A DNA stretch of 59,573 bases. It comes from an uncultured Pseudomonadales bacterium. GTDB taxonomy: Bacteria; Patescibacteriota; Microgenomatia; UBA1400; CAYXSR01. The stretch lies in NCBI GenBank assembly GCA_964430265.1, contig CAYSEI010000001.1, positions 1-59,573 on the forward strand, given 5' to 3'. This document shows, in pieces, positions 1 to 59,573 of the stretch. Within the stretch, counting starts at the first letter, position 1. The number at the start of each line of letters is the position of its first letter. Made by a program: the position numbers and the translations under genes. The notes under the pieces were generated by a model. That model was not told where the DNA came from and ran no database searches. It was given only the letters and a program-made list of their open reading frames with translations.

Positions 1-3000
1 CGATACCAACATTTCCACCAGTTTCATATATAGAAGAGTTAGTCAGTTCTGTTCCTCCGGTTGTCCAGATGGGGATATAGTTATCAGTTCCTGAGCCGTC
101 AATACCGCCGCCAACCTCAGACCAGGAATTACCGTCAAATGCCTGCAGTTGGTTGTTATCAGTATCCCAGGCGAGATATCCTTCGCCTGAACTGGGGTTG
201 GAAAAGCTGTTTGCCTGAGGAAGTCTGAATCCCATTGGTGTTGTAGAACCATGGGTGATTGCTCCAAGATCTAAGAATGTATTATTTGCCAAAGCACCAA
301 GATCATCAATATTGCCGGAACCGTTAAAAGATAAGGTAATGTTGTCTCCAGAGTCATAAATATCATTTCCTCCTAGTTTGAAATCACCGGCTACATGTAA
401 TTGTTGATCAGGGTCAGTTGTTCCAATGCCAAGATTACCAGCAGTTATATAACTTTCTGTGTCCGAATTAATTTTATTTGATAAATTTCCTGATGAATCA
501 TATTGATTAATAGTCCCGTCTCCAAAAACAACAAAACGGTCATTGTCATTATATTTAACTACGATTGGTTTTCTGCCCGCTATGGCATCCTGTAGACCGC
601 CTTTTATTTCTAGAAAATTGGTAGGGGAGGTAGTGCCAATGCTAAAGTTGGTATTTAAGACTGAAAAAGTGTTATCGTCAAAATAGAACTGAGGATTAGT
701 TGCACCGACATTCATTGTCCAGGTAAATGGTGAGCCGGATCCCCAAGTAAGTTCTGAAAGTTCGGTTGAATCAAAAGTTAAATCAAGTTGATTAGCTGTT
801 GCACCGGCAATTGCATCAATTCCTGCTCCTCCCAGAAATGTAGCTGTTTCTCCTGTTCCAATTGCCTGGGCAGTGCTACCGATGTCTCCCATAAGAAGCC
901 AGTCGCCACCTCCAGTTATTTCCGTCCAGCTTGTTCCATCAAAAGCTTGAAGTTGGTTATCATCAGTATCCCAGGCGAGATATCCTTCGCCTGAACTGGG
1001 GTTGGAAAAGCTGTTTGCCTGAGGAAGTCTGAATCCCATTGGTGTTGTAGAACCATGGGTGATTGCTCCAAGATCTAAGAATGTATTATTTGCCAAAGCA
1101 CCAAGATCATCAATATTGCCAGAACCGTTAAAAGATAAGGTAATGTTGTCTCCAGAGTCATAAATATCATTTCCCCCTAGTTTAAAATCACCAGTTATAT
1201 GCAGCTGTTGATCGGGGCTGCTTGTACCAATACCGACATTGCCGCCATCTTCAATAAAGATGCCCAGGGTAGAACTATCATCTAAAAGTTTTAGTCCAGC
1301 TGCTCCGGCAGCAGCTATGGTATTAACATCAATATCATTATCAAGATACAATCCTGAATTATCAGCAGATAAATCATCTCCAGCAGCAACAGTGAGGTTT
1401 TCAGAACCATCAGCTCCAATACCGTCATTTGCAGTATCTGTTACATCAGAAGCATCAAAAGCAAAGGTTAGATCATCATTACCATCATAAGAAACATTTA
1501 CACCTGTACCGGAATTAAAATCAAGTAATTCAGTAGAACCGATCTGATCTTGTTGAGAATTGTTAACATACAAATCCCAGTATTGATAGTTATCAAAACC
1601 AGTGACACTGCCTGAGGTATACAAACCATCTTTAAAAGTTAAGCCATCAGTAGTAGTTGTAGCACCTTGAGTACCATCTTGAGAGTAATAGTCATCAGCC
1701 TGAAGAGATCCTTCTATTTGTAATTGATATCCTGGATCAGTTGTACCAATACCGACATTACCAGTGCTTGAGCTTAAGTATGTTTCTCCGTCACTATTGA
1801 ATGTGCCTTGAACGTCAAACAAGTAGTCTGGTGAAAAGTCTGTACCTACTCCTATATTTCCATTAGAGTCAAAATTCATTCGAACAGTATCATTTGTAAT
1901 AATTTGAAAATCGTTGGAAGTAGTCATTCCAATATGGTATTCACTAGTATCTCTGTTGATAAGAAATTCCGCTGTAGTTCCGGAAATACCAGTATCATTA
2001 TTTAGAATGATACCAGTATCTTTATCTTGAAAAGATTCTACGTTTATAATAGTGTTTTCAGTTGGGTTATATAGGTGAAGCATATTTTGAGGATCAGTAG
2101 TTCCAATACCAACATTCCCTCCTGTTTCATAAATAGAGGAATCAGTTAGTTCAGTTCCAGAGCTTGTCCAGATTGGAATATAGTTATCAGTTCCAGAACC
2201 TCCAACAATACCTGCAGATGAAAGACTTTCCCATTGGGGGTTAGTTCCATTTGAGGAGAGTATATAGTTGTTTGCTCCAATATTTAATTGGTTTAATGTA
2301 TTTGCTCCTGATGCATAAAGCATATCTCCAGTTGTGTAGCTACCAAGACCTGTACCGCCTCTTGTTTCATCAAGGTATTGTTCTGTATTTAAAACACCGG
2401 AAGAGGTATAGACAGGGCCGTCAGTTGTTAAACCGCCAAAGGTAATGGTTCCGTCTGCATCCAGGTTAGAAGAACCAATGTCAATGTTGCCAAAGTTAGA
2501 AGTAATTGAACCACTGTCAAGTGTACCTACTTCTTCCAAAGAAGAGGAGGTAACACCTGTTCCCAAGGCTCCGGCAGACAAAACATCAGTACTATTAATT
2601 TGATATGTATTTCCTGATGTTAAATCAATGGTTCCATCTACATCAATGTTTCCTCCTAGATATGTGTTTCCGGTGACATTTAATTTATAGCTTCCAGGAC
2701 TGGTGTTGCCAATACCGACATTGTATACAGAATCATCTGGGTAAAGGTCATTGGAATCCAGTGTCCAGGGTCCTGCAGTGGAAGAAATATCAGTCCAAGT
2801 TGCGTTGCCTGAAGCATCTGACTGTAAAACATATCCGTTTGAAGATCCACTTGTCATTTGGAAGTTGGTTGTTTGTATTTTACCTTCCACATCCAGGTTG
2901 GTTGCTGGATCTGTTGTACCAATGCCGACATTACCGTTTGAATCAACATACAATCCTTCTGTTCCTCCGGCAGAACCTCTCAACCAGGTAGTTCCGTAAA

Positions 3001-6000
3001 CATCAAGATATGCCTGGGGATTAGTAGTACCAATGCCTACATTTGTAGCTGGATCTAATACTAAAGGACCGACACTGCTTGTAATAGTGCTGGTGCCGCT
3101 GCCACCCACTTCAAACTTCTTGGTGGGATTAGTTGTTCCCAAACCAATATTTCCAGTAGAGGAAATATACAAAGAGGGATTAGTTGCTGGTGCAGTGCCG
3201 CCGATTCCAATATTAGTTCCGGATTGATAAATAGCAGCATCAGTCAGTTCTGTACCTGAGCTTGTCCAAAGAGAAAGATAGTTATCAGTACCAGAACCGC
3301 CTACAATACCTGCAGATGAAAGACTTTCCCATTGGGGAGTGGTTCCATTGGAGGAAAGTATATAGTTATCAGAGCCAATATTCAACTGGCTTAATGTAGT
3401 TGTACCAGAAGCATACAAAAGATCACCAATTGAATAGCTTCCCAAGCCTGTACCGCCTCTTGTTTCATCAAGATAGCTTTCTGTATTTAAAACACCGGAA
3501 GAGGTATAGACAGGGCCGTCAGTTGTTAAGCCGCCAAAAGTGATTGTACCTCCTGCGGATAAGTTGGAAGAACCAATATCAATATTGCCAAAACCAGATG
3601 TAATTGAACCGCTGTTTAGTGCACCCACCTCTTCCAAAGAAGAGGAAGTAACACCTGTGCCCAAGGCTCCGGCAGACAAAACATCAGTAGAGTTAATTTG
3701 GTATGTGCTTCCTGAAGAAATATCAATGGTTCCATCTACATCAACATTTCCACCTAGATATGTGTTTCCGGTGACATTCAACCTATATGTTCCAGGGGAA
3801 GAATTGCCGATTCCCACATTTCCATTAAAGGCTGCAATTGCATTGCTGACATCACTTGGGTTGTATCCTACACCCAGTATTCCGCTGTCAAGATAAACAT
3901 TATTGCCAAAAGTGGAAGAACCGGTTACATCTAAGGTCCCGTCTAAATATGTATTGCCGGTGACATTTAATTTATAGCTGCCCGGATTGGTATTGCCAAT
4001 ACCAACATTGTAGGCAGAATCATCTGGGTAAAGATCATTGGTATCCAGTGTCCAGGGTCCTGCAGTGGAGGAAAGGTCAGTCCATGTTGCATTGCCTGAG
4101 CCATCAGACTGTAAAACATATCCATTTGCAGATCCATTAGTCATCTGGAAGTTGGTGGTTTGTATTTTACCATCCACATCCAAATTAGTTGCCGGATCAG
4201 TAGTTCCGATTCCCACATTACCGTTTGACTCAATAACCATTTCCGGATTTCCGGTTCCATTGGGGTTAAACTGGAATTCATCCAAAGATGCGGAATACCC
4301 CAGAGTTGCATCAGTTGTATCATCAAAATATACTGTTCCGCCGTCAAGGTATAGATCATTGAAATAGTTGGAAGAGCTTCCCAGGTTTAATCCTTTGTTA
4401 GTTACCGGGTAGAGTGCAGAACCGGTTAATCTTAGTTCATCTGCATCTCCAACTCTCCAGGTTATTTGATTATCTGTTGAGAAGTCAACTAGGTTGTGTG
4501 CATCTCTGCCGATTTTACCTGAAGTTCCTAGGTATACTGTGCTGGGAAGGGAAACAGTGGCTGTTCCATCTCCGTCATCTGCAACATCAATTTCATTAGT
4601 TGATCCACTAATCCAAGAAGATGCATTTGTAGAAGTAAGATTTTTGGAACCATCTGTTGCTAATAATCTGGAAGCGGTCAAACCGGAAAGATTTAAGCTG
4701 CTGCCATACATATTTCCATCAACTTCCAAAACATCTTCAACATATAAATCACCATCACCGGTTGCATTATTAATGGTACCGGCATCACCAATTCTTACTT
4801 CATCACCTGTTACTTGTAAAGCTCCAGTTGGATTGGTTAAACCAATACCAACATTACCACTTGATTCTGCATATATAGATGGATTGTTTACAGGGTCGGT
4901 GCCACCAATACCAACGTCATTATTTAATTCATAAATAGAGGAGTCAGTTAGTTCAGTACCAGAACTTGTCCAGATTGGAATATAGTTATCAGTTCCAGAA
5001 CCGCCTACAATTCCTGCATTAGAAACGCTTTGCCATTGTGGAGCAGTTCCGTTAGAAGAGAGAATATAATTGTCTCCGCCAATTCCTAGGGTGTTTAATG
5101 TATTTGCTCCAGATGCATAAAGCATATCTCCAGTTGTGTAGCTTCCAAGACCAGTCCCGCCTCTTGTTTCATCAAGGTATTGTTCTGTATTTAAAACACC
5201 AAAAGAGGTATAGACAGGGCCGTCAGTTGTTAAGCCGCCAAAAGTGATTGTTCCATCTGCATCAAGATTGGAAGAACCAATATCAATATTGCCAAAGTTG
5301 GAAGTAATAGAACCACTGTCAAGTGTACCTACAGACTCCAAAGAAGAGGAGGTAACACCTGTTCCCAAGGCTCCGGCAGACAAAACATCAGTAGAGTTAA
5401 TTTGATATGTATTTCCTGATACTAGATTGATTGTTCCATTTGCTTCAAGATTTCCGTTTAAGTATGTATTCCCCTCAACATAAAGTTTGTAGTCATTGGG
5501 TTCAGTAGTGCCGATTCCCACATTGTATGCAATATCATCTGGGTACAAGTCGTTGTTGTTTAAAGTCCAGGGGCCGGCAATAGAGGAAACGTCAGCCCAG
5601 GTTGCATTTCCTGAGGCGTCAGACTGCATTACATAATTTGCAGCTGCACCATTTGTCATCTGGAAATTAGTAGTCTGAATTTTCCCATCTACCTCAAGAT
5701 TTGTGCCAGGACTGGAAGTGCCAATACCGACATTGCCTAAAATATATGAACTGCTTGTGCTGCCGATATTAATTGCTCCGTCTGCTTGGACGATTCCTTG
5801 TTTGGTGACATGAAATATTTCTTCTGTTCCTTCATTAAATACCTGAAAAGGATATGCAAGTTCTGATAATGAAGAAGAATCTTTGGCAGGGAAATAGTAG
5901 TCGCGCAGGCCGACCATAAACCTGCCGTCTTCATTTACACCGCTGTTTACATACCAGTTGCTGCCATTGTAATGTGTGAATTGAATGTGTCCATAATCGC

Positions 6001-8749
6001 CGCCGCCATAAACAACTCTGAACTCTCCTGGCCTGGCATCATGATTTGCAGAATAGAGTTCAAAGTTGCCTCCGTTAGCTCCGCCCCAGCCAAGATCCAG
6101 GCGGTTGCCGTATGCATCATTGTTTTCTAAATTTAAGAAAAGTCCAGGATTGGGAGTTCCAGCAGGATCATTAGGATGTTGAAAAACAATTCCCGGCATG
6201 TCTGCGTCCCAGGCTCTGGTGCTTGCTGAGCTGTAGTTTAGTATTAATCTTCCATCTGTAGCTGCGTCTGCATCCCAGGTCATGCTGTTACCAGAAACAT
6301 CGGAATTAAATACTACATCAAAATTGTCTCCGTCATCTCCTACAACCAAATTACCGTCAATATGAAGCTTTGCATCTGCAGCTGTGGTACCAATACCTAC
6401 ATTTCCAGATGTTTCATAAATAGAGGAGTCAGTCAGTTCAGTTCCTCCGGTTGTCCAGATGGGGATATAGTTATCAGTTCCTGATCCGCCAACTATTCCT
6501 GCGTCTGGCAGACTTTCCCATTGTGGATTGGTTCCGTTTGAGGTCATTACATAGTCATTAGCGCCAATAGATAGTTGGTTTAAGGTGTCTGTTGCTGAGG
6601 CATAAAGCATATCACCGGTTGTGTAGCTACCCAGTCCTGTACCGCCTCTTGTTTCATCAAGATATTGTTCTGTATTTAAAACACCGGAGGAAGTATAGAC
6701 AGGGCCGTCAGTTGTTAAGCCTCCAAAGGTAATGGTTCCGTCTGCATCCAGGTTAGAAGAACCAATATCAATGTTGCCAAATCCCGAGGTAATAGAACCG
6801 CTGTCTAAAGCCCCCACTTCTTCCAGGGAAGAGGAGGTAACACCTGTTCCCAAGGTGCCGGCAGACAAAACATCAACATCATTTATTTGGTACGTGTTTC
6901 CAGCAGAAATATCAATTGATCCAACTACATCAAGTTTGTCATTGGGATTGGTGGTGCCAATACCCACATTGGTTGCCGGTTCAAAGATAAGGGGACCAAC
7001 TGTGGTGGCAATCGTGCTTTCACCATCGCCGGCTATTTCAAATTTTCTTGTCGGGTTGGTAGTGCCGATACCGATATTAGCATTATTGATTGAGAATACG
7101 CCTGAGTCAAAATAGAATTCGGGATCTGTATTTCCTACATCCATGGTCCAGGTGAATGGAGAACCGGACCCCCAAGTTAAATCTGATAATTCAGTAGAAT
7201 CAAAATCAATTGTCAAATCATCACTTGAGTAAGAAGTATCAATTCCTGTACCGCCTAAAAATGAAGCAGTGTCACCAATTGCGATGCTGCCAGTATTAGT
7301 TCCGTCAGACATCAGCCAGGACTGCATATATCTGCCGTCAAAGTCGGTAGTTAAATCACCGAGTGTGCCTGTTCTGGTTAGGGTTAAAACACCATCACTG
7401 GTATTAAAAGAAGCGCCATCAACATAATCATCATTTGCTCCGGTGCTGACAATTGCAGAATCAAGATCATGTAAAACGTCTTGAACATTTATTGAAGCGC
7501 TGTTTGTAAACTCATCATATGTACCCACTAAATATGCTCCGGAGGTTGTATTGGATGAACCTGTATCGCCAATTCCAATTGAACCAATAATTAGGTCATT
7601 TCCTGAGGAAATATGAATATCTCCAGTTACATCAAGCATATAATTGGAAGGATCAGTTGTACCAATACCGACATTGCCTGTTGCATCAACAAAAAGACCG
7701 GAGGTTCCTCCGCCAACCCCTCTGAGCCAGGCAACATCCTGAACATCAAAATATACTTCCGGATCAGTGGTTCCAATACCAATCTTTCCTGTTCCGTCTG
7801 GAATAAGGGAAATATTTCCATTGCTTTCTGTTGACAAAAACAAATTTTGTCCTTTAATTTCAAAATTACCAGATTCGGAATAGATCATTGGACTAGATGC
7901 GGCCAGATAAAGATCTCCTTCCTGGGTTAGGACAGGAATTCTATCTGCTCCAGCTGAAGCAGAAGGTTCAAAACCCTGCAAGGTTTCTGAGTTTAAAGCA
8001 TATCCGACTGTGGCAATTTGTTGTCGTGGTTCCATTTCCTCATCTGTTTCTACAGTTACTCCAAGATAAAGATTTGCATTTTCTGTAAAAAGGGAAGAGG
8101 GAATAGGATTACCGGGATCATGATCTCCAAGAAGGACATTGAAAATACCGTCCTGATCCGGATCAACTACTCGATATTCCTCCCAAAGCTGGGCTGATCC
8201 AGAAGCTTCATCGTCATTATAGATGGCAAACCGCATGGCAGTAAGAGCATCTATCGGATTATTTGAAGAGTCAGTTAAGCGCCCTTGAAAGGAAAGAATC
8301 CGGTTTGGAGTAGTGGGATCTGTTGCCTGAGGATAAGCAGCTGATTTTCTGGCTTCTTTAGAAAATTGTCTGTATCCGAATATACTCATGGCAACTACAA
8401 AAACTATCAAAATGACGGCATTCAAATATTTGGAAAAGGAAAAATCCTGATAATCTTTATACCAGTCTGGTCTTTGGTATTTAATTTTGTCCGCAATATT
8501 GGAGATTTTTTCTTTTAAGCTGTTTGTTTTAGAAGCTGTTTTTGTCTTAGAAGTTAGGGAGTTTTTAATTTTTTCCGTAACTTGTTCTGCATGGATTAAG
8601 TTATTTTCTTGTGCCCAGTTGCGGAATTTGTCCAAGGAGATTAACTTTCTTTTAATGGTTGAATCAGCCAATCCCTGCCTTTTAAGCTCTTTTTTGTATG
8701 CTTTGATTAGTGTTGGTGATAAATTTTTTAGGGCAGGGTTTTGATTCAT
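1..8749 (-). CDS. Giant surface protein (>2916 aa, C-terminus beyond the window edge): integrase-SAM-like N-domain, one TM helix, then tail-fibre-like repeat modules
   Basis: Absent from the ORF track because there is no stop codon inside the window. Hand translation from ATG 8749-8747 gives MNQNPALKNLSPTLIKAYKKELKRQGLADSTIKRKLISLDKFRNWAQ...YLNAVILIVFVVAMSIFGY (TM)...ILSFQGRLTDSSNNPIDALTAMRFAIYNDDEASGSAQLWEEYRVVDPDQDGIFNVLLG...LYLGVTVETDEEMEPRQQIATVGYALNSETLQG, then many GNVGIGTT(D/S)P units. Segments translated at about 8749-7600, 6418-5940, 2722-2100 and 190-2 are stop-free and share one phase relative to 8749. No other long ORF lies in 1-8745 on either strand. The full 8.7 kb was not checked codon by codon. 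Confidence 0.85.
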   Translation of the reverse strand, partial: MNQNPALKNLSPTLIKAYKKELKRQGLADSTIKRKLISLDKFRNWAQENNLIHAEQVTEKIKNSLTSKTKTASKTNSLKEKISNIADKIKYQRPDWYKDYQDFSFSKYLNAVILIVFVVAMSIFGYRQFSKEARKSAAYPQATDPTTPNRILSFQGRLTDSSNNPIDALTAMRFAIYNDDEASGSAQLWEEYRVVDPDQDGIFNVLLGDHDPGNPIPSSLFTENANLYLGVTVETDEEMEPRQQIATVGYALNSETLQGFEPSASAGADRIPVLTQEGDLYLAASSPMIYSESGNFEIKGQNLFLSTESNGNISLIPDGTGKIGIGTTDPEVYFDVQDVAWLRGVGGGTSGLFVDATGNVGIGTTDPSNYMLDVTGDIHISSGNDLIIGSIGIGDTGSSNTTSGAYLVGTYDEFTNSASINVQDVLHDLDSAIVSTGANDDYVDGASFNTSDGVLTLTRTGTLGDLTTDFDGRYMQSWLMSDGTNTGSIAIGDTASFLGGTGIDTSYSSDDLTIDFDSTELSDLTWGSGSPFTWTMDVGNTDPEFYFDSGVFSINNANIGIGTTNPTRKFEIAGDGESTIATTVGPLIFEPATNVGIGTTNPNDKLDVVGSIDISAGNTYQINDVDVLSAGTLGTGVTSSSLEEVGALDSGSITSGFGNIDIGSSNLDADGTITFGGLTTDGPVYTSSGVLNTEQYLDETRGGTGLGSYTTGDMLYASATDTLNQLSIGANDYVMTSNGTNPQWESLPDAGIVGGSGTDNYIPIWTTGGTELTDSSIYETSGNVGIGTTAADAKLHIDGNLVVGDDGDNFDVVFNSDVSGNSMTWDADAATDGRLILNYSSASTRAWDADMPGIVFQHPNDPAGTPNPGLFLNLENNDAYGNRLDLGWGGANGGNFELYSANHDARPGEFRVVYGGGDYGHIQFTHYNGSNWYVNSGVNEDGRFMVGLRDYYFPAKDSSSLSELAYPFQVFNEGTEEIFHVTKQGIVQADGAINIGSTSSSYILGNVGIGTSSPGTNLEVDGKIQTTNFQMTNGAAANYVMQSDASGNATWADVSSIAGPWTLNNNDLYPDDIAYNVGIGTTEPNDYKLYVEGNTYLNGNLEANGTINLVSGNTYQINSTDVLSAGALGTGVTSSSLESVGTLDSGSITSNFGNIDIGSSNLDADGTITFGGLTTDGPVYTSFGVLNTEQYLDETRGGTGLGSYTTGDMLYASGANTLNTLGIGGDNYILSSNGTAPQWQSVSNAGIVGGSGTDNYIPIWTSSGTELTDSSIYELNNDVGIGGTDPVNNPSIYAESSGNVGIGLTNPTGALQVTGDEVRIGDAGTINNATGDGDLYVEDVLEVDGNMYGSSLNLSGLTASRLLATDGSKNLTSTNASSWISGSTNEIDVADDGDGTATVSLPSTVYLGTSGKIGRDAHNLVDFSTDNQITWRVGDADELRLTGSALYPVTNKGLNLGSSSNYFNDLYLDGGTVYFDDTTDATLGYSASLDEFQFNPNGTGNPEMVIESNGNVGIGTTDPATNLDVDGKIQTTNFQMTNGSANGYVLQSDGSGNATWTDLSSTAGPWTLDTNDLYPDDSAYNVGIGNTNPGSYKLNVTGNTYLDGTLDVTGSSTFGNNVYLDSGILGVGYNPSDVSNAIAAFNGNVGIGNSSPGTYRLNVTGNTYLGGNVDVDGTIDISSGSTYQINSTDVLSAGALGTGVTSSSLEEVGALNSGSITSGFGNIDIGSSNLSAGGTITFGGLTTDGPVYTSSGVLNTESYLDETRGGTGLGSYSIGDLLYASGTTTLSQLNIGSDNYILSSNGTTPQWESLSSAGIVGGSGTDNYLSLWTSSGTELTDAAIYQSGTNIGIGGTAPATNPSLYISSTGNIGLGTTNPTKKFEVGGSGTSTITSSVGPLVLDPATNVGIGTTNPQAYLDVYGTTWLRGSAGGTEGLYVDSNGNVGIGTTDPATNLDVEGKIQTTNFQMTSGSSNGYVLQSDASGNATWTDISSTAGPWTLDSNDLYPDDSVYNVGIGNTSPGSYKLNVTGNTYLGGNIDVDGTIDLTSGNTYQINSTDVLSAGALGTGVTSSSLEEVGTLDSGSITSNFGNIDIGSSNLDADGTITFGGLTTDGPVYTSSGVLNTEQYLDETRGGTGLGSYTTGDMLYASGANTLNQLNIGANNYILSSNGTNPQWESLSSAGIVGGSGTDNYIPIWTSSGTELTDSSIYETGGNVGIGTTDPQNMLHLYNPTENTIINVESFQDKDTGIILNNDTGISGTTAEFLINRDTSEYHIGMTTSNDFQIITNDTVRMNFDSNGNIGVGTDFSPDYLFDVQGTFNSDGETYLSSSTGNVGIGTTDPGYQLQIEGSLQADDYYSQDGTQGATTTTDGLTFKDGLYTSGSVTGFDNYQYWDLYVNNSQQDQIGSTELLDFNSGTGVNVSYDGNDDLTFAFDASDVTDTANDGIGADGSENLTVAAGDDLSADNSGLYLDNDIDVNTIAAAGAAGLKLLDDSSTLGIFIEDGGNVGIGTSSPDQQLHITGDFKLGGNDIYDSGDNITLSFNGSGNIDDLGALANNTFLDLGAITHGSTTPMGFRLPQANSFSNPSSGEGYLAWDTDDNQLQAFDGTSWTEITGGGDWLLMGDIGSTAQAIGTGETATFLGGAGIDAIAGATANQLDLTFDSTELSELTWGSGSPFTWTMNVGATNPQFYFDDNTFSVLNTNFSIGTTSPTNFLEIKGGLQDAIAGRKPIVVKYNDNDRFVVFGDGTINQYDSSGNLSNKINSDTESYITAGNLGIGTTDPDQQLHVAGDFKLGGNDIYDSGDNITLSFNGSGNIDDLGALANNTFLDLGAITHGSTTPMGFRLPQANSFSNPSSGEGYLAWDTDNNQLQAFDGNSWSEVGGGIDGSGTDNYIPIWTTGGTELTNSSIYETGGNVGI
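158..395 (-). repeat. Intragenic near-identical repeat, copy A (partner 962-1199, offset 804 bp = 268 codons)
   Basis: 158-316 matches 962-1120 base for base (159 bp). The first mismatch is g317 vs a1121. Similarity continues with scattered mismatches to about 395/1199. Confidence 0.9.
962..1199 (-). repeat. Intragenic near-identical repeat, copy B (partner 158-395)
   Basis: Same alignment as copy A. Encodes ...GEGYLAWDTDNNQLQAFDG...-type sequence in the giant ORF frame. Confidence 0.9.
2100..6960 (-). repeat. Family of four ~0.6 kb coding modules inside the giant gene (approx. 2100-2725, 3205-3830, 4905-5530, 6395-6960)
   Basis: Long shared strings recur in each copy, e.g. gtccagattggaatatagttatcagttccagaacc, cctcttgtttcatcaag...gtatttaaaacaccgga.gaggtatagacagggccgtcagttgtta and ggtaacacctgt.cccaagg..ccggcagacaaaacatca. 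Copy 2 translates to NVGIGNTSPGSYKLNVTGNTYLGGNIDVDGTIDL...ETRGGTGLGSYTTGDMLYASGANTLNQLNIGANNYILSSNGTNPQWESL...NYIPIWTSSGTELTDSSIYETGGNVGIG. A partial fifth copy ends at 1-100. Boundaries are approximate. Confidence 0.75.
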
Positions 8750-9267
8750 GTTTCGTTTATTTGTTTGCTGCTTTTAGATTGCGAATAATTAGCTCCACCT
8801 CCGGAAGCTTTGTATTTTTCCTGGATAAACTGCCAAAATTGCCTGATATCGGACATGTAGTTTTTGATGGTTGCATCTGACAAGTTTTCTTTTTTTAAAC
8901 TGTTTCTAAATTGGTTAAGGATTTCCGGATCATTGCTTTTTTTGTTTGTTTGCTTGTTGATGTTTTTTAAGCATGCAGTTGGATCATTCTTGAGGTCCGA
9001 AGTTTCTGTAAGAAAAACACCAAACTTGCGCAGGGTAGAAAGATATCGATTGATAGATTTAGTAGGATTATTTTGCTCTAGCAAGTGGGTTTTATAGGAG
9101 GCATAGGTTGATGTGTCCAAAACACTTTTTTGAGTTTTAGCAATCCATATAAGAAACTGCCGAAGATCTGAAGCATAATTTTTGATTGTAATATCGGACA
9201 CTTCCTTGTTTTCAAGATATTTCTTGAATTTCTTAATAATTTTGGTTTGTTGGGCAGGCTGGTTCAT
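8746..9267 (-). CDS. Small protein made of two integrase-N-terminal SAM-like (core-binding-type) repeats, with no catalytic domain
   Basis: ORF track, 173 aa. Two similar units: KKFKKYLENKEVSDITIKNYASDLRQFLIWI and LNQFRNSLKKENLSDATIKNYMSDIRQFWQFI. Its TGA stop (8748-8746) overlaps the giant gene's ATG (8749-8747) as ATGA. Confidence 0.6.
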   Translation of the reverse strand: MNQPAQQTKIIKKFKKYLENKEVSDITIKNYASDLRQFLIWIAKTQKSVLDTSTYASYKTHLLEQNNPTKSINRYLSTLRKFGVFLTETSDLKNDPTACLKNINKQTNKKSNDPEILNQFRNSLKKENLSDATIKNYMSDIRQFWQFIQEKYKASGGGANYSQSKSSKQINET

Positions 9268-9272
9268 TTTTT

Positions 9273-9434
9273 TTAAATAAAAAGCAAAATAAATAAGCTA
9301 AGGAAAAAAATTGCAATACCCCAAAATTCGCCAATTAATTTAATTTCAGCAAAAGAAGAATTTTTTTTGCTGTTTACTTTGACGCCCATCTGCCAACCTC
9401 GAGTAAAAGCAGGGGAGAATTCTGTTGTTTGCAT
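9273..9434 (-). CDS. Possible 53-aa small membrane protein
   Basis: Hand translation gives MQTTEFSPAFTRGWQMGVKVNSKKNSSFAEIKLIGEFWGIAIFFLSLFILLFI*. It sits directly upstream of, and co-directional with, the 8746-9267 gene. Below the track cutoff, with no further support. Confidence 0.25.
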   Translation of the reverse strand: MQTTEFSPAFTRGWQMGVKVNSKKNSSFAEIKLIGEFWGIAIFFLSLFILLFI

Positions 9435-9895
9435 TTTTTCCTTTCAATTCTTGAATAATCTGTATAATTTTAAATAATTTGTATAAGCTTGTATAATTTC
9501 TATTTTTCTCAAGAATTTATATTTATTATTTGCAATTATATTTGCTTATATCCAGTTATATTTAAAAGTTCACTAAACTAATTACTATACTAAAAATATA
9601 TTGTCATGCGTGTCAAGTGGTAAATATGAGGTAGATTGATATTTTTTGTTAATTTAATTTTTTGTGTTTTTAACGGCCGAAAGAAACCAATAAGTGTTAT
9701 TTTTCACACACTTTTCATAGGTTAAATGATGGGATCAAAGTAGCTCAAAGACATTCAAAAAGCATAGTTAGCTGCTTAATTGTATTTTAAAGCCAAAAAT
9801 TACCTGTGGATTAAATTGTGGATAATTTTGCTTGTTGACAACATCATTTTGTTGTGAGAGATTATTTTTAGAAACATATATATACAACAATAGTC

Positions 9896-10729
9896 ATGAA
9901 AAAAGAAGATAAATACAACAACAGCCTAAAAAACCTTATATTATTCAGCTTAGTATCAGAGCAGGAGCTGTTTAAAGACGATTTAGAACTTGAATATTAT
10001 GATTACGACTATCTATATGACCGCTTAATCCAATATCAAAATAGTTCTATCAGAGATGCAGTTTTACAGTTAGTTGATAAAGGACAAGTCAATAAACTAA
10101 TGCAAGATGCACGCGTCTATTTTCGTTTGAACAATCGCGGCAAGCATCAATTACTAGGTCTTTTTCCATCATATAAAACCCGAAAAAAAATATGGGATCG
10201 TAAGTGGAGAATCGCTATTATAAGGGGTAAGAGTAGGCTTAGAAAACCCGAAAATAGAACCGAAAGAATTACTAATCTTAGAGAACTGCGCCAAGAATTA
10301 AGGGAGAATGGATTTAAAAAATATATTCGCGGTGTATATCTACAACCATTTACTATTACGGAAAAAGTGCGGGAATTCCTATTAAATGAAAAATATGCAC
10401 CATTATTAACAGTAATTGAAAGTAGCAGTTTAATTGTGGGTGATCATCAACAATTAGCAATGCAAATATGGAATTTGCAGGATTTAATGGACCGCTATCA
10501 GCAATTTATCAAAAGAGCAGATCGACTGATAATCAAAATAAATAATAGAAAAGTACTGAAAGATAGGGAAAAATTAGAGTTCTTTCTCATATTGCAGGAG
10601 ATCTTTAGCCTGTTAAAAGCCGATCCCGGTCTGCCAAAAAAGCTTTTAATGAGTCGTTGGCCGGCTAAAAAAGCACGCACAAAATTTTTAGAGCTTTCAA
10701 AAATAATTAGCAAATTCAAAACGTGCTAA
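9896..10729 (+). CDS. PaaX-like winged-helix regulator (tentative)
   Basis: 277 aa. Motif WDRKWRIAII...RELRQELRENGFKKYIRGVYLQPF resembles the PaaX-family W-x-G-x-W / GF...W..P core, but carries an inserted basic stretch. Confidence 0.4.
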   Translation: MKKEDKYNNSLKNLILFSLVSEQELFKDDLELEYYDYDYLYDRLIQYQNSSIRDAVLQLVDKGQVNKLMQDARVYFRLNNRGKHQLLGLFPSYKTRKKIWDRKWRIAIIRGKSRLRKPENRTERITNLRELRQELRENGFKKYIRGVYLQPFTITEKVREFLLNEKYAPLLTVIESSSLIVGDHQQLAMQIWNLQDLMDRYQQFIKRADRLIIKINNRKVLKDREKLEFFLILQEIFSLLKADPGLPKKLLMSRWPAKKARTKFLELSKIISKFKTC

Positions 10730-10843
10730 TATACCTAAAAAATACAACTTTATACTTTGATGCATTTTGTAGATGTAGGGTTTGATACACAATGAGTGAG
10801 TGATTAGTTTGATGTAGTTGGTGAATTGTTATTTTATTCTTTA

Positions 10844-11524
10844 TTAAAATCCAAATTCAGAAGGTTCTACATAAAAGGGAAGTCGGTTTCCGTTTTTGTC
10901 AGTGACTTGCACTGATATTATTTGTTTTTCCTGGGGATAATTAATACCTCGGGTGGGATTATCGCTTTTCATTTGCTCTCCGTCCCTAAAAAAGAGAGTT
11001 ATGCTAACTGGTTTTGGATTGTTTCTTACCCAAATAACACCATTTTTTTCAGTTACCTGCATTTTTGTTAAAGTTGAATAAACTGTAAAAGGATATGTCC
11101 AATCTGCTTGTTTTCCGCTGATTTCCATTCTTATAGGACCAAAGCTGCTGTTTGGCGGTACATGGAAAACAATTTCATTTGGCTGCCAGTCCTTAATGAA
11201 GTCTTCGGGAACTGAAGTATTTCCTAAATAAAGCTTTTTGTTTTTGGGGTTGTTGCCAAAGTTGTTTCCTTGGATAATTACTGCGTCTTCAACTTTACCT
11301 ACAAAAGGCCAGACTAAGGATATTTGCGGATTGCCACTTGGAGCAGAGCCGTATTTTTCTTTAACCGGCTCAGGTTTGTCAAAATAAGCAGAGCTTTGGG
11401 TTTCGGTTTTCTGCTGAGCTGTCCAAACGGTAATCGGGATGGCAATTAAGATGGCGATAATAACGGAAAAAGAAAAAATTTGTTTAAATGAAATCTGGTC
11501 AATTTGTTTAAATATGTTTGTCAT
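10844..11524 (-). CDS. Membrane-anchored protein with an IPT/TIG-like domain
   Basis: 226 aa. N-terminal TM FSFSVIIAILIAIPITVW. VIIQGNNFGNNPKNKKLYLGNTSVPEDFIKDWQPNEIVFHVPPNSSFGPIRMEISG fits the IPT/TIG pattern. Start overlaps the upstream gene by 4 nt. Confidence 0.55.
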   Translation of the reverse strand: MTNIFKQIDQISFKQIFSFSVIIAILIAIPITVWTAQQKTETQSSAYFDKPEPVKEKYGSAPSGNPQISLVWPFVGKVEDAVIIQGNNFGNNPKNKKLYLGNTSVPEDFIKDWQPNEIVFHVPPNSSFGPIRMEISGKQADWTYPFTVYSTLTKMQVTEKNGVIWVRNNPKPVSITLFFRDGEQMKSDNPTRGINYPQEKQIISVQVTDKNGNRLPFYVEPSEFGF

Positions 11525-12291
11525 TCTCTTATTTCAATAATTTTTTTCTTTGCATTAAAGTGTATAGAATATTTTTGGAAAAATCCAGACCTACCCAAAA
11601 TTTTTTTTGTAGCCTGGGCTTCAGTAAATACAACAGGTATTTTTTCCTCTCTGTTGTTTAGAAGGACTGTCATATCTCCTTTGTAAGCAAAAGAGCTTGT
11701 ACCTCCATAGCCTCGGAAAGTTGAACGCTGCAGGTCAGCAAGAGAATCATATCCCATTTTTTTTGCTTCTTCGCGGGGAAGGGAGGAAACCAAGGCTCCG
11801 GAATCGAGTAAAAACTCGACTTGTTCAACTCCTTGATTTGGGTAGACAACAGATAATTTTAAAATAGGTTCAAAAACATTGCCAAATCCTTTCCAGTTAA
11901 CCGGCTGGTAAGGTGCTTGCAAAAGGATTTCCGATTCTTCTATCTTTGTGTTGGCAAAAATTACTTTACTGGCAATAAAGTAGGTACCGTAGGCAAACAA
12001 ACCTACAAAAAGAATGATATACATTATTTTAAAAAGACCTTTTAGAGGAGTGATGCTATCTTCTTTTCCAATATCAGGATTGGGGTTTACGTTGGCTGTC
12101 TGTTTTTTTAATTTTGTTTCTTGCTCTTTTTTTTCTTCTGGTTCAGGGTTTTGTTTTTCTTCAATTGGGTCTTCTTTATCTTGCTTGTTTGGTACCTGAG
12201 GGTTTGGGTTTAAATTAGGCACCTGCAGAGATAAGGGATCAAATTCTTCTTCTTGTTTAGGGTTTGAATTATTGCTGTTGTTATTGTCCAT
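11521..12291 (-). CDS. Membrane-anchored retropepsin-like (clan AA) aspartic protease
   Basis: 256 aa. Low-complexity N-terminus, TM IMYIILFVGLFAYGTYFIA, then VEFLLDSGALVSSLP (D-S-G-A active-site signature). Confidence 0.55.
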   Translation of the reverse strand: MDNNNSNNSNPKQEEEFDPLSLQVPNLNPNPQVPNKQDKEDPIEEKQNPEPEEKKEQETKLKKQTANVNPNPDIGKEDSITPLKGLFKIMYIILFVGLFAYGTYFIASKVIFANTKIEESEILLQAPYQPVNWKGFGNVFEPILKLSVVYPNQGVEQVEFLLDSGALVSSLPREEAKKMGYDSLADLQRSTFRGYGGTSSFAYKGDMTVLLNNREEKIPVVFTEAQATKKILGRSGFFQKYSIHFNAKKKIIEIRE

Positions 12292-12302
12292 TTTCTCCTC
12301 AA

Positions 12303-14546
12303 CTATAGCAGATATCCCAAGAATAAATCAAGAATAAGTATGCTTGTTAACAGAGTAAGCAAGCTGGGAAAGGTGAACATGATAAAAACAACGGCCAATA
12401 AAGAAAGAATCAAAAACATTTTGGAAGCCATAATTTGAGTTTTGTATTTTTTTAAGCCTTGGATCGGTTTGAAAAAGAGCATATAAGGGTATTCCTCAAT
12501 GGACTTTTCTATTAAATAAAATTCGTTTCTGGAGGCAGTAATGTCTCTTTTTTCTGGATTAGGAAAGTATGCCTCACCGTTTCTATCAGTAAGAATTTTT
12601 CTTTTTTCATTGAAAAGTTTTTCATCTTCGGATTCAATTTTTTCAGTCTCGGTTATTTCAACAAAACGAAGGGGTTTTTCATCAAATAGAGCAATTATCA
12701 GATAGGGTTTTTTAAAGAATCTTTTGATAAGGCTAAAAATAAAGGAAGAATGTAAATAAAATTTAAGGGAGAGTGCAAAGGAAAAACCAAGTCCGAGTTT
12801 GGCAAAAATATACCATGCTAGAATTAGAATAAGTGGAATCATTAAAAGTATGCAGGTTTTAATAAACGATACTCTGTTTAAGGTTGGGTCGGGGATTTGA
12901 AATAATTGTGCTGCGCGTTGTGATATTGAAGCGGGAGCTTGAGGAGCAGTATAGTTAATAACAGTTTTAAAATTGGGAAGAAGAGTAGTGTTTCCTGCGC
13001 TGTCAGATGAACTGACAGTTATAGTATAGGTATCGTTTTTTAAATTTTCGGATGGGTATAATTCAAAATATCCTTGCTGTTTAGCTGTTCCTCTGAGAAT
13101 GGTTGTATTATTCTGGCTGTTTTTTAATACAATTCTAATTTGGCTGCCTGGCTCTGAGCGTCCGGCAAATACTGGTCTTGGATCGTTAGTGGTTAGTGTT
13201 GTTTCCGTGGGAATTTCTGTGGGAGTTTTTGAAGAATAACCTAATTCCGTGTTTTCACTGCCTACTTGATTAATGATTAAAATCGGTCCTTGAGTGTCAA
13301 TGGAAAAAGTCCATAGAGCAGAATCCGCATAATTATTATTTGTGTCAAGCACGCGTATTTTCCAGTTGTATATTGAATCATTTAGCGGTTGTTTAAGCGT
13401 TAAATTGTACTGATCATTATTAACTACACATTGATACTGGTCAGTATTAATTGAGTCTTGATTAACGGGTATTTCCTGCACTTTTAGTTGGTTGTTTAGG
13501 TATAGCTGGTAGTGACTGAGCGTGTTTTTTGTGTTATTAACTTTGTTAAAAACAAACGTAGGGTAGGGATTTGACAAATAGCTGCCGTTGACCGGTGAGA
13601 CCAAGATGGGTGTAGGTAGTTCTTGCACTGAAGGCGAAGGACTGGGCGAGGCGGCAGCAGGTGCAGGTGTTGGACTTGCAGATGGGCTGGGACTGGGGCT
13701 GGGAGTAGGAGAAGGTGAAGCGGTTATTGTTTCCTGGTCTTTTACTTCCAGGTCAAATTCCGATAAAAGTGTAGTATTGCCGACGGAATCGGAGGCACTG
13801 GCAGTTACTGTATATGTATCATTACTGAGATCTGAGGAAGGAGTAAAGATAAACTCTCCGTCACTTTCTGCAGAATCTTCCATAGTGGTTGTATCAGAAT
13901 TACTGTCTGTTAAAACAATTCTTACACTTGCATAAGGTTCTGAACGGCCAACGAAAAGTGGCGTTTTATCATAAGTTTCCAGGGTGGTATCCTCGGGTAT
14001 TGAATTTGGATCTTCTGACGAATAGCCTAAATTAGTGTTTTCATATCCGACTTGATTAACAACCAGAATCGGACCTTGAGTATCAATTGAAAAAGACCAA
14101 GTTGCTGAATCAACGTAATTGTCATTGTGGTCATATGCGCGTATTTTCCAGGTGTATGATGAGTCGCTTAAGCTTCTTTTAAGACTTAAAGTAATCTCAT
14201 CACCGCTGCTGGTGACTGAAAAATCAGCTGTTTCATAGGGGATGCTTGCTTCAAGTATTTCTGAAATCTCAACTGATCCATCCAAAAAGAGCTGATAATG
14301 ACGGATCCCGCTTTGTTCATCAATAGCTTTCTCAAAAACAAAATTAACGGTTGGGTCAGATAAGTAGCTGCCATTGGTAGGCGAAATCAGTATTGGAGGA
14401 GTGGACGGGTCGATATTGTCAGGTACAGTGGCGGATATAGATATGGAACTGTCCCTTGTTTGTTCTTGGGCTTTAATTGCTAGGTTGGATTGGATAAATA
14501 TAGAGAAAAAAAAGAAGATGATTAAAAAAAGTTTAAATTGTTTCAT
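12303..14546 (-). CDS. Large surface protein: signal peptide, two ~270-aa duplicated Ig-like modules joined by an S/P/T-rich linker, C-terminal multi-TM region
   Basis: 747 aa. Duplicated segments PPILISPTNGSYLSDPTVNFVFEKA...YTWKIRAYDHNDNYVDSATWSFSIDTQGPILVVNQVG vs PTPILVSPVNGSYLSNPYPTFVFNKV...YNWKIRVLDTNNNYADSALWTFSIDTQGPILIINQVG. Linker SPSPTPSPSPSPSASPTPAPAAASPSPSPS. Hydrophobic C-terminal helices. Confidence 0.7.
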   Translation of the reverse strand: MKQFKLFLIIFFFFSIFIQSNLAIKAQEQTRDSSISISATVPDNIDPSTPPILISPTNGSYLSDPTVNFVFEKAIDEQSGIRHYQLFLDGSVEISEILEASIPYETADFSVTSSGDEITLSLKRSLSDSSYTWKIRAYDHNDNYVDSATWSFSIDTQGPILVVNQVGYENTNLGYSSEDPNSIPEDTTLETYDKTPLFVGRSEPYASVRIVLTDSNSDTTTMEDSAESDGEFIFTPSSDLSNDTYTVTASASDSVGNTTLLSEFDLEVKDQETITASPSPTPSPSPSPSASPTPAPAAASPSPSPSVQELPTPILVSPVNGSYLSNPYPTFVFNKVNNTKNTLSHYQLYLNNQLKVQEIPVNQDSINTDQYQCVVNNDQYNLTLKQPLNDSIYNWKIRVLDTNNNYADSALWTFSIDTQGPILIINQVGSENTELGYSSKTPTEIPTETTLTTNDPRPVFAGRSEPGSQIRIVLKNSQNNTTILRGTAKQQGYFELYPSENLKNDTYTITVSSSDSAGNTTLLPNFKTVINYTAPQAPASISQRAAQLFQIPDPTLNRVSFIKTCILLMIPLILILAWYIFAKLGLGFSFALSLKFYLHSSFIFSLIKRFFKKPYLIIALFDEKPLRFVEITETEKIESEDEKLFNEKRKILTDRNGEAYFPNPEKRDITASRNEFYLIEKSIEEYPYMLFFKPIQGLKKYKTQIMASKMFLILSLLAVVFIMFTFPSLLTLLTSILILDLFLGYLL

Positions 14547-14599
14547 GATACAAGTCTATCAAGGAAAAGTAATCAATGACAAGTAGCAAGAAGAATTTT

Positions 14600-15568
14600 T
14601 TATTCTTCTGTTTTGATTTCCTCAACCGGAGGAGGGGAAGTCGGTTTGTTTAATTTCTTTTTTCTGGTTACAAGCAAGATGATAATTGTTAAGATGACTG
14701 CCAGTATCAGTGTGATTAGCTTCCAAGGAATGATCCAGAAATAGACCATTGCCTGCAAGGTTTTATTTGTTGATCCGTACTGGGTGGTTAAGACGGCTTG
14801 ATATCTTCCCAGTCTCCATTTCCCCGGGAATTCGTTTTCAAGTACGCGGGATTGGAAAGGAAAGATATTAACTTCTTCAAGGTTAAGATCCGTAACTTTT
14901 TGTTTAAGCATATTGTACACTTTAATGCTTCCTTTAGGACGGATGTGAACGTCGGAAAGGTTTTCAATTTCACTGGTAAAATTAATGGGTCCGTATTCTG
15001 CCATTTTTTTATCAGTTTCAAAACGAATTATTTCTGCATTTTCAGTAATGTCTCCCTCAACTGTTAAATATACTAAGGTGCCGACGTTTTGAGATAGTTT
15101 AGAACCGGTTTCTCCCATGGTTGCAGAGTAATCGGGAGAGTGGAGAATCATTGCATAGTGTCCTCCCGGCGTAGCATCTTGCGGAATTTGGATTAAAACA
15201 TTAACCGGTTGTGTGTCTCCTGCTTTCATTAATGCTTTATTAGGAGAGATTTGCATCCAAGAAGACAAACTCCAACGTGTGGCGACTTCTTCTTCTACGG
15301 GAATCGGTGTTCCCTTATCGTCTTTAACAATAAAATCTTTGGAAATACTATTTATTACTATTTCTTGTTCAGAATCGTTTCTGACCTTGATTGTTTCCTG
15401 TAATGTTTCTCCGGGTGCTCCGGTGAGTTGGACTTTAGGAGGAATTGCAGTCAAAGTAGAGGTTGACTGAGCTTTTACTTTGGTTGTAAAAGGGATTAAA
15501 AATAAACTGAAAAATAAGAAGGTAAATGCTTTTTTTAAATTTGTTCTGTTTGTTCTTTTATTTTCCAT
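14600..15568 (-). CDS. Cell-surface protein with signal peptide and C-terminal TM anchor (DUF916/CscA-like architecture, tentative)
   Basis: 322 aa. Signal peptide ...FTTKVKAQS. TLTAIPPKVQLTGAPGETLQETIKVRNDSEQEIVINS beta-sandwich-like start. C-terminal WKLITLILAVILTIIILLVTRKKK. Confidence 0.5.
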   Translation of the reverse strand: MENKRTNRTNLKKAFTFLFFSLFLIPFTTKVKAQSTSTLTAIPPKVQLTGAPGETLQETIKVRNDSEQEIVINSISKDFIVKDDKGTPIPVEEEVATRWSLSSWMQISPNKALMKAGDTQPVNVLIQIPQDATPGGHYAMILHSPDYSATMGETGSKLSQNVGTLVYLTVEGDITENAEIIRFETDKKMAEYGPINFTSEIENLSDVHIRPKGSIKVYNMLKQKVTDLNLEEVNIFPFQSRVLENEFPGKWRLGRYQAVLTTQYGSTNKTLQAMVYFWIIPWKLITLILAVILTIIILLVTRKKKLNKPTSPPPVEEIKTEE

Positions 15569-15599
15569 GGGCAGTTTGTTTCTAATTTAATTTATTAAT

Positions 15600-17033
15600 T
15601 TAAAATGTTGCTGTGGCAACATATGTAATTGAGTTTTCATAATCTCCCGGCTCCTGAGTGGTGCCGATTGCCAGTCTGTAGCAAACATAAGCGTTTTCAT
15701 TTCCTGAAGGAGTGCTGGTATTATACATGATTTGTAAAGGATCATGTCCGTCTGCAGTAGAAGGAAATGCTCTTGCACAGAATGAAGTGCCGCAGTCACC
15801 ATAGGCAAAAGTTACATTTGCAGCATCAACATTTTCTATTGAATAACCAAATCCGGATTCGTCATTTTCAGATTCCCAGGCTCCGTTTGTATTGTATGCA
15901 CATCCGTCTGCATCACAATCAGTGTCAGCAAGTTCAACAGAGTTTTCTCCGTCAATTGACATCTGGTCGTCTTCAATAACGGTTACGGAATATCCGCTGT
16001 CGGCATTGGTGATACAGGTTAATTCCTGTACAGCATCATTAAATGCTCCCAAAACCAGTGAGCCGAAAGGAACTGAATAAGCAGTGGTGTCAATGGAACC
16101 TGAATCTCTGCTGACTCCGCAGTACGAGCCTGAATCAGCACTAATTCCGTTTATTTCAAATGTGATAGTTGGATCAACAGTAGCAGATACTCTGACTGAT
16201 TCTACTACAGCAACTGATGCGTCTTTGTCATCAATTGTGACGCCACTGTTGTTTTTGTGGCGGACTTTGATAATATAGTCGTCTGCGTCTCCTGGGCTAC
16301 CGACTCCATCAGGAGAAGGATTGATTAAAGGCTGTGTTTCTCCAATTGTAATACTAACTACATCATCAGTAGCGCTGTCTCCAGTATATGTGCATTCAAA
16401 ACAATGATAACCTCCGTTAGCTGTACAGCCGGTTTCTCCATAGTATTTTGCTGTACCTGCAGAAAAGCTGTATGTTCCTGAACCGCTGGTCTGGCTGCAG
16501 GAAACACTGGGGTCAGTTGAATCGTCGCCAAAATCAAAACCATCTTGGTCTGGCAGGCCATCTTTGCTTTTATCAGAGTTTGAGGTTGATTTAATTAAAA
16601 CTTCAAAAGAACCGTTAGAAACAACAGTGTTTGCTTCCAAAGAAATTGTATGAGTAGCTGAACGGGAAGCAACGATTACGTCACTTGCATCATTATCAGC
16701 TGAATCAACTCCGGAAGTGGTTGTAAATTGGGAGGAGGAAACAATTTCGTCTACAGTATATTCGCTTGCTGTATCGTCATTTCCTAAAAGAACCGTGTCT
16801 CCGGGGAAAAGATTGGCAGTATCTGTTGAAGGTCCGGATGAACCAACATTAATTGTTAGTTCAGTTGCGGTGCTGCCGGTTCCGATCTGTCCAAAAAATG
16901 AAAGACGAGAAGTGGACAAGGTATCGGAAACATTGTCTAAAGCACCGGCGTTAGCTGTTTTGGGAGAGAGAAACAAGAAAGTTATTAAAAAAATTAAAAA
17001 ACTCGTTGTAAGAAACTTTTTATTTTTAAGCAT
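15600..17033 (-). CDS. Secreted acidic surface protein, large paralogue of the 18111-18875 product (WxL-like, tentative)
   Basis: 477 aa. Signal peptide ...SPKTANAG. Shares ADTDCDADGCAYNTNGAWESENDESGFGYSIEN and the C-terminal strand GDYENSITYVATATF with the 254-aa protein (DDTTCDNNDCDEIDSGEWDDSNIDGFGYRMSG, GKYKTELVFICTPEY). Confidence 0.5.
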   Translation of the reverse strand: MLKNKKFLTTSFLIFLITFLFLSPKTANAGALDNVSDTLSTSRLSFFGQIGTGSTATELTINVGSSGPSTDTANLFPGDTVLLGNDDTASEYTVDEIVSSSQFTTTSGVDSADNDASDVIVASRSATHTISLEANTVVSNGSFEVLIKSTSNSDKSKDGLPDQDGFDFGDDSTDPSVSCSQTSGSGTYSFSAGTAKYYGETGCTANGGYHCFECTYTGDSATDDVVSITIGETQPLINPSPDGVGSPGDADDYIIKVRHKNNSGVTIDDKDASVAVVESVRVSATVDPTITFEINGISADSGSYCGVSRDSGSIDTTAYSVPFGSLVLGAFNDAVQELTCITNADSGYSVTVIEDDQMSIDGENSVELADTDCDADGCAYNTNGAWESENDESGFGYSIENVDAANVTFAYGDCGTSFCARAFPSTADGHDPLQIMYNTSTPSGNENAYVCYRLAIGTTQEPGDYENSITYVATATF

Positions 17034-17066
17034 TAAAATCTATTAAACTAACTTAAAATTTGTTTG

Positions 17067-18095
17067 TCAAGTGTTACTTTTTCTAAGATAAGATTTTATA
17101 ATTAAGTAAGTCAAAATTAAAACAACAACTACTAGAGGGAATGGAGAAAAGACAAGAAAATAAAAGTGAGTTTTAGTTTTATTTGCAAGATCGATTTGCA
17201 ATTCTGCTTTATATATTCCTGTATTCAATGTATTTACTTTACAAATGGATTTTTGTTCGTCTTCTATGCAAGAAATTTCTCTTTTTTTGTCGGGCAGGAT
17301 ATTTAAGGGGACAAGTTCTTTTTCAGCTGCAGTGCTGCCAAAAATGTTTTTGATTATTAATTTACCTTGGGGTTTAAAATGAAATTTGCCTTTATTTGCT
17401 ATTTTGATCTTAAATTGCGGGTTTTTAAAGCTGCCGATTATTGGAAAACATATTTTTGTTTTAGGAATACAAATTGAATTGTCTAAAGAAAAATCAACAT
17501 TACCTTTCTTTTCCCAATTAATATTACTTGCTACTGTAAGGATAATGTTACTGCCGATAACACCGGAAGTTTTTACTTGCTGTACATTTGTTTGAGCTGA
17601 AGGGTAGCTGCGCACAATTAGGCTGATGAGGAACTCTTTTTGCGGTGTGTTTTCCGGAACTTTAATTTTTAATACCAGTTGTTTTTCTTCATCCCTTTTT
17701 AAGGTAAAAGGTTGTTGCAAGTCAATATTTGCGTTTTGCAAAGAAAACCAAGACAAATAAGGGTGTTGGCTTTGATTTAAACCAGAACGCTCAAGAGGAT
17801 TTAAAAAATCAGGGTCAAGTTTAACCTTTCCTTGTTCACCTTCAGGGTAGGCAGGCACAACATCAGCATATATTTGCGTTTCTTGCCCCATATTTTTTAC
17901 TGTATATACCTGGGTGACTGTTTTTCCGGGTTTAATTGTAACCTCCAATAGAGGAGGGGAGATACCAATGTAAAAAGGTTGTTGGGCAAATGTGTTTTTG
18001 GAAAGTATTAACATAAAAGTGCAAAATAGGATTAAAAAGAAAACAATCTTCTGGAGTGTTTTCTTGCAGTGGTCTAAATTTTTTAAGATTTTCAT
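17067..18095 (-). CDS. Cell-surface protein with signal peptide and C-terminal TM anchor (DUF916/CscA-like architecture, tentative)
   Basis: 342 aa. Signal ...SKNTFAQQ. PFYIGISPPLLEVTIKPGKTVTQVYTVKNMGQETQIYADVVP. C-terminal FPLVVVVLILTYLIIKSYLRK. Confidence 0.5.
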   Translation of the reverse strand: MKILKNLDHCKKTLQKIVFFLILFCTFMLILSKNTFAQQPFYIGISPPLLEVTIKPGKTVTQVYTVKNMGQETQIYADVVPAYPEGEQGKVKLDPDFLNPLERSGLNQSQHPYLSWFSLQNANIDLQQPFTLKRDEEKQLVLKIKVPENTPQKEFLISLIVRSYPSAQTNVQQVKTSGVIGSNIILTVASNINWEKKGNVDFSLDNSICIPKTKICFPIIGSFKNPQFKIKIANKGKFHFKPQGKLIIKNIFGSTAAEKELVPLNILPDKKREISCIEDEQKSICKVNTLNTGIYKAELQIDLANKTKTHFYFLVFSPFPLVVVVLILTYLIIKSYLRKSNT

Positions 18096-18110
18096 TTTAT
18101 TTTTTCTATT

Positions 18111-18875
18111 TTAATATTCAGGAGTACAGATAAAAACAAGTTCGGTTTTGTATTTTCCTGATTCTTGGGTTCCCAATATATTCAGCTTTGCATGGACAGT
18201 TGCTTCCCGTTCTAGAGATATAACATTAGCGCCCATTACTTCTTCTGGTGATTCAGCCGGGTCCTCAATATTGGCAAATTGTTTGTAATAATTGGCTTGG
18301 GTAAAGCCGTCTGCAATATCATCTCCGCTCATTCTGTAGCCAAAACCGTCTATGTTGCTGTCATCCCATTCTCCCGAGTCTATTTCATCACAGTCATTGT
18401 TGTCACAAGTTGTATCATCAATTTCCTCACCGTTTTCATTGCGTAAAGGATGTGACTCATATGCTGTAACTTGGTATCCGCCCACACTGGGTGCATTTAC
18501 TGAAAGGGTAGTGGTTTGTGTTTCCGGTGTTTCCGGAACAAGGGAACCGTAGGCTAAATTTAAATTGGAAATGCTGAAGGAAAATTCTTCAATAGCAGTG
18601 TAAATATATTGAAATCCGGACTTAACAATATATCCGTCTTTGTCATATTCTCCCGGAGCTGTTTGTCCGCTGGTCTGGGTGATTGTTTTACCGGATTTGC
18701 TCATACTGCCACTGCTCATATTAACATTAGGCATCTGGATTACGTATCCGGGGGAATCCATTTGTCCGCGTTCAGCAGATATATTAGAAGGGAATAAAAA
18801 AAAGCCTGTGTATATATATAGTATAAATAAAAAGGGTATTAATCTGAAAAGGTCTTTAATTTTCTTTTTTTTCAT
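18111..18875 (-). CDS. Secreted acidic surface protein, small paralogue (WxL-like, tentative)
   Basis: The track ORF starts at a TTG (18890). The ATG at 18875 (MKKKKIKDLFRLIPFLFILYIY...SNISAE) is preferred. Paralogy motifs are listed under 15600-17033. Confidence 0.5.
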   Translation of the reverse strand: MKKKKIKDLFRLIPFLFILYIYTGFFLFPSNISAERGQMDSPGYVIQMPNVNMSSGSMSKSGKTITQTSGQTAPGEYDKDGYIVKSGFQYIYTAIEEFSFSISNLNLAYGSLVPETPETQTTTLSVNAPSVGGYQVTAYESHPLRNENGEEIDDTTCDNNDCDEIDSGEWDDSNIDGFGYRMSGDDIADGFTQANYYKQFANIEDPAESPEEVMGANVISLEREATVHAKLNILGTQESGKYKTELVFICTPEY

Positions 18876-19602
18876 CTGTTTGTTTGTCAACCTTTTCTTT
18901 TAGCAATGTTCCGGTTTTTAAAAGTTTTTTACCTTCCTCTAAGGCCTCATTAAGGTCTTTTTTTTGGCTATGGCTAAGGTTTGGATTAGCCAAAACTTGG
19001 GAAATTCGGTCAATAATTTTTTGCATACCCTGCCTAAAATTAATTGAAAGCCAAATTAGAGTATCGGTTTCTTCGGCTTCAATGTCTTTTTCTGCTCTTT
19101 TAAACTGGTTTGAAAGTATTTTTATCATTCCCTTTTGTTCTAATACCTGCATATACTGCTGTCCAAAAAACAAGGATAAAGGTGTGATCAAAATAAGTGA
19201 AGAAAGGGAAGCAAGCTGGTGGCTGTCAAGTTCCGGATATGTGTAAAGGAAAAAAACAATCAGGGCGGCAGTAAAAACAAACGTGATTGCTGGTTCCCAA
19301 AGTAAGGAAAAAGAAAAAAGCAAAAAATACAATAAAAAGAAAAGCGGGGAGGACAAGCCTCCGGTGGAAAGGACCAAGAGCAAAATGATTAGCATAAAGA
19401 TAAAAGAGTCAACAGCAGATAATATAAAGGGTGTTTTTCTTTTTTGCTGCTGTCTCCAAAAATGGGAACCCATGTATAAAAGAACAAAAAAGCCGATTAG
19501 TTGCAAGGTATATCCTGACAAAGCAGGATTTTGCACCCAGAAAAAGGTAATAAAAATTGCAGAGACCAAATATATTGAGTGGACAATAAAGGGCAGTTTC
19601 AT
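18856..19602 (-). CDS. Polytopic membrane protein with a cytoplasmic coiled-coil tail, first gene of the surface operon
   Basis: 248 aa. About 5-6 hydrophobic helices, then a charged helical C-terminus (KRAEKDIEAEETDTLIWLSINFRQGMQKIIDRISQVL...). No catalytic motif recognised. Confidence 0.5.
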   Translation of the reverse strand: MKLPFIVHSIYLVSAIFITFFWVQNPALSGYTLQLIGFFVLLYMGSHFWRQQQKRKTPFILSAVDSFIFMLIILLLVLSTGGLSSPLFFLLYFLLFSFSLLWEPAITFVFTAALIVFFLYTYPELDSHQLASLSSLILITPLSLFFGQQYMQVLEQKGMIKILSNQFKRAEKDIEAEETDTLIWLSINFRQGMQKIIDRISQVLANPNLSHSQKKDLNEALEEGKKLLKTGTLLKEKVDKQTDEKKEN

Positions 19603-19695
19603 AATTTTAGTTTAGCAAGAAAGAGCATACAGTATCAAGTAGTAAGGAAGAAGTATGTTTTTAATTATGTAGTTGTTTGAATTAAAAGGGTTTAG

Positions 19696-19929
19696 TTATT
19701 TAACTAACGAGACAAGAAAGGCAATTGCTTTTAAGATCAGCTTTCTGAAAACCGGGATAAGAGTAGGAAAAACAATTAATAAAAGAAGTATCCACCAAAG
19801 GTTTTTCCTGATTAATTTTAAGATAGCCAGTCCGACAGCAACTACAATAATTAGAGAAATCAAAAAATGCAATTGATCAGGAAATAAGGTTAAAAATTGG
19901 TTATATAGGTCAATTAATGTATTTAACAT
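19696..19929 (-). CDS. Small two-TM membrane protein
   Basis: 77 aa, two hydrophobic helices. Coding status is supported only by ORF length and hydrophobicity. Confidence 0.35.
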   Translation of the reverse strand: MLNTLIDLYNQFLTLFPDQLHFLISLIIVVAVGLAILKLIRKNLWWILLLLIVFPTLIPVFRKLILKAIAFLVSLVK

Positions 19930-19971
19930 TAACTGAATTTTAGCAAAAAAAATAATACAAATGCAAATTTA

Positions 19972-20382
19972 TCAAAAAAGCGCCAGTATTTTGGGGATGA
20001 AAATGAGAAGTCCTACTATAAGGGACGCAAGGGCAAAAATCATCACGCCTCCGGCTGCAAAGTTTCTTGGCCAGTATGTGGATTCAAAAGGCAGTCCCAG
20101 CTCTTCTTTCATAACATTGCAGGTTTCTTCAACCGAAGAATTAATGACCTCTCCGCCGATTACAATGCCAAACAATGAAACTAGTGCCACCCATTCCAAA
20201 CGAGAAAGACCTAAAATAAAGCCTAGGATTGTAGCTGCACACATAGCGGCAAGATGAATTTTGACATTTCTTTCCCTTTTGACAGCTTCAAAAATACCTT
20301 TAAAAGCAAATCCAAAAGAAACGGGAAGGGGATAACGGTCAGGCGGTGTTTTTTTGTCCAGCTTTTTTAAGTCCATAAACAT
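19972..20382 (-). CDS. dgkA: Diacylglycerol/undecaprenol kinase family (DgkA-like)
   Basis: 136 aa. RERNVKIHLAAM...LEWVALVSLFGIVIGGEVINSSVEETCNVM fits the prokaryotic DAGK motif E.N..IH...E.iNsaiE. Confidence 0.6.
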   Translation of the reverse strand: MFMDLKKLDKKTPPDRYPLPVSFGFAFKGIFEAVKRERNVKIHLAAMCAATILGFILGLSRLEWVALVSLFGIVIGGEVINSSVEETCNVMKEELGLPFESTYWPRNFAAGGVMIFALASLIVGLLIFIPKILALF

Positions 20383-20507
20383 AAATACAGTATAAATAAA
20401 AAATTATAAAATTTCTATAGTTTGTATTTTTTTAAATAGATTTTTAAAGTTTAACTAGGTTAAAATCCTCGAAATTGTATTATTTCAAGGAATATAAATC
20501 CTTGAAA

Positions 20508-20537
20508 TTGACAAATTACAAGGATTTAGTGTATAAT
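20508..20537 (+). promoter_or_regulatory. Sigma70-type promoter placing the TSS at or near the ATG of the ATPase gene
   Basis: TTGACA (20508-20513), 18-nt spacer, TATAAT (20532-20537). ATG at 20544, no Shine-Dalgarno between them. Confidence 0.5.
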
Positions 20538-20543
20538 TTACTT

Positions 20544-21665
20544 ATGATAAGGCGCTTTTACCAGGATCTAAAAAAACATCTTGAAAAAAACAAAGTATTG
20601 GTTCTTTATGGTCCTCGTCAAGTGGGGAAAACAACCCTCCTAAAAAATTTTGTTAAAAATACTTCTTTAAAATACCGTTTTGATTCAGGAGATTTATACA
20701 GTATACAGCAGGTTATCAGCTCTCAAGACTTAAGAAAGATAAAAGAATATGTGGGAGATAACAAGCTAATCATAATTGATGAAGCGCAAAACATCCCCAA
20801 TGTTGGATTGGGTTTAAAGATTATTGTAGATCAAATTCCGGATGTATATGTTATTGCCACAGGTTCATCTTCATTTGAGCTGTCAGGACAAGTAGGGGAG
20901 CCTTTGACTGGAAGAAAAAAAACTCTGCTTTTATTGCCGGTAGCTTTGTTGGAACTTAAAAAAGAGGAAAATGAATTTGACTTAAAGCAGAACTTGGAAG
21001 AACGTTTAATTTGTGGATCATATCCGCGGATAATTACTTCCAGGACAAAAAAGCAGAAGCAAGATGTTTTAAATGAGCTGGTTGACTCCTACTTATTAAA
21101 AGATATTCTTAAGTTTGAAAAAGTCAAAGGTGCAAAAATAATTTTGGACTTGCTGCGTTTGCTTGCTTTTCAGATCGGCGGAGAAGTATCGTTGTCAGAG
21201 TTGGGGCAAAATCTGGGGATTAATTATAAAACGGTTAAACGCTATCTAGACCTGCTTGAGAAATCGTTTGTAATTTTTGAATTGCGAGGTTTTTCAAGGA
21301 ATCTCAGAAAAGAAATAACCAAGAAAAGTAAATATTATTTTTATGATAACGGAATCAGAAATGCATTAATATCCAACTACAATTCCCTGGATTTAAGAAA
21401 TGACATTGGGCAGCTATGGGAGAATTTTGTGATAAGTGAAAGATTAAAAAAACAAAACTACTTGTCTATTTATAGCAACAATTATTTTTGGAGGACTTGG
21501 GACCAAAAGGAAATTGATTGGATTGAAGAAAGAGAAGGAAAGCTTTATGGCTATGAAATTAAATATCAAGGAATGGCTTCAGTTCCAGAAGAGTGGCAAG
21601 AAACATATGCAAATACTGAGTTTAAAGTAATAAAGCAAGACAACTTATTGGATTTTGTTAGCTAA
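20544..21665 (+). CDS. AAA-type ATPase with a DUF4143-like C-terminal domain
   Basis: Walker A LYGPRQVGKTTLL, Walker B LIIIDEAQ. The track ORF is extended to a TTG at 20475, which would run through the promoter. The ATG at 20544 (MIRRFYQDL...) is preferred. Confidence 0.65.
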   Translation: MIRRFYQDLKKHLEKNKVLVLYGPRQVGKTTLLKNFVKNTSLKYRFDSGDLYSIQQVISSQDLRKIKEYVGDNKLIIIDEAQNIPNVGLGLKIIVDQIPDVYVIATGSSSFELSGQVGEPLTGRKKTLLLLPVALLELKKEENEFDLKQNLEERLICGSYPRIITSRTKKQKQDVLNELVDSYLLKDILKFEKVKGAKIILDLLRLLAFQIGGEVSLSELGQNLGINYKTVKRYLDLLEKSFVIFELRGFSRNLRKEITKKSKYYFYDNGIRNALISNYNSLDLRNDIGQLWENFVISERLKKQNYLSIYSNNYFWRTWDQKEIDWIEEREGKLYGYEIKYQGMASVPEEWQETYANTEFKVIKQDNLLDFVS

Positions 21666-21944
21666 AGAATACTTTTTTGACTCCTACAAAACACATCAAA
21701 GTCCAGCAAGAAGTACTGTTAGCAAATAAAGAGTGCGAGTGCTAAGCACTTTAACAGGCTAAATGGAAAATTTGCAAAAAAACATTAATTTATTTAAAAT
21801 ATTGTTTAATGAAGACAACAAAAGCCTTTAACTATCTTTTTATTCTTCTTGGGGTTTGACCCCAATCTTACTTAATTTCTACTATAATTTTCCTATATAA
21901 TAACAAGCAGATAAATAAATTATCAATTACTACAGGAGTTTCAG

Positions 21945-24506
21945 ATGACAAAATACGACCACAAGAATATTGAAAAAAAAGTTCAAAAAAAATGGCAGCA
22001 AAACAAGGTTTTTGAAGTTGACCTGAAGCAAGCAAAAAAGCCGTTCTACAATTTAATGATGTTTCCTTATCCATCGGGAGAAGGATTGCATGTAGGACAT
22101 ACATTTACATTTGGCGGTGCAGACACATACGGACGTTTTATGCGGATGCAGGGATATGACGTGTTTGAGCCTATGGGGTTTGACGCTTTTGGAATCCACT
22201 CGGAAAACTTTGCCATAAAAAAAGATCTCCATCCCAAGGAATTAATAGAACAAACTACTCAATATTTTCGAGAACAACAGATGAAGCCTTACGGGGGAAT
22301 GTGGGATTGGGAAAAAGAACTCAGCACTACTGATCCGGACTATTATAAGTGGACGCAATGGATTTTTACCAAAATGTTTAAAAACGGTCTAGCTTATCGT
22401 AAAGAATCTTTTGTTAACTGGTGTCCGTCATGTAAGACCGTTCTTTCAGATGAGCAAGTGGAACAAAAGGGAAAAGTTGAGGAAAAAATAAATGTGTGTG
22501 AACGCTGTAAAACAGAAGTGGTTAAAAAGAAAACAGAACAGTGGTTTTTTAAAATTACTGAATATGCAGAAAAACTTTTGGATTATCAGGATTCAAAATG
22601 GTCGGAGGCAACCAAGCAGATGCAGGAAAACTGGATCGGCAAATCTTTTGGAGCGGAAATAGACTTTCCTGTTCAAAACAAGGATTTAAAACTCAAAGTT
22701 TTTACCACCCGACCGGACACACTGTATGGTGCAAGCTTTATGGCAATAGCTCCAGAACATCCACTTATTGAAAAATTGAGTTTGGATAAGGAAGACAAAA
22801 TTAGGGAATACATTGAAAGATCACGCAGTAAAACCGCAGTGCAAAGGCAAGCGGAAAAAGAGAAAAGCGGTATTTTAACAGGATTAAAACTGATTAATCC
22901 CATAAACGGGGAAGAACTGCCCTTGTATATTGCCGACTATGTAATGATGGAATACGGAACAGGTGCGGTAATGGGAGTTCCCGGGCACGACCAAAGGGAC
23001 TGGGACTTTGCTAAAAAATACGATTTAAAGATTATACCGGTAATTAAACCTTTAGAAGAAACCGGGATCAGTGTTGAGGATATTAAAGAAGAGCAAGCTT
23101 ATGAGGGACCGGGAAAGATTATTAATTCCGGGGAATGGAACGGTTTAAAAGCTCCTGGTGAGATTAATAAAGTAATCAAGGATTTACAGGAAAAAAAGAT
23201 TGGCAAAAAAAAGGTCTCATACAAAATCCGCGATTGGTGTATTTCCAGGCAAAGGTATTGGGGACCGCCAATCCCTATGGTTTTTTGTCCGTACTGTGCA
23301 GAAAGAGGGGAGAGCTGGTTTACCAATAAAAAAGCATATGAACATATAAAAGAATCGCCGATATTTAATGAAGAGAAAAGATTAAAACTGGCTAATACCA
23401 TGGCAGGATGGTATCCGGTTGAAAAAAAGGATCTGCCGATTAAACTGCCATATGTAAAAGACTATCAACCCAAAGGCAAGGGTAAGTCTCCTTTGGCTGA
23501 AGTGGAAGAGTTTTACAAAGTTGAATGTCCGTGCTGTGGTAAAAAAGCTAAAAGAGAAACGGACGTATCCGATACTTTTTTGGATTCAGCCTGGTATTTT
23601 TTCCGCTACCCTTCGGTTAACAATCAGGAAGTTGCTTTTGAAAAAGAAATAACTAAAAAGTGGCTGCCTGTGGATATGTATATCGGAGGAAATGAACATG
23701 CGGTCCTGCATCTTTTATATACGCGTTTTATCACCAAGGTTTTTGCGGATCTGGGGATGATTGATTTTTACGAGCCGTTTAAGCAGTTTTTTGCCCACGG
23801 CCTGATTATTAAGGACGGTGCAAAAATGAGCAAATCTCGGGGTAATGTGATCAATCCCAACGAATATATGGAAAAATATGGTGCAGATGTTTTAAGAATG
23901 TATTTATTGTTTTTAGGTCCTTATGAACAAGGCGGAGATTTTTGCGACAGCGGTATTAAAGGAATGCAGCGTTTTGTTAAACGGCTTTACCGCTTGGCAA
24001 AAGAAAGTGCTAACAACAGGGAAGATATGGGGAAAGAATTGAAAACAAAACTACATCAAACTATAAAAAAGATGGGTGATGACTTTAGCACTCTTGACTT
24101 TAACACTGCTATTGCTTCTCTTATGGAGTTTGTAAACCTTTGGCAAAAAAATAAAGAGAGTGCTAATCGGGAAGTAGTTCAAAATATATCAAGAATGATT
24201 TGTCCAATTGCTCCGTACTTAAGTGAGGAGCTGTGGGAAATGTGCGGACAAAAAGGTAGTGTCTTAGACTCATCCTGGCCAAAATATAGTGAAGAAAAAG
24301 CCAAAGAAGAGGAAGTAGAAGTAGTTGTTCAGGTAAACGGCAATGTCAGGGGCAAATTTTTACTGGAAAGGGAAAAAGCCAATGATAAGGAGATTGTTTT
24401 GCAAATGGCAAAAGCTTCTGAGAACGTGCAAAAATACCTTGAAGGCAAAAAACCGGAAAAAGTTTACTTTGTTCCCGGTAAGTTGGTCAATTTGGTGAGT
24501 AAATAA
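21945..24506 (+). CDS. leuS: Leucyl-tRNA synthetase
   Basis: 853 aa. PYPSGEGLHVGH (HIGH) and KMSKSRGN (KMSKS). AGGAG Shine-Dalgarno 7 nt upstream. Confidence 0.95.
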   Translation: MTKYDHKNIEKKVQKKWQQNKVFEVDLKQAKKPFYNLMMFPYPSGEGLHVGHTFTFGGADTYGRFMRMQGYDVFEPMGFDAFGIHSENFAIKKDLHPKELIEQTTQYFREQQMKPYGGMWDWEKELSTTDPDYYKWTQWIFTKMFKNGLAYRKESFVNWCPSCKTVLSDEQVEQKGKVEEKINVCERCKTEVVKKKTEQWFFKITEYAEKLLDYQDSKWSEATKQMQENWIGKSFGAEIDFPVQNKDLKLKVFTTRPDTLYGASFMAIAPEHPLIEKLSLDKEDKIREYIERSRSKTAVQRQAEKEKSGILTGLKLINPINGEELPLYIADYVMMEYGTGAVMGVPGHDQRDWDFAKKYDLKIIPVIKPLEETGISVEDIKEEQAYEGPGKIINSGEWNGLKAPGEINKVIKDLQEKKIGKKKVSYKIRDWCISRQRYWGPPIPMVFCPYCAERGESWFTNKKAYEHIKESPIFNEEKRLKLANTMAGWYPVEKKDLPIKLPYVKDYQPKGKGKSPLAEVEEFYKVECPCCGKKAKRETDVSDTFLDSAWYFFRYPSVNNQEVAFEKEITKKWLPVDMYIGGNEHAVLHLLYTRFITKVFADLGMIDFYEPFKQFFAHGLIIKDGAKMSKSRGNVINPNEYMEKYGADVLRMYLLFLGPYEQGGDFCDSGIKGMQRFVKRLYRLAKESANNREDMGKELKTKLHQTIKKMGDDFSTLDFNTAIASLMEFVNLWQKNKESANREVVQNISRMICPIAPYLSEELWEMCGQKGSVLDSSWPKYSEEKAKEEEVEVVVQVNGNVRGKFLLEREKANDKEIVLQMAKASENVQKYLEGKKPEKVYFVPGKLVNLVSK

Positions 24507-25310
24507 ATGGAATATTATCAGTTAACCAACAAAACCAGTCTAATAAAGGAAATGTATCAAAGTGTATCAGGATCGGGTTTTGTACCTGAAGGTCTTGTTC
24601 CGGAATATATTTTACAGCTGGTAAAAATGCCTTTTTGCAATATTCTTTTTACTCATTCAGACGAGAATAAATTTGATTCTGTTTTTGTAATTTATGAGAA
24701 AAAAGATTTGATTGAAATTACAGATTGGGCTAAGGGAAAGAACTGGGAAAATCTTTTGCTAAAAATTACTGACAGTAGTTCAAACAAAAGAAAAAAAGCT
24801 TTTTTAAAAGAGAGGGAATTTGCTTCAAAGCAGGGTTGGAGACAGGCCGGACAAAAACTTGAAATAAAAGTTAATTTGGAAAATAAAGAATTCTTTTATA
24901 TTAAGGCAAAGAGCTTTCCTGAGGGAAGATCTTCTGGCAGAGTGGCCGATTTAATTGCCAAAAAAGTTCATGATACACACAGGGCAAATATTTTGGCAGA
25001 GGTAATGACCAGTAGTAAAAACAGTGTTAGCAAGGTAATCTATCAAAAGAGAAAAATTATGGCATTTGCACACGCGTTGTATTTTCAGAAGCAAGAAAAA
25101 GCGATAATGGATTATCTTTATGTTGACCCGCATTACGGCAAAGGGAAATTTGATCAAAAAATATTTTCATCTTTATGCTGGGAAGTACATAACAGAGGGG
25201 CTAAAAACATTTATTCTTTGGTAGAGAAAAAAGAAATAAAAAGAATCGGTTTTTTAATGGAACAGGGAGCAGAATTTACTGATTTTAGAAAATACGGGTT
25301 TAAAATATAA
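24507..25310 (+). CDS. Hypothetical protein, possible GNAT-like C-terminal fold
   Basis: 267 aa. ATG immediately follows the leuS stop. The C-terminal DYLYVDPHYGKGKFDQKIFSSLCWEVHNRGAKNIYSLV loosely resembles GNAT motif A. Confidence 0.3.
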   Translation: MEYYQLTNKTSLIKEMYQSVSGSGFVPEGLVPEYILQLVKMPFCNILFTHSDENKFDSVFVIYEKKDLIEITDWAKGKNWENLLLKITDSSSNKRKKAFLKEREFASKQGWRQAGQKLEIKVNLENKEFFYIKAKSFPEGRSSGRVADLIAKKVHDTHRANILAEVMTSSKNSVSKVIYQKRKIMAFAHALYFQKQEKAIMDYLYVDPHYGKGKFDQKIFSSLCWEVHNRGAKNIYSLVEKKEIKRIGFLMEQGAEFTDFRKYGFKI

Positions 25311-25317
25311 GGTTGTA

Positions 25318-26214
25318 ATGAGCAAATATATTGATCTGCACACACATACTACTGCATCGGACGGAAATTTGGATCCATCTGATTTGGTTAAAAAAGCCAG
25401 GCGTACAGGATTACAAGCAATTGCCATTACCGACCATGACCAGGTAGGGGGGATAAAAGAAGCAGAAGAAGCAGGAAAAGAGTATAATCTTGAAATCGTA
25501 ACAGGCATAGAGATCACCTGCTATGAAAAAAATGCAAAAGAAAAAAAAGAGTTTCATATTCTGGGATACTTTATTGATTATAAAAACAAAGAACTTTTAA
25601 ATTATCTTGAAAAAGTGCAAAAAGGAAGAGTGGACAGGGCAAAAAACATGGTTGATAGATTGTCTGATCTGGGTTGGAACATTGATTGGATTGAGGTAAG
25701 GATGCGGGCAAAAGGATCGGTTGGCAGGCCTCACATTGCAAAAACTGTTTTGGAAAAAGAAGCCAACCTGAAAAAGCTAGACAATGAATTTGGCTATATG
25801 CCGACTGTATCTGATTTTATTAAAAAATACCTGATTCCGGGCAAACCGGCATATTTTGAAAAGTTTGCGTATAATCCCAAGCAGGCGATTGAATTGATCA
25901 AGAAAAGCCAAGGATTGGCTGTTCTAGCACATCCCTGTTATGATGTTCCTGAGGGAGAAGAGGAAATAATAGAAAGATTTAAAAAATGGGGGCTAATCGG
26001 ATTGGAAGCAATATATCCTTATAAAGATATAAAAAAATCAAAAGAAAAAATTGAGTATTTTACCTGCTTAGCCGACAAATATGATTTGTTGGTAACAGGA
26101 GGTTCTGACTACCACGGAACAGAAGGTTTGGGGGCAGGATTGGGAATCCTAAACTGGGGTTTAGAAGTCCCTTATTCAATTTTAGAAGAACTTAAAAAAC
26201 TTAAAAATAAATGA
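25318..26214 (+). CDS. PHP-domain metal-dependent phosphoesterase
   Basis: 298 aa. IDLHTHTTASDGNL...AIAITDHD is the PHP signature. Confidence 0.8.
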   Translation: MSKYIDLHTHTTASDGNLDPSDLVKKARRTGLQAIAITDHDQVGGIKEAEEAGKEYNLEIVTGIEITCYEKNAKEKKEFHILGYFIDYKNKELLNYLEKVQKGRVDRAKNMVDRLSDLGWNIDWIEVRMRAKGSVGRPHIAKTVLEKEANLKKLDNEFGYMPTVSDFIKKYLIPGKPAYFEKFAYNPKQAIELIKKSQGLAVLAHPCYDVPEGEEEIIERFKKWGLIGLEAIYPYKDIKKSKEKIEYFTCLADKYDLLVTGGSDYHGTEGLGAGLGILNWGLEVPYSILEELKKLKNK

Positions 26215-27137
26215 AAAAAATAATTGTAATTGCCGGTCCAACTGCTTCGGGCAAAACTTCCTTAGGAGTAAAAATGTCAAAAGAAAACAAAGGGGAAATT
26301 GTTTCAGCCGACTCCAGGCAGATTTATGAATATATGGATATTGGAACAGGGAAAGACATTAAAAAGGATGCGCTTTTTAAAAAAAATGATAAAGACTTAC
26401 AAAAGAAAATCAAAAACAAAGTTGGCCAAGATATTAAAATTGGCACTTACAACATAGAGGGTGTTAATATCTGGGGATTGGATTTAATTAAGCCTGATAA
26501 AAGTTTTTCTGTCACTCAGTGGGTTGAGTTTGCTAAGCTGGCAGTTGATAAAATACTTTGCCAGGACAAAATTCCTTTGTTAGTTGGGGGAACCGGCTTT
26601 TGGATCAAGGCGCTGTTGCAGGGTATTGAATGGGGTAAAATTCCTCCTGACTGGGGTTTAAGAAAAAAGCTGGGAAAAAATAGTATTAAAAAACTGCAGG
26701 AAATGATCAAAAATTATCCGGATGAATTTTGGCAGGGTATGAATAAAAGTGATTGGAACAATCCTAGGCGATTGATCAGAAGAATTGAAATAGCAAAATA
26801 TTTGAAAAAGAATCCGAAAAAGGAAGTTTCTCTGGTGCCTTTGGATGCAAAAATATCAAAAGAGATCATCTTAAAAGATTTACCCTTAAAGGAATTAAAG
26901 AAAAGCATAAAAATAAGGGTAAAAAAAAGACTAGAGCAGGGATTAATAAAAGAAATAAAAAGTTTGCTGAATAAGGGATATGAGTGGAGTGATCCGGGAA
27001 TGAATACCTTGGGATATAAGGAGTTTGAGCCATATTTTAAAGAAAAAAAACACTTAAAAGAGTGTATAGAGGCATGGACAAATGATGAAATTGACTATGC
27101 CCGCCGACAAAAAGTTTGGTTTGATAAATATTTTTAG
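26211..27137 (+). CDS. miaA: tRNA dimethylallyltransferase
   Basis: 308 aa. IIVIAGPTASGKTSLG...IVSADSRQIYEYMDIGTGK. 4-nt overlap with the PHP gene. Confidence 0.85.
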   Translation: MKKIIVIAGPTASGKTSLGVKMSKENKGEIVSADSRQIYEYMDIGTGKDIKKDALFKKNDKDLQKKIKNKVGQDIKIGTYNIEGVNIWGLDLIKPDKSFSVTQWVEFAKLAVDKILCQDKIPLLVGGTGFWIKALLQGIEWGKIPPDWGLRKKLGKNSIKKLQEMIKNYPDEFWQGMNKSDWNNPRRLIRRIEIAKYLKKNPKKEVSLVPLDAKISKEIILKDLPLKELKKSIKIRVKKRLEQGLIKEIKSLLNKGYEWSDPGMNTLGYKEFEPYFKEKKHLKECIEAWTNDEIDYARRQKVWFDKYF

Positions 27138-27183
27138 CTTCTTAACTTGACTAATATCCTTTATCTTTAATATATTTAAAAAT

Positions 27184-28413
27184 ATGCATGTGCCTGCCCA
27201 ACATTCTATTTTTAATCTTCTGCATTGGCAAATATTTGACAAATATTTATTCAAAAGAAAAAAAGAAAAACCGCTTTTAAAGGGTTTAAACGGGTTATAT
27301 TTAAATGCTATTCTGCGTTCTTTAGGTGTTTCTTTAGTATCCATATTTATTCCCATCTACATTCTTGAGATAACCAATAGTCTTTACTGGATATTTTTAT
27401 TTTTTGGTGTCCAGTTTGGGCTGCTTCTTTTTTTAGATTATCCTTTGGCAAAGTTGTCAACCTTGGTTAATCCGGATGTTTCAGTTGCTTTTTCTAATCT
27501 ACTTTTGATCATATATTTTGTTTGTTTACGTGCAGCGGAATTTAATCCCAATTTATTTATTATGGCGGCAATAATAAATGCAGTCAGAATTCCTTTATAC
27601 TGGCTTTATTACCATGTTTCTTTTATTAAATTAGGACATAAAGATTCTATGGGCGGGGAGATTAGTTACCGCAGCTTTTTTGGTAAATTGGCAACAGCTG
27701 CTGCGCCTTTGATAGGGGGAGTTATTATAAAAATGAGCGGGTTTGATGTTGTTTTTATAATTGCTTCTCTGGTCATATTTTTATCTACTTTTCCGATTTT
27801 ATTTGATTCATATAACCATCAGGAAAAGCTTTCTTCGTTCAAAAAAATTTATCAGGGTATTTTAAATAAGGAAAATTTGATTGAAACATTCGGTTTTATA
27901 GGCGAGGGGATAGAACCTTATATTGCTTCTGTTTTCTGGCCGGTATTTATATATTTAAATTTGAAAAATTACCAGGCTGTAGGATTTATTGTTTCATTCA
28001 GTTTGTTTTTAAGTTTATTGGTGTTGTTAATCTTTAAAAAGCATATTGATAAAAGGGAAAAAAGATTTTTTAAGTTTGGCTTGGCGGGCAATGCAATAAA
28101 CTGGATTGTCCGCACTTTTGCTACAGCAACCGGACAAATACTTTTTTTAGATACTTTTTATAATCTTTTGTCCCTATTTGTCTGGACTCCCTTTAGTAGT
28201 ATTTTTTATAAAAAAGCCAAGAAAAGGAACGCTTTTGACTTTGTGGTTAAAAGGGAAATTATTATTCATATTTCCAGGCTATTAGCAACCGGCTTAATTG
28301 CGATTATCTGGCTGTATACACAGAGTGTCTTTTTAGTCTTTTTGCTGGCAATAATCGGGCTTATGCTCTCACAAGGTCTTGTACATAACAAGATTGGTCT
28401 TAAATTATTTTAA
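27184..28413 (+). CDS. Polytopic membrane protein, MFS-like (tentative)
   Basis: 409 aa, about 10-12 hydrophobic segments. No diagnostic motif read with confidence. Confidence 0.4.
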   Translation: MHVPAQHSIFNLLHWQIFDKYLFKRKKEKPLLKGLNGLYLNAILRSLGVSLVSIFIPIYILEITNSLYWIFLFFGVQFGLLLFLDYPLAKLSTLVNPDVSVAFSNLLLIIYFVCLRAAEFNPNLFIMAAIINAVRIPLYWLYYHVSFIKLGHKDSMGGEISYRSFFGKLATAAAPLIGGVIIKMSGFDVVFIIASLVIFLSTFPILFDSYNHQEKLSSFKKIYQGILNKENLIETFGFIGEGIEPYIASVFWPVFIYLNLKNYQAVGFIVSFSLFLSLLVLLIFKKHIDKREKRFFKFGLAGNAINWIVRTFATATGQILFLDTFYNLLSLFVWTPFSSIFYKKAKKRNAFDFVVKREIIIHISRLLATGLIAIIWLYTQSVFLVFLLAIIGLMLSQGLVHNKIGLKLF

Positions 28414-28482
28414 GACTATTAACCTTTTTCCTTTTATTACGTAATCTTGCGTAAATTTTAAATTTCTGTCAGAATGATTTAA

Positions 28483-29097
28483 ATGGGTGATAAAAGCAAT
28501 TTTATCAAGCAGAATAAGTTAATTTTAATGCTGGGCATGCTTGGTATTCTGCTTTTTTCCTTTGGAATCCTTCTTTTACTTGTTTTTTCTTCGCAAGACT
28601 CTACAAAAATAGAGGTAATCAGTGCTGATCCCCAGGAAAGTTCTGAGCCGGAATTTTTAATTGTTCATGTTTCCGGTGCAGTTGAGTTGCCCGGACTCTA
28701 TCAGCTTGATTATGAAGCAAGAATGAATGATGCTTTAGTTTCTGCCGGTGGTTTATCGGTTGATGCAGACAGAAAATGGTTTTCGCAAAACATTAATCTA
28801 GCGGAAAAAATCATTGATGAACAAAAAATATATATTCCTTATAAGGGAGAAGGAAGTAAAGAGTTAAACAAAGCAGAAACAAATTTAAATTCAAAAGTTA
28901 TTGGCAGTAAGATAAATATCAATACTGCCAATGCAAGTGAATTGCAAAAATTACCCAATGTTGGTGAAAGTACTGCCCAAAAAATTATTGAACACCGTAA
29001 AGAAAACGGCAAATTTACAAAAATTGATGATATTAAAAAAGTCAGCGGAATTGGTGAAAAAACATTTGCAGAATTAAAAGAACTTATTTCCATATAA
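28483..29097 (+). CDS. comEA: ComEA-type DNA receptor (TM anchor, SLBB, tandem helix-hairpin-helix)
   Basis: 204 aa. ININTANASELQKLPNVGESTAQKIIEHRKENGKFTKIDDIKKVSGIGEKTFAELK. Confidence 0.85.
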   Translation: MGDKSNFIKQNKLILMLGMLGILLFSFGILLLLVFSSQDSTKIEVISADPQESSEPEFLIVHVSGAVELPGLYQLDYEARMNDALVSAGGLSVDADRKWFSQNINLAEKIIDEQKIYIPYKGEGSKELNKAETNLNSKVIGSKININTANASELQKLPNVGESTAQKIIEHRKENGKFTKIDDIKKVSGIGEKTFAELKELISI

Positions 29098-29111
29098 AAA
29101 GAGTCCTATAA

Positions 29112-30257
29112 GTGACTAAAACTAAAAGTTATATTGTTATACCTTTTGTAGTATTTATAGTTAGTCTACTTTTTCGGTTTAAGGCAGATCAAAATAAAAA
29201 AATAACCGAAGATTCATTAATTAGGCTATCTGGAAGAATATCTTCAGAACAAAAATTACAGGATGGTCGAATTTTAGTAAAAATTGATGATTATAGCATT
29301 ATTTTCAATGAATACAATGTTTCTCAACCACTAAAATATAATGATTTTCTGATAGTGGTTGGCAATGCCAAGGTTAAAGTGATAGGAGGTTTTTATCAGC
29401 AAATTTCACTGATAAATCCGGAAATTATTCAAATCATAGCCAATGATGATAAAAACCACTTTTTTGGACGCAAAATTAGTATTTTTTTGGATCAAAAAGT
29501 TAAAAAATTGTTTCCGGAACCGCATGCCTCCCTGCTTTCCGGTGTTTTATTGGGCATCAACAACAGGATAGGTGAGGACTTTTATAAGTTGCTTAAAAAA
29601 ACAGGAACATTACATTTAGTTGTTGCTTCCGGAGGGAATATTGTTTTTGTTTTAAATGCAGTAATGTATTTGTTTTTAAGGATTTTTACAGTAAATAGAA
29701 AGAAAGCTTTGCTTATATCCTTGTTATTTATTTTGATATACATAGCAATAGTCGGAATTGAACCGCCAATAATCAGGGCAGGACTTATGAGCGTGCTGGC
29801 AATATTTGCGGCAATCCTGGGAAGGCAGAAAAGCGGGCTTTGGTTTTTATTTTTGGCATCAATGATTATGTTAATAATTAATCCTTTGCTGTTATTCAGT
29901 GTTAGTTTTCAGTTGTCTTTTTTTTCTACTTTAGGATTAATGCTTTTGGGTCCCAAGTTTAGCAACAAAAATGAAAAAATTTTGGGAAAAGTATATTCAG
30001 CTGCAAAAGGGGAGCTAAGGACAACTTTAGCTGCCTTTATTTTTACGGCTCCGGTTGTTTGGTTTAACTTTCAGGAGTTTACAGCTTGGGGTGTGCTTGT
30101 TAATCCTTTGGTAGGTTGGACAATCCCTTATATTATGATTTTGGGGACCGTGACTTTAGTATTGTCAATAATTTCGTTTCCCTTAGCAGTTGCTTTTCAG
30201 CCATTTTGCTTTATATTTCTGGAGTACTTTGTAAAAATTATTAAAATATTTGCATAA
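29112..30257 (+). CDS. comEC: ComEC/Rec2 N-terminal part (OB/DUF4131-like plus competence channel domain), lacking the MBL domain
   Basis: 381 aa. TGTLHLVVASGGNIVFV and multiple TM helices typical of the competence domain. Ends before any metallo-beta-lactamase motif. Confidence 0.75.
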   Translation: MTKTKSYIVIPFVVFIVSLLFRFKADQNKKITEDSLIRLSGRISSEQKLQDGRILVKIDDYSIIFNEYNVSQPLKYNDFLIVVGNAKVKVIGGFYQQISLINPEIIQIIANDDKNHFFGRKISIFLDQKVKKLFPEPHASLLSGVLLGINNRIGEDFYKLLKKTGTLHLVVASGGNIVFVLNAVMYLFLRIFTVNRKKALLISLLFILIYIAIVGIEPPIIRAGLMSVLAIFAAILGRQKSGLWFLFLASMIMLIINPLLLFSVSFQLSFFSTLGLMLLGPKFSNKNEKILGKVYSAAKGELRTTLAAFIFTAPVVWFNFQEFTAWGVLVNPLVGWTIPYIMILGTVTLVLSIISFPLAVAFQPFCFIFLEYFVKIIKIFA

Positions 30258-30345
30258 AGAACTTTGGCTTTCCCCAGGTTGTTCCCGCTGATTTTATAAA
30301 CAGGGTGGGTTTGGAATAAAACCTGTGTTAAAATATATTAGTTTC

Positions 30346-30417
30346 GGGCCCGTAGCTCAATGGTAGAGCAGTTGCCTCTTAAGCAATTGGTTGGGGGTTC
30401 AAGTCCTCCCGGGCTCA
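30346..30417 (+). tRNA. tRNA-Lys (anticodon CUU)
   Basis: Cloverleaf folded by hand: acceptor GGGCCCG/CGGGCUC (one G-U), D arm GCUC/GAGC, anticodon stem GUUGC/GCAAU, loop CU-CUU-AA, T arm GGGGG UUCAAGU CCUCC, discriminator A. CCA not encoded. Confidence 0.9.
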
Positions 30418-30424
30418 CAAGCCT

Positions 30425-30790
30425 TTATAAAAGTGCGCTTGTCAGTTCAGTTTCAATTTCTTCACCCCTGAAAATTTCCAAGCAAGAGTTTTTGTGATTA
30501 CACCAGGGAAAATTAAAAGGTTCTTGTTGGTTAATCTGTGTATTAATTCTTCTTGCAATCTCCCTTGGGCCTGCAGCAGGCGGAAGGGGAAAGTCGGTTA
30601 ATTTAACTAGAGTAGTGTCATTGTCTTTTAGATAAAACCCAAAATATCCAGTAACCAAATATGTTTGTTTAAAACGATGCCATTTCCAAAATTTTTTGGG
30701 AGGGTGGAGGATGCGTATTTCCGGTTCTTTGTATTCTGTATCAATATTTAAACGTCCGCGCTTTGTAAATCCATATTTTTCCAGTTGCAT
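30425..30790 (-). CDS. Hypothetical protein
   Basis: 121 aa ORF on the opposite strand, wedged between the two comEC halves. No motif recognised. Confidence 0.4.
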   Translation of the reverse strand: MQLEKYGFTKRGRLNIDTEYKEPEIRILHPPKKFWKWHRFKQTYLVTGYFGFYLKDNDTTLVKLTDFPLPPAAGPREIARRINTQINQQEPFNFPWCNHKNSCLEIFRGEEIETELTSALL

Positions 30791-30845
30791 GTTTTCATCT
30801 TATTAAGTATTAAACATCTGTCAAGGGTTAATATATAATTGGGTT

Positions 30846-31712
30846 GTGAACAAGAAAAAACTCTTTTATATCTGGATTATTCTACTTGCAGTTATCTGGT
30901 CAATTATTTTATCCTGGCCAAGACAAAATAATTTTGTTGCTTGTGATGTGGGGCAAGGGGATGCAATCCTTATATCCTCGGGATTTAACCAAGTTTTAAT
31001 TGATGGAGGACCCAACGACCAGGTTCTTAATTGTTTGTCAGAAAACATGCCCTTCTGGGACAGGAAGATTGAGATGGTGGTTAATACTCATCCGGACAAA
31101 GACCATTACTATGGGTTAGAAGAAGTTTTTAAAAGATATCAGGTGGAAAGTTTTGTTACCAACAACCTTATTAATCCTTCAGAATATTTCAAGGATTTCA
31201 GGCAGATTGTTTTGGAAAAAGAAGTAAAAATTATTACTCCAAGAAAGGGCGATATTTTAAAGATCAATGAGCTAGAATTTAAAATACTTTGGCCGGAAGA
31301 ACAGCAGAATGATTATTATGCATGGGATAAAGACTTAGAGTTTGATAAAAGAATTTTAGGTGAAAGAACAAAAGGATTTAACAATTCTTCAATTGTAATG
31401 CTTTTTTCTAAAAATGATTTTAATGGGCTTTTAACAGGGGATGTTGAAAGCGAGATTGAGGAAAAAATCGCTTCCGAAAATGAGATTGAGAAATTGGAGG
31501 TTTTAAAAATTGCCCATCACGGAAGCAAATATTCAACGTCCGAGCAATTTTTAAATCTGCTTAAACCCCAAGTTGCAATTATTTCTGTTGGTAAAAACCC
31601 CTGGGGGCATCCGACAAAAGAGGTTTTAGAAAGACTGGAAAAAAACAAAATTAAGATTTTACGAACAGATAAAGAAGAAATAAAAATCAATATGGATACA
31701 TTTATTAATTGA
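30846..31712 (+). CDS. Stand-alone ComEC-type metallo-beta-lactamase domain with its own N-terminal TM helix
   Basis: 288 aa. FVACDVGQGDAILISSGFNQVLIDGGPN and VNTHPDKDHYYG (ComEC MBL-type motifs), ...LKIAHHGSKYS. Confidence 0.75.
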   Translation: MNKKKLFYIWIILLAVIWSIILSWPRQNNFVACDVGQGDAILISSGFNQVLIDGGPNDQVLNCLSENMPFWDRKIEMVVNTHPDKDHYYGLEEVFKRYQVESFVTNNLINPSEYFKDFRQIVLEKEVKIITPRKGDILKINELEFKILWPEEQQNDYYAWDKDLEFDKRILGERTKGFNNSSIVMLFSKNDFNGLLTGDVESEIEEKIASENEIEKLEVLKIAHHGSKYSTSEQFLNLLKPQVAIISVGKNPWGHPTKEVLERLEKNKIKILRTDKEEIKINMDTFIN

Positions 31713-31752
31713 TTTATTTATCTTCTTCTTTTATGATTAAAATAATATAGAT

Positions 31753-32190
31753 ATGCAAAAACATAAATCTGCCTTTACCCTAATGGAACTTCTTTTAGTA
31801 ATTGCGCTTATAGCTGTTTTTTTTGCTGTTGGCAGTCAATATATGTTTCGCAACCATGCAAAAAATGTTCTTTATACAAAAACAGAAGAATTAGCAGACT
31901 ATTTGAAATTGGCGCAGCAAAAATCAATCAGTGCAGAACGAGGAATCAAGTATGGTGTAAAATTTGTTCCCGCGGAACACAAATATTTACTTTTGCCGGA
32001 AAATAAGGTGATAAAACTATCTCAGCAAATCAAACAGATGAATACTAATAGGACGGAAATATATTTTGATAAGTTGACTGGCAAACCGGACAATAATTTG
32101 CAAGTGGAATTATTTACTTCAGATTTTAAAACCAGGGTTACAGTTAATGAACAAGGTATTGTTGAATTTAGCAAGCCGGAGAAAATATGA
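31753..32190 (+). CDS. Type IV pilin-like / pseudopilin (GspH/FimT-like)
   Basis: 145 aa. Prepilin leader MQKHKSA|FTLMELLLVIALIAV with Glu at +5. Confidence 0.75.
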   Translation: MQKHKSAFTLMELLLVIALIAVFFAVGSQYMFRNHAKNVLYTKTEELADYLKLAQQKSISAERGIKYGVKFVPAEHKYLLLPENKVIKLSQQIKQMNTNRTEIYFDKLTGKPDNNLQVELFTSDFKTRVTVNEQGIVEFSKPEKI

Positions 32191-32642
32191 ATTTTAAATT
32201 AAACAATAAAAAAGGCCAATTATTATTGGAGTTAATGATTGCAGTAACGGTTTTTGCCTTAACAGTTTTTTACTTTATTATGACCTTGAAAAATGTTTTG
32301 CTAAAAAAAAGTGATTATCGCGACCGAATTGCTGCAAGTTATTATGCACAGGAGGGGATAGAGGTTGCTTACAATATAGGCATAAACATAGATTGGACCA
32401 GTTTCAAAAACAAGGCTTATAATAGTGAATCTGAAGCTATGGCTAATCCCTACCATTCTGAATTAAATCCAGTTTCCCTGGCAAGTGGAGAAAAGGAATT
32501 TGAAGGGAAGTATATGCAAAAGATTTTTTTACAAAGGGACGGGGAAAAAGTAATTGTAACCAGCAGAGTTGAATGGTTAGAGAATTCCAACCTGGAAAAT
32601 ATAGACTACAAGACTTATCTAATTCAATTAAATGATAATTAA
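32187..32642 (+). CDS. Type IV minor pilin-like protein
   Basis: 151 aa. NNKKG|QLLLELMIAVTVFAL with Glu at +5. 4-nt overlap with the upstream gene. Confidence 0.7.
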   Translation: MNFKLNNKKGQLLLELMIAVTVFALTVFYFIMTLKNVLLKKSDYRDRIAASYYAQEGIEVAYNIGINIDWTSFKNKAYNSESEAMANPYHSELNPVSLASGEKEFEGKYMQKIFLQRDGEKVIVTSRVEWLENSNLENIDYKTYLIQLNDN

Positions 32643-32650
32643 ATCTAAAA

Positions 32651-33145
32651 ATGAATAAAAATAAAGGAAAAAAAGGACTGACAATTATTGAACTTTTAAT
32701 ATTTGTTGGTTTAGCAGCAATAGTATTTATTTATTTTTTCGGAATATTTAAAGATTTTTATCTGGCGCGTAACCGTTCCAACCGAATGGAAGAGGTATAT
32801 AATTCCATTACAATTTCTTTAAACAATATAATTCAGGATTCTCGCTGGAGTGTCAGCTGTGATACTTCATATTCCGACCGTCTGGTTTTGGAGAGCGGTG
32901 ATCCGGTTGTAGGTGATGTGATTTATGAATTAGACGGCGGTGTTTTTAAACGCAACAATATTCCTATAACTGACGAAGAGATTGAGGTTCTTGATTTTAG
33001 TGTTGAAAAAAGAGGTGGAGCTGATGAAACTCCTCTTCTAATTATCTCCCTAGCAGTGGAGCACAAAGATAAAAACCCGCGCGTATTTTTGCAGGAAAGC
33101 ATGGTTATTTCTCTGAGGGAAGATGATGTTAAGGTGATCTTATGA
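32651..33145 (+). CDS. Type IV minor pilin-like protein
   Basis: 164 aa. KGKKG|LTIIELLIFVGLAAIV with Glu at +5. Confidence 0.7.
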   Translation: MNKNKGKKGLTIIELLIFVGLAAIVFIYFFGIFKDFYLARNRSNRMEEVYNSITISLNNIIQDSRWSVSCDTSYSDRLVLESGDPVVGDVIYELDGGVFKRNNIPITDEEIEVLDFSVEKRGGADETPLLIISLAVEHKDKNPRVFLQESMVISLREDDVKVIL

Positions 33146-34332
33146 AAATAAACAAAAAGGGCTATTCAAACCTGGTGATTGTTTTTATGCTTAGTACTTT
33201 TATGACTTTAATTCTTTTTGCGCTTTTATTGACTTCGTATCTGGATTCAAAAAGAGTAGCACAGATTGTTGATTCAAAAAAGGCCTACTACTTTGCAGAA
33301 GCGGCAATGAATGAAACAATTTTAGAGATAAGGAAAGCTCCTGCAGTTCGCCCAGATAATAGAATATATATGGTTGCTGATGCAGAAGTAACCCGGGAAA
33401 CAACAGAAGAACCGCCTGATTGTCCAATAAGAGTAGAGCTTAATTCAAAATACAAAAATGCCAAAAGAAAAATCAGTGCTTGTTTTGAAACAGGTCCTGC
33501 AATTGCAGTTCCTTTAGATATTGTTTTGGTCACGGATCATTCGGGGAGTATGTCTAATATTGGTTCACTTGAGAAAGCTAAAGTTGCAGGTAAAAGCTTT
33601 GTCCATAAGGTTCATCAAAAGGCGCAAGACGAAAATGTTAATCACAGAGTAGGGGTAGTTCTTTTTGGGGAAAGAGCAGAAAAAAAATTAAGTCTGCATC
33701 CGGTAAAAACGCCTACAGGAGAAACTTTAGTCAAAAATGCAGTTGAAGAAGACAGAAATTGTGGAGGTTCAACAAATATTGCTGATGGAATTTACATGGC
33801 AAGGGAAGAATTAAAAGATAATGGTCGAAGTGATTCTATTAAAGTAATTCTGATTTTATCAGACGGTGTACCGCAAAAAGCTTATTCTTCATGCAGTTGT
33901 CGTTCTAATGAGTGTACGTGTTCTTTTAAGAATGGATGTGATCCGATGTCTAATCCATACGAGCCACATTATCAAGGTAAAAATGAAGGTAATTGTTGTA
34001 CTGATGATGCTATAGACCAAGCAAAAAAAGCCAAAAACCAAGACGGATTTATTATATTTTCAATACATTTAGGCAAAAATTATGCTAGTACTGCTTGTAG
34101 TCCTGAAAATCTAGGGCTGCCAGAAACAAAAAAATTGGGTAGATTAACTCTTTTAAGGGTAAGTAATGAACCTCCAGATCAAACTTTGCCTGGTCCGGGT
34201 GAAGTCCGCACCTATTACAAAGAAACAGATAACGACTCAGAATTGGAAAATATCTATAATGAAGTGGCAGACAGTATAACTCTGCCTACTTTTGGGACGC
34301 TAAGTGAAGAAATTCCTGATCCAGATTTTTAA
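33142..34332 (+). CDS. PilX/GspK-like minor pilin carrying a vWA domain with a Cys-rich insert
   Basis: 396 aa. INKKG|YSNLVIVFMLSTF (no Glu+5). MIDAS-type DIVLVTDHSGSM ... GGSTNI ... ILILSDG. Insert SSCSCRSNECTCSFKNGCDP...NEGNCCTDD. Confidence 0.7.
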   Translation: MKINKKGYSNLVIVFMLSTFMTLILFALLLTSYLDSKRVAQIVDSKKAYYFAEAAMNETILEIRKAPAVRPDNRIYMVADAEVTRETTEEPPDCPIRVELNSKYKNAKRKISACFETGPAIAVPLDIVLVTDHSGSMSNIGSLEKAKVAGKSFVHKVHQKAQDENVNHRVGVVLFGERAEKKLSLHPVKTPTGETLVKNAVEEDRNCGGSTNIADGIYMAREELKDNGRSDSIKVILILSDGVPQKAYSSCSCRSNECTCSFKNGCDPMSNPYEPHYQGKNEGNCCTDDAIDQAKKAKNQDGFIIFSIHLGKNYASTACSPENLGLPETKKLGRLTLLRVSNEPPDQTLPGPGEVRTYYKETDNDSELENIYNEVADSITLPTFGTLSEEIPDPDF

Positions 34333-34892
34333 TTGATTAAAATTCTGCCTTGATTAAAAAGAACCTCCAGTTTATTATCCTTTTTTTCATTGAAGATATA
34401 AGAGTGAGGAAGAATCTCCAGGTTTGTTTCTCCCTGTTTAAGAGGAGAAAAAGTCAAGGTTGCAATTTTACCTTTACCCATAAGAGTTTCATTTGTTTCA
34501 AATATAAGCCGGTCTTTTTCCCGGATAAACTTTGGGTCGGTAAAAATATAGCCGTTTTCAGAATTTTTAAGGTTTAAATATTCTGGGTCATATTTTAAAA
34601 CAATTTTGCTTCCGCCGATAGTTTTTCCCTTGGTATTAAGGTTCAAGTCAATTTCAAAATCCGAGTTTAGATCTTGTTCTAATTGGCTTGGTTCAAGCAA
34701 TACAGTAACTGCATCTGTTTCTGGGGTAAGAGTGGAACCGCCTTGTTCTAAGCCTGGTTCTCCAAGATAAACTTCCGGCTGGCGCTCTTTTTTAAAAGAA
34801 AAATCATTTAAAATAAAAGTATTGAATATAAAAAGGGAAAAGAGAGGGAAAAGTAATAAGCCTGCAAAAGTTATTTTCTTTGATTTATCCAT
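34329..34892 (-). CDS. Membrane-anchored protein with a cohesin-like domain (tentative)
   Basis: 187 aa. Signal anchor ITFAGLLLFPLFSLFIF. FEIDLNLNTKGKTIGGSKIVLKYDPEYLNL...GKGKIATLTFSPLKQGETNLEI fits the cohesin-type pattern. Confidence 0.4.
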   Translation of the reverse strand: MDKSKKITFAGLLLFPLFSLFIFNTFILNDFSFKKERQPEVYLGEPGLEQGGSTLTPETDAVTVLLEPSQLEQDLNSDFEIDLNLNTKGKTIGGSKIVLKYDPEYLNLKNSENGYIFTDPKFIREKDRLIFETNETLMGKGKIATLTFSPLKQGETNLEILPHSYIFNEKKDNKLEVLFNQGRILIN

Positions 34893-34952
34893 TATTAATT
34901 CATCCTAGAATAAATATTTTCTCTTGTCAATACAGTTCTAATTATAAAAAAC

Positions 34953-34980
34953 TTGACTTTTAAATATAAGCTGGTATACT
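34953..34980 (+). promoter_or_regulatory. Sigma70-type promoter of the T-box operon
   Basis: TTGACT (34953-34958), 16-nt spacer, TATACT (34975-34980). Confidence 0.55.
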
Positions 34981-34986
34981 TTTGAA

Positions 34987-35228
34987 TAATTGAAAATTAA
35001 ATTAAATCCGCTGAAGGGAGTCGCGATCCCTGAGGAGCCTGTAAAAATACAGGACGGCAGAAGACCGTAACAACTTCAAACTCTTGTCATCAATATCTGA
35101 TAGAGAGAGTTGTCAAGTTCTTAATCTGTGAAGGTTAAGATAAATAAAGGGTGGTACCGCGTTTGGTATTAGAAAACGCCCCTTTGATTATGAACAATTA
35201 CGTTCGTAGTCAGAGGGGCGTTTTTTTT
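34987..35228 (+). promoter_or_regulatory. T-box riboswitch leader with antiterminator/terminator switch
   Basis: Canonical T-box sequence AAAGGGTGGTACCGCG (35146-35161). Antiterminator: AAAGGG / bulge UGGUACC / GCG...CGC / CCCUUU. Competing terminator: ACGCCCCUUUGA (35176-35187) pairs with UCAGAGGGGCGU (35210-35221), followed by a U8 run to 35228. Stem III-like hairpin UCUUAAUC/GGUUAAGA at 35119-35140. The Stem I region is non-canonical (three short hairpins, 35016-35068). Confidence 0.8.
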
Positions 35229-35301
35229 GCGCTTGTAGCTCAAAGGAAAGAGCAACTTCTTTCTAAGAAGTAGGCTGCGGGTTCAACTCCCGCCAAGCGC
35301 A
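35229..35301 (+). tRNA. tRNA-Arg (anticodon UCU)
   Basis: Acceptor GCGCUUG/CAAGCGC, D arm GCUC/GAGC, anticodon stem ACUUC/GAAGU, loop UU-UCU-AA, T arm GCGGG UUCAACU CCCGC, discriminator A. Begins at the first base after the T-box terminator U-run. Confidence 0.9.
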
Positions 35302-35328
35302 CAATAAAGGAAATATAAAAAATATTTA

Positions 35329-36792
35329 GTGAAAGGAAACATGTTAAAAGAAACAAACAACAGAACAATTGAATGGCTTGAAAGCCAAGAATTCAACGTT
35401 CAGAGTTCGTTAGAAAAAGTTATATTCTCTTGGAACCTAGGAAAAGAACTTGAAGAAATGTCAATGATAGAAAAAAAGAAAACAGGGTTTTTAGTTGACA
35501 CTGCATTGTCAGCCTATGGATTAAACATTGATGAAGAAACCTATCAGGAAATAGTTGATGGATTTTATCCCGAGCTTAAAGATGAGCTTAAACAGGGACT
35601 GACAGACAATCATAGTTCATTGGCAACTAAAATTAAAGGGGGCGGAGTACAGACGACATTAAAATATGCTCCGGTATTAATGGGTGAATATGAGTTGGGT
35701 GCACTAGCACCTTTAAAGGTTAAAAAAAAGGAGCAGGAAACAGTTGTGCAAATTAATAATTCAGTTATTGATTGGGAATTAGGCATTGATTTTCCTAATC
35801 CTCCAACACATGCAGTTACATATTTTGAACACAATGGAGAAACTTTTTTAGGCAAATCATATGTTGATGCATGTGTTAGCAGTGATAAAGGAGGTTTTGT
35901 TTTGGTTGATAGTAATCATTCTTGTGAACAAGGTTGTGCTTTTTGTACTTATGAAGGAGGAGATATTGAACTTATGCCTGATAATTTTGCTAAGCTAAAG
36001 AAAGTTCTTACATGCTTGGTTGAAAACACAGGTTCAATAAGTGCTTGTTTTTCTAGTGGTTCAGGTTTAGCACCAGATAGAAAAATGGTAGATATTTTTG
36101 CTCCTATGCTTAAAATTGTTGATGAGCTAAAACAAGAGTATTCTGAAGTAGATGTTGCTTTAGAGTTAGAACTGATGCCCTGGGATGAATCTGTAGACCC
36201 TGAGGTTTTAGACCTAATAGACAAATATTATCAGAAAGGATATATAAAGGCAGTAAATCTAAATATTGAAACTCCTGTTGGTATTGATAGAGAAGAGTTT
36301 ATGCAAACAGGGTTATTTGGCAAAGCCGAAATACCTGTAATGGATGAAGAAGGCAAACAGAGAAGCTATTTAGGTACATTTAAGCTTTTAAGAGAAAAAT
36401 TTCCTGAAATACAGCTAGCAGGTTTAATTGTATATGGAGTTAAACCGCAGTTCTGCAGTTGGGCAGATTACAGTAGAAAGTGCTTAGAAACTGTTGATCT
36501 TTTTGCGCAGCATAATGTTAAAATTCTATTGCAACCGGCAAAAATATCTTCTAAAACCAAAATGGCAGAATATCCAGTAGTGGACTTGTTTTGGCTAACG
36601 GGTTCAATTTTACTAGCAGACTTTATCCATCTTAAGCACCAATTGGAGAAAAAACAAAGAGTTGGGTGTGTAAACGGTTGTGATGCTTGTGATTCCTCAA
36701 GAAGCGGTTATAGTTTGCTAAAGTTTATCCAAAGAAACGGAGGGGACGAACAGGTTGAAAAACTATTAAGTCCATGGCTAGATGAATTATAA
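35329..36792 (+). CDS. Radical SAM enzyme of unassigned subfamily (~190-aa N-terminal extension, second Cys cluster near the C-terminus)
   Basis: 487 aa from GTG 35329 (alternative ATG at 35341). SNHSCEQGCAFCTY = CX3CX2C. Second CX3CX2C in VGCVNGCDACDSS near the C-terminus. Confidence 0.65.
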   Translation: MKGNMLKETNNRTIEWLESQEFNVQSSLEKVIFSWNLGKELEEMSMIEKKKTGFLVDTALSAYGLNIDEETYQEIVDGFYPELKDELKQGLTDNHSSLATKIKGGGVQTTLKYAPVLMGEYELGALAPLKVKKKEQETVVQINNSVIDWELGIDFPNPPTHAVTYFEHNGETFLGKSYVDACVSSDKGGFVLVDSNHSCEQGCAFCTYEGGDIELMPDNFAKLKKVLTCLVENTGSISACFSSGSGLAPDRKMVDIFAPMLKIVDELKQEYSEVDVALELELMPWDESVDPEVLDLIDKYYQKGYIKAVNLNIETPVGIDREEFMQTGLFGKAEIPVMDEEGKQRSYLGTFKLLREKFPEIQLAGLIVYGVKPQFCSWADYSRKCLETVDLFAQHNVKILLQPAKISSKTKMAEYPVVDLFWLTGSILLADFIHLKHQLEKKQRVGCVNGCDACDSSRSGYSLLKFIQRNGGDEQVEKLLSPWLDEL

Positions 36793-37777
36793 TTTAAGAT
36801 TATACTGGGGGGAAAATTTTACTCCTAAACCCTATAACGTTAAAAAAAGGCTTGAAAAAGCAGTTTTGGAATCCTTACAAAGAATCCATTTGTATCCAGG
36901 AATTATTCAAGAAGAAACTGTTAATTGTTTGGCAAAGAAATACTGCCTGAATAAAAACAAAATAATTACCGGGAATGGAATTGAATCGCTCGTTCATCTT
37001 ATATCCAGAACTATAGGGAAAAACAAGAAAGTAGCAATTTTGAGTCCAAGTTTTACGCTTTATAAGCAGGCTACTATTGTTTATGGAGGGAAGGTAATTA
37101 AGATACAAGTAAGGACTGGGCAGAAATTTTCTGTTGATGAACTGCTAGAAAAAGTTAAGGATAGCAAGCTTTTTTTTCTTGCATATCCGAATAATCCAAC
37201 TGGACAATATATTATTGATCCGGATAAAATAGATAAATTTTTAAACAGTTATCAGGGAATTTTAGTTGCAGATGAATGCTATTATGGTATCGGTGAAAAT
37301 ACATTGCTGGATTTAACTAAAAAGCATGCAAATTTGTTAGTTTTAAGAAGCTTTTCTAAAACTGTTGGTTTAGCAGGCATTAGATTTGGATTTGCAGTTG
37401 GAAAAGAGAAAATGATAGAAGAACTTAAGAAATATTCTAGCAATATTGAGGTTGATAAGCTAAATATTTTCAGCTGTCTTGTTGTGCAGGCAGTTCTGCC
37501 CTATACAGACAAGCTTGTGAACAATTTTAAAAATCTTAAGGAAAAGTTTGAGGGTTACTTAAAGAAATCTGGATTTGATGTAGTTGAAAGTAAAACAAGT
37601 TTCGTATTGATTCAGCTAAAAAAAGAAAACAAGGTTCAGAAAGTGATTGAAAAGTTAAAAGAAAAAGGTATTCAAGTAAAGAAAAATAAGGATTTAAATG
37701 AAAACATACTAATTTTTGCAGTTCCAAAAAAAACAGATTGGAAGTACTTTATAGCAAGTTTAAAAAAGTCGCTTTAG
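36782..37777 (+). CDS. Class I/II PLP aminotransferase, HisC/CobD-like
   Basis: 331 aa. YPNNPTGQ, VADECYYG, LRSFSKTVGLAGIRFGFAVG (SFSK PLP-lysine motif). Overlaps the radical SAM gene by 11 nt. Confidence 0.75.
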   Translation: MNYNLRLYWGENFTPKPYNVKKRLEKAVLESLQRIHLYPGIIQEETVNCLAKKYCLNKNKIITGNGIESLVHLISRTIGKNKKVAILSPSFTLYKQATIVYGGKVIKIQVRTGQKFSVDELLEKVKDSKLFFLAYPNNPTGQYIIDPDKIDKFLNSYQGILVADECYYGIGENTLLDLTKKHANLLVLRSFSKTVGLAGIRFGFAVGKEKMIEELKKYSSNIEVDKLNIFSCLVVQAVLPYTDKLVNNFKNLKEKFEGYLKKSGFDVVESKTSFVLIQLKKENKVQKVIEKLKEKGIQVKKNKDLNENILIFAVPKKTDWKYFIASLKKSL

Positions 37778-37816
37778 ATCTGGTTTTTTGTTATACTTTA
37801 TTCAGTAAAAGGCAAA

Positions 37817-39649
37817 ATGAACATAAAAAACAAAATTAAAAAATCAATATATTCTTCAGTTAAAAGCATAACCCAAGAAGTTAGTGAAGCGGAAATAAGA
37901 ATAGAGCATCCGGATAATGTTGAATATGGAGACTATTCATCAAACATTGCTTTAATTCTGGCCTCAAGATTAAAAAAGAACCCCTTGGAAATTGCCAAAG
38001 AGATTGTTTCAGAAATGAAGAAAAATAAAGAGCTGGAGGAAATTAGTGAAAAAATAGAAGCGGTCAAGCCGGGATTTATTAATATATCAATCAAAGATAA
38101 ACAGCTTATCAAAGAGCTTGAAAGAGTGATAATTGAGAAAGAAAAGTATGGAGTGAATAAAAGTGAGGATAAAAGAAAAATAATGGTGGAATATACTGAC
38201 CCAAATCCTTTTAAAGAACTGCATATTGGGCATTTATACAGTAATATTGTTGGAGAAGCTCTGGCAAGGTTATATGAATCAGCTGGCGCTGAAGTAAAAA
38301 GAGCTAATTATCAGGGAGATGTAGGAATGCATGTTGCCAAATCCATTTGGGGCTGGCAAAAGAAAATGAAAAAAGAAGATCTTAGTTTAGATGATTTGTC
38401 AGAAAAAAAACTTGAGGATAAAATCCATTTTCTGGGACAAGCATATGCAATGGGAGCAAATGCATTTAAAGAGGATAAAAAAGCAAAAAAAGAAATAAAA
38501 AAAATGAACCTGCTTGTTTATCTTGCTGCACAGGAAAATCTTGTAGAAAAAGAAGGCTGGGAGCCGGTGGTTGACTACAAAAAAATGCTGGATTCCAAAA
38601 AAGGTTATAAAAAGGTTAAAAAACTTTATCAATTAGGAAGAGAATGGAGCCTGGCATATTTTGAAAAAATCTATGAAAGATTGGGAACAGATTTTGATAT
38701 GTACTTTTTTGAAAGCTTTACCGGAGAATATGGTTTAAAAATAGTCAAAGAATATTTAAATAAAGGTGTTTTTCAGGAAAGCCAGGGTGCAATTGTTTTT
38801 CCGGGAGAGGAATACGGCTTACACACTAGGGTTTTTATTAATTCTTTGGGACTTCCTACTTATGAAGCCAAAGATTTAGGGTTGGCACACTTTAAATACC
38901 AAAAATTTGCATATGACCGCTCCTTTATTATTACCGGAAACGAGGTTGACGAGTATTTTAAGGTGGTTTTAAGGGCTCTAAAAGAGGTCTATCCAGAACT
39001 GGAAAAAAAGACCATGCACATTTCCCACGGCATGGTCGGGCTCCCTACTGGACCAATGTCTTCCAGGACCGGAAACGTAATAACCGGTGAATGGCTAATG
39101 GACCAAGCAAAAAAAGAAGCAGTTAAAAAAATTAAAGAATCAAAAAAAATTGATAGTGAAGCTGAAGAAGCAGAAAATATTGCAGAAATGATTGCAATTG
39201 GTTCAGTAAAATATGCGCTTTTAAAAAGCGGGATAGGCAAAGATGTGGAATTTGACTTTGACAAATCAATTTCTTTGCAAGGTAATTCCGGACCTTACCT
39301 GCAATACACTTATGCTAGGTGTAAATCTGTATTAAGGAAAGCTAATGATTTTCTGCTGGATGATAAAAATATAGAGGAGTACCAAGCAAACAAAGAAGAA
39401 GAAGAGATTCTGCATTGGCTGTACCGGTTTGAAGAAGCAGTTTTGGATGCCAAAGAGGAATTAGCCCCAAACATTGTCTGCAATTTCCTTTTTGATCTGG
39501 CACAGAAGTATAATTCGTTTTATAACAAGCACAGAATTTTAGTTGAGGGTGAGGAAAAAGAATTCAGAATACTTTTAACTAAAGCAGTGGCGCATATAAT
39601 CAAAAACGGACTGCAGATTTTGGGTATCCTTGTACCCGAAAAAATGTAA
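37817..39649 (+). CDS. argS: Arginyl-tRNA synthetase
   Basis: 610 aa. YTDPNPFKELHIGHLYSNIVGEAL (HIGH), class I architecture, C-terminal anticodon-binding helices. Confidence 0.9.
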   Translation: MNIKNKIKKSIYSSVKSITQEVSEAEIRIEHPDNVEYGDYSSNIALILASRLKKNPLEIAKEIVSEMKKNKELEEISEKIEAVKPGFINISIKDKQLIKELERVIIEKEKYGVNKSEDKRKIMVEYTDPNPFKELHIGHLYSNIVGEALARLYESAGAEVKRANYQGDVGMHVAKSIWGWQKKMKKEDLSLDDLSEKKLEDKIHFLGQAYAMGANAFKEDKKAKKEIKKMNLLVYLAAQENLVEKEGWEPVVDYKKMLDSKKGYKKVKKLYQLGREWSLAYFEKIYERLGTDFDMYFFESFTGEYGLKIVKEYLNKGVFQESQGAIVFPGEEYGLHTRVFINSLGLPTYEAKDLGLAHFKYQKFAYDRSFIITGNEVDEYFKVVLRALKEVYPELEKKTMHISHGMVGLPTGPMSSRTGNVITGEWLMDQAKKEAVKKIKESKKIDSEAEEAENIAEMIAIGSVKYALLKSGIGKDVEFDFDKSISLQGNSGPYLQYTYARCKSVLRKANDFLLDDKNIEEYQANKEEEEILHWLYRFEEAVLDAKEELAPNIVCNFLFDLAQKYNSFYNKHRILVEGEEKEFRILLTKAVAHIIKNGLQILGILVPEKM

Positions 39650-39680
39650 AATCATACGAATTTAGTAAAATTAGTATGAT

Positions 39681-39718
39681 TATAATCCGATTAATTCATA
39701 TTAATTAATCGGATTATA
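39681..39718. repeat. Perfect 16-bp inverted repeat with a 6-nt loop, just downstream of argS
   Basis: TATAATCCGATTAATT catatt AATTAATCGGATTATA. Preceded by a second hairpin ATCATAC...GTATGAT (39651-39680). No U-run follows. Confidence 0.7.
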
Positions 39719-39940
39719 ACAGAAAAAAATTTAAAACATACTTCAAATTTACAAAATGGTTATGTTATCCCTTATAAGCTTTTCAAACAAAAAAAGAAAA
39801 CAAAAGATAACACCAAAAATGAATTCAAAAAACTAACTCTTAGTTTAAAACAATAAATACGCAGAATTATATAGAGTTTATTTTACTATAAACAAATATA
39901 AACAAAGAGAAAATTTGTTATTCACAAACATCCTATAATC

Positions 39941-39969
39941 TTGACAAGTAGACCTTTTTCTGCTATTAT
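39941..39969 (+). promoter_or_regulatory. Sigma70-type promoter
   Basis: TTGACA (39941-39946), 17-nt spacer, TATTAT (39964-39969). Confidence 0.55.
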
Positions 39970-39975
39970 TCACTC

Positions 39976-40226
39976 CTAAATATGAGATAAGTACCTATAT
40001 GGGGTAATCAATCCTATAATTAAGTTACGAAGCTCATATTTTTTATTTGTTTTGTAAAACTGCCTATTTGCAGGCTTCATTTTGCAAAACAAAGCACTTT
40101 AACAACCCAAAGAAACAAAAAAAGTAGACCAGAACATTTTGGGCAAAAGTTTTTTTTGCTTAAAGTGTTCTGGTTTACACCCGAAAGGGTAATAAAAGTT
40201 CAATAAAAGAGGAGGAAAGAGTAGGG
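39976..40226 (+). promoter_or_regulatory. ~250-nt structured 5' leader or small RNA upstream of the DUF11-type gene
   Basis: Successive hairpins: AAATATGAG...CTCATATTT followed by TTTTATTT (about 39979-40047); TTTGTTTTGTAAAA...TTTTGCAAAACAAA (about 40045-40093); GTAGACCAGAACA...TGTTCTGGTTTAC (about 40124-40178); ACCC-GAAA-GGGT (40179-40192). Then a strong SD AGAGGAGGAAAG. I recognise no known riboswitch motif. Confidence 0.35.
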
Positions 40227-40739
40227 ATGAAGAAAATCATGATAGCTGTTGTTCTTCTTTTCGTGCTTTCGGGCATGAATGTTCAAGCACAAGAGTCAGA
40301 AGATCTCAGATTAAGTGAAGTTATTCCTCATCCTGGATATGGGGAGGTAGTTGAAGGAGAGTGGTTTTATACTGCTTTCCAGATAACAAACGGTGTCTTG
40401 ACTGATATGTTAGAGTTTACTCTGACTTATCCAGTGGAAGCTCAATTCGCAGAAGGATTCCAGAATTATGTAGCAGACGGCTTCTGTGAATTAAGGGAAG
40501 GAAAGCAGCAGTTCGTTTGTGATTTCGGGTCAATGGTTTTGGTTCCGCCTGGTCGCGAGATCTGGGTGGTGCCAACATTCACAGCAACAAGTTCGGGAAC
40601 AATGGTTTTTACGGCCACCGTTTCCGGAAGAGAGCCGGATCCGAACCTTGACAACAACACGCGAGTGTTAAATGTCTTGGTTAGGGAAGACTTGATGAAA
40701 AAGCGGGTATTTTTGCCGCTTTGCTCCCGAAAGGGATAA
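40227..40739 (+). CDS. Secreted protein with a DUF11-type (conserved repeat) domain, in a GC-rich cassette
   Basis: 170 aa. Signal peptide MKKIMIAVVLLFVLSGMNVQAQ. C-terminal ...VSGREPDPNLDNNTRVLNV is typical of DUF11 repeat ends. Local G+C is visibly higher than the flanks. Confidence 0.55.
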   Translation: MKKIMIAVVLLFVLSGMNVQAQESEDLRLSEVIPHPGYGEVVEGEWFYTAFQITNGVLTDMLEFTLTYPVEAQFAEGFQNYVADGFCELREGKQQFVCDFGSMVLVPPGREIWVVPTFTATSSGTMVFTATVSGREPDPNLDNNTRVLNVLVREDLMKKRVFLPLCSRKG

Positions 40740-40787
40740 ATGCTTTTTCTCTTTTGTTTGGGAAAAAGCTATGAAGAAAAGGAGAAA

Positions 40788-40895
40788 ATGATGGGAATGG
40801 AGTGCTTAGTACCTGGATTAATGTTGGTTCTTGGAATTGCAGCAATCATCGTGGGGCTGAGAGTTGCTCATGCTGGGTTCAGCGATGACGAGTAG
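40788..40895 (+). CDS. Possible 35-aa single-TM peptide
   Basis: AAAGGAGAAA SD directly before ATGATG. MMGMECLVPGLMLVLGIAAIIVGLRVAHAGFSDDE*. An in-frame upstream ATG at 40740 would give 51 aa. Confidence 0.35.
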   Translation: MMGMECLVPGLMLVLGIAAIIVGLRVAHAGFSDDE

Positions 40896-40916
40896 GTAGA
40901 GGAGGCTCGAGCAAAA

Positions 40917-40949
40917 AAGGAGAGGGTGCCAGAATGTGGCCCTCTTCTT
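40917..40949 (+). terminator. Terminator-like hairpin closing the GC-rich cassette
   Basis: AAGGAGAGGG ... CCCTCTTCTT stem of about 10 bp. Weak U-tract. Confidence 0.35.
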
Positions 40950-41132
40950 ATGATCTTAACCGGAGACAAACGGTAATATTTCTTCACGTTTGCGTGGAGT
41001 TTATGTTGTTGTTTTGTTTTTGGTTTTGGTTAGGTTTCTTTGGGTTTTCTTGTTTGTGCTTAAATTTTAAGCTTAGACAAGAAAATATATTAAAAGTGAT
41101 ATAATAAAATAATATAAGGTGGAGCAGATAAA

Positions 41133-41339
41133 ATGAAGGTTGAACAAAAAGAACTGCCTAATTTTGACAGGAATTCTGTTTTGCAAAGGTTATCTCCGGA
41201 ACAAAGGTTGGATGTTTATTCAAGGAAAATAAAAAAAAGTTTAAGAACAAGCAGACAGGAGCCTGTTTTTGAAGGAGATCTTTCTCCGGATGATACACTT
41301 TCAAGCTATTGGAAAAGAGTCAGACAAATTGAAGATTAA
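41133..41339 (+). CDS. Hypothetical protein
   Basis: 68 aa. AAGGTGGAG SD upstream. Confidence 0.4.
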   Translation: MKVEQKELPNFDRNSVLQRLSPEQRLDVYSRKIKKSLRTSRQEPVFEGDLSPDDTLSSYWKRVRQIED

Positions 41340-41575
41340 ACTCCTTTTTCTTTAAAAAAAGAAATAACTTCTTGTTTATCCATTTCAGATTCGCTTGCCG
41401 CATTGGCAATTAAAGTTTGAATAATACCTGTATTTCTAAGAAATTCAAGCAGTTCCGCATTTTCAACTATTGTGTTTAAGGTTTCAATTGATTCCTTTTT
41501 GCTTAAAGGTGGTTCTTTTGTGTATTCTTCTGCTTGTTTAAGTATGTCTGATAGTTTGTTTTCAGAAGTTTCCAT
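41336..41575 (-). CDS. Hypothetical acidic helical protein
   Basis: 79 aa, convergent with the previous ORF, 4-nt overlap. Confidence 0.4.
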   Translation of the reverse strand: METSENKLSDILKQAEEYTKEPPLSKKESIETLNTIVENAELLEFLRNTGIIQTLIANAASESEMDKQEVISFFKEKGV

Positions 41576-41638
41576 TTGTATGAATAATTATAGCATCCTC
41601 CTCTTAACTAATTAATACGTTTGTAATAAAATAAGAGA

Positions 41639-42907
41639 ATGAATTTTAAAGTGAACAAAACAGTTTTGGAAAACGGTTTAAAAGTTTTGACTTTGCCTAT
41701 GCAGTCAATTCCTTCAATAACTTCATTGGTTATGGTTAAGGCCGGTTCGAGGTGGGAAGCAGAAAAAAGGGCTGGGATCTCTCACTTTTTAGAACATATG
41801 GTTTTTAAGGGAACAGAAAAATATCCTTCACATATTGCTTTGGCAAGTGCGGTTGATTCAATTGGTGCGGAATTTAATGCTTTTACCAGCAAGGAATACA
41901 CTGGTTTTTATGTCAGGGGTGCAAGTGATCATTTGGATTTGTCCTTGGATGTTTTGTCAGAAATGATTTGGCGGCCTCTTATACCAAGTAAAGATATTAA
42001 AAAAGAAAAGCCGGTTATTTTTGAAGAAATAAATATGCGCAATGATCACCCGATGCTGAAAGCAGAGGAAGAGTTTGAGTGCTTAATGTATGGTGAAAAA
42101 AGCCTGGGAAGGCCAATAATTGGCACTAAAGATACTGTTGCTGCTATTTCAAGAGATGATTTTGAAAAATACAGAAATAACTGGTATTACCCGGAAAACA
42201 TTGTTCTAGGGTTGGTTGGCGATGAAAGAATAATAGATAGAGAAGATACTTTGGAATTGGTGAAAAAATATTTTGCCATTAAAAAAGAAAAAGGTTTAGA
42301 GCAAAAAAACACTTTTACAATTAAAAAAGACAAAAAAAGGCTTTTAAATAAAAAGACCCAGCAAGCGCATTTCTGCCTAGGAGTTCCGGCTTTGGAAAGA
42401 GGTCACAAGGACCGCTATATTCTCAGCCTTTTAACAGTAATACTGGGAAGCACTTTTAGTTCACGCTTGTTTTTGGAAGTCAGGGAAAAGCGGGGGTTGG
42501 CATATTATGTTAAAACCTCACCGGAAACATATTTAAAAACCGGATATATAATGACCCAGGCGGGGACTGAACCCAAAAACTTAAAAGAGGCAGTTAAAGT
42601 AATAAAAAATGAATATGAAAAAATAAAAAAAGCAGATGCTAGTTTAAAAAAGGATTTAAAATGGGCAAAAGAATATTTAAAAGGCAAGCTTGCTTTAAAG
42701 CTTGAAGAACCAAAATCTGTTGCCTCCTTTTATATTGAAGACCTTTTACTGGAAAAAAGACTTAGGGATGTGGATGAAATCATTTCTAAAATAGAGGCAG
42801 TAGAAGCAGAAGATATTGCTGCTTTAGCTGAAAAGATTTTTAAAAAAGACCAATTAAGATTATCGGTAATTGGTCCATATAAAAACTTGGACAATATTAA
42901 GATATAA
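41639..42907 (+). CDS. M16 (pitrilysin/insulinase) family zinc peptidase
   Basis: 422 aa. GISHFLEHMVFKGT (inverted HxxEH zinc motif). Confidence 0.85.
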   Translation: MNFKVNKTVLENGLKVLTLPMQSIPSITSLVMVKAGSRWEAEKRAGISHFLEHMVFKGTEKYPSHIALASAVDSIGAEFNAFTSKEYTGFYVRGASDHLDLSLDVLSEMIWRPLIPSKDIKKEKPVIFEEINMRNDHPMLKAEEEFECLMYGEKSLGRPIIGTKDTVAAISRDDFEKYRNNWYYPENIVLGLVGDERIIDREDTLELVKKYFAIKKEKGLEQKNTFTIKKDKKRLLNKKTQQAHFCLGVPALERGHKDRYILSLLTVILGSTFSSRLFLEVREKRGLAYYVKTSPETYLKTGYIMTQAGTEPKNLKEAVKVIKNEYEKIKKADASLKKDLKWAKEYLKGKLALKLEEPKSVASFYIEDLLLEKRLRDVDEIISKIEAVEAEDIAALAEKIFKKDQLRLSVIGPYKNLDNIKI

Positions 42908-42955
42908 TTTATTAATAGAAATTTGTAAATATTTAGGCTTTTAAGCCAAAAGGAG

Positions 42956-43438
42956 ATGAAAATGACAAAATTGGAACAATCTGTAGTTTTGTTAAAACCT
43001 GACGCCCTGCAAAGGGGACTGTTAGGAGAAATAATTGACCGCTTTGAGCAAAAGGGGCTTAAATTAATGGCCATGAAAATGATGGTTTTAAACAAAGAGC
43101 TTCTTGAAGACTGGTATGTACACCATAAGGAAAAACCGTTTTTTGATGACTTGGCCACATATATGAGCAGTTCGCCCGTAATTGCCATGATTTGGGAAGG
43201 CTTGGAATGCATTGCGACTGTAAGAAAACTTTGCGGAACTACAAAGGGATATGAAGCAGAGGCGGGTTCAATCCGGGGAGACTATTCAATTTCCGGGTCA
43301 CACAATATTATTCATGCTTCTGACTCTGTTGAATCTGCAGAAAAAGAGAAGGGTTTAATTTTTGATAAAGATGAAATTTTTGACTACAACAAAGCAGAAT
43401 ATCTTTGGATATATTCTGAAGAAGAAGTGGAAAGATAA
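42956..43438 (+). CDS. ndk: Nucleoside diphosphate kinase
   Basis: 160 aa. EQSVVLLKPDALQRGLLGEIIDRFEQKGLKL...NIIHASDS (catalytic His). Confidence 0.9.
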   Translation: MKMTKLEQSVVLLKPDALQRGLLGEIIDRFEQKGLKLMAMKMMVLNKELLEDWYVHHKEKPFFDDLATYMSSSPVIAMIWEGLECIATVRKLCGTTKGYEAEAGSIRGDYSISGSHNIIHASDSVESAEKEKGLIFDKDEIFDYNKAEYLWIYSEEEVER

Positions 43439-43495
43439 ATTAATTAAAAAACCTTTTTCTGTTGCTGATTTATTCTGTAAAATCTGAATGAATTC

Positions 43496-43524
43496 TTGTT
43501 CCTAAACTTATTGCTATATATAAT
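43496..43524 (+). promoter_or_regulatory. Promoter placing the TSS at the ATG of the 1823-aa gene (leaderless candidate)
   Basis: TTGTTC (43496-43501), 17-nt spacer, TATAAT (43519-43524), 6 nt, ATG at 43531. No SD. Confidence 0.45.
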
Positions 43525-43530
43525 AAGTTT

Positions 43531-46500
43531 ATGGAAGATCAGCTTGAAAAAAATATTAAGCCCATTGAAAAAGAATCTTTTCCAACGGAACCTTCTGAAA
43601 GTTTGGATAAAAAAGTCAGTACGCGTGTTAAAGAACAAGAATCCCTTCCTGTATATTCTGTTTCAGAGAGTGAGAAAACAGCATCAAATTTGGATATCAA
43701 CAGTAGAATGGAGAAAAAACTATGGAGGATGGGTGAAGTTTTAGCACAAGAGCATCAATTCAGCCAAATGCTTGTAAAAGTAGGAAGAAAATTAGAACAG
43801 CCAGAAGATTGTCAGATTGTAGCCTTGGATTCAGCTTCTGCAGAAGCTTTTTATAGTAATCGTGACAACTTGGTTGTTTTTTCCCGCGGTTTGGCAAAAA
43901 AATTAATTAGCCAGGGAGTTGAATTAAAAGAAGACCACATTGCAGCAATTATCAGTCATGAATTGGAACATGAAGAAACAAACAAACGTTTAAATCCCGG
44001 TTTTGCATTTGATTTGAGCTACAAGAAAAAAATGCGGATGCAGAGTGAAGAAATGCGTGCGGATACAGAAGGAATGGAGAATATGGCAAGAGCCGGATAC
44101 AATCCCGAAGCAATGATAGACGTATATAAAGCAATCGGTTTAACTTCCGGACGTTATGGAACTAGTCATCCGGAAACAATTGACAGAATCCGTCATTTGG
44201 AAACCCGTTTGACTGATGATGAACATCCAATTCCAAGTGTTGGCAAAGAAATGACAGATGTTGATGAGGATTTAATAAAATACTTTACAGATGAAACACA
44301 GGTTTATCAAGAAAGCGAGAGGTTATGTTCTTTATCTGCAAATCAGCTTCAGGAAGAAATATTAGATACAGAATTCCAGGAAGAATTTTGGGCGCTTTAT
44401 CCAATGGAAAGACATGCACGCCGTGTTGAATACGGTAAAGCACTGGCAGGAGGAAATAGAGACTTACAAAGGTTGGTAAAAAAACAACTTCTTTTTCGCT
44501 TGCTTTCAACACGGAGTAGCGGTCATGGAGGCAGGGAAACCTGCCGTCTATTTATTGACGGCGAATTACAGCCGGAAATGGAAGGTGAGTTAATAAAAGA
44601 ATTGAGAGAAGAATCAGCCTTTATTACCCGTAGTGTGAAGAATAGCCACTTAGCATATATTTTTGATATGGAAACCGGATCCTCCCATTTTTTGAGAGCA
44701 ATGGATTACAGGGGAAATTTGCCAGAGGCGGATGTAGAGGATCCGGTAAAAGCAAGTTTTCAAGAAAGAATTGAAAAAGCAGAAGCTGCTTTGGACGAAA
44801 TTCTTTCTCGGCAGTTTGAAATTCTGGAAAAAAAACTTGCTGATGGAGAATTACCTGACTATTACAAGGCCCATCTGGAAAGGATAAAACAGGAATTAAA
44901 TAGCACAGCAGTAATTCCCTCAGCAGATGTAATGGCAAGTGCATTTGATTTTCTTGACAGGAGGGTAGTTGAAGATAATCTTAGAAAAGGAAATGAATTA
45001 AGACGGAAAAGGGGTCTCCGTTTGCAAGGACCTAATAAGAGCGACACAGTTGATTTTAATGACTTGGCTGAACGACAGCATGTTTTTAATGCTGCTTGCT
45101 TATCAACTGCAATATTTATGCTTGAGGAAATACCAGAAAACCAAATAACTTGGGCGCATTTAAATGAAGTTTTAGAAAATAGTACTGAATTGAGTGAAAT
45201 TGAAATAGAGCTTATTGCAGAGTATATATTTCATCAGAATGAGCAGGAATGGGTCAAATATTTGGGTTCTGTTGACCGTAAATATTTACCTGATTTGCAA
45301 AAAAAATTAAGAGCGGTTAAAGACGAAGGAGAAATAAGGCTTTCACCGAGAAAGTTGGGGGCGGGTCAAAGAATTTCCCTTTCTAAGTGCGATAGGATAG
45401 ATTCAATAAAAAATGAATTGCATTATAAATACGGTTACTTGCCCCATCCCTTTTCAGATGAAAGAGGAAAAAGAAACGCGTTAAGAGTACTAAGAGCAAT
45501 GCCGGCCTGGGAAATGTATAAGCGCTCTTGTCCTTTAAAAAATCAGGATGTGTTTAACAATCACTATTGGGACGGAGTGGGAATTTCAATGGATGCAGAC
45601 GAATTTGAATTTATATACTATACTTTGCAAAGAGATGGTAGTGATGTTTCCAATCTTAAAGTAAAGTATCAAATATGGTCTGGTGTCTTAAGAAAGGGAA
45701 TAGACAGGCTTAAACAAGGAGAACCCCTTTCCGAAGGCGAATTACAAATTATTAGTAGTATAAATAATTTTACCACTAATGGATTGCGTGATTACGGAAT
45801 TCCTTATCGGATTAGTTTTGAAGAAATGGATTTACTTTATGAAAATATTCCCTGGGTTGAAGGAGAAAGAGCTGTAAAGGTATTGGATTGGATTGAACAA
45901 GAATTTCGTTACGAACCAAAGGTTAAAGAACTTACTCCTGAACAGCAAAAACGCTTTGAAAAAATGCTTTTTGAGATATATGAAAATTATCCTGAATTGG
46001 AAGAAAGTTTTATAGAAGGAAGATATGTTCCTTATAGGGAACATAGGGCAAAAGACATGATCGCTGGATTTTTACTTAATCTTAAATTGCATGAAATCGG
46101 CTTTCCCAGGGAGTATCCGGAGGTGGAAATATCCCGGGAGGATGAGGAAGAAGTAATTAATGTTTTAAACGAGCTGGGGGAAAAAGGAATCAGAATATCC
46201 AACTTAGCTTGTATAAATTCTCCTGTACAGCTATTTTTTGAACAAGGAAGTGAGGAAAACTTACTCAGATTGGCTAATGATTTTGCTGATAAATCTGTTA
46301 TAGAAAATGAAAAACTTTCTTTTTCCGAAGCATTGAGGCTGGCAAGTGTTACTCCGGAAAGAAATGAAAGGTATAAGAAAAAAGACCTGCTTGCAGGTTT
46401 TTCTATTTATCCGGAAACAATTGACGAAATTTTTAAAGATAGGGGTTATGCAGAAGGAATTGATTGGGTGTTGAATAATTTTCATTCGTCTTCAATCAGG

Positions 46501-49002
46501 GATTTGCTTCTGGCTGGTTTAGCAGAGCAAATGACCGAGAGTCAAAAAGAAATAGTGGGTTTTGTTTTGCCGCACAGTTTTTCTGCAGAAGCAGTTAATG
46601 CCGGAAGGGGGAAAAACGCTTTTGACTATCAGGGTTATAATTCTGCCAAAAGATTAAATTCTAAAGGGAAGTATCAAGAGTTAGTTGATTTTTTTCAAGG
46701 GAAAGGAAGGTTGAAAGAAATTTTTCCTGATATTTTGGCTAGGAGGTATTCTTATGGGAGCCAAGCAAAGCCCGTAGATTCCGAAAGTGAACTTCCTAGG
46801 TTCATAAGTTCAGATTTTGAAGCAAGAAGAAGAGCTATTAAAGGTAATCCTGCTCAAAGATATTTTGGCAAAGAATTACTAAAAAAAGAAGATCGATTAT
46901 TTGATTTAGGAGTTGATCTAGATAAAAGAATAGGATTATTAACAGAAACAGCTCCGCACCATTCGCCTGTTCGGGATACTTATGTGGAATTTATGCTTAA
47001 AGACAGTTTTTCAGAAGCGGAAACAGCTGAAAAGAGGTATGAAGCAGCGTGTATATTAATGCCGCTTTTTTCCGAGGGATGTCAGTTTAAAGATCCGTAT
47101 AACCTGCAAATGTTGAGGGATGAGATAAGTTTGACAGCAGATTTTTACGCTGATCCGGAGGCTGCATTGCAAGTAGTTTTAAATTATCTTCCGGAGTCTG
47201 GTCTGGCAAGAAACTATTTTCTAGACCAAATTGAAGAAAGATCCTCTTTGACTCCCGATCAAATAGAAAAAATTATTAGTTTGCGTATTACAGAAGAAGG
47301 TCAGAGCAAAGGAGAAAAGGGGTACGAGGCTGGTCCGGGTCCTTTTGTAATGAATCTGCTTGCCGAGCAAAATCGGGAAGAAAAATGTAAAACTGTTTTA
47401 TGGTTGTTACAAGCTTCGGAAAAAAAACCTTTAGCTGTTGAAAAAACGGAACAAAATCAGGACGGCAGTTTGGACAGTTTTAAAAATATGTTTACCCAGT
47501 TAACTCCGCCTGAAAGGGAAGTTTTGCTTCGTAGGCTCTTTTTAGGGGCAGAGGGAATATTAGACTTGGAAGCAGTTTCTGATGAGTATTTAGGAGAAGC
47601 AGAGAAACTTAGGGATAATTTTTTAAAGTCTTTATCAGATCATTTTATTTCTGGAGAGACACAAAGCGAACAAGTTTTTCGTTCGATATTTAAAACCGTT
47701 TTTCAAAAGGCGGAACCGGCCAAAGCCGCTCATATGATGAATAATATTATTAATATTTCTTTAGAGCATATCCGGACTGGAGAGAGTTTTACTACTGCAG
47801 AATTAGTAGCCAGTTTCTTAAGTCAGATGGGGGTGGTTGGTAAAAAAGTTGCACAGTCTTTGTCCGAAATGGAATGGGTGCCAGAAAATTACAAAAAAGA
47901 ATTACATCGCAGTCAGGAAGAGGCAGAGAGCCTGCCTAAAAGAGCCTTGTATGTTTTTGCAGAAGCAGAGGGGTTATTAGAAGAAGATGCGGATATGCAG
48001 ATTGTTAGTTTTGACAAACTTTTGGGTGCGGCTTCTAATAAGCAGGCCTGTTTGTTGACGGTTAAGGTTGATACTCAAGAAAAAGCAGAAACATTGGGTG
48101 TAGAAGTAGGGCAGACAACCCAAGTTGTTGGTAAGTTTAAACGTCCTTCTGCACAAAAAGAAACTAATATTGAACATGACTTAGAGTTATTGACTGAGGT
48201 GGTAGAAACAATCCGTTCGTATGGGCAAGATATTAGTCTTCCACCGGGTTTTTCCGATCAGATAGGGATGGCAGTCAAGCAAGAATTGGACTTTAAAAGG
48301 GAAGAAAAATTTGCGCAAAAACTCCGTAATGATATTCAAAGGAGAAACAAGTATAAAGGCTATACAGTTGGGATTCCGCAGATTTTGTTTTCCTCTCAGG
48401 ATTTAGTTTTGGAAACCCGCGCATCAGGCATATCTGTACGTGAATTTATTGATCAAAAGATTTTGGGTTTGGGATCTGTTAATGCAGTTATTTTAAGAGA
48501 ATTTCTTGCAGAAATTTTATTGAGTGGGAATATTCAAGCAGATGGGCATCCGGGAAATATTTTTGTTAATGCGGAAAATAAAAAAATTACAATGATTGAT
48601 TTGGGTATGCATACTGGTCTGGAAAGTGAAAAGATAATTTATGCTAGAGAAATACTGATAGGCATAGCTTTAGGTAAAAAAAGTATTGTTCACAGGGCCT
48701 TAAGAAAATTTGATTGGGATATACCTAAGCAAGCTTTAGATTTTAAACCAGTAAGCTTTTTAGAAAATTCAAGGCTTTTACTTGCTGCCAGTAAGCAAGC
48801 ACAAACACCGCCGCCGCATGATTTAGGAATGGTAATCTTTGCTCTATCAAAACTATCACCTTATTTTAAAGGAGTTTCGCCGAAAGAGATTTTTACGATT
48901 ATTAAAGAATCAATACCGCCGTCTCAATGGCGCTTGCATGCGGAAATAATTGGAATTGAAGAAGGAGTTTCTGGATTAGAAAAAATAAGGAATAAAATAT
49001 AA
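43531..49002 (+). CDS. 1823-aa multidomain protein: N-terminal M48-type zinc peptidase domain, ~1300-aa helical middle, C-terminal ABC1/UbiB-like atypical kinase domain
   Basis: IISHELEHEETN (HExxH), EEMRADTEGMENMARAGYNPEAM, TSHPETIDRIRHLE (M48-type pattern). C-terminus: LLGAASNKQACLL, KFKRPSAQKETNIEHDLELL, QELDFKREEKFAQKL, IQADGHPGNIFV...ITMIDLGM (ABC1 pattern aaAS..QV / ELDF..E / HaDpHPGN / DFG). No signal peptide or TM noticed. Confidence 0.7.
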   Translation: MEDQLEKNIKPIEKESFPTEPSESLDKKVSTRVKEQESLPVYSVSESEKTASNLDINSRMEKKLWRMGEVLAQEHQFSQMLVKVGRKLEQPEDCQIVALDSASAEAFYSNRDNLVVFSRGLAKKLISQGVELKEDHIAAIISHELEHEETNKRLNPGFAFDLSYKKKMRMQSEEMRADTEGMENMARAGYNPEAMIDVYKAIGLTSGRYGTSHPETIDRIRHLETRLTDDEHPIPSVGKEMTDVDEDLIKYFTDETQVYQESERLCSLSANQLQEEILDTEFQEEFWALYPMERHARRVEYGKALAGGNRDLQRLVKKQLLFRLLSTRSSGHGGRETCRLFIDGELQPEMEGELIKELREESAFITRSVKNSHLAYIFDMETGSSHFLRAMDYRGNLPEADVEDPVKASFQERIEKAEAALDEILSRQFEILEKKLADGELPDYYKAHLERIKQELNSTAVIPSADVMASAFDFLDRRVVEDNLRKGNELRRKRGLRLQGPNKSDTVDFNDLAERQHVFNAACLSTAIFMLEEIPENQITWAHLNEVLENSTELSEIEIELIAEYIFHQNEQEWVKYLGSVDRKYLPDLQKKLRAVKDEGEIRLSPRKLGAGQRISLSKCDRIDSIKNELHYKYGYLPHPFSDERGKRNALRVLRAMPAWEMYKRSCPLKNQDVFNNHYWDGVGISMDADEFEFIYYTLQRDGSDVSNLKVKYQIWSGVLRKGIDRLKQGEPLSEGELQIISSINNFTTNGLRDYGIPYRISFEEMDLLYENIPWVEGERAVKVLDWIEQEFRYEPKVKELTPEQQKRFEKMLFEIYENYPELEESFIEGRYVPYREHRAKDMIAGFLLNLKLHEIGFPREYPEVEISREDEEEVINVLNELGEKGIRISNLACINSPVQLFFEQGSEENLLRLANDFADKSVIENEKLSFSEALRLASVTPERNERYKKKDLLAGFSIYPETIDEIFKDRGYAEGIDWVLNNFHSSSIRDLLLAGLAEQMTESQKEIVGFVLPHSFSAEAVNAGRGKNAFDYQGYNSAKRLNSKGKYQELVDFFQGKGRLKEIFPDILARRYSYGSQAKPVDSESELPRFISSDFEARRRAIKGNPAQRYFGKELLKKEDRLFDLGVDLDKRIGLLTETAPHHSPVRDTYVEFMLKDSFSEAETAEKRYEAACILMPLFSEGCQFKDPYNLQMLRDEISLTADFYADPEAALQVVLNYLPESGLARNYFLDQIEERSSLTPDQIEKIISLRITEEGQSKGEKGYEAGPGPFVMNLLAEQNREEKCKTVLWLLQASEKKPLAVEKTEQNQDGSLDSFKNMFTQLTPPEREVLLRRLFLGAEGILDLEAVSDEYLGEAEKLRDNFLKSLSDHFISGETQSEQVFRSIFKTVFQKAEPAKAAHMMNNIINISLEHIRTGESFTTAELVASFLSQMGVVGKKVAQSLSEMEWVPENYKKELHRSQEEAESLPKRALYVFAEAEGLLEEDADMQIVSFDKLLGAASNKQACLLTVKVDTQEKAETLGVEVGQTTQVVGKFKRPSAQKETNIEHDLELLTEVVETIRSYGQDISLPPGFSDQIGMAVKQELDFKREEKFAQKLRNDIQRRNKYKGYTVGIPQILFSSQDLVLETRASGISVREFIDQKILGLGSVNAVILREFLAEILLSGNIQADGHPGNIFVNAENKKITMIDLGMHTGLESEKIIYAREILIGIALGKKSIVHRALRKFDWDIPKQALDFKPVSFLENSRLLLAASKQAQTPPPHDLGMVIFALSKLSPYFKGVSPKEIFTIIKESIPPSQWRLHAEIIGIEEGVSGLEKIRNKI

Positions 49003-49108
49003 TTGCTGACACACATTTATAAACACCCTTTGTAAAAATATAAAGGATACTTATCATTCAGTAATTTTGGATTTATTTGGGTTTCATGATACAATTCTGC
49101 TGTAAAAA

Positions 49109-50218
49109 ATGACACCCGAAATTGATGTTCGCTCCATATTAATTGAAGAAGGCTTGATAGCGACCGACGGCTCTGACTATTCTTCTAATGAAATTTCTGA
49201 ACCCGAAGAATTGTTTTTAGAAGAACCGGAGAATGGAGACAACCATAGCAACACTAGGCTGGAAGACACAGAATTGTCCTGTATTAATTTAATGATACAC
49301 GGTAAAAGCGAATTCTATAAGGGCAGGCTATTGACCCGAGAAGAAGAAGCAAGCTTGGGAAGAAGGATCCAGGCGGGAATAAGAGCGGAAAGGATTTTGC
49401 AAAGAAACAGCCATCTCTTAGAAGAAAAGCAAACAAAAGGATTGGAAAATGTGATTGAAATAGGAGGGAAAGCTGTTAAAGAATTAGCGGCAAACAATAT
49501 TGGCTTAGTAGTAAATATTGCAGGAAGATATAAGCATTATCAGGAAGAGAGGGGATTGAAGTTTGCCGACGTTATTGAAAACGGACATATAGGTCTTATG
49601 ATTGCAACAAGAAAATTTGATCCTGAAAAAGGGAACAAATTTTCTACTTATGCAACCTGGTGGATTAGAAACTCAATTAACAGAGAATTCAGAAATACCA
49701 GCAGTACGGTTCGTATTCCCTACAACATGCATACACAATTAAGAAAATATTTGCAAACACTTCGAGAATTGTTTCCTGAAGGAGAAGTAGATGAAGAAGC
49801 TTTAAGACAAGAAATGGGATTGACTAAAAGAGAAATAAAATCTAGGAGGCAAGCGCTTAAAATGCTGAGAGTGGAAAGTTTAAATGAACCGATTAATGAA
49901 GATAAGGATTCAGATGAATTTGGTGATTTTATTGAAGACAGGACAAACAGATTTCCAGATCCGGAACAAAATGCAATTAGCAGTTTGATGGAGGAAGATG
50001 TTAAAAGTGCTTTACTAGACATTGACCCACGCTCAGCAAGGATTATTAGGATGAGGTACGGAATGGACAAATACGAACCGCACACTTTAGGAGAAGTAGG
50101 AGATAAATTGGGATTGACTAGAGAGAGAATCAGGCAATTAGAAGCAAAAGGTTTGAGAGAATTAAGACATCCAAGAATTAAAAGAAAACTCAAAGGCTAT
50201 ATTGAAAATTTAAATTAA
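49109..50218 (+). CDS. Sigma-70 family factor (RpoD-like, divergent N-terminus)
   Basis: 369 aa. Region 2: FADVIENGHIGLMIATRKFDPEKGNKFSTYATWWIRNSINREF. Region 4: TLGEVGDKLGLTRERIRQLEAKGLRELR. Confidence 0.8.
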   Translation: MTPEIDVRSILIEEGLIATDGSDYSSNEISEPEELFLEEPENGDNHSNTRLEDTELSCINLMIHGKSEFYKGRLLTREEEASLGRRIQAGIRAERILQRNSHLLEEKQTKGLENVIEIGGKAVKELAANNIGLVVNIAGRYKHYQEERGLKFADVIENGHIGLMIATRKFDPEKGNKFSTYATWWIRNSINREFRNTSSTVRIPYNMHTQLRKYLQTLRELFPEGEVDEEALRQEMGLTKREIKSRRQALKMLRVESLNEPINEDKDSDEFGDFIEDRTNRFPDPEQNAISSLMEEDVKSALLDIDPRSARIIRMRYGMDKYEPHTLGEVGDKLGLTRERIRQLEAKGLRELRHPRIKRKLKGYIENLN

Positions 50219-50270
50219 TGATTTATAGAATATGTTTTATACAATTATTAGGTGGTGATAAAATCAGTTT

Positions 50271-51287
50271 GTGCTAGAAAAAGAAGAGTTTTTAACTAAC
50301 CAGAACATGGATAAAGGAAATAAAATTAATCCTCTAGAAAATATTAACCCGCACAATACTGTAAGTTTGTATTTAAAAGAGATTGAGCAGATCCCTTTAT
50401 TAGAACACAAACAAGAACTGCAGCTGGCAAGACAGATTCAAAATGGAGAAAAAGCAAAAAAAGATTTAGATAATAGTGAAGTACAGCTTACAGATGATGA
50501 AATTTTGGAACTAAAGTTAAGAAAAGCAATCGGTGATCAGGCAGTAAATATTTTGGTTAGACATAATTTAAGACTAGTAGTAGCTGAAGCAAAAAAACGC
50601 CGGGGAGAAGGTATTCCTTTTTTAGACCTAATACAGGAAGGTAATATTGGTCTGCAAAAAGCCGCCAGAAAGTTTGATCCGGAGAAAGGATACATGTTTT
50701 CTACTTATGCAACATGTTGGATAAAAGGAGAGATTGGGAGGGGAATAGACAGGCAGTCCAGGAAAATTAGGATACCGGTGCATGCAAGAGATGAAATACA
50801 GAGGATGTATAGAGTAATATCTCGTTTAGAGCAGAAAAGCGGCCAAAAACCCTCTAATGAAGAACTTGCAAAAGAATTAGGTTGGAATGAAGAAAGGGTA
50901 AAAGACAGAAAAAAACAAAGCCAAGGTGTTATATCTTTGGACAGACCTTTAGGCGAAGCAGCAGATGCGGAATTATTTGGGGATGTTCTTGAAGATCAAT
51001 ATGCAACTGATCCGCAAAAATTGATGGAAACAAGAAGTGAGATTAGAGAGATTCTTACACTTGTAAACCGCTTAAAAGAAAATTATAGAAAAGTAATTGA
51101 GTACAGATATGGAATATTTGATGGAGAATACCGTACGCAGAAGGAAGTGGGAGATATACTTGGATTATCAAAACAAAGGATAAGCCAGATAGAAAAGGCG
51201 GCTAAAGAAAGGATTGTTTTTTGGATAAAAAAATTAGCAAGAGAAGCAAGAAAAAAGAGGAATTTAAAATATGAGTGCAGAAAGTGA
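50271..51287 (+). CDS. Sigma-70 family factor (RpoD-like, with canonical region 1.2)
   Basis: 338 aa from GTG (AGGTGGTGA SD upstream). VSLYLKEIEQIPLLEHKQELQLARQIQNGE. FLDLIQEGNIGLQKAARKFDPEKGYMFSTYATCWIKGEIGR. TQKEVGDILGLSKQRISQIEKAA. Confidence 0.8.
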   Translation: MLEKEEFLTNQNMDKGNKINPLENINPHNTVSLYLKEIEQIPLLEHKQELQLARQIQNGEKAKKDLDNSEVQLTDDEILELKLRKAIGDQAVNILVRHNLRLVVAEAKKRRGEGIPFLDLIQEGNIGLQKAARKFDPEKGYMFSTYATCWIKGEIGRGIDRQSRKIRIPVHARDEIQRMYRVISRLEQKSGQKPSNEELAKELGWNEERVKDRKKQSQGVISLDRPLGEAADAELFGDVLEDQYATDPQKLMETRSEIREILTLVNRLKENYRKVIEYRYGIFDGEYRTQKEVGDILGLSKQRISQIEKAAKERIVFWIKKLAREARKKRNLKYECRK

Positions 51288-51417
51288 AGTTGTCAGAGGT
51301 TCATATGTTCCCTTAATGCCTGTTAATTCAGAGCAAGAGGGGAATAGCTTCAAAGTATTTTTCGAGCAGAACTGGAAGAAATGGGATGCCTGCCTAGATA
51401 TTTTAACTTAATGCAAT

Positions 51418-52014
51418 ATGAAAGGGGATCATGCATCAGAAAAATTGGTTTATGAAGATAATGGACAAAGAATTGAAATAGAGGACAGCAATGAAAAAAT
51501 AGTTTTTAAATATACTGAAGAGGAAACAAGGGAAGATGCCAGTTTACGTTTGGAAGGGTATAAATTAGACGGCAGCTTCCACTTTATATATGCATATGAG
51601 GATAAAAGGGCAATAATGCGTTTTTCAGGGATGGACATACAATTTTTAGGTAATGTACAAAGAGAGGATTATGACAGGCTTTTAAAACTGATAAATCCAG
51701 ATTTTGATCCAGAAGAAAACACAACCTTTTCTGTTGGGAAAACGGATTTAATTAATATAGTTTTGGGAATGATGAGAAAAGATAGCCCGGTCATGATGGG
51801 CCAATTAAGTTTAGCAGAAAAGCAAGTAATGATTGCTGTAAACGGTTCTGGAACAATAGGAAAAGAAATAAATAAAAGAACAAATCTGCTTGGGAAAATG
51901 CATTTAAATGAAAACCGGCTTTTTCCTGAAACTAAAGGTTATATGGATTTGTATCATGAAGAAAAAAAACTTCATTATGGGTTAGGGGGGAAGCTGTGCC
52001 AATTGAGGCACTGA
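51418..52014 (+). CDS. Hypothetical protein
   Basis: 198 aa, no motif recognised. Confidence 0.45.
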   Translation: MKGDHASEKLVYEDNGQRIEIEDSNEKIVFKYTEEETREDASLRLEGYKLDGSFHFIYAYEDKRAIMRFSGMDIQFLGNVQREDYDRLLKLINPDFDPEENTTFSVGKTDLINIVLGMMRKDSPVMMGQLSLAEKQVMIAVNGSGTIGKEINKRTNLLGKMHLNENRLFPETKGYMDLYHEEKKLHYGLGGKLCQLRH

Positions 52015-52214
52015 CTAGTAGCATTAACAGGTGTGGAATACTGGCATTATCCTCAACAGAAACAAATCATTTATTGGTTTATTTAACTTTACCCGATGCC
52101 AGAAGTGTTGAACTTGGATACTCTGAAAACGGAAAAATATTAAATAGCAGTGCTAATAAAAATGCATTTAAACAAGCACTTTTTTTGCTTGAAAGTAAAC
52201 CAAAAGATTTATGA
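51996..52214 (+). CDS. Hypothetical small protein (weak)
   Basis: 72 aa, overlaps the previous ORF by 19 nt. No further support. Confidence 0.25.
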   Translation: MPIEALTSSINRCGILALSSTETNHLLVYLTLPDARSVELGYSENGKILNSSANKNAFKQALFLLESKPKDL

Positions 52215-52299
52215 AACTTTTTTGAATTTATAAACTTTGTTTTAGATGCTTCAGAATAAATTTCTGGGATCGTTAAGAATTTTTAAAAAATGTGATATT

Positions 52300-52713
52300 T
52301 TAAGGCTCCAGGCGTTTTAAAAACTTAAACCTATCAAAATCTTTATCATAAGAATAGATTTGTTTAATCTTGTTGTTTTTTATCCAGGCAGCGCTGAGAG
52401 CGACTTCAAAATCAATATTTTCTTCAGAGTAAATTTTCAATGCTTGTAAAAACGTATTTTTAAAGTCTATTTTTAGTCCGGGAATATTGATTATTGGAAG
52501 AAGTAGATCATAAATTTTTTTTCTTTTAAGATTGTAAAGCTTTTTAGAAGAGAGGATATAAACAACTTCTGACAAAACAGATTCACTAGTAGTTAATATA
52601 ATTTCTTTTTTATCCGCTTTTTTAAATAGATTTAGGCATTTTTCTGCTTTTTGTTTATCGTCTGCTGTCAACAGGCGGATGAAAATATTAGTATCAACAA
52701 ACTTAGCCGGCAT
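52300..52713 (-). CDS. vapC: PIN-domain toxin (VapC-like)
   Basis: Preferred start MPAKFVDTNIFIRLL (Asp in DTN). Later acidic residues ...SESVLSEV..., ...YSYDKDFD. The track ORF is extended upstream to 52794. Confidence 0.7.
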   Translation of the reverse strand: MPAKFVDTNIFIRLLTADDKQKAEKCLNLFKKADKKEIILTTSESVLSEVVYILSSKKLYNLKRKKIYDLLLPIINIPGLKIDFKNTFLQALKIYSEENIDFEVALSAAWIKNNKIKQIYSYDKDFDRFKFLKRLEP

Positions 52714-52957
52714 TTTCCAGCCTTTCTTCTCGAGCAGTTTTTCTTTGTTCTGAAAAGCTTTTATTAATTGGTTTGACTGCGCCAAAAACTTCATCCAAAG
52801 AATATTTTGGTGTTTTAATAATTGCTTTCTGATCAGAGATAAACTTGATTATTACTTTTTTCTGTTTATCCAAACCAAGTTTTTTCCTAATTTTTATAGG
52901 GATGGTAATTTGACCCTTTTGGCTAACGGGAACAGTATATGTATTGCTTCTAACCAT
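52703..52957 (-). CDS. vapB: AbrB/SpoVT-fold antitoxin (VapB-like)
   Basis: 84 aa. VPVSQKGQITIPIKIRKKLGL. Overlaps the vapC start by 11 nt. Confidence 0.7.
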   Translation of the reverse strand: MVRSNTYTVPVSQKGQITIPIKIRKKLGLDKQKKVIIKFISDQKAIIKTPKYSLDEVFGAVKPINKSFSEQRKTAREERLENAG

Positions 52958-53016
52958 AATAAGTAAAGAATATCATAAAAGTAAAGAAAAAACAAGAAGT
53001 TTTACATTTAAATTTG

Positions 53017-53090
53017 TCGGGGTGTCGAGACTTGAACTCGAAACCTCTGGCTCCCGATGCCAGCGCGCTACCAAGTTGCGCCACACCCCG
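53017..53090 (-). tRNA. tRNA-Pro (anticodon CGG)
   Basis: Reverse complement: CGGGGUG UG GCGC AACUUGGUA GCGC G CUGGC AU-CGG-GA GCCAG AGGUU UCGAG UUCAAGU CUCGA CACCCCG A. Confidence 0.9.
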
Positions 53091-53110
53091 GATAAATAAA
53101 GATAATTTTG

Positions 53111-53183
53111 TACTCCTACCAGGAATTGAACCTGGATCTGTCGCTTAGGAGGCGACTGCTCTATCCGTTTGAGCTATAGGAGC
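53111..53183 (-). tRNA. tRNA-Arg (anticodon CCU)
   Basis: Reverse complement: GCUCCUA UA GCUC AAACGGAUA GAGC A GUCGC CU-CCU-AA GCGAC AGAU CCAGG UUCAAUU CCUGG UAGGAGU A. Confidence 0.9.
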
Positions 53184-53230
53184 ATATTTATTGATATATT
53201 TTATCACAAAAAAACAGGAGATATTTAACC

Positions 53231-54505
53231 TTATTTTAGACTAATTCCATATATATTAGCCGGAAAAGAACCTTCAGGATTCAAATTAGTTAAAATTAGT
53301 AACTGGCTGCCGTCCGGCCAGGGGTAAACAAAATTTTCTTTAAACCTGCCTGTATATACGGTTACTTTGTTAGTGCCGTCATATTCAAGCAGTTGGATGT
53401 TTTTTTCTTTGATGTCAATTAAATGCTGGGAGGATGGAAACCATTGAAGGGTTTGAACTCTTAAAGGAGAGTAGTGGACAGCAATTTCCCTAAATTTGTC
53501 AATAATAGTTTTTTCTTTTTCTTTTGCCCCGGATTTTACTTCTTCAATATCACTGATAAAAAAGTTTTTATCTTCTTCCAGGTCATAAACATAGATTCTG
53601 TTGGGTTTGATTTCTCTTTCTTCCGGCTGAGTGCTGGTTACCGGCGGGTGTTTTATAATATTCTCCGGAATAGTTGCCGAGGCGGTTGCTGTGTATATAA
53701 TCTTTTTTTCTTCGGGCGCCCAGTAAACGTGTGTGGCAGAAGAAGTGGCAATTTTTTGCATTTCCTCTGGAAGTTTTACCAATTTTTTTTCTTCCCTTAA
53801 TTGAACTTGCTGCTTCCAGTCTTCTAATATAAGTGAAAGCTGGGCTGTTACATCTTTTAAAGTATCTGGATTATTAAAACTATTTGCATCCAATAACAGG
53901 TTATTTTTCTTATTCGAGGCCAATATCTGGGTTCCGTCTGGAGACCAGAACAAGGAGGCATTGCTGTAATTAAATAAATTTGTGTTTTGTGCTATTTGTT
54001 TAGACTGTTCTGAGAAAGAAAGCGGTTTGTTTGTCAGCTCCAGAATCCAAAGCCCATTTTTTAATTTTGCTGATGCCGAAGCAACAGAATAGGCAATTCT
54101 TTGTCCGTCAGGAGATGGAGTAACGTTTGTTGCTCCGGAAAAAGTCAGGGCTTTTAGGTCGGGGACAGAGGGGAAAAGCCTGGCATTTGTTTGTGTGACA
54201 AGAGATTTTCTAATTTTTAATGTTTTTTCCCATGGAATAAAGCCTTCTTTACTGATTTTAACTTGATAGTCGCCGGGGGGAAGGTTTAAAGTGTCGTTGG
54301 TTGCAGTAGTGAGGTTGTTGTCAATATATACCTGGGCGCCGGTAGGGTAGGAGTTAGCTGACAATAATCCGGTTGCAGAGACATTTTTCTTTTTGCTGTC
54401 AAAACGGTATCCCTGGGCAAATTTGATAGCAATATATGTTCCGCCTACAACAAAAGCAATACTGAAAATAGATAATAAAATGGATTTTAATTTGCTCCAG
54501 TTCAT
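53231..54505 (-). CDS. Membrane-anchored PEGA-domain protein with a TolB-like beta-propeller region
   Basis: PEGA: TGAQVYIDNNLTTATNDTLNLPPGDYQVKISKEGFIPWEKTLKI. Repeated PDG..i.y / W.PDG motifs follow. The ATG at 54505 (MNWSKLKSILLSIFSIAFVVGG) is preferred over the track's GTG at 54529. Confidence 0.65.
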   Translation of the reverse strand: MNWSKLKSILLSIFSIAFVVGGTYIAIKFAQGYRFDSKKKNVSATGLLSANSYPTGAQVYIDNNLTTATNDTLNLPPGDYQVKISKEGFIPWEKTLKIRKSLVTQTNARLFPSVPDLKALTFSGATNVTPSPDGQRIAYSVASASAKLKNGLWILELTNKPLSFSEQSKQIAQNTNLFNYSNASLFWSPDGTQILASNKKNNLLLDANSFNNPDTLKDVTAQLSLILEDWKQQVQLREEKKLVKLPEEMQKIATSSATHVYWAPEEKKIIYTATASATIPENIIKHPPVTSTQPEEREIKPNRIYVYDLEEDKNFFISDIEEVKSGAKEKEKTIIDKFREIAVHYSPLRVQTLQWFPSSQHLIDIKEKNIQLLEYDGTNKVTVYTGRFKENFVYPWPDGSQLLILTNLNPEGSFPANIYGISLK

Positions 54506-54612
54506 AAATACTATTATACATAATAACACGGTTTTGAGAAACCACGGAAGAAATAGCTTTTTTTTATTCCACGTTCTAGATTATAGAAGCAAAGTTATAT
54601 ATAATAAAAGTT

Positions 54613-55623
54613 ATGTTTTCAAAGAAAGTTGGTATTGATCTTGGTACTGCTAACAGCATTGTATATCTTCAGGGAGAAGGCATTGTTTTAAACGAACCTA
54701 CAGTGGTTGCAGTTACAGTGGGAAAAGACAAAGTAGTTGCAGTAGGAAATGAAGCAAAAGAAATGCTGGGAAGAACGCCTGACAATATTATTGCTTCCCG
54801 TCCCATGAAAGAAGGGGTAATTGCTGACTATAAGATTACTCAAGCAATGCTGCGATATTTTTTGCAAAGGGTTTGCGGTAAATCTTTTCTTTTTAAACCG
54901 GAAGTAATGGTGTGTATTCCTGCCGGATCAACTCAAGTTGAGAGAAGGGCAGTGGAAGATGCAACCCAGGCTGCAGGAGCAAAAACAGTGTATATCCTTC
55001 ATGAACCTTTGGCAGCTGCAATTGGCGCAGAGATTCCGATTGCCGAAGCTTCTGGAAACATGATTGTTGACATTGGCGGCGGAGCAACAGAAGCAGCGGT
55101 TATATCTCTTGGTGGTGTGGTTGTTTCCCAAAGCATCCGAGTGGGGGGAAACAAAATTGATGAAGCTATTGCCGGATATGTAAGGAATAAGCACAACTTA
55201 ATAATCGGTGAAAACACTGCTGAAAAAGCAAAAATACAAATAGGCTCGGCTACAAAAGAAAGCGGTAAAAATAATAAAAAAATGGAAATAAGGGGAAGAG
55301 ATAGTATTTCAGGCCTGCCGCGCAGGATTGAGATAGAGACAAATGACGTAGTTAAAGCAATTGATCGGCCAATGTCAAAAATTATTGGAGCAGTTAAAGA
55401 GGTTTTAGAAAGTATTCCGCCTGAACTTGCTAGTGATATTGTTGATAAGGGAATAGTGATGAGTGGAGGAACTTCTTTACTGCAGAACTTTGACAAATTG
55501 TTGAGTGAGGAAACCGGTGTTCCGTGTTATGTTGCGGAAAGTCCAATGTTTTGTGTTGCTAAAGGTTGCGGAATTGTGCTCGAGGACTTGGAAAAATACA
55601 AAAAAAGCGTTATTAAAACATAA
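54613..55623 (+). CDS. mreB: Rod-shape-determining actin homologue MreB
   Basis: 336 aa. VGIDLGTANSIVYLQGEGIVLNEPTVVAV...MIVDIGGGATEAAVISLGG. Confidence 0.95.
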   Translation: MFSKKVGIDLGTANSIVYLQGEGIVLNEPTVVAVTVGKDKVVAVGNEAKEMLGRTPDNIIASRPMKEGVIADYKITQAMLRYFLQRVCGKSFLFKPEVMVCIPAGSTQVERRAVEDATQAAGAKTVYILHEPLAAAIGAEIPIAEASGNMIVDIGGGATEAAVISLGGVVVSQSIRVGGNKIDEAIAGYVRNKHNLIIGENTAEKAKIQIGSATKESGKNNKKMEIRGRDSISGLPRRIEIETNDVVKAIDRPMSKIIGAVKEVLESIPPELASDIVDKGIVMSGGTSLLQNFDKLLSEETGVPCYVAESPMFCVAKGCGIVLEDLEKYKKSVIKT

Positions 55624-56086
55624 AAAACTCACTTATATACCTACAGAAAAAAGAGTCTATAACAAAATTATAGTAAATAAATATTTACTACCTTTATTAA
55701 ACTTCAAAAAATTACATATCTGTTAATACCTTTTTAAATTGGATACAAAATGTGTACAAAAACATGTATTTTTATAAATCTAGTTTTTTTGATAAGATCT
55801 TATAATAACTAAAAAGAGGATGACCCGAAAATGACCGTATACAAAATTTACAAATTTTGTTAAAAAAACATAAAAAATGTATAATTTAAACATCAAACAT
55901 ACATTGCAAAATGAAATCACGTTAAAAAATAATTAAAAAGTAATTAAAAAATGGACAAAAAGCTTAGCAGAAAGAATAGTAGAGTGCTATCTTGGGGCAC
56001 CTAAAAAATTCTTACTGATATTTAGGTGCAAATTTTGATGTTGATGTCTGATAATAAATATAAATGGTTGTTAAATTTAAAAAAGC

Positions 56087-56851
56087 ATGAAAAAACAAAA
56101 CAGGGGTAAGGAACAAATAAAAATCAACGGAGTCAAAATTAATTTTGTTCCTCTCAAAAAAGTACTTAAGCAGGTTTCAACTTGGTCAAAGTATAACAAA
56201 AAGCATCACATCACTACGCCCAATCCAGAGCAGATTATTATTGCACAAGAGGACAGGGAGTTTAAAAGGATAATTAATGACTCGGATTTATCAATTCCGG
56301 ACGGAATAGGTTTGGTTTTAACGGCAAGACTTAAAAATGGACTGTTTAATCCTTTATACAAAAGATTAAGCGGAGTAGATCTAATGCTTGCTTTGTGTGA
56401 TTTGGCAGAAAAAGAAAATTTAAAGGTTTTTTTGCTTGGCGGAAAAAATAATGTGGTCCAAAAAGCAAAAAAACAGTTGGAATTAAGCAACAAAGATTTG
56501 CAGGTTGGATATTTTAATGGTGCAGAGGAGATAAAAAAGGAAACAAAAAAAGAAAAAGCGATAACTATTAGGAAAATAAATGAGTTTAAACCAGATTTTC
56601 TTTTTGTTGCCTATGGAGCTCCGTTCCAGGAGAAATGGATTGCAGATAATTTAAAGGATTTGAATGTAAAGATTGCGATGGGAGTAGGTGGTGCATTTGA
56701 CTATATTGCCGGAAATATTAAGCGGGCGCCAGTTTGGGTAAGGAGAATAGGAATGGAATGGTTGTGGCGGCTTTTTTTACAGCCTTGGCGCTGGAAAAGG
56801 CAATTAAGATTGATTAGTTTTGTTAAACTATTCTTTCTGGATTCCCAGTAG
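56087..56851 (+). CDS. WecG/TagA/CpsF-family (GT26) glycosyltransferase
   Basis: 254 aa. HITTPNPEQIIIAQEDREFKRIINDSDLSIPDGIGLVL...APFQEKWI. Confidence 0.75.
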   Translation: MKKQNRGKEQIKINGVKINFVPLKKVLKQVSTWSKYNKKHHITTPNPEQIIIAQEDREFKRIINDSDLSIPDGIGLVLTARLKNGLFNPLYKRLSGVDLMLALCDLAEKENLKVFLLGGKNNVVQKAKKQLELSNKDLQVGYFNGAEEIKKETKKEKAITIRKINEFKPDFLFVAYGAPFQEKWIADNLKDLNVKIAMGVGGAFDYIAGNIKRAPVWVRRIGMEWLWRLFLQPWRWKRQLRLISFVKLFFLDSQ

Positions 56852-57322
56852 CCAAAGAACTGCTTCTTTTCGGTATCTTCTGTCTCCGCGTGAGTTAATC
56901 CTGATAGCAGGCAGCTTACCGCGCTTGCCCCAGCGCTTTACTGTCAGGGGTGAAACACGTAAGAGGTCGGCTACCTCGCGGACCGTTAACAAATCAGGTA
57001 GATTATCTAAAGAAACATCTTCTTCTTGTTTTTTTTGCGGGTAGCTTGTTTTTTGTCTGCTTTGTGTTTGTTCTTCATTAGCTTCTTCTTTTCTTTCTTT
57101 ATCAATCATCCCTTTTTCTTTTAAAAGCCATTCTACTGCCTCTTTACGATATCTTCTATCTCCGCGTGAGTTTATTCTGATAGCAGGAAGCTTGCCGCGC
57201 TTGCCCCAGCGTTTAATAGTAAGGGGAGTGACCCTAAAAAGTTCAGCAACTTCTTCAACTGTGAGTAAATCCGGAAGGTTGTCCAAAGAAACTTTGTTTT
57301 CGGAAGTGTTTTTTTGATTCAT
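56828..57322 (-). CDS. Tandem excisionase/MerR-type HTH protein (two near-identical DNA-binding repeats)
   Basis: 164 aa. VSLDNLPDLLTVEEVAELFRVTPLTIKRWGKRGKLPAIRINSRGDRRYRKEAVEWLL and VSLDNLPDLLTVREVADLLRVSPLTVKRWGKRGKLPAIRINSRGDRRYRKEAVLWLL, joined by an acidic/basic linker. Confidence 0.7.
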   Translation of the reverse strand: MNQKNTSENKVSLDNLPDLLTVEEVAELFRVTPLTIKRWGKRGKLPAIRINSRGDRRYRKEAVEWLLKEKGMIDKERKEEANEEQTQSRQKTSYPQKKQEEDVSLDNLPDLLTVREVADLLRVSPLTVKRWGKRGKLPAIRINSRGDRRYRKEAVLWLLGIQKE

Positions 57323-57602
57323 TACTTTATCCTTTGTTATATTTAGTATTTAAAAAAGTAGGTTAATATCCATCACAATATTAACTTTCATATATTAAAT
57401 CTATCACAGTGGTAAAAAACGTGTCAATAGTTAAAATTTGTTTTGACAAAAATATAATATGTTTATATGTCTAGTAATAAGATTTTGAATAATGGTATTA
57501 GTTGGATAAATAGTGGTTTAATTAAACATTTATTAAAATGAGAAAGAATGTAAAAAAGGAAAGAAAATATATATAGAAGTAAAAGTTTGAAGTAAATTGA
57601 GT

Positions 57603-57631
57603 AGAAAAATCCCACCCAAAAGGGTGGGATT
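57603..57631 (-). terminator. Intrinsic terminator after rplL
   Basis: Minus strand: AATCCCACCC TTTT GGGTGGGATT TTTCT. 10-bp stem, about 26 nt after the rplL stop. Confidence 0.75.
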
Positions 57632-57657
57632 CTAATACTTTTTACAATCTAAAAGAA

Positions 57658-58185
57658 TTACTTAAGAGTTACTGTAGCACCTGCTTCTTCTAAAACCTTT
57701 TTAGCTTCTTCAGCTTCTTCTTTTTCAGCTTTTTCAAGGATAATTTTAGGAGCACCTTCAACTAAGTCTTTAGCGTCTTTGAGCCCTAAACCTTGTTTTA
57801 CTTGTCTTACAGCTTTAATAACTGCGATTTTATTGCCGCCTGCGCCAGTCAACTCAACATCGTATTCGCTTTTTTCTTCAGCTTCTTCAGCTCCATTTCC
57901 GCCTGCTGCTTCTGCTGCTGGTGCAGCCATTTGCATAGCGCTTGCTGAAACACCGAACTTTTCTTCCAAAGCTTCTACGAGTTCAGAAAGTTCCAAAACT
58001 GAAAGTTCACTGATCTGGTCAATAATTTTTTCCAGTTTTTTTGAAACCTCAGGAGCTTTTTCTTCAGTTTTAGCTTCTTTTTTTGCTGGTTTTTTTTCAG
58101 TTTTTTTCTGCTCTTTTTTCTCGGTCTTTTTTACTTCCTTTTTCTCTTCTTTCTTTTTTGTATCTTTTTCTTTTTTCTTTGCCAT
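57658..58185 (-). CDS. rplL: Ribosomal protein L7/L12 with a ~48-aa Lys/Glu-rich N-terminal extension
   Basis: 175 aa. Core [19 protein letters not shown]...[31 protein letters not shown]...[10 protein letters not shown]. Extension [46 protein letters not shown]. Strong SD AGAGGAGGTGA 7 nt before the ATG at 58185. No in-frame ATG/GTG/TTG lies at the canonical position. Confidence 0.9.
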
Positions 58186-58227
58186 TTGTATTCACCTCCT
58201 CTTTTTATAAGTTAAAATATTTTCTAT

Positions 58228-58752
58228 TTAGTTAGCTGCTTTTGATTCTTTGATTTGTGATAGGACAACTGTCAGGTTTCTTAAATTTCCGTTTAAGGTA
58301 TTAACCAATCCGGATAGGGGAGAAGCAATCATTCCTACGGCTTTTGCTTGTAATTGTTCCAAACCCGGAAGCTGGGCTAATTTGATTGCCCGGTCCTTGT
58401 TAAGAAATTGCTTGTCTAAAAAGCCGGCTTTTAATTGAAGTTTTTCCTTATCTGTATCTTCTTTAAAGTTCCAAAGTGTTTTTAAGGGCTGGATTTCGTC
58501 TTCGTAAGCAAAAAGAGCAGCTGTGGGTCCGGAAAGTACTTTTTCAATCTCTGTTGAATCTTTTCCCAGCGCCAGTTTTATTAAGGAATTCTTGGCGACT
58601 TTGAAATCTCCGCCAGCCTCAACAATTTTTGAGCGGAGTTGGTTAATTTCGGAAACTGAGAGTCCGGAATAGTCACTGAAAAATACACTTTTGGCTTTTT
58701 TCAGCTTTTCTTTAAGTTCTTCTAATTGTTTGATATTTTTCTGACTTGGCAT
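58228..58752 (-). CDS. rplJ: Ribosomal protein L10
   Basis: 174 aa. Position directly upstream of rplL. ...VFFSDYSGLSVSEINQLRSKI... Confidence 0.85.
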   Translation of the reverse strand: MPSQKNIKQLEELKEKLKKAKSVFFSDYSGLSVSEINQLRSKIVEAGGDFKVAKNSLIKLALGKDSTEIEKVLSGPTAALFAYEDEIQPLKTLWNFKEDTDKEKLQLKAGFLDKQFLNKDRAIKLAQLPGLEQLQAKAVGMIASPLSGLVNTLNGNLRNLTVVLSQIKESKAAN

Positions 58753-58908
58753 TTTTTCCCTTTCTTAAAAACAAAAAAGCACTCCGAGGAGTGCTAAATA
58801 TATTAATTTAATTCACTTTTCTCCTCGGTAGGATTTATGTTTGCTTATTTACAAACACCTACTTTCTTAGGTTGAGTATATTTTACATCTCTGCTATATT
58901 AAAATCAA
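58753..58908 (-). promoter_or_regulatory. rplJ promoter plus leader with terminator/antiterminator alternative (L10-leader-like attenuator)
   Basis: Minus strand: TTGATT (58908-58903), 17-nt spacer, TAAAAT (58885-58880). Leader hairpin AGCACUC-CUCG-GAGUGCU followed by UUUUUUGUUUUU (58795-58766), immediately before SD AAGGGA and the ATG. Upstream CCGAGGAG (within ...AAUCCUACCGAGGAGAAAAG...) is complementary to CUCCUCGG of that hairpin. Confidence 0.5.
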
Positions 58909-58961
58909 GTATTTAAGGTAAATGTTTTAAATATTTCATATACAAAAGGAAGGATGTAAAA

Positions 58962-59573
58962 ATGATAAACGATACAGAAACTCCCAAAGGTATCAGCAGA
59001 CGTGAATTTTTAGCTGGTACAGGAGCTTTAGGACTTTCAGCATTATTATCCGCGTGCGGTTTGGAAAAAAGGGAATATCTAAAGGGTTATGAAGAGGTGG
59101 ATAACGGGAATAAATTGGAAGTTGTTTTTGATGACAGCCTGATTCAGGCTTTAAGGGATAAAGGAGTTAAGGTTGATTCACCTCAGCAGGAATTAGAAGT
59201 ACTGTATGATGACAAAAATACAGATGTTTTACGGATTCCCAGTGAGGGTATAAAGGAGTTTGATCCCACCCACTCTGAAGACGAACAAGGAAGAGCAAGG
59301 GTTTTTGGAGAAATTTCTGATCCGGAAAAAAGACTAAGCTATCTAAAAAAGAATCCGGATTTAGATAAAGACGTTTCTGTATGGAATACTGCAAGACCGC
59401 CGGTCAGTGATGCAAATCGTGATAAGGCTGGTCCTTTTATAAAAGAAAAAATTATAAGTGGAGCCGGAGTAGAAGAAACAACAGGCAGGGATACTCAAAT
59501 ATCGGAAAGGGAGAGGGTGGTTGGCATGCGGGTGATTACCTATAAAGGTGATATCTTAGGTGGGGGAAGTGTT
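58962..59573 (+). CDS. Putative Tat-exported lipoprotein (N-terminal 204 aa; continues beyond the window)
   Basis: Not in the track (no stop in the window). Hand translation: MINDTETPKGISRREFLAGTGALGLSALLSACGLEKREY..., stop-free to 59573. Twin-arginine motif SRREFL plus lipobox LSAC. Confidence 0.6.
   Translation, partial: MINDTETPKGISRREFLAGTGALGLSALLSACGLEKREYLKGYEEVDNGNKLEVVFDDSLIQALRDKGVKVDSPQQELEVLYDDKNTDVLRIPSEGIKEFDPTHSEDEQGRARVFGEISDPEKRLSYLKKNPDLDKDVSVWNTARPPVSDANRDKAGPFIKEKIISGAGVEETTGRDTQISERERVVGMRVITYKGDILGGGSV

What the first reader, a model, noticed from the sequence alone, without database searches (positions are those of the whole stretch)
1..8749. 8.7 kb apparent ORF desert is one giant gene: integrase-SAM-like cytoplasmic head, TM helix, tail-fibre-like exterior
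The ORF track shows only short ORFs across 1-8745. The minus strand nevertheless reads through from ATG 8749 to the window edge, at least 2916 codons. It was missed only because no stop lies inside the window.

Domain order:
- About 45 aa resembling the N-terminal SAM-like/core-binding domain of tyrosine recombinases (...LADSTIKRKLISLDKFRNWA...).
- A basic linker and one TM helix.
- An FQGRLTD...LWEE...LYLGV.V...EM.PR module.
- Kilobases of GNVGIGTT-type fibre repeats.

A DNA-binding-type domain on the cytoplasmic side of a giant extracellular fibre is an unusual topology. It suggests the small domain serves here as a protein-interaction or sorting module rather than in recombination.
Basis: partly seen in the sequence, partly recalled or inferred. 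Interest (0 to 1): 0.7.

Follow-up and report, generated by a model that had tools for sequence, protein, structure and literature searches.

The report
Membrane-anchored giant fibre with split recombinase-like tail
The 8.7 kb "ORF desert" is the first 2,916 codons of a giant tail-fibre-like surface protein of a CPR (Microgenomatia-type) bacterium; its short cytoplasmic tail carries half of a recombinase DNA-binding-type domain, the gene just upstream carries the other half, and the pair sits at the end of a CPR Pam-type pilus gene cluster.

Summary
The minus frame from ATG 8749 to the window edge is open for 2,916 codons. It has one TM helix (aa 108-126), a basic N-terminal tail and a very acidic exterior.

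The "SAM-like head" is only the second half (helices C-D) of a tyrosine-recombinase core-binding domain. The 173-aa gene directly upstream (8746-9267, ATGA overlap) carries one full SAM-like domain plus the missing first half.

In 80 related metagenome loci:
- 39 giant genes carry two complete domains fused to the TM helix.
- 35 are split, always at this same point, with gaps from -11 to 919 nt.

So the split is real and conserved. The small protein most likely docks on the fibre's tail by domain complementation. No recombinase catalytic domain is present.

The exterior is a beta-sandwich followed by mosaic repeats like phage tail fibres and Bdellovibrio MAT fibres. Complete relatives (about 420-6,300 aa) add a Peptidase_S74 autochaperone and a conserved C-terminal end; both lie beyond this window.

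The gene closes a conserved cluster resembling the Pam pilus operon of CPR bacteria. A 2026 preprint mentions a co-localised "tail fibre-like protein" there in one sentence only. The family is large (at least 532 clusters) and its anchor module is undescribed. The function of that module remains an inference.

The parts
2..8749 (-). 5' part (2,916 codons) of the giant fibre gene. It starts at ATG 8749 and is open at the window edge.
   Evidence: The frame has no stops. The first start codon after the in-frame stop at 8774-8776 is ATG 8749. Relatives of the N-terminal region are 420-6,346 aa long.
8606..8737 (-). Cytoplasmic 'B' hairpin (aa 5-48): the second half (helices C-D) of a tyrosine-recombinase SAM-like core-binding domain.
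   Evidence: Pfam PF02899 matches profile positions 38-80 of 83. NCBIfam XerD/XerC models match positions 37-93 and 40-92 weakly. AlphaFold2 gives helices 12-24 and 29-48 at pLDDT above 90. The same half-match is seen in relatives L005, L012, L030 and L074.
8459..8473 (-). Juxtamembrane motif RPDWY (aa 93-97).
   Evidence: The motif R-P-x-W-Y is found in 37 of 80 related loci just before the TM helix. It aligns with P0007. Its function is unknown.
8372..8428 (-). Single TM helix (aa 108-126), acting as a signal anchor with the N-terminus inside.
   Evidence: Hydropathy is 2.19. AlphaFold2 models helix 104-131. Residues 1-107 have net charge +12 and pI 10.0, while residues 130-2916 have net charge -279 and pI 4.1. 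The topology itself is inferred.
7964..8302 (-). Membrane-proximal beta-sandwich (aa 150-262), the 'FQGRLTD...LWEE...LYLGV...PR' module.
   Evidence: AlphaFold2 pLDDT is 85-97. It is the most conserved part of the family: F154, Q155, R157 and L158 are invariant. The same module follows a signal-peptide-length N-terminus in fibre-like proteins of many other phyla. Fold searches return only generic Ig-like matches.
6359..6952 (-). Fibre repeat module, copy 1 (aa 600-797).
   Evidence: In protein self-comparison it is 68-89% identical to the other copies. The DNA copies are 81-88% identical.
4871..5737 (-). Fibre repeat module, copy 2 (aa 1005-1293).
3167..4222 (-). Fibre repeat module, copy 3 (aa 1510-1861).
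2069..2935 (-). Fibre repeat module, copy 4 (aa 1939-2227). The stretch just before it (aa 1918-1972) matches Bdellovibrio MAT protein Bd1334.
902..1243 (-). Second repeat type, copy 1 (aa 2503-2616). It lies in the region of the PHROG tail-fibre match.
   Evidence: The two copies are 93% identical. phrog_9942 matches aa 2496-2597.
98..439 (-). Second repeat type, copy 2 (aa 2771-2884). It is followed by the start of a fifth copy of the main module (aa 2881-2916, nt 2-109), which is cut by the window edge.
8746..9267 (-). 173-aa soluble basic protein of 'A-B-A' type: one complete SAM-like domain (aa 11-87) plus the first half of a second (aa 113-147). Its TGA stop overlaps the giant gene's ATG (ATGA).
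   Evidence: Pfam PF02899 E=1.4e-17. The C-terminal hairpin matches profile positions 1-35 of 83 and 1-36 of 85. A separate ABA-type ORF is found upstream in 35 of 80 related loci. Joined to the giant N-terminus, it aligns collinearly with the natural fusion protein P0007.
14600..19602 (-). Conserved upstream cluster on the same strand, resembling the CPR Pam pilus operon. It holds a multi-TM protein (18856-19602), a PamT-like small pilin (18111-18890), a signal-peptide protein with a C-terminal TM helix that may be a chaperone (17067-18095), a Pam-pilin-like 477-aa protein (15600-17033), and a second possible chaperone (14600-15568).
   Evidence: NCBIfam CPR_pilus_PamT E=2.3e-8 and CPR_Pam_pilin_C E=6.6e-7 and 7.8e-5; all three are below the curated cut-offs. 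Among the 20 related loci with more than 9 kb of upstream sequence, homologues are present in 19, 17, 19, 16 and 12. The architecture follows the preprint 10.64898/2026.03.03.709456.

Best explanation
The gene encodes a giant surface fibre of a Microgenomatia-type CPR bacterium, anchored in the membrane at its N-terminus with the N-terminus inside the cell.

The exterior consists of:
- a conserved Ig-like beta-sandwich next to the membrane;
- at least 2,650 residues of mosaic, acidic, Gly/Thr/Ser/Asn/Asp-rich repeats, of the kind seen in phage tail fibres and in Bdellovibrio 'mosaic adhesive trimer' (MAT) fibres.

By analogy with complete relatives, the missing C-terminus should carry a Peptidase_S74 autoproteolytic trimerisation chaperone and a conserved terminal domain.

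The fibre is encoded at the downstream end of a Pam-pilus-like operon. It most likely acts in contact with, or recognition of, the host cell.

The cytoplasmic tail carries the second two-helix half of a tyrosine-recombinase core-binding (SAM-like) domain. The translationally coupled 173-aa upstream protein carries one full such domain plus the matching first half. The two polypeptides most likely reassemble non-covalently into the two-domain module that is a single chain in about half of the relatives. This places a basic, DNA-binding-type module at the inner face of the membrane under the fibre.

That module cannot recombine DNA, because there is no catalytic domain. It more likely serves in anchoring, assembly or signalling.

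Shown: the reading frame, the domain order, the half-domain matches, the conserved split-or-fused alternative, and the synteny.
Inferred: the topology, trimerisation, docking of the small protein, and the adhesion role.
For: **Frame and anchor**
- Open frame and single TM helix.
- Charge asymmetry fits an N-in topology: tail pI 10.0, exterior pI 4.1 with net charge -279.

**Half-domains**
- The giant N-terminus matches PF02899 positions 38-80 of 83.
- The C-terminus of the 173-aa ORF matches positions 1-35 of 83 of PF02899 and 1-36 of 85 of PF13495, the latter at 28 bits against a cut-off of 27.
- The two halves joined score 43.6 bits (E=3.6e-11).
- In the natural fusion P0007, residues 130-213 match positions 1-83 of 83.
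- The upstream ORF joined to the giant N-terminus aligns to P0007 in one collinear BLASTP alignment: E=1e-89, 37% identity over 449 columns, with the junction falling in a linker gap.

**Survey of 80 related loci with half-domain HMMs**
- 39 are fused (ABAB).
- 35 have B in the giant gene and a separate ABA ORF upstream, with gaps of -11 to 919 nt.
- Only 6 are other arrangements.
- Among 136 newly fetched cluster representatives: 89 ABAB and 30 B.

**Fold**
- The AlphaFold2 model of P0007 has four helical hairpins.
- Foldseek matches it to integrase N-terminal domains: 3nrw (TM-score 0.73 normalised to the target, rmsd 2.8), 5vfz, 2a3v, 4a8e and 1ma7.

**Fibre nature**
- phrog_9942 tail fibre E=1.6e-23 and phrog_18345 E=8.5e-7.
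- PDB 8on4, which is Bdellovibrio Bd1334, E=5e-4.
- Peptidase_S74 with the SDxxxK motif in complete relatives.

**Context and catalytic domain**
- Synteny with Pam-like genes. The preprint notes a co-localised tail fibre-like protein.
- No Pfam catalytic integrase domain in any scan.
Against: - The SAM-like hit of the giant protein alone is below Pfam's threshold: 19.0 against 22.3 bits.
- No complex prediction or experiment shows that the small protein binds the tail. The orphan hairpins could instead self-associate, for example three B hairpins under a trimeric fibre.
- The Foldseek E-values for the integrase N-terminal domains are weak (0.18-1.3), because the query was a multi-domain model.
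- Trimerisation and the S74 domain cannot be checked in this gene, because the C-terminus lies outside the window. No SDxxxK motif occurs within the 2,916 residues.
- The Pam assignments of the neighbouring genes are below NCBIfam cut-offs.
- The beta-sandwich has no specific structural relative.
- Homology to the N-terminal domain of Bdellovibrio MAT proteins was not shown.
Confidence: 0.6

Rival explanations
1. The SAM-like module keeps its DNA-binding ability, and the protein is a membrane-tethered DNA-binding sensor. It would resemble ToxR/CadC in topology: DNA-binding domain inside, one TM helix, sensor outside. Contact of the fibre with a host would change DNA binding, or would release the small ABA protein, and so regulate genes or tether the chromosome.
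For: - The cytoplasmic parts are strongly basic across the family: median pI 9.6-10.0, with net charge up to +35 in fused forms.
- The conserved motifs (S..TIKNY..D...F and TIKRKLS.L.KF) are those typical of the recombinase core-binding helices.
- A split form with a detachable soluble half would suit a release mechanism.
- A PaaX-like regulator gene is transcribed divergently next door and recurs in 7 related loci.
Against: - There is no evidence of DNA binding.
- The positive-inside rule alone predicts basic tails.
- About half of the family is covalently fused, so release cannot be general.
- The ToxR resemblance is recalled from general knowledge and concerns topology only. No winged-helix domain is present.
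Confidence: 0.2
2. The split in this window is an artefact or a pseudogene. A frameshift or sequencing error would have broken a single gene that really starts at 9267, or programmed frameshifting would join the two frames.
For: - The two ORFs overlap by ATGA and lie in different frames.
- Joined together, they align collinearly with fused homologues.
Against: - 35 of 80 relatives have the same two-gene arrangement, with intergenic gaps up to 919 nt. A single-base error cannot bridge these.
- The giant frame has a stop only 8 codons upstream of its ATG, and no canonical slippery heptamer lies in that 30-nt stretch.
- A neighbour-joining tree scatters split and fused forms over several clades.
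Confidence: 0.04
3. The region is a remnant of a prophage: a degraded integrase gene next to a phage tail-fibre gene.
For: - PHROG integrase (phrog_1, E=1.4e-7) and tail-fibre hits.
- Public annotation names relatives 'site-specific integrase, partial'.
Against: - There are no other phage genes.
- The flanks hold housekeeping genes: LeuRS, MiaA, ComEC, ArgRS, tRNAs and the L10 leader.
- The TM anchor and the SAM-like module are physically fused in 39 of 80 relatives.
- Synteny with a pilus operon is conserved.
- No catalytic domain occurs in any member scanned.
Confidence: 0.03

Closest known systems
Bdellovibrio bacteriovorus MAT (mosaic adhesive trimer) fibres, S74 and non-S74 types (Caulton et al. 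2024, PMC10769870)
   Same: - Both are long mosaic fibres with GNVGxG-type motifs. The only PDB sequence hit is Bd1334 (8on4, E=5e-4).
- Both have a conserved beta-rich domain at the end nearest the cell.
- Relatives carry S74 chaperones with SDxxxK.
- Both occur in a bacterium that lives on other bacteria.
   Different: - MATs start with a cleavable signal peptide and have no cytoplasmic part. This protein has a signal-anchor TM helix and a recombinase-type tail.
- Its size is 3-6 times larger.
- The S74 domain of relatives is followed by about 500-760 further conserved residues.
- Homology of the two N-terminal beta domains was not shown.
Phage tail fibres and tailspikes with a C-terminal S74 intramolecular chaperone (endosialidase K1F, T5 pb1); PHROG tail-fibre families 9942 and 18345
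   Same: It shares sequence segments with them. Relatives have the S74 domain.
   Different: It is a chromosomal cellular gene, it is membrane-anchored, it is not part of a virion, and it is far longer.
N-terminal SAM-like core-binding domain of tyrosine recombinases (XerC/XerD, integron integrases; Pfam PF02899, PF13495, PF13102)
   Same: It has the same four-helix domain by profile and by fold in the fused homologue.
   Different: - There is no catalytic domain.
- The domain is duplicated, attached to a TM helix, and in half of the family split between two polypeptides in the middle of the second copy.
'Tail fibre-like protein' co-localised with the Pam pilus operon of CPR bacteria (Troman et al. 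2026, bioRxiv 10.64898/2026.03.03.709456)
   Same: The window has Pam-like pilin and chaperone-like genes directly upstream on the same strand, and the synteny is strong. This is probably the same gene family that the preprint mentions in one sentence.
   Different: The preprint does not describe its architecture. A search of its text for 'integrase' and 'recombinase' finds nothing.
Single-pass membrane-tethered DNA-binding regulators (ToxR/CadC type). This is an analogy from general knowledge, not a tool result.
   Same: The topology is the same: a DNA-binding-type domain inside, one TM helix, and a large outside domain.
   Different: The DNA-binding fold is different, there is no evidence of regulation, and the outside part is a fibre thousands of residues long.

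Membership tests
Tyrosine recombinase (XerC/XerD/integrase) | C-terminal catalytic domain (Pfam Phage_integrase, with the catalytic Tyr and Arg-His-Arg residues) | tested here: not met
   There is no catalytic-domain hit in the giant protein, in the 173-aa protein, or in 8 homologues scanned with Pfam (7 complete relatives and P0007). NCBIfam XerC/XerD models match only their first ~100 positions, far below the cut-offs.
Tyrosine recombinase (XerC/XerD/integrase) | N-terminal SAM-like core-binding domain | tested here: met
   The 173-aa ORF matches PF02899 at E=1.4e-17. The giant protein holds only the second half (19 bits). The two halves joined score 43.6 bits.
S74-type trimeric fibres (phage tail fibres / Bdellovibrio MAT) | Peptidase_S74 chaperone domain with the SDxxxK motif | tested here: inconclusive
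   It is absent from the 2,916 residues in the window. It is present in complete relatives L005, L012, L031, L044 and L061. The C-terminus of this gene is outside the window.
S74-type trimeric fibres (phage tail fibres / Bdellovibrio MAT) | Fibre-shaft sequence similarity (beta-helix repeats with GNVGxG-type loops) | tested here: met
   PDB 8on4 (Bd1334) E=5e-4. phrog_9942 E=1.6e-23 and phrog_18345 E=8.5e-7. Many partial hits carry PF13884.
S74-type trimeric fibres (phage tail fibres / Bdellovibrio MAT) | Homotrimeric intertwined assembly | not testable with these tools
   Only single-chain structure prediction was available.
Bdellovibrio MAT family | Conserved ~130-aa beta-rich domain directly after a signal peptide | tested here: inconclusive
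   A conserved beta-sandwich follows the TM helix. In distant relatives it follows a signal-peptide-length N-terminus. No Bdellovibrio sequence was recovered. The MAT N-terminal domain has no solved structure to compare with.
Pam pilus system of CPR bacteria | Pam pilins and the PamT tip pilin encoded in the locus | tested here: inconclusive
   NCBIfam PamT E=2.3e-8 (33.7 bits against a cut-off of 240). Pam_pilin_C scores 29.5 and 22.8 bits against a cut-off of 55. The preprint reports that Microgenomatia homologues share only ~21% identity with the reference.
Pam pilus system of CPR bacteria | Two membrane-anchored chaperones (signal peptide, beta domains, C-terminal TM helix) | tested here: inconclusive
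   The 322-aa and 342-aa proteins have an N-terminal hydrophobic leader and a C-terminal TM helix, and they are paralogues. There is no family hit. A family profile gives only a weak PDB hit to EfmWxLIP1 at E=0.02.
Pam pilus system of CPR bacteria | Co-localised tail fibre-like gene | tested here: met
   Among the 20 related loci with more than 9 kb of upstream sequence, 19 carry a homologue of the 322-aa gene, 19 of the 342-aa gene, 17 of the 477-aa gene and 16 of the 259-aa gene, all on the same strand.

The most novel reading that the evidence does not exclude
The fibre and its split recombinase-type tail form an outside-in contact sensor. Binding or tension on the extracellular fibre would change the association between the membrane-bound half-domain and the soluble ABA protein. 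That would free or capture a DNA-binding module, coupling host attachment to gene expression or to DNA handling in an episymbiotic CPR cell. The competence channel gene ComEC lies in the same window.
Probability: 0.12. Interest if true: 0.85.

Novelty: new variant of a known kind. Interest (0 to 1): 0.62.

Why it matters
- **Biology.** CPR bacteria make up a large share of bacterial diversity and live attached to host cells, but their attachment machinery is barely known.
  - This family is large. There are at least 532 clusters at 50% identity with E<=1e-10, and 559 metagenome loci found with a single peptide pattern.
  - It is among the largest genes of these small genomes, and it is consistently linked to the newly described Pam pilus operon. 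That makes it a prime candidate for a host-recognition fibre.
- **The anchor.** A recombinase core-binding module reused at the inner face of the membrane is a rare natural case of a domain divided between two genes at a fixed point, and this module occurs in both fused and split forms. It gives a directly testable protein-protein interaction.
- **Annotation.** Public annotation currently calls fragments of these genes 'site-specific integrase'. That is misleading, because no catalytic domain is present in the window proteins or in the relatives scanned.
- **Gene catalogues.** Almost every database member is truncated at a contig end, so gene catalogues systematically under-report these giant genes.

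Tried and rejected
- **Recovering the contig beyond position 1.** An exact look-up of the 173-aa protein and exact 55-mer scans of genome contigs and metagenome contigs found nothing. The C-terminus therefore could not be read.
- **Close relatives in genomes.** The search for related loci with the single sequence in genome contigs confirmed no relative.
- **Frameshift joining the two ORFs.** I considered a -1 frameshift and rejected it. A stop lies 8 codons upstream in the giant frame, there is no slippery heptamer, and other loci have large gaps.
- **A 53-aa hydrophobic ORF (9273-9434) upstream of the small gene.** It is not conserved in any related locus, so I dropped it.
- **A Firmicutes-type WxL cluster.** I first read the upstream cluster this way, from its architecture and a weak EfmWxLIP1 profile hit (E=0.02). 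The NCBIfam Pam pilus hits and the preprint superseded that reading.
- **Fold searches of the beta-sandwich.** Searches against the PDB and against viral models gave only generic Ig-like matches.
- **Word-indexed protein searches.**
  - The searches with the repeat module and the beta-sandwich profile returned only proteins no longer than about 1.7 times the query. They could not show full architectures or Bdellovibrio members.
  - PF26696, listed for some hits, was not reproduced by the Pfam copy used here.
- **Profile of the 477-aa pilin-like family against PDB sequences.** No hit.
Full report
**1. Observation**

Translating the minus strand from 8749 to 2 gives 2,916 codons without a stop. 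The other five frames of 1-8749 contain 103-302 stops. The ORF tool omits ORFs that run off the window, which is why the region looked empty.

ATG 8749 is the first possible start. An in-frame TAA lies at 8774-8776, and no start codon lies between it and 8749.

The product is rich in Gly, Thr, Ser, Asp and Asn and contains no cysteine. It has one hydrophobic segment of TM quality, aa 108-126.

The DNA copies of the internal repeats are only 81-91% identical, so assembly collapse is unlikely. Position 1 of the window lies inside a fifth copy of the main repeat. The gene therefore continues beyond the window.

I could not recover the missing part. An exact look-up of the neighbouring protein and exact 55-mer scans of two collections found nothing.

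**2. Setting**

The window is a bacterial chromosome. It holds four tRNAs and an L10 leader, and genes for LeuRS, MiaA, ComEC and ArgRS.

The closest relatives of the N-terminal 338 residues are 51-54% identical. Where a source names them, they come from Candidatus Beckwithbacteria and other Microgenomates or Patescibacteria. Nearly all are marked 'partial' at contig ends, and several are named 'site-specific integrase'.

**3. The cytoplasmic head is half a domain, and the other half is next door**

*Profile matches*
- Pfam matches aa 5-47 of the giant protein to Phage_int_SAM_1 at 19.0 bits. This is below the cut-off of 22.3, and it covers only profile positions 38-80 of 83.
- The 173-aa ORF directly upstream (8746-9267) has a TGA stop that overlaps the giant ATG as ATGA.
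- It holds a full SAM-like domain at aa 11-87 (E=1.4e-17).
- It also holds a C-terminal hairpin that matches the first half of the profiles: positions 1-35 of 83 of PF02899, and 1-36 of 85 of PF13495 at 28 bits.
- Joined in silico, the two halves score 43.6 bits (E=3.6e-11).
- In the homologue P0007, where everything is one chain, residues 130-213 match positions 1-83 of 83.
- The upstream ORF joined to the giant N-terminus aligns to P0007 in one collinear alignment: E=1e-89, 37% identity over 449 columns. The junction falls in a linker gap.

*Survey of relatives*

I built two small HMMs: A for the first hairpin of the domain and B for the second. I applied them to 80 related metagenome loci, taken from 559 relatives found with one peptide pattern.

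| Arrangement | Loci |
|---|---|
| Giant gene with a fused A-B-A-B head, no upstream SAM ORF | 39 |
| Giant gene with B only, plus a separate A-B-A ORF upstream | 35 |
| Other | 6 |

- The gaps between the two genes run from -11 to 919 nt. The split is therefore real, not a sequencing frameshift.
- The split always lies between hairpins 3 and 4.
- A neighbour-joining tree of the beta-sandwich scatters split and fused forms over several clades. This hints at repeated fission or fusion at one permissive point. The tree has no support values.
- Three further loci, fetched through close protein hits, also have a separate small SAM-like gene directly upstream. In two it is A-B-A; in the third it holds one complete domain.

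*Structure*
- AlphaFold2 models the window's hairpin (helices 12-24 and 29-48) at pLDDT above 90.
- It models P0007's head as four hairpins.
- Foldseek matches the P0007 model to integrase N-terminal domains: 3nrw (target-normalised TM-score 0.73, rmsd 2.8), 5vfz, 2a3v, 4a8e and 1ma7. The E-values are weak (0.18-1.3), because the query was a multi-domain model.

No catalytic integrase domain appears in any scan.

**4. Membrane anchor**

Residues 1-107 have pI 10.0 and net charge +12. Residues 130-2916 have pI 4.1 and net charge -279. With a single TM helix, this argues for an N-in, C-out signal anchor. The topology is an inference.

Across the family the cytoplasmic parts have a median pI of 9.6-10.0. 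An R-P-x-W-Y motif just before the TM helix recurs in 37 of 80 loci.

**5. Exterior**

*Beta-sandwich*
- Residues 150-245 are modelled as a beta-sandwich at pLDDT 85-97.
- This is the most conserved part of the family.
- It has only generic Ig-like structural neighbours.
- The same module sits directly after a signal-peptide-length N-terminus in fibre-like proteins of Omnitrophota, Chloroflexota, Elusimicrobiota, KSB1 and others.

*Repeats*
- One module of about 200-350 aa occurs four times, with a fifth copy cut by the window edge.
- A 114-aa module occurs twice at 93% identity.
- A third module also occurs twice, at 59% identity.

*Similarities of the fibre*
- PHROG tail-fibre families match: phrog_9942 at E=1.6e-23 and phrog_18345 at E=8.5e-7.
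- The only PDB sequence hit is 8on4 (E=5e-4). This entry is Bdellovibrio Bd1334, a 'mosaic adhesive trimer' fibre.

*Complete relatives*
- They lack any catalytic integrase domain.
- Five of the seven complete relatives scanned with Pfam carry a Peptidase_S74 domain. An SDxxxK motif is visible at the start of it in four of them. It lies about 500-760 residues before the C-terminus.
- The ends are conserved, reading ...NWW(I/L)(I/V)N.
- One relative has an intein.

The window protein has no S74 match and no SDxxxK motif in its 2,916 residues. Those parts, if present, lie beyond the edge.

**6. Family size and specificity of the anchor**

A profile of the tail plus TM helix alone was searched against 1.84 billion cluster representatives. 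It found 3,824 proteins at E<=0.001 and 532 at E<=1e-10, with lengths up to 6,346 aa.

Of the 136 newly fetched representatives, 89 are ABAB and 30 are B. By a strict pattern, 81 of the 117 with enough sequence after the TM helix carry the FQGRLTD-type module. Most of the rest show variant motifs on inspection, or a second hydrophobic segment that misled my TM finder.

A few short members (for example P0342, 420 aa) go almost directly from the anchor to the conserved C-terminal end.

The anchor is therefore specific to this fibre family. It is not a general sorting tag.

**7. Genomic context**

Five genes lie upstream on the same strand:
- a multi-TM protein;
- a 259-aa secreted protein;
- a 342-aa protein with a leader and a C-terminal TM helix;
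- a 477-aa secreted protein;
- a 322-aa protein with a leader and a C-terminal TM helix.

Pfam finds nothing in them. NCBIfam matches the 259-aa protein to CPR_pilus_PamT (E=2.3e-8) and to CPR_Pam_pilin_C. It matches the 477-aa protein to CPR_Pam_pilin_C. All of these hits are below the curated cut-offs.

The preprint that defines the Pam pilus (10.64898/2026.03.03.709456) describes pilins, a tip pilin PamT, and two chaperones with C-terminal TM helices. It states in one sentence that a 'tail fibre-like protein' consistently co-localises with the operon. Its text contains neither 'integrase' nor 'recombinase'.

In my 80 loci, homologues of these genes lie upstream on the same strand. Among the 20 loci with more than 9 kb of upstream sequence, the counts are:

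| Upstream gene | Loci with a homologue (of 20) |
|---|---|
| 322-aa | 19 |
| 342-aa | 19 |
| 477-aa | 17 |
| 259-aa | 16 |
| multi-TM | 12 |

**8. Interpretation**

The best-supported reading is a giant fibre of the S74 or MAT class, anchored in the membrane at its N-terminus. It belongs to the Pam pilus locus and probably serves in host contact.

Its cytoplasmic tail and the small upstream protein together rebuild a two-domain recombinase core-binding module. That module is used for something other than recombination.

Docking by domain complementation is inferred from three things: the fixed split point, the fused homologues, and the complementary profile halves. It was not tested directly, because only single-chain prediction was available.

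Whether the module binds DNA is open. It may be a sensor or a tether, or only a structural platform.

**9. Literature**

Full-text searches combining the SAM-like integrase domain with CPR or Patescibacteria found no description of this architecture. A paper on giant genes does not mention it.

Noticed in passing
window 14600-19602 (minus strand): A conserved five-gene cluster resembles the newly described CPR Pam pilus operon. [quoted passage not shown] All family hits are below the curated cut-offs.
   Followed up: partly
window 43531-49002 (plus strand): A second very large gene (1,823 aa) combines a Peptidase_M48 domain near the N-terminus with an ABC1 atypical kinase domain near the C-terminus.
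   Followed up: no
window 2-8749 (protein): The 2,916 residues contain no cysteine at all. Eight complete relatives of 1,727-3,289 aa have 2-13.
   Followed up: no
L012 (protein aa 638-868); proteins P0001, P0005, P0006: Some relatives carry an intein (Hint or Intein_splicing domains) inside the fibre. In P0001 the sequence breaks off at ...GQ|CVTGDT, right after a GNLGLGTT motif.
   Followed up: no
L005, L012, L031, L044, L061: In complete relatives the Peptidase_S74 domain is not terminal. About 500-760 conserved residues follow it, ending in ...FNWW(I/L)I. Cleavage at S74 would release an unusually large fragment.
   Followed up: partly
window 10844-12291 (minus strand): Two genes lie between the pilus cluster and the fibre. 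One encodes a TM-anchored IPT/TIG protein. The other encodes a TM-anchored retropepsin-like aspartyl protease with a low-complexity N-terminus. Both recur only in the closest syntenic locus, L006.
   Followed up: partly
window 9896-10729 (plus strand): A PaaX-like regulator gene (PaaX_C and PaaX_M domains) is transcribed divergently from the small SAM-like gene, across a 630-nt AT-rich spacer. A homologue lies upstream of the giant gene in 7 related loci.
   Followed up: partly
L004-L083 (neighbour-joining tree of the beta-sandwich): Split and fused forms of the anchor are interspersed in the tree. This suggests several independent fissions or fusions at the same inter-hairpin linker. The tree has no support values.
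   Followed up: partly
proteins P0342, P0330, P0298, P0331: Minimal family members (363-894 aa) have the ABAB head and the TM helix but lack the FQGRLTD beta-sandwich module. P0342 and P0330 go on to the conserved C-terminal end (...FNWLI(V/I)N). P0298 and P0331 end in ...ISPI..., probably truncated.
   Followed up: no
proteins P0007, P0011, P0014, P0048, P0053, P0054 (public names): Public annotation names fragments of this family 'site-specific integrase' or 'phage integrase SAM-like domain-containing protein'. Some are assigned to non-CPR taxa (Marinimicrobia, Methylococcales, Eisenbacteria). The names are probably misleading, and the taxon assignments may be binning errors.
   Followed up: no
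window 12303-14546 (minus strand): A 747-aa protein has a leader, two internal repeats with Big_13 domains, a Pro/Ser-rich linker and C-terminal TM segments. Homologues lie upstream of the fibre gene in 11 loci. It might correspond to the membrane-tethering PamR, but this was not tested.
   Followed up: no

Follow-up and report, generated by a model that had tools for sequence, protein, structure and literature searches.

Transcriptional T-box riboswitches of aminoacyl-tRNA synthetase genes in Firmicutes (RF00230) combine a T-box sequence, a UGGN bulge and an antiterminator/terminator switch with a K-turn, Stem II, a Stem IIA/B pseudoknot and Stem III, and all of these elements recur in the leader described here, which lies in a 59,573-nucleotide stretch of DNA (the window) from a tiny uncultured Patescibacteria-type bacterium. 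As in arginine-specific argS T-boxes, the probable Arg specifier ends in C and argS belongs to the controlled operon. Unlike the Firmicutes T-boxes, this leader has a Stem I of only 5 bp and a 7-nt loop, without a specifier internal loop or distal platform; in addition, the first controlled gene is a tRNA gene, the host is of the Patescibacteria type and the Rfam score is below the gathering value. [quoted passage not shown] The ileS T-boxes act on translation by sequestering the ribosome-binding site, whereas the leader in the window and two orthologous ones (at loci L007 and L023) end in a strong terminator and U-tract; a short Stem I joined to transcriptional termination is a combination described as disfavoured for transcriptional T-boxes.

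Two further systems bear on the arrangement of the locus. The Staphylococcus aureus glyS T-box, which accepts both GCC and UCC anticodons, uses one specifier to report on the isoacceptor family of one synthetase (PMC4574755), as the present leader may also do. The output of glyS is the synthetase only, whereas here it includes the gene of another isoacceptor. In the Escherichia coli thrU-tyrU-glyT-thrT-tufB operon, tRNA genes are co-transcribed with a protein gene, that of a translation factor, and tRNA is cut out of the leading portion of a transcript whose remainder is mRNA, as we propose for this locus; the E. coli operon, however, has no riboswitch, whereas here the tRNA lies between the T-box terminator and the coding genes.

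Our preferred reading is that the locus is a single operon responsive to the charging of tRNA-Arg, controlled by a transcriptional T-box with a short Stem I, in which an enzyme pair supplies arginine; we would put its probability slightly above even, at roughly 0.55.

The leader, its terminator and the tRNA gene

All features discussed here lie on the + strand. The leader is preceded by a sigma-70-type promoter, TTGACT-16-(TG)TATACT (34953-34980), a TG-extended sequence that agrees with the consensus at 10 of 12 positions; near-consensus promoters are also present upstream of the L007 T-box (by eye) and the L008 leader. The T-box sequence, AAAGGGTGGTACCGCG (35146-35161), has a core pattern, GGTGGNACCRCG, that occurs once in the window against 0.16 occurrences expected. 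Both elements had been recognised in a preliminary description of this DNA and are borne out. The Rfam comparison suggested there gave a mixed answer: RF00230 matches 35002-35186 significantly (E = 1e-10 in a 441-nt scan, 1.3e-8 over the whole window), but at 52.3 bits, so that an Rfam scan at the gathering score of 93 does not report the T-box. The match is statistically real, yet the T-box is atypical. The leader folds with z = -9.1 relative to shuffled sequences, and its MFE fold contains, besides Stem I, a Stem II hairpin, CCUGUA-AAAA-UACAGG (35038-35053), that aligns to Stem II of RF00230, and a Stem III hairpin (35119-35141) just 5′ of the T-box sequence.

The antiterminator (35146-35185) takes the canonical form in an explicit pairing table, with helices A1 (35146-51/35180-85) and A2 (35159-64/35174-79), an energy of -11.0 kcal/mol and cmscan posterior probabilities near 1. 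Its 7-nt bulge, UGGUACC, exposes UGGU (35152-55) for predicted pairing with the ACCA terminus of a tRNA. The intrinsic terminator (35175-35228), identified by a terminator scan and an energy calculation, consists of a stem (35175-35222) of at least 20 pairs at -44.4 kcal/mol and U8 at 35221-35228. The 3′ half of the antiterminator is the 5′ arm of the terminator, and the two structures are mutually exclusive. The switch proposed in the preliminary description stands, U8 included, with a terminator stem longer than the 12-13 bp given there. The assignment of an arginine-specific T-box with promoter, antiterminator and terminator is supported.

The base right after the last U of U8 is position 1 of a tRNA-Arg with anticodon UCU (35229-35302; ARAGORN; Rfam tRNA, 71 bits), as had been noticed before; its discriminator is A, which fits the UGGU bulge, and CCA is not encoded. 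Among Arg codons, AGA is used most here (41%), and placing the tRNA that decodes it downstream of a -44 kcal/mol terminator looks hazardous, barring frequent read-through or another copy of the gene. One alternative is that the adjacency of T-box and tRNA is incidental, with the tRNA made constitutively, from a weak promoter in the leader or by high basal read-through, and the T-box regulating only the protein genes. A weak promoter-like site, TTGGTA-17-GATTAT (35163-35191), matches at 8 of 12 positions and would yield a transcript without the 5′ arm of the terminator; constitutive supply would suit a tRNA needed for the major Arg codon; and the tRNA gene is absent from L007, L023 and the loci with leader peptides, so the cluster does not require it. 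We nonetheless consider this unlikely. Matches of 8/12 are common in AT-rich DNA, and the promoter scan gave no site of at least 9/12 between 34980 and 35229, where a separate tRNA promoter had been named as possible counter-evidence. Furthermore, the tRNA begins exactly where the U-tract ends, and a T-box followed by tRNA-Arg(UCU) recurs at L004, which has diverged furthest within the core family (45% identity), in the order T-box, terminator, tRNA-Arg(UCU), tRNA-Arg(UCG), gene cluster, with no + strand promoter between T-box and gene cluster. On our preferred reading of a single operon, expression of tRNA-Arg(UCU) would depend on read-through of the T-box.

The enzyme pair and its relatives

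Behind the tRNA lies the gene of a radical-SAM-fold protein of an undescribed family (35341-36792, 483 aa). Its open reading frame of 487 aa from GTG 35329, with CX3CX2C twice (CEQGCAFC and CVNGCDAC), is as first described; homologues align from ATG 35341, which gives the shorter length. No Pfam or NCBIfam family was assigned in profile searches, PF04055 appearing only at E = 0.06, and the earlier suggestion that the protein be compared with known families has thus returned a radical-SAM fold with no curated family. The AF2 model (pTM 0.83) finds its best Foldseek matches in lipoyl synthase, HydE, RlmN and TsrM. As in the LipA/HydE/BioB group (best matches 4u0p, LIAS and HydE), a partial TIM barrel carries the CX3CX2C motif, C195-x3-C199-x2-C202; C443-x3-C447-x2-C450, C178 and C236 are also invariant across homologues, and these extra cysteines suggest a second cluster of the kind present in that two-cluster group, C443, C447 and C450 probably forming an auxiliary cluster with C178 and C236. 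The protein differs from the group in that TM-scores reach only about 0.5 at 13-16% sequence identity, in that its second motif is a C-terminal CX3CX2C, and in a unique N-terminal domain of about 170 aa with no structural match (best E = 1). The family is small, with 10 close clusters among 5.8 billion proteins and 21 distant representatives.

The next gene, overlapping by 11 nt, encodes a fold-type-I PLP aminotransferase of the HisC/CobD branch with an SFSK lysine motif (36782-37777). Profile searches give 123 bits for PF00155 and, for TIGR01141 (hisC), 188.7 against a cut-off of 276.55; the closest PDB relatives are HisC proteins (E = 1e-26). The aminotransferase falls into a rare subclade of its own, which parallels the radical-SAM family, and on these grounds it is the dedicated partner of the radical-SAM protein. 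There follows argS, for an arginine--tRNA ligase of 610 aa (37817-39649), with TIGR00456 at 388.5 bits (cut-off 261.65), three matching Pfam domains and PDB ArgRS matches down to E = 1e-55; the aminotransferase, its overlap and argS all agree with the preliminary description. In butirosin biosynthesis the radical-SAM dehydrogenase BtrN is followed by the aminotransferase BtrS. The radical-SAM protein here likewise has an aminotransferase as obligate neighbour, but the context is arginine and not an aminoglycoside or a cofactor.

The gene order suggested for comparison is conserved in relatives. The two enzyme genes are adjacent or overlapping in every lineage showing both, and argS lies 3′ of them in eight of the nine lineages in which a downstream gene is visible: it is Pfam-confirmed in the window, L001, L004, L008, L019, L023 and L024, and at L017 an unannotated, cut 91-aa ORF starting 25 nt past the aminotransferase is probably argS. 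The pair is a very rare, conserved module. At L007 a T-box controls the pair alone, argS being absent. The preliminary description had seen no obvious role for the pair in a synthetase operon; this can now be sharpened, in that the pair stands under an Arg-linked leader even without argS and is itself a member of the Arg-tRNA regulon.

Wherever the upstream DNA could be read, an Arg-linked leader is present, either a T-box (four loci) or a short leader ORF with an Arg-Arg pair (five loci, four with a terminator after the ORF). At L001, L008/L013, L011 and L014 a conserved leader ORF replaces the T-box, with an invariant Arg-Arg pair, whose second codon varies synonymously (AGA or CGA), and then terminators; the L019 leader ORF ends LRRYRQSA. 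The leaders of L001, L008, L011 and L014, with a 5′ short ORF, tandem Arg codons and then an intrinsic terminator, resemble leader-peptide attenuators and the Salmonella speF leader, whose ORF senses Arg codons (PMC6386406). They differ in having only two adjacent Arg codons, in occurring in CPR-type genomes in place of a T-box, and in their competing structure: the terminator is kept in every state under MFE folding, a competing pairing of 3-5 nt is seen only in co-transcriptional prefix folds, and the predicted antiterminator is weakly supported. The presence of the same enzyme pair under different arginine-sensing leaders points to an undescribed arginine-related pathway.

Our best guess is that the pair makes L-arginine from an acquired precursor, in which case 5-guanidino-2-oxopentanoate, or a 2-oxo acid closely related to it, would be the product of the radical enzyme and would be turned into arginine for ArgRS by the aminotransferase. 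A D-2-hydroxyacid dehydrogenase gene in the L001 operon, overlapping the radical-SAM gene, is a hint of a 2-oxo-acid intermediate. To our knowledge, none of the arginine routes known so far uses a radical SAM enzyme.

It is rather doubtful that the product of the pair is instead a non-canonical amino acid (an arginine analogue or another), such as an antimetabolite, with the linked ArgRS there for fidelity or self-protection and not for supply. This idea draws on L004, where the linked ArgRS has an N-terminal B3_4 domain, the editing-domain family of CtdA, a stand-alone canavanyl-tRNAArg deacylase (PMC10018355); the presence of a tRNA deacylase is a marker of gene clusters for non-canonical amino acids (PMC13149037). 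The L004 cluster also has a SAM methyltransferase, and a divergent EamA transporter accompanies L001 and L008. A methyltransferase and an aminotransferase (MrsA/MrsB) make 3-methylarginine. However, the B3_4 fusion, methyltransferase and transporter are each lineage-specific and not core, the L007 pair is under a T-box without any ArgRS, and induction by uncharged tRNA-Arg would produce a toxin just when charging fails. Somewhat less probable still is action on tRNA-Arg or Arg-tRNA, as an anticodon-loop modification or a tRNA-dependent amino-acid conversion, which would explain the place of the pair between a tRNA-Arg gene and ArgRS. In the SepCysS and SelA systems, fold-type-I PLP enzymes do use aminoacyl-tRNA as substrate, and RlmN and tRNA-modifying radical-SAM enzymes of phages and giant viruses are among the weaker fold matches. 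Yet the top matches, LipA and HydE, are not tRNA enzymes, no RNA-binding domain could be recognised, nor any match to the N-terminal domain, the aminotransferase is of the HisC-like, small-molecule branch, and most loci lack the tRNA gene.

The probable sensed tRNA and the proposed switch

The ultrashort Stem I (35008-35037) consists of a K-turn/GA motif (CCGCUGA ... UGAGGAG), a 5-bp helix (AGGGA/UCCCU) and a 7-nt terminal loop, GUCGCGA. In the cmscan alignment the K-turn positions are matched and 7 nt stand in for 76 Stem I model positions; neither this alignment nor the MFE fold contains a specifier internal loop or a distal elbow-binding platform. The loop presents the probable Arg specifier CGC (35022-35024), followed by a purine, G35025. 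In the orthologous T-boxes the codon and the next base are CGC+G at L004 (4570-4573), where they occupy the canonical specifier site, 'GAA CGC G', of a full-length Stem I, CGC+A at L007 (5714-5717) and CGA+G at L023 (4736-4739), so that a CGN codon is found in Stem I of all four. Consistent with this, Arg T-boxes show a preference for C as the last base of the specifier (PMC7778990), and the specifier in the window is most likely CGC rather than AGA. With CGC, CGC and CGA in the orthologous T-boxes, the ligand of the switch is probably a tRNA-Arg that reads CGN codons rather than the tRNA-Arg(UCU) encoded just behind it; no CGN-reading tRNA-Arg is encoded within the window.

The preliminary description had offered both CGC and AGA as candidates, and the second, in the CAGAAGA loop (35058-35064), is not supported as the specifier. 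That loop belongs to a hairpin, ACGG-CAGAAGA-CCGU, aligned to the 'GACGG..CCGUUA' element of RF00230, and forms a Stem IIA/B pseudoknot (35054-35077) in which GAAG (35060-63) pairs with CUUC in the linker (35074-77), as known from the M. tuberculosis ileS T-box (PMC11297988). The L007 counterpart has the loop AAAGUAA and the compensating pairing AAGUA:UACUU, a covarying pseudoknot with no AGA. That uncharged tRNA-Arg(UCU) induces its own gene and ArgRS through this AGA, as first proposed, is the least probable reading: the triplet is exposed in a hairpin loop, discriminator A matches UGGU, AGA is the main Arg codon and, as partial support, the tRNA-Arg(UCG) encoded at L004 could bind CGC despite a single wobble mismatch, two anticodons being likewise accepted by the S. 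aureus glyS T-box, but the loop is that of the pseudoknot, CGN is shared by all four Stems I, and two of the three bases of CGC do not pair with UCU, so that control would be cross-isoacceptor.

In the charging-responsive operon that we favour, the promoter at 34953 would drive all of the genes and the terminating Arg T-box would gate their transcription. An uncharged CGN-reading tRNA-Arg (anticodon ICG/ACG, GCG or UCG) would pair with CGC in the Stem I loop, whose 7 nt resemble an anticodon loop, and, through its free ACCA end, with UGGU in the antiterminator bulge; the antiterminator would replace the terminator and RNA polymerase would continue. The read-through transcript would yield tRNA-Arg(UCU) first, RNase P cutting exactly at the end of the U-tract, and the rest would be mRNA, translated into the radical-SAM protein, the aminotransferase that partners it and ArgRS. 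Since the sensed isoacceptor would differ from the encoded one, charging of the CGN reader would determine how much of the AGR reader and the synthetase is made. The elbow-binding platform of Stem I is essential in the transcriptional T-boxes studied to date (PMC7583486), and function with a 5-bp/7-nt Stem I that lacks it stays a predicted one.

Speaking against CGC as the specifier, the positional rule of TBDB would read the 7-nt loop as GCG (Ala), unless the loop is closed by G35020 and A35026.

The T-box leader and its Stem I

The element upstream of the tRNA gene is itself of a known kind, a T-box, and the features that the preliminary description had read directly from the sequence (promoter, T-box sequence, terminator switch, tRNA and open reading frames) are all found. 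A near-consensus promoter, TTGACT-16-TATACT (34953-34980, forward strand), matches the consensus at 10 of 12 positions and carries a TG extension, and the 227 nucleotides downstream of it fold more stably than shuffled sequence (z = -9.1) in a window with a G+C content of 36%. The conserved T-box sequence AGGGUGGNACCGCG is present as AAAGGGTGGTACCGCG at 35146-35161 on the same strand; its pattern has one match in the window versus 0.16 expected, and the cmscan posterior probabilities are close to 1 along it. As a check of the assignment, the Rfam T-box model RF00230 gives a mixed answer. The leader goes unreported in an Rfam scan at the gathering threshold (93 bits), and the match at 35002-35186 obtained by cmscan with sensitive filters scores 52.3 bits, below that threshold; nonetheless, its E-value is 1e-10 in a local scan; across the whole 59.5-kb window the E-value is 1.3e-8, and no other T-box match appears.

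The antiterminator comprises 12 explicit pairs (-11.0 kcal/mol) in two helices, A1 (35146-51/35180-85) and A2 (35159-64/35174-79), with the 7-nt bulge UGGUACC, and its 3′ half is reused as the 5′ arm of the terminator, a hairpin at 35175-35222 (-44.4 kcal/mol) followed by U8 at 35221-35228. The two conformers exclude one another. The terminator stem is much longer than the 12-13 bp originally ascribed to it, and the base right after the U-tract is position 1 of tRNA-Arg(UCU) (35229-35302, forward strand; ARAGORN, and 71 bits in Rfam).

The three short hairpins that had been described as an atypical Stem I region are present, but the cmscan alignment distributes them among Stem I (35008-35037), Stem II (35038-35053) and Stem IIA/B (35054-35068), all on the forward strand. 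Within Stem I the K-turn positions are matched, and above them stands a 5-bp helix (AGGGA/UCCCU) closed by the 7-nt loop GUCGCGA. In this alignment, 7 nucleotides stand in for 76 positions of RF00230, and the window therefore has neither the internal specifier loop nor the distal platform, the interdigitated T-loops that dock the tRNA elbow and are typical of transcriptional T-boxes. Orthologous leaders occur at loci of relatives that carry a homologue of the radical-SAM gene of this operon: in one of these (L007), 14 nucleotides stand in for 82 model positions, and another (L004) keeps a long, full-length Stem I. Stem I varies within one orthologous family from the full-length form of L004 down to the 5-bp helix and 7-nt loop of the window, which offers a natural minimal-RNA series.

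Stem I elements of intermediate or “ultrashort” length, lacking the motif that binds the elbow, characterize translational T-boxes, and the transcriptional ones studied cannot do without that motif (PMC7583486). In contrast to the translational ultrashort T-boxes, the leaders of the window, L007 and a further relative, L023, have an ultrashort Stem I and also a strong intrinsic terminator with a U-tract; this combination of a minimal Stem I with a terminator appears to be new. Fast co-transcriptional capture of tRNA is believed to require the tRNA-elbow platform, and these leaders, if correctly read, would be terminator-type T-boxes that lack it.

The specifier deserves careful consideration. 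The Stem I hairpin of the window is the size of an anticodon arm and presents CGC between a 5′ U and a 3′ purine, and CGC+G lies in the terminal 7-nt loop and not in an internal specifier loop; GCG is a formal alternative. Indeed, an open 7-nt loop under the positional rule of the T-box database (TBDB) would read GCG (Ala), and the CGC reading requires either a G35020·A35026 loop closure or an anticodon-loop-like terminal presentation. In L004, CGC has a canonical S-turn context (AGUA ... GAA-CGC-G, 4567-4573); in L007 it lies in CGCA, the loop (5714-5717) of a 6-bp hairpin; and Stem I of L023, AGGAG-[AAA GGCAUACGCC CUCGAG]-CUCCU, gives CGA+G by the TBDB positional rule. On these readings, the specifiers of all four orthologous T-boxes are Arg codons of the CGN family and none is AGR. 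Arg T-boxes favor specifiers with a final C, as compiled in TBDB (PMC7778990). Positions 1 and 3 of CGC are mismatched with the UCU anticodon. From codon-anticodon matching, the sensed tRNA is therefore most likely a CGN reader (anticodon ICG, GCG or UCG) and not the tRNA-Arg(UCU) encoded downstream, and the self-induction loop initially proposed, with tRNA-Arg(UCU) inducing its own gene, is not supported. ARAGORN finds no CGN-reading tRNA-Arg in the window, where the only other tRNA-Arg has the anticodon CCU (53110-53183).

An AGA specifier within the loop sequence CAGAAGA had also been entertained. We reject AGA, and likewise GAA and AAG, since this sequence is the IIA loop of the Stem IIA/B pseudoknot, in which GAAG can pair with CUUC at 35074-77. 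[quoted passage not shown] Within the Stem III region of L007, upstream of its T-box sequence, there is also a terminator-like hairpin (5842-5867, CCTCCG-CAACCAA-CGGAGG) followed by ATTTTTT, which could be a second stop signal or a mere part of Stem III.

Arg-linked leaders at the orthologous loci

Four of the loci have a T-box ahead of the gene cluster. In the window, the CGC leader precedes tRNA-Arg(UCU), the gene for the radical-SAM-fold protein (rSAM), the gene for a partner HisC-like aminotransferase and argS, which encodes arginine--tRNA ligase (ArgRS). In L004, a CGC leader is followed by tRNA-Arg(UCU), tRNA-Arg(UCG), a methyltransferase gene, rSAM, the aminotransferase, a small open reading frame (ORF) and a fusion of a B3_4 domain to ArgRS; in L007, a CGC leader precedes rSAM and the aminotransferase, then rpoB, with no argS; and in L023, the CGA leader precedes a 75-aa ORF, rSAM, the aminotransferase and argS. 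That a tRNA comes first among the regulated products, an arrangement conserved in L004, appears to be new: we found no report of T-boxes preceding tRNA genes, and if true, it would have no precedent in the searchable literature. The same searches returned nothing on T-boxes in Patescibacteria or the candidate phyla radiation (CPR). The window leuS gene (853 aa, 21945-24506) has no T-box upstream even at sensitive settings, and T-box control is therefore not general for the synthetase genes of this genome.

At other loci, a short leader ORF followed by terminator hairpins (L008, 5543-5668; L001, 4843-4972; L011, 3-180; L014, 646-825) occupies the position of the T-box before the same cluster. 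These ORFs encode 23-24 aa with an invariant Arg-Arg pair. The peptide is conserved among L001, L008/L013, L011 and L014 (for example, MLEKLSATNSSLRRLFGEGSISMR), with a core of the form NSS(L/S)RR(L/T) in which the pair is written AGG-AGA or AGG-CGA, the second codon thus varying synonymously. It lies at the extreme 5′ end of the transcript, and as its start is only about 7-11 nt past the TATAAT box, the transcript is close to leaderless. L001 and L008 have one terminator after the ORF, and L011 and L014 have two in tandem; the hairpins are GC-rich with U-runs, and their sequence differs among lineages with the pairing kept. Downstream are a 2-hydroxyacid dehydrogenase gene, rSAM, the aminotransferase and argS in L001; the last three of these in L008/L013; and rSAM in L011 and L014, both short contigs.

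Plain minimum-free-energy folding of these leaders gives no antiterminator, and the terminator persists in all ribosome states. In nascent-transcript prefix folds with the ribosome at the first Arg codon, a G-run within the ORF pairs with 3-5 nt of the terminator 5′ arm in 4 of 4 lineages. With the terminator kept in the one kind of fold and a competition of 3-5 nt in the other, the leader ORF and terminator are only a candidate Arg-responsive attenuator. There is a parallel in Salmonella, in which the speF leader ORF senses arginine through its Arg codons (PMC6386406). We also considered these small ORFs as precursors of RiPP or scaffold peptides for rSAM, and reject this because a T-box replaces the ORF in the same position elsewhere, the ORF lies at the extreme 5′ end and terminators follow it.

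Individual leaders show further features. In L008, the start of the leader peptide, MLEKLS (5543-5560), nearly repeats that of rSAM, MLEKIS (5806-5823), a similarity which suggests that this leader ORF may have been born by duplication of the 5′ end of the rSAM gene; a region of about 120 nt with long hairpins (5669-5790) separates the terminator from rSAM. L019, a distant relative, has a 34-codon upstream ORF (1185-1289) ending in LRRYRQSA and followed by GC-rich hairpins with no U-run and no clear terminator, and no Rfam match upstream; control here may be translational. The genes that follow are rSAM, the aminotransferase, a small GIY-YIG ORF (4055-4309) and argS.

Of the two remaining loci with both enzymes, L017 has rSAM, the aminotransferase and a cut 91-aa ORF that is probably argS, and L024 has a partial rSAM, the aminotransferase and argS. 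Wherever a lineage shows both genes, rSAM and the aminotransferase gene adjoin or overlap each other, and an Arg-linked leader is found at every locus with readable upstream DNA, which covers the loci above other than L017 and L024. This conservation of cluster and leader upholds the broader claim of the preliminary description, that of an unusual, conserved, Arg-linked operon. Only the remotest rSAM relatives, L021 and L022, are without both the aminotransferase and argS; in these (L021, 5135-7626; L022, 448-2952) the rSAM relative adjoins a divergently transcribed TrmB-family regulator. A TrmB gene also lies near the L007 cluster (2066-2839). Genome and metagenome scans gained few extra loci, and no literature was found on clusters of rSAM, aminotransferase and ArgRS genes.

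In a rough neighbor-joining tree, in which the placement of L011 is unreliable, T-box loci occupy the outgroup (L023), the basal position in the core group (L004) and the pair of window and L007, and the loci with leader peptides group together as a derived clade. This placement suggests that the T-box is ancestral and that the leader peptide may be a later replacement.

The downstream enzymes

The rSAM ORF begins with an ATG at 35341 (483 aa; 487 aa from a GTG at 35329), overlaps the aminotransferase gene (36782-37777) by 11 nt and is followed by argS (37817-39649), all on the forward strand. No Pfam or NCBIfam family matches rSAM; with PF04055 it scores 14 bits (E 0.06) relative to a cut-off of 29.5, and its distant relatives reach up to 27 bits. 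The CX3CX2C SAM-cluster motif, C195-x3-C199-x2-C202, is invariant in 10 homologues, as are C443-x3-C447-x2-C450, C178 and C236. An AlphaFold model (pTM 0.83, with low pLDDT in the cluster loop itself) has as its best Foldseek match in the PDB lipoyl synthase 4u0p (probability 1.00, E 7e-5, TM by target 0.50), and the further best matches are human LIAS, HydE, RlmN and TsrM (probability 1.0, TM ~0.5 by target). Taken together, the invariant cysteines and fold matches identify the modeled structure as a radical-SAM barrel, and the protein probably carries an auxiliary cluster. Other searches were less informative: a PDB sequence search returned only queuine lyase (E 0.04), a BFVD search gave generic radical-SAM matches only, and the N-terminal ~170 residues modeled alone, with one of five AF2 models confident, gave no Foldseek match (best E = 1). 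Identity as a KamA-type aminomutase is rejected for want of a family match. The family is extremely rare, with 10 clusters at 45-100% identity among 5.8 billion proteins, one of them labeled Patescibacteria, and a further 21 remote representatives among 1.84 billion proteins.

The aminotransferase matches PF00155 at 123.4 bits and has the SFSK motif with the PLP-binding lysine. Its closest tier of relatives comprises 7 private clusters at 41-49% identity, mirroring the rSAM family; relatives at 33-38% make up a second tier, and ordinary HisC proteins lie at 33% or less. Given this private subclade and a score with hisC TIGR01141 of 188.7 bits, under the equivalog cut-off of 276.55, it is not a genuine HisC; it is HisC/CobD-like in fold and branch and should not be filed as HisC. 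The window ArgRS is a standard argS product, with a TIGR00456 score of 388.5 versus a cut-off of 261.65 and three Pfam domain matches (N-terminal, catalytic and DALR).

Proposed mechanism, role of the enzyme pair and genomic surroundings

In the mechanism we envisage, uncharged CGN-reading tRNA-Arg would stabilize the antiterminator, tRNA-Arg(UCU) would be made solely by read-through and released by RNase P at 35228/35229, and ArgRS and the enzyme pair would rise together with it. A promoter-like pair inside the T-box discriminator region (TTGGTA-17-GATTAT, 35163-35191) matches 8 of 12 positions and falls under the scan threshold; if active, this putative promoter would yield tRNA transcripts independent of the terminator. 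AGA and AGG make up 67% of the Arg codons in the window, and read-through control would therefore make the supply of both the main decoder and the synthetase depend on the charging state of a minor isoacceptor. Furthermore, the extra uncharged tRNA would depress the charged fraction still more for as long as ArgRS lags behind, a built-in amplifier.

Membership in a T-box or leader-peptide regulon points reliably to function, and the strongest functional clue to the enzyme pair is its regulation: in L007, the Arg T-box controls the pair alone. Synthetases, biosynthetic genes and transporters, all for the cognate amino acid, are the usual content of T-box regulons (PMC2494555). The L001 operon includes a D-2-hydroxyacid dehydrogenase, which fits a 2-oxo-acid intermediate feeding the aminotransferase. 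On the L007 and L001 arrangements we favor an arginine-supply module, a tentative assignment to which we would give somewhat less than even odds. The pair might instead make an arginine analogue, a possibility hinted at by L004, where ArgRS (8718-11288, 856 aa) has a B3_4 domain fused to its N-terminus (E 6.5e-20). To this family belong the editing domains of PheRS-beta and the canavanyl-tRNAArg deacylase CtdA (PMC10018355; see also PMC13149037), and the fusion suggests cis-editing of an arginine look-alike. Arginine supply is the reading we prefer over analogue synthesis, and also over a tRNA-directed activity of the two enzymes.

Arg-tRNA sensors of two independent kinds thus stand ahead of one undescribed radical-SAM family with its private aminotransferase, and the occurrence of such a pair under both kinds in CPR-type bacteria appears to be new. 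Combining these elements, we propose, with a probability of roughly 0.3, that rSAM and the aminotransferase form a new two-enzyme route by which CPR/Patescibacteria turn a scavenged precursor into arginine or obtain charged tRNA-Arg from it, and that uncharged tRNA-Arg turns this route on through a minimal transcriptional T-box with an anticodon-arm-sized Stem I, which would also set the level of another tRNA-Arg isoacceptor. CPR-type organisms are generally thought incapable of amino-acid synthesis; the pair is a lead, and a testable one, to new chemistry of arginine or a new analogue of it within this radiation.

Several neighboring features are worth recording. An M16 peptidase pair-type protein (41639-42907) has sub-threshold matches to both YfmF and YfmH, which are associated with the 5-aminopentanol modification of EF-P, and in L001 and L008 the cluster has EF-P genes a few kb away, probably by coincidence. 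In the interval 33142-34892, just upstream of the operon, a VWA-domain protein is encoded on the forward strand, and a cohesin-domain protein on the reverse strand converges on its 3′ end with a 4-nt overlap and is divergent from the T-box promoter, a position held by an EamA-family transporter in L001 and L008. Farther downstream, a 1823-aa ORF (43531-49002) has a peptidase M48 signature near its N-terminus and an ABC1 atypical-kinase domain near its C-terminus, and a ribosomal protein L10 leader (RF00557, 58764-58889, reverse strand) scores 61 bits, above its gathering score.

What the first reader, a model, noticed from the sequence alone, without database searches (positions are those of the whole stretch)
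43531..49002. 1823-aa fusion of an M48-type metallopeptidase and an ABC1/UbiB-like atypical kinase
Residues of about 90-230 carry HELEH, E-x-x-AD and HP-x-x-x-x-R motifs in M48 order. The last ~330 residues carry the ABC1/UbiB signature set (AAS..Q, K.KRP, ELDF..E, HPGN, IDLG). About 1300 residues of unassigned helical sequence lie between them.

I saw no signal peptide or TM helix, although canonical M48 and UbiB proteins are membrane-associated. UbiB/ABC1 proteins are linked to quinone and lipid homeostasis, which reduced-genome CPR-like bacteria are generally thought to lack. I do not know this fusion architecture from characterised proteins. It could be a large regulatory hub or a secreted effector. 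It is immediately followed by two sigma-factor genes.
Basis: partly seen in the sequence, partly recalled or inferred. Interest (0 to 1): 0.7.

Follow-up and report, generated by a model that had tools for sequence, protein, structure and literature searches.

The report
Giant M48 protease–UbiB kinase fusion protein
This is a real 1823-residue cytoplasmic protein, conserved in candidate-phyla (CPR) bacteria, that joins an intact BepA-like zinc protease to an intact UbiB/COQ8-like ATPase/kinase through about 1,100 residues of helical scaffold; the domains are known but the architecture and its function are undescribed.

Summary
Window 43531-49002 (+) is one uninterrupted 1823-codon ORF. It has a Pfam Peptidase_M48 match at the N-terminus and an ABC1/UbiB match at the C-terminus, and no TM helix or signal peptide.

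It is not an assembly artefact. An exhaustive HMMER search with only the unassigned middle found 38 other representatives, most 1700-1900 aa. Every full-length one tested carries both end domains. Genome hits are labelled Roizmanbacteria, Daviesbacteria, WS6, Peribacteria and Peregrinibacteria.

Across 23 members at about 25-30% identity, all M48 zinc and catalytic residues are invariant, including the BepA "histidine-switch" His. The UbiB nucleotide and catalytic residues are invariant or at least 90% conserved.

AlphaFold2 models and Foldseek give:
- a BepA/3C37-like minigluzincin;
- about 700 residues of alpha-solenoid with no significant match;
- a conserved 370-residue helical module modelled together with a COQ8A/Rv3197-like domain.

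Gene neighbourhood, including the two sigma genes, is not conserved.

My best reading, which is inferred, is a self-contained client-specific latent protease whose gating is coupled to the UbiB ATPase/kinase. I rate it a new variant of known kinds, of moderate interest.

The parts
43531..49002 (+). Whole gene: 1823-aa M48-solenoid-UbiB fusion protein, stop codon included
   Evidence: Single ORF. Same architecture in 38 other representatives.
43531..43686 (+). Residues 1-52: acidic, polar N-terminal tail predicted disordered; not a signal peptide
   Evidence: pLDDT below 50. Only 15% identity and 63% alignment coverage across the family. No hydrophobic stretch.
43696..44520 (+). Residues 56-330: BepA-like/minigluzincin M48 zinc-peptidase domain plus a conserved helical extension
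   Evidence: Pfam PF01435. pLDDT mostly above 90. Foldseek 3c37 TM 0.57 and BepA 6ait. Family profile against PDB sequences: 3c37 E 8e-10, BepA 5e-4.
43957..43971 (+). H143-E-L-E-H147: HExxH zinc-binding and general-base motif
   Evidence: H143, E144 and H147 are present in 23 of 23 family members.
44050..44064 (+). E174-x-x-A177-D178: helix carrying the third zinc ligand (Glu)
   Evidence: E174 and D178 in 23/23, A177 in 22/23. Aligns with EYENQAD of 3c37.
44167..44187 (+). H213-P214-x4-R219: equivalent of BepA His-246 / 3C37 His-208, the 'histidine switch' fourth zinc ligand
   Evidence: H213, P214 and R219 in 23/23. H213 aligns with 3c37 residue 208. Role of that His in BepA: bioRxiv 10.1101/2020.07.07.192476.
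44521..46650 (+). Residues 331-1040: poorly conserved all-alpha (solenoid-like) scaffold, with a disordered loop at 621-647
   Evidence: No Pfam hit. All helices, pLDDT mostly 70-90. Only non-significant solenoid matches in PDB. 15.5% identity across the family.
46651..47760 (+). Residues 1041-1410: conserved helical 'pre-kinase' module. Motifs: DLLxRR 1067-1072, VRDIYLE 1147-1153, YLPxxSLARNYFL 1219-1231, LWL..KP 1291-1300, LGxEGILDL 1337-1345
   Evidence: 29.5% identity across the family. Near-invariant residues listed. pLDDT about 90 in a 784-residue model with pTM 0.84 that also contains the kinase domain. No PDB match. Also present in shorter ABC1-only relatives P0028 and P0029.
47761..48810 (+). 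Residues 1411-1760: UbiB/ABC1/COQ8-like atypical kinase-fold (ATPase) domain
   Evidence: PF03109. TIGR01982 partial match 1410-1715. Foldseek COQ8A 5i35/4ped/7udq with target-normalised TM 0.68-0.73, plus Rv3197 and MSMEG_1954. Profile against PDB: Rv3197 E 3e-10.
47845..47856 (+). K1439-V-A-Q1442: KxGQ-type motif, with Ala or Ser in place of Gly in most members
   Evidence: K in 22/23, Q in 23/23. The third position is A in 16, S in 5, D in 1 and L in 1, and is never G. Role of the Gln in COQ8: bioRxiv 10.1101/149823.
48025..48048 (+). G1499-A-A-S-N-K-Q-A1506: Ala-rich nucleotide-binding loop
   Evidence: A1501 in 23/23; G1499, S1502 and Q1505 in 22/23; K1504 in 21/23.
48133..48135 (+). K1535 (in VGKFKRP): ATP-binding lysine
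   Evidence: K in 22/23. Aligns with the VAVKIQYP lysine of Rv3197.
48283..48303 (+). E1585-L-D1587 ... E1591: ExD motif and alpha-C glutamate
   Evidence: E1585 in 23/23, E1591 in 22/23. Aligns with E-C-D-Y-K-R-E of COQ8B.
48541..48558 (+). D1671-G-H-P-G-N1676: catalytic loop
   Evidence: D1671 and N1676 in 23/23.
48598..48606 (+). D1690-L-G1692: metal-binding Asp (DFG equivalent)
   Evidence: D1690 and G1692 in 23/23.

Best explanation
**Shown.** The gene encodes a soluble cytoplasmic multidomain enzyme, possibly peripherally membrane-associated. It belongs to a rare, conserved family found in candidate-phyla (CPR/Patescibacteria-type) genomes. It has four parts:
1. A BepA/3C37-type M48 minigluzincin. 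Its zinc ligands, catalytic Glu and the conserved His that autoinhibits BepA are all invariant.
2. About 700 residues of fast-evolving alpha-solenoid.
3. A conserved 370-residue helical module.
4. A UbiB/COQ8-fold domain with a complete ATP-binding and catalytic residue set.

The family keeps both active sites under strong purifying selection and has no conserved gene partner.

**Inferred.** The protein is a self-contained machine for regulated proteolysis.
- The solenoid captures one or a few specific clients, as the TPR domain does for BepA.
- The M48 site rests latent, with H213 on the zinc.
- ATP binding or hydrolysis by the UbiB half, or phosphorylation by it, drives or licenses the change that displaces H213. 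The client is then cleaved.

The UbiB half is expected to be an ATPase like COQ8 and Rv3197 rather than a conventional protein kinase. It is not an orthologue of quinone-pathway UbiB.
For: **One gene, both domains.** Single ORF with both Pfam domains above their cut-offs.

**A family with the same layout.**
- A search with the middle region alone returned 38 other representatives (E up to 1e-3). Of all 39 listed hits, 25 have E up to 1e-30, and most are 1700-1900 aa.
- M48 plus ABC1 was confirmed in P0003, P0004, P0005, P0009, P0010, P0038 and in loci L002 and L009.
- Nine GTDB species genomes carry it. Seven are labelled Roizmanbacteria, Daviesbacteria, WS6, Peribacteria or Peregrinibacteria.

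**Active-site conservation in 23 members at 16-31% identity to the query.**
- M48: H143, E144, H147, E174, D178, H213, P214 and R219 are invariant.
- UbiB: Q1442, A1501, E1585, D1671, N1676, D1690 and G1692 are invariant. K1439, K1535 and E1591 are present in 22 of 23.

**Histidine switch.** H213 aligns with 3C37 His-208. That residue corresponds to BepA His-246, the fourth zinc ligand whose removal activates BepA (bioRxiv 10.1101/2020.07.07.192476).

**Structure.**
- Model of 1040-1823: pLDDT 88, pTM 0.84. It matches COQ8A at TM 0.68-0.73, and also Rv3197 and MSMEG_1954.
- Model of 1-1100: pLDDT 75. It matches 3c37 and BepA. Beyond the protease domain there are only weak solenoid matches.

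**Precedents.**
- BepA is an M48 domain plus a helical-repeat client-binding domain.
- COQ8 and E. coli UbiB are ATPases, and the KxGQ Gln holds the candidate attacking water (bioRxiv 10.1101/149823).
- Rv3197 is a soluble UbiB-fold ATPase without TM segments (PMC6208485).

**Stand-alone gene.** No neighbour is conserved across the family. Only the nearest relative, L092, shares a few nearby genes with the window.
Against: - Coupling between the two ends is inference only. No full-length model could be made (1200-residue limit), so there is no evidence that the domains touch.
- No client is known.
- The KxGQ glycine is replaced by Ala or Ser in 21 of 23 members and by Asp or Leu in the other two. 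In COQ8, KxGQ-domain and A-rich-loop mutations shift the balance between ATPase and autophosphorylation, so the chemistry may differ.
- A plant family member, ABC1K6, is reported as a Mn2+-dependent kinase (PMC8956952). Phosphotransfer to protein therefore cannot be excluded.
- UbiB proteins are otherwise tied to prenyl lipids, which favours the lipid-centred rival.
- Shorter relatives (P0028, P0029) have the pre-kinase module and ABC1 domain without a detectable M48. The kinase half can therefore exist on its own.
Confidence: 0.45

Rival explanations
1. A lipid-centred hub. The UbiB half handles a hydrophobic, prenyl-type or scavenged membrane lipid, as COQ8/UbiB and plastoglobule ABC1Ks are thought to do. 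The M48 half trims proteins at the same lipid surface. This would be a fused version of the ABC1K-PGM48 pairing seen on plastoglobules and cyanoglobules. The protein would work peripherally on the membrane.
For: - Plastoglobule and Synechocystis cyanoglobule core proteomes contain several ABC1Ks together with one M48 peptidase, PGM48/sll1280 (PMC12223511; PMC8956952).
- COQ8 ATPase is activated by cardiolipin-containing membranes and phenolic CoQ-like compounds, and binds membrane through the KxGQ domain (bioRxiv 10.1101/149823).
- Isoprenoid-type genes lie within 10 kb of some members: two CrtI-like amine oxidases in L010, a UbiA prenyltransferase in L011 and a weak SQS_PSY hit in L092.
Against: - No TM or strongly hydrophobic segment.
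- The protein is strongly acidic: E+D 16.9% against K+R 13.2%.
- The isoprenoid neighbours occur in only 3 of 13 loci, differ in kind, and none is in the window.
- The domain scores far below the UbiB equivalog cut-off.
- Whether the PGM48 and ABC1K co-localisation reflects direct coupling is not established in the papers read.
Confidence: 0.2
2. A signalling kinase/protease that controls the two downstream sigma-70 factors, for example by phosphorylating or cleaving a sigma or anti-sigma factor.
For: Two sigma-70 genes start 107 nt and 1.27 kb after the stop codon, on the same strand.
Against: - No sigma gene flanks any of the 13 related loci examined, including the closest relative L092.
- UbiB-family proteins have not been shown to phosphorylate proteins in trans, except in limited plant reports.
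- The promoter and terminator scan was uninformative.
Confidence: 0.05
3. A small-molecule (for example antibiotic) binding ATPase like Mycobacterium Rv3197/MABP-1, with the large helical parts forming a ligand-binding accessory domain and the M48 domain acting as an add-on.
For: Rv3197 and MSMEG_1954 are the best PDB sequence matches of the family profile (E 3e-10 and 6e-8) and are soluble ATPases (PMC6208485).
Against: - This does not explain an invariant, complete protease active site 1,300 residues away.
- The similarity is limited to the kinase fold.
- The helical regions have no match to the Rv3197 accessory domain beyond the KxGQ-type helices.
Confidence: 0.05
4. A secreted or injected effector/toxin acting on a host cell of an episymbiotic CPR bacterium.
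For: Large size, fast-evolving solenoid middle and occurrence in CPR lineages thought to be symbionts.
Against: - No signal peptide or TM segment.
- No secretion-system genes adjacent.
- No PADLOC or phage matches.
- The closest relative has the gene embedded in the nusG-rplKA ... rplJL housekeeping cluster.
Confidence: 0.04
5. An artificial fusion created by a frameshift, mis-assembly or missed stop codon joining two genes.
For: In the closest relative (L092) the gene is called as two ORFs, a 613-aa M48 part and a 1177-aa ABC1 part.
Against: - The same full-length architecture occurs in more than 20 independent assemblies from different sources.
- The L092 split is a 1-nt frame change at a C5 run. 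Homology to the window protein continues across it: HPF before, AWEMY after. The split form, not the fused form, is therefore the derived or erroneous one.
- Composition is even along the ORF.
Confidence: 0.01

Closest known systems
COQ8A/ADCK3, Coq8p and E. coli UbiB (UbiB/ABC1 atypical kinase-like ATPases)
   Same: - Same fold: Foldseek target-normalised TM 0.68-0.73.
- Pfam PF03109 match.
- A-rich loop, ATP-binding Lys, ExD motif, alpha-C Glu, catalytic-loop Asp and Asn, and metal-binding Asp are all present and conserved.
- The KxGQ Lys and Gln are kept.
   Different: - Only about 16-18% identity in structural alignment.
- 72.5 bits against the 487.55-bit UbiB equivalog cut-off.
- The Gly of KxGQ is Ala or Ser in 21 of 23 members and never Gly.
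- No TM anchor.
- Preceded by a 370-residue conserved helical module and fused to a protease.
- Occurs in lineages not known to make quinones (that last point is from general knowledge and was not tested here).
Mycobacterium tuberculosis Rv3197 (MABP-1) and M. smegmatis MSMEG_1954 (soluble bacterial ABC1 proteins)
   Same: - Best PDB sequence matches of the family profile (E 3e-10 and 6e-8).
- Soluble, with no TM segment.
- UbiB fold with helical accessory parts.
- Measured ATPase activity (PMC6208485).
   Different: - About 450 aa, homodimeric, with no protease domain and no solenoid.
- Function tied to macrolide binding.
E. coli BepA and Geobacter Q74D82 (PDB 6AIT, 3C37): M48 minigluzincins with a histidine switch
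   Same: - Best structural and sequence matches for residues 56-230.
- HExxH, the Glu ligand and the switch His are conserved.
- In BepA the protease is likewise followed by a helical-repeat (TPR) client-binding domain.
   Different: - BepA is periplasmic, about 490 aa, and works at the BAM complex.
- Here there is no signal peptide and no TPR Pfam match. The helical region is about 1,100 residues and ends in an ATPase/kinase domain.
Plastoglobule/cyanoglobule pair: ABC1K kinases plus the M48 peptidase PGM48 (sll1280)
   Same: The same two protein families are found together on one cellular structure (PMC12223511, PMC8956952). The fusion here is the kind of 'Rosetta stone' that would predict a functional link between them.
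   Different: - They are separate proteins on a lipid droplet in phototrophs.
FtsH (AAA+ ATPase fused to an M41 zinc protease)
   Same: Analogy only: one polypeptide combines a nucleotide-hydrolysing domain with an HExxH zinc protease for regulated proteolysis.
   Different: The folds of both domains are unrelated. FtsH is a membrane-anchored hexameric unfoldase. There is no evidence that a UbiB domain can unfold or translocate substrates.

Membership tests
Peptidase family M48 (Pfam PF01435; gluzincin/minigluzincin) | Profile match above the curated threshold | tested here: met
   40.5 bits against a cut-off of 20.3, E 3.4e-10. On residues 1-330 alone: 46.2 bits.
Peptidase family M48 (Pfam PF01435; gluzincin/minigluzincin) | HExxH motif plus a downstream Glu as third zinc ligand (E-x-x-A-D helix) | tested here: met
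   H143, E144, H147, E174 and D178 are present and invariant in 23/23 members. They align with 3c37.
Peptidase family M48 (Pfam PF01435; gluzincin/minigluzincin) | Conserved His of the C-terminal HPxxxxR motif (BepA His-246 equivalent) | tested here: met
   H213 aligns with 3c37 His-208 and is invariant. Equivalence of His-208 and His-246.
Peptidase family M48 (Pfam PF01435; gluzincin/minigluzincin) | Minigluzincin fold | tested here: met
   AF2 model has pLDDT above 90 over most of 56-330. Foldseek 3c37: probability 1.0, TM 0.57, E 1.5e-3. BepA 6ait: probability 0.95.
Peptidase family M48 (Pfam PF01435; gluzincin/minigluzincin) | Zinc-dependent endopeptidase activity | not testable with these tools
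   Needs a biochemical assay.
UbiB/ABC1/ADCK atypical kinase family (Pfam PF03109) | Profile match above the curated threshold | tested here: met
   73.1 bits against a cut-off of 22.9, E 2.5e-20.
UbiB/ABC1/ADCK atypical kinase family (Pfam PF03109) | Invariant KxGQ motif in the N-terminal helical extension | tested here: inconclusive
   The motif is K1439-V-A-Q1442. K is in 22/23 and Q in 23/23. The Gly position is A in 16, S in 5, D in 1 and L in 1, and is never G.
UbiB/ABC1/ADCK atypical kinase family (Pfam PF03109) | Ala-rich loop in place of the Gly-rich loop, ATP-binding Lys, alpha-C Glu, catalytic-loop D..N, metal-binding Asp | tested here: met
   GAASNKQA 1499-1506, K1535, E1585/E1591, D1671, N1676 and D1690 are all invariant or at least 90% conserved.
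UbiB/ABC1/ADCK atypical kinase family (Pfam PF03109) | COQ8A-type fold | tested here: met
   Foldseek 5i35, 4ped, 7udq: E 7.5e-11 to 5e-9, target-normalised TM 0.68-0.73. The model has pLDDT 88.
UbiB proper (TIGR01982 / PRK04750 equivalogs; quinone-pathway UbiB) | Score above the equivalog cut-off over the full model length | tested here: not met
   72.5 bits against 487.55, and 33.1 against 667. It is a superfamily member, not a UbiB orthologue.
UbiB proper (TIGR01982 / PRK04750 equivalogs; quinone-pathway UbiB) | Membrane anchoring and occurrence alongside quinone biosynthesis genes | tested here: not met
   No TM helix. No ubi or men genes in the window or the related loci. Whole genomes were not examined.
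BepA-type proteases (M48 + TPR, periplasmic) | Signal peptide and a TPR domain recognisable by profile | tested here: not met
   No signal peptide. No TPR or other repeat family above noise in 231-1409. Only the protease core is BepA-like.

The most novel reading that the evidence does not exclude
The fusion is a Rosetta stone showing that M48 peptidases and UbiB/ABC1 ATPases form an ancient functional pair. The UbiB domain would be a nucleotide-driven switch that licenses a histidine-latched M48 protease. Its core job would then be independent of quinone biosynthesis. That would reinterpret the unexplained co-residence of ABC1Ks with PGM48 on plastoglobules and cyanoglobules, and would give the poorly understood UbiB family a quinone-free model system.
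Probability: 0.2. Interest if true: 0.75.

Novelty: new variant of a known kind. Interest (0 to 1): 0.55.

Why it matters
- **UbiB biochemistry.** UbiB/ABC1/COQ8 proteins are ancient, widespread and linked to human disease, yet their biochemical role is still debated: ATPase, lipid extraction or kinase. This family places a catalytically complete UbiB domain in organisms not expected to make quinones and welds it to a complete protease. That offers a natural experiment on what the UbiB fold does apart from CoQ biosynthesis.
- **A testable link.** It also suggests a functional connection between M48 peptidases and ABC1 proteins.
- **CPR biology.** For CPR bacteria, it adds a large, conserved, housekeeping-looking enzyme of unknown role to genomes that are otherwise minimal.
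- **If only an ordinary protease.** If it proves to be just a client-specific quality-control protease with an ATPase regulator, it is a modest addition to known domain architectures.

Tried and rejected
**Searches that returned nothing useful**
- The search for homologous proteins with the full-length protein and with the 23-sequence alignment returned only the query itself. The word pre-filter was swamped. With residues 1040-1823 it found only 6 relatives.
- The search for related loci in genome contigs with the single protein found nothing. A 7-sequence alignment worked.
- The metagenome scan was dominated by the generic HADxHPGN pattern of ordinary UbiB genes. It added only one true member, L012.
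- The look-up of encoding contigs for the window protein: not on record.
- Pfam on four overlapping pieces of the middle region gave only noise, E at least 0.086.
- PADLOC and phage tblastn: no matches.
- The promoter and terminator scan gave no promoter excess and only a weak terminator excess, 9 against 4.5 ± 2.3.
- Literature searches for UbiB with Patescibacteria or CPR found nothing relevant.

**Hypotheses tested and rejected**
- Conserved operon partners (sigma factors, NDK, M16 peptidase): no synteny.
- A natural split into two genes in L092: rejected as a 1-nt frameshift at a C5 run.

**Not attempted**
- Comparison with the PGM48/sll1280 sequences, which were not available.
Full report
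**1. The observation**

Window 43531-49002 (+) is a single ATG-initiated ORF of 1823 codons. GC and GC3 are even along it.

- M48 set: HELEH 143-147, E174-MR-A-D178, H213-P-ETID-R219.
- ABC1 set: AASNKQ 1500-1505, KFKRP 1535-1539, ELDFKREE 1585-1592, HPGN 1673-1676, IDLG 1689-1692.

Profile searches confirm both ends.
- Pfam ABC1 (PF03109): E 2.5e-20, 73 bits against a cut-off of 22.9.
- Peptidase_M48 (PF01435): E 3.4e-10, 40.5 bits against a cut-off of 20.3.
- NCBIfam gives only a partial, far sub-threshold match to the UbiB equivalogs: 72.5 bits against 487.55. The domain belongs to the UbiB/ABC1 superfamily but is not an orthologue of quinone-pathway UbiB.

The most hydrophobic 19-residue window scores 1.42 on the Kyte-Doolittle scale. 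The N-terminus is acidic and polar. There is therefore no TM helix or signal peptide. Residues 231-1409 have no Pfam match above noise.

**2. It is a family, not an accident**

An exhaustive HMMER search of 1.84 billion representative proteins, using only the unassigned middle (231-1409), returned 39 hits (38 besides the query itself). Twenty-five have E up to 1e-30, and most are 1700-1900 aa long.

Members carry M48 at the N-terminus and ABC1 at the C-terminus.
- P0003, P0004, P0005, P0009 and P0010.
- P0038.
- The genes in loci L002 and L009.
- A motif scan finds HExxH near residue 115-190 in every full-length (>1700 aa) member except P0011, where a long N-terminal extension puts it at 862. 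It finds HPGN near 1580-1765 in most of them.

Pattern scanning of one genome per GTDB species found nine loci. Seven are labelled Roizmanbacteria, Daviesbacteria, WS6, Peribacteria (three) or Peregrinibacteria. Two are labelled 'uncultured Gammaproteobacteria'; these are automated bins and the labels were not verified.

The only source name recovered is the generic 'AarF/UbiB family protein' (MDD5415825.1). Text searches found no paper on this architecture.

The family is rare. JGI metagenome scanning added one further full-length member.

**3. Both active sites are conserved**

The evidence is an alignment of 23 full-length members at 16-31% identity to the query.
- Invariant in the M48 domain: H143, E144, H147, E174, D178, H213, P214, R219.
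- Invariant in the UbiB domain: Q1442, A1501, E1585, D1671, N1676, D1690, G1692.
- Present in 22 of 23: K1439, K1535, E1591.

These are the three zinc ligands and general base of a gluzincin. On the other side they are the nucleotide-binding and catalytic residues of a UbiB domain: KxGQ Lys and Gln, A-rich loop, ATP lysine, ExD and alpha-C Glu, catalytic-loop Asp and Asn, and metal-binding Asp.

One family-specific twist is the Gly of the 'invariant' KxGQ motif. It is Ala in 16 members, Ser in 5, Asp in 1 and Leu in 1, and never Gly.

Regional identity to the query:

| Region | Residues | Identity |
|---|---|---|
| M48 | 56-330 | 30% |
| Middle | 331-1040 | 15.5% |
| Pre-kinase module | 1041-1410 | 29.5% |
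| Kinase domain | 1411-1760 | 38% |

**4. Structure**

*C-terminal model, residues 1040-1823.* AlphaFold2 with the family alignment gives pLDDT 88 and pTM 0.84. An all-helical module (1040 to about 1410) is modelled with the kinase-like domain at high overall confidence. Foldseek against the PDB matches about 400 residues to:
- COQ8A/ADCK3 (5i35, 4ped, 7udq): E 7.5e-11 to 5e-9, target-normalised TM 0.68-0.73;
- Rv3197 and MSMEG_1954.

The helical module has no match.

*N-terminal model, residues 1-1100.* pLDDT is 75 and pTM 0.67.
- Residues 1-52 are disordered.
- Residues 56-330 form a confident alpha/beta protease domain.
- Residues 340-1020 are all-alpha, with a disordered loop at 621-647.

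Foldseek finds the soluble Geobacter M48 peptidase 3C37 (TM 0.57, probability 1.0) and E. coli BepA (6AIT). Otherwise there are only non-significant alpha-solenoid matches: importins, CAND1 and PPR proteins.

*Family profile against PDB sequences.* This agrees with the fold searches:

| PDB protein | E-value |
|---|---|
| Rv3197 | 3e-10 |
| 3C37 | 8e-10 |
| MSMEG_1954 | 6e-8 |
| COQ8A | 1e-4 |
| BepA | 5e-4 |

Nothing matched the middle region.

**5. The histidine switch**

In the phmmer alignment, the query's SHPETIDRI aligns with THPLTSERI of 3C37, placing H213 on 3C37 residue 208. The BepA study states that 3C37 His-208 corresponds to BepA His-246. That residue binds the zinc as a fourth ligand, excludes the catalytic water and keeps BepA latent. 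Its mutation or loop deletion raises protease activity. The residue is conserved across M48 (bioRxiv 10.1101/2020.07.07.192476).

H213 is invariant in this family. BepA also follows its M48 domain with a helical-repeat (TPR) domain that binds partners and substrate. The N-terminal half here follows the same logic.

**6. Genomic context**

In the window the gene sits between NDK (42956-43438), with an M16 peptidase further upstream, and two sigma-70 genes. None of these neighbours recurs next to relatives (tblastn; annotated contexts).

The closest relative is L092, at 42% identity over the C-terminal half. It shares rplJ, rplL and a MerR-like gene within about 10 kb, as in window 56.8-58.8 kb. 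That is simply residual synteny of related genomes.

In L092 the gene is called as two ORFs, P0006 (613 aa, M48) and P0002 (1177 aa, ABC1). The two frames differ by one base at a C5 run. Homology to the window protein continues across the break...HPF... before and ...AWEMY... after. It is therefore a frameshift or sequencing error, not an ancestral split.

Variants exist.
- An ORF with about 990 extra N-terminal residues in L002.
- A 2447-aa member, P0011.
- An ORF of at least 4081 codons in L009.
- Shorter relatives of about 1200 aa that keep the pre-kinase module and ABC1 domain but have no detectable M48.

**7. How it most likely works**

*Shown:*
- a soluble four-part protein;
- two catalytically complete domains under purifying selection;
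- a latch His;
- a fast-evolving solenoid;
- a conserved helical module attached to the UbiB domain;
- no obligatory gene partner.

*From the literature:*
- COQ8 and E. coli UbiB are ATPases. The KxGQ Gln holds the probable attacking water, and ATPase activity rather than autophosphorylation tracks with function (bioRxiv 10.1101/149823).
- Rv3197 is a soluble UbiB-fold ATPase (PMC6208485).

*Inferred:*
- The solenoid recruits a specific client.
- The M48 site is latent through H213.
- The nucleotide state of the UbiB half, or a phosphorylation by it, gates release of the latch.

I put about 0.45 on this overall reading. The domain identities themselves are above 0.9.

The main rival (0.2) is a lipid-surface role like the ABC1K plus PGM48 set of plastoglobules and cyanoglobules (PMC12223511, PMC8956952). 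It has faint support from isoprenoid-type genes near three members.

The remaining readings are weak or refuted:
- sigma-factor control;
- antibiotic binding like Rv3197;
- a secreted effector;
- an artefactual fusion.

**8. Novelty and verdict**

Both catalytic domains belong to known families. The membership tests are met, except for the KxGQ glycine and the UbiB equivalog threshold.

What is new:
- the conserved fusion;
- about 1,100 residues of uncharacterised helical scaffold;
- occurrence in CPR-type lineages.

I rate it a new variant of known kinds, with moderate interest (0.55). Interest would be higher if the M48-UbiB coupling proves real, because it would give the enigmatic UbiB family a quinone-independent, testable function.

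Noticed in passing
window 2-8773 (-): One stop-free frame of at least 2924 codons runs off the left end of the window, so the ORF listing does not list it. GC is about 0.41 against about 0.35 elsewhere. It has no Pfam hit. It shows weak similarity (24% over 1322 aa, E 1.7e-13) to the giant ORF immediately downstream of the family member in the Peribacteria locus L002.
   Followed up: partly
window 49109-50218 and 50271-51287 (+): Two tandem sigma-70 family genes. The first has no region 3 hit; the second has regions 1.2, 2, 3 and 4. The adjacency to the fusion gene is not conserved in relatives.
   Followed up: partly
L092 8900-9000: In the closest relative the fusion gene is broken into two called genes, P0006 and P0002, by a 1-nt frame change at a C5 homopolymer. 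This is either a sequencing error or a recent frameshift.
   Followed up: yes
L009 5140-17382; L002 3040-11079; protein P0011: Extended variants of the family. L009 has an ORF of at least 4081 codons that continues more than 2000 codons past the kinase domain. L002 has a 2679-aa form with about 990 extra N-terminal residues. P0011 is a 2447-aa member with HExxH at residue 862.
   Followed up: partly
L004 and L009: Two genome records carrying family members are labelled 'uncultured Gammaproteobacteria' (automated co-assembly bins), while all the others are CPR lineages. This may be mislabelling or mis-binning.
   Followed up: no
L010 1628-4476; L011 10125-11069; L092 15886-16737: Isoprenoid-type genes lie within 10 kb of three family members: two CrtI-like amine oxidases, a UbiA prenyltransferase, and a weak squalene/phytoene synthase hit. 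This is too sparse to call an association.
   Followed up: no
window 29112-30257 and 30846-31712 (+), with tRNA-Lys at 30346-30418: The two halves of a ComEC-like protein (Competence domain and metallo-beta-lactamase domain) are separate ORFs with a tRNA-Lys gene between them.
   Followed up: no
window 20475-21665 (+): An AAA_14/DUF4143 ATPase gene has a 40%-identical homologue just upstream of the family member in L009. This is probably a coincidence involving a widespread gene.
   Followed up: no
window 56828-58889 (-): An L10 leader (Rfam RF00557, 58764-58889) precedes rplJ (58228-58752) and rplL (57658-58185). A MerR/HTH-like ORF (56828-57322) is 76% identical to one in L092.
   Followed up: partly
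window 52300-52794 (-) and 53016-53183 (-): A stand-alone PIN-domain gene lies next to tRNA-Pro and tRNA-Arg. No antitoxin partner was looked for.
   Followed up: no
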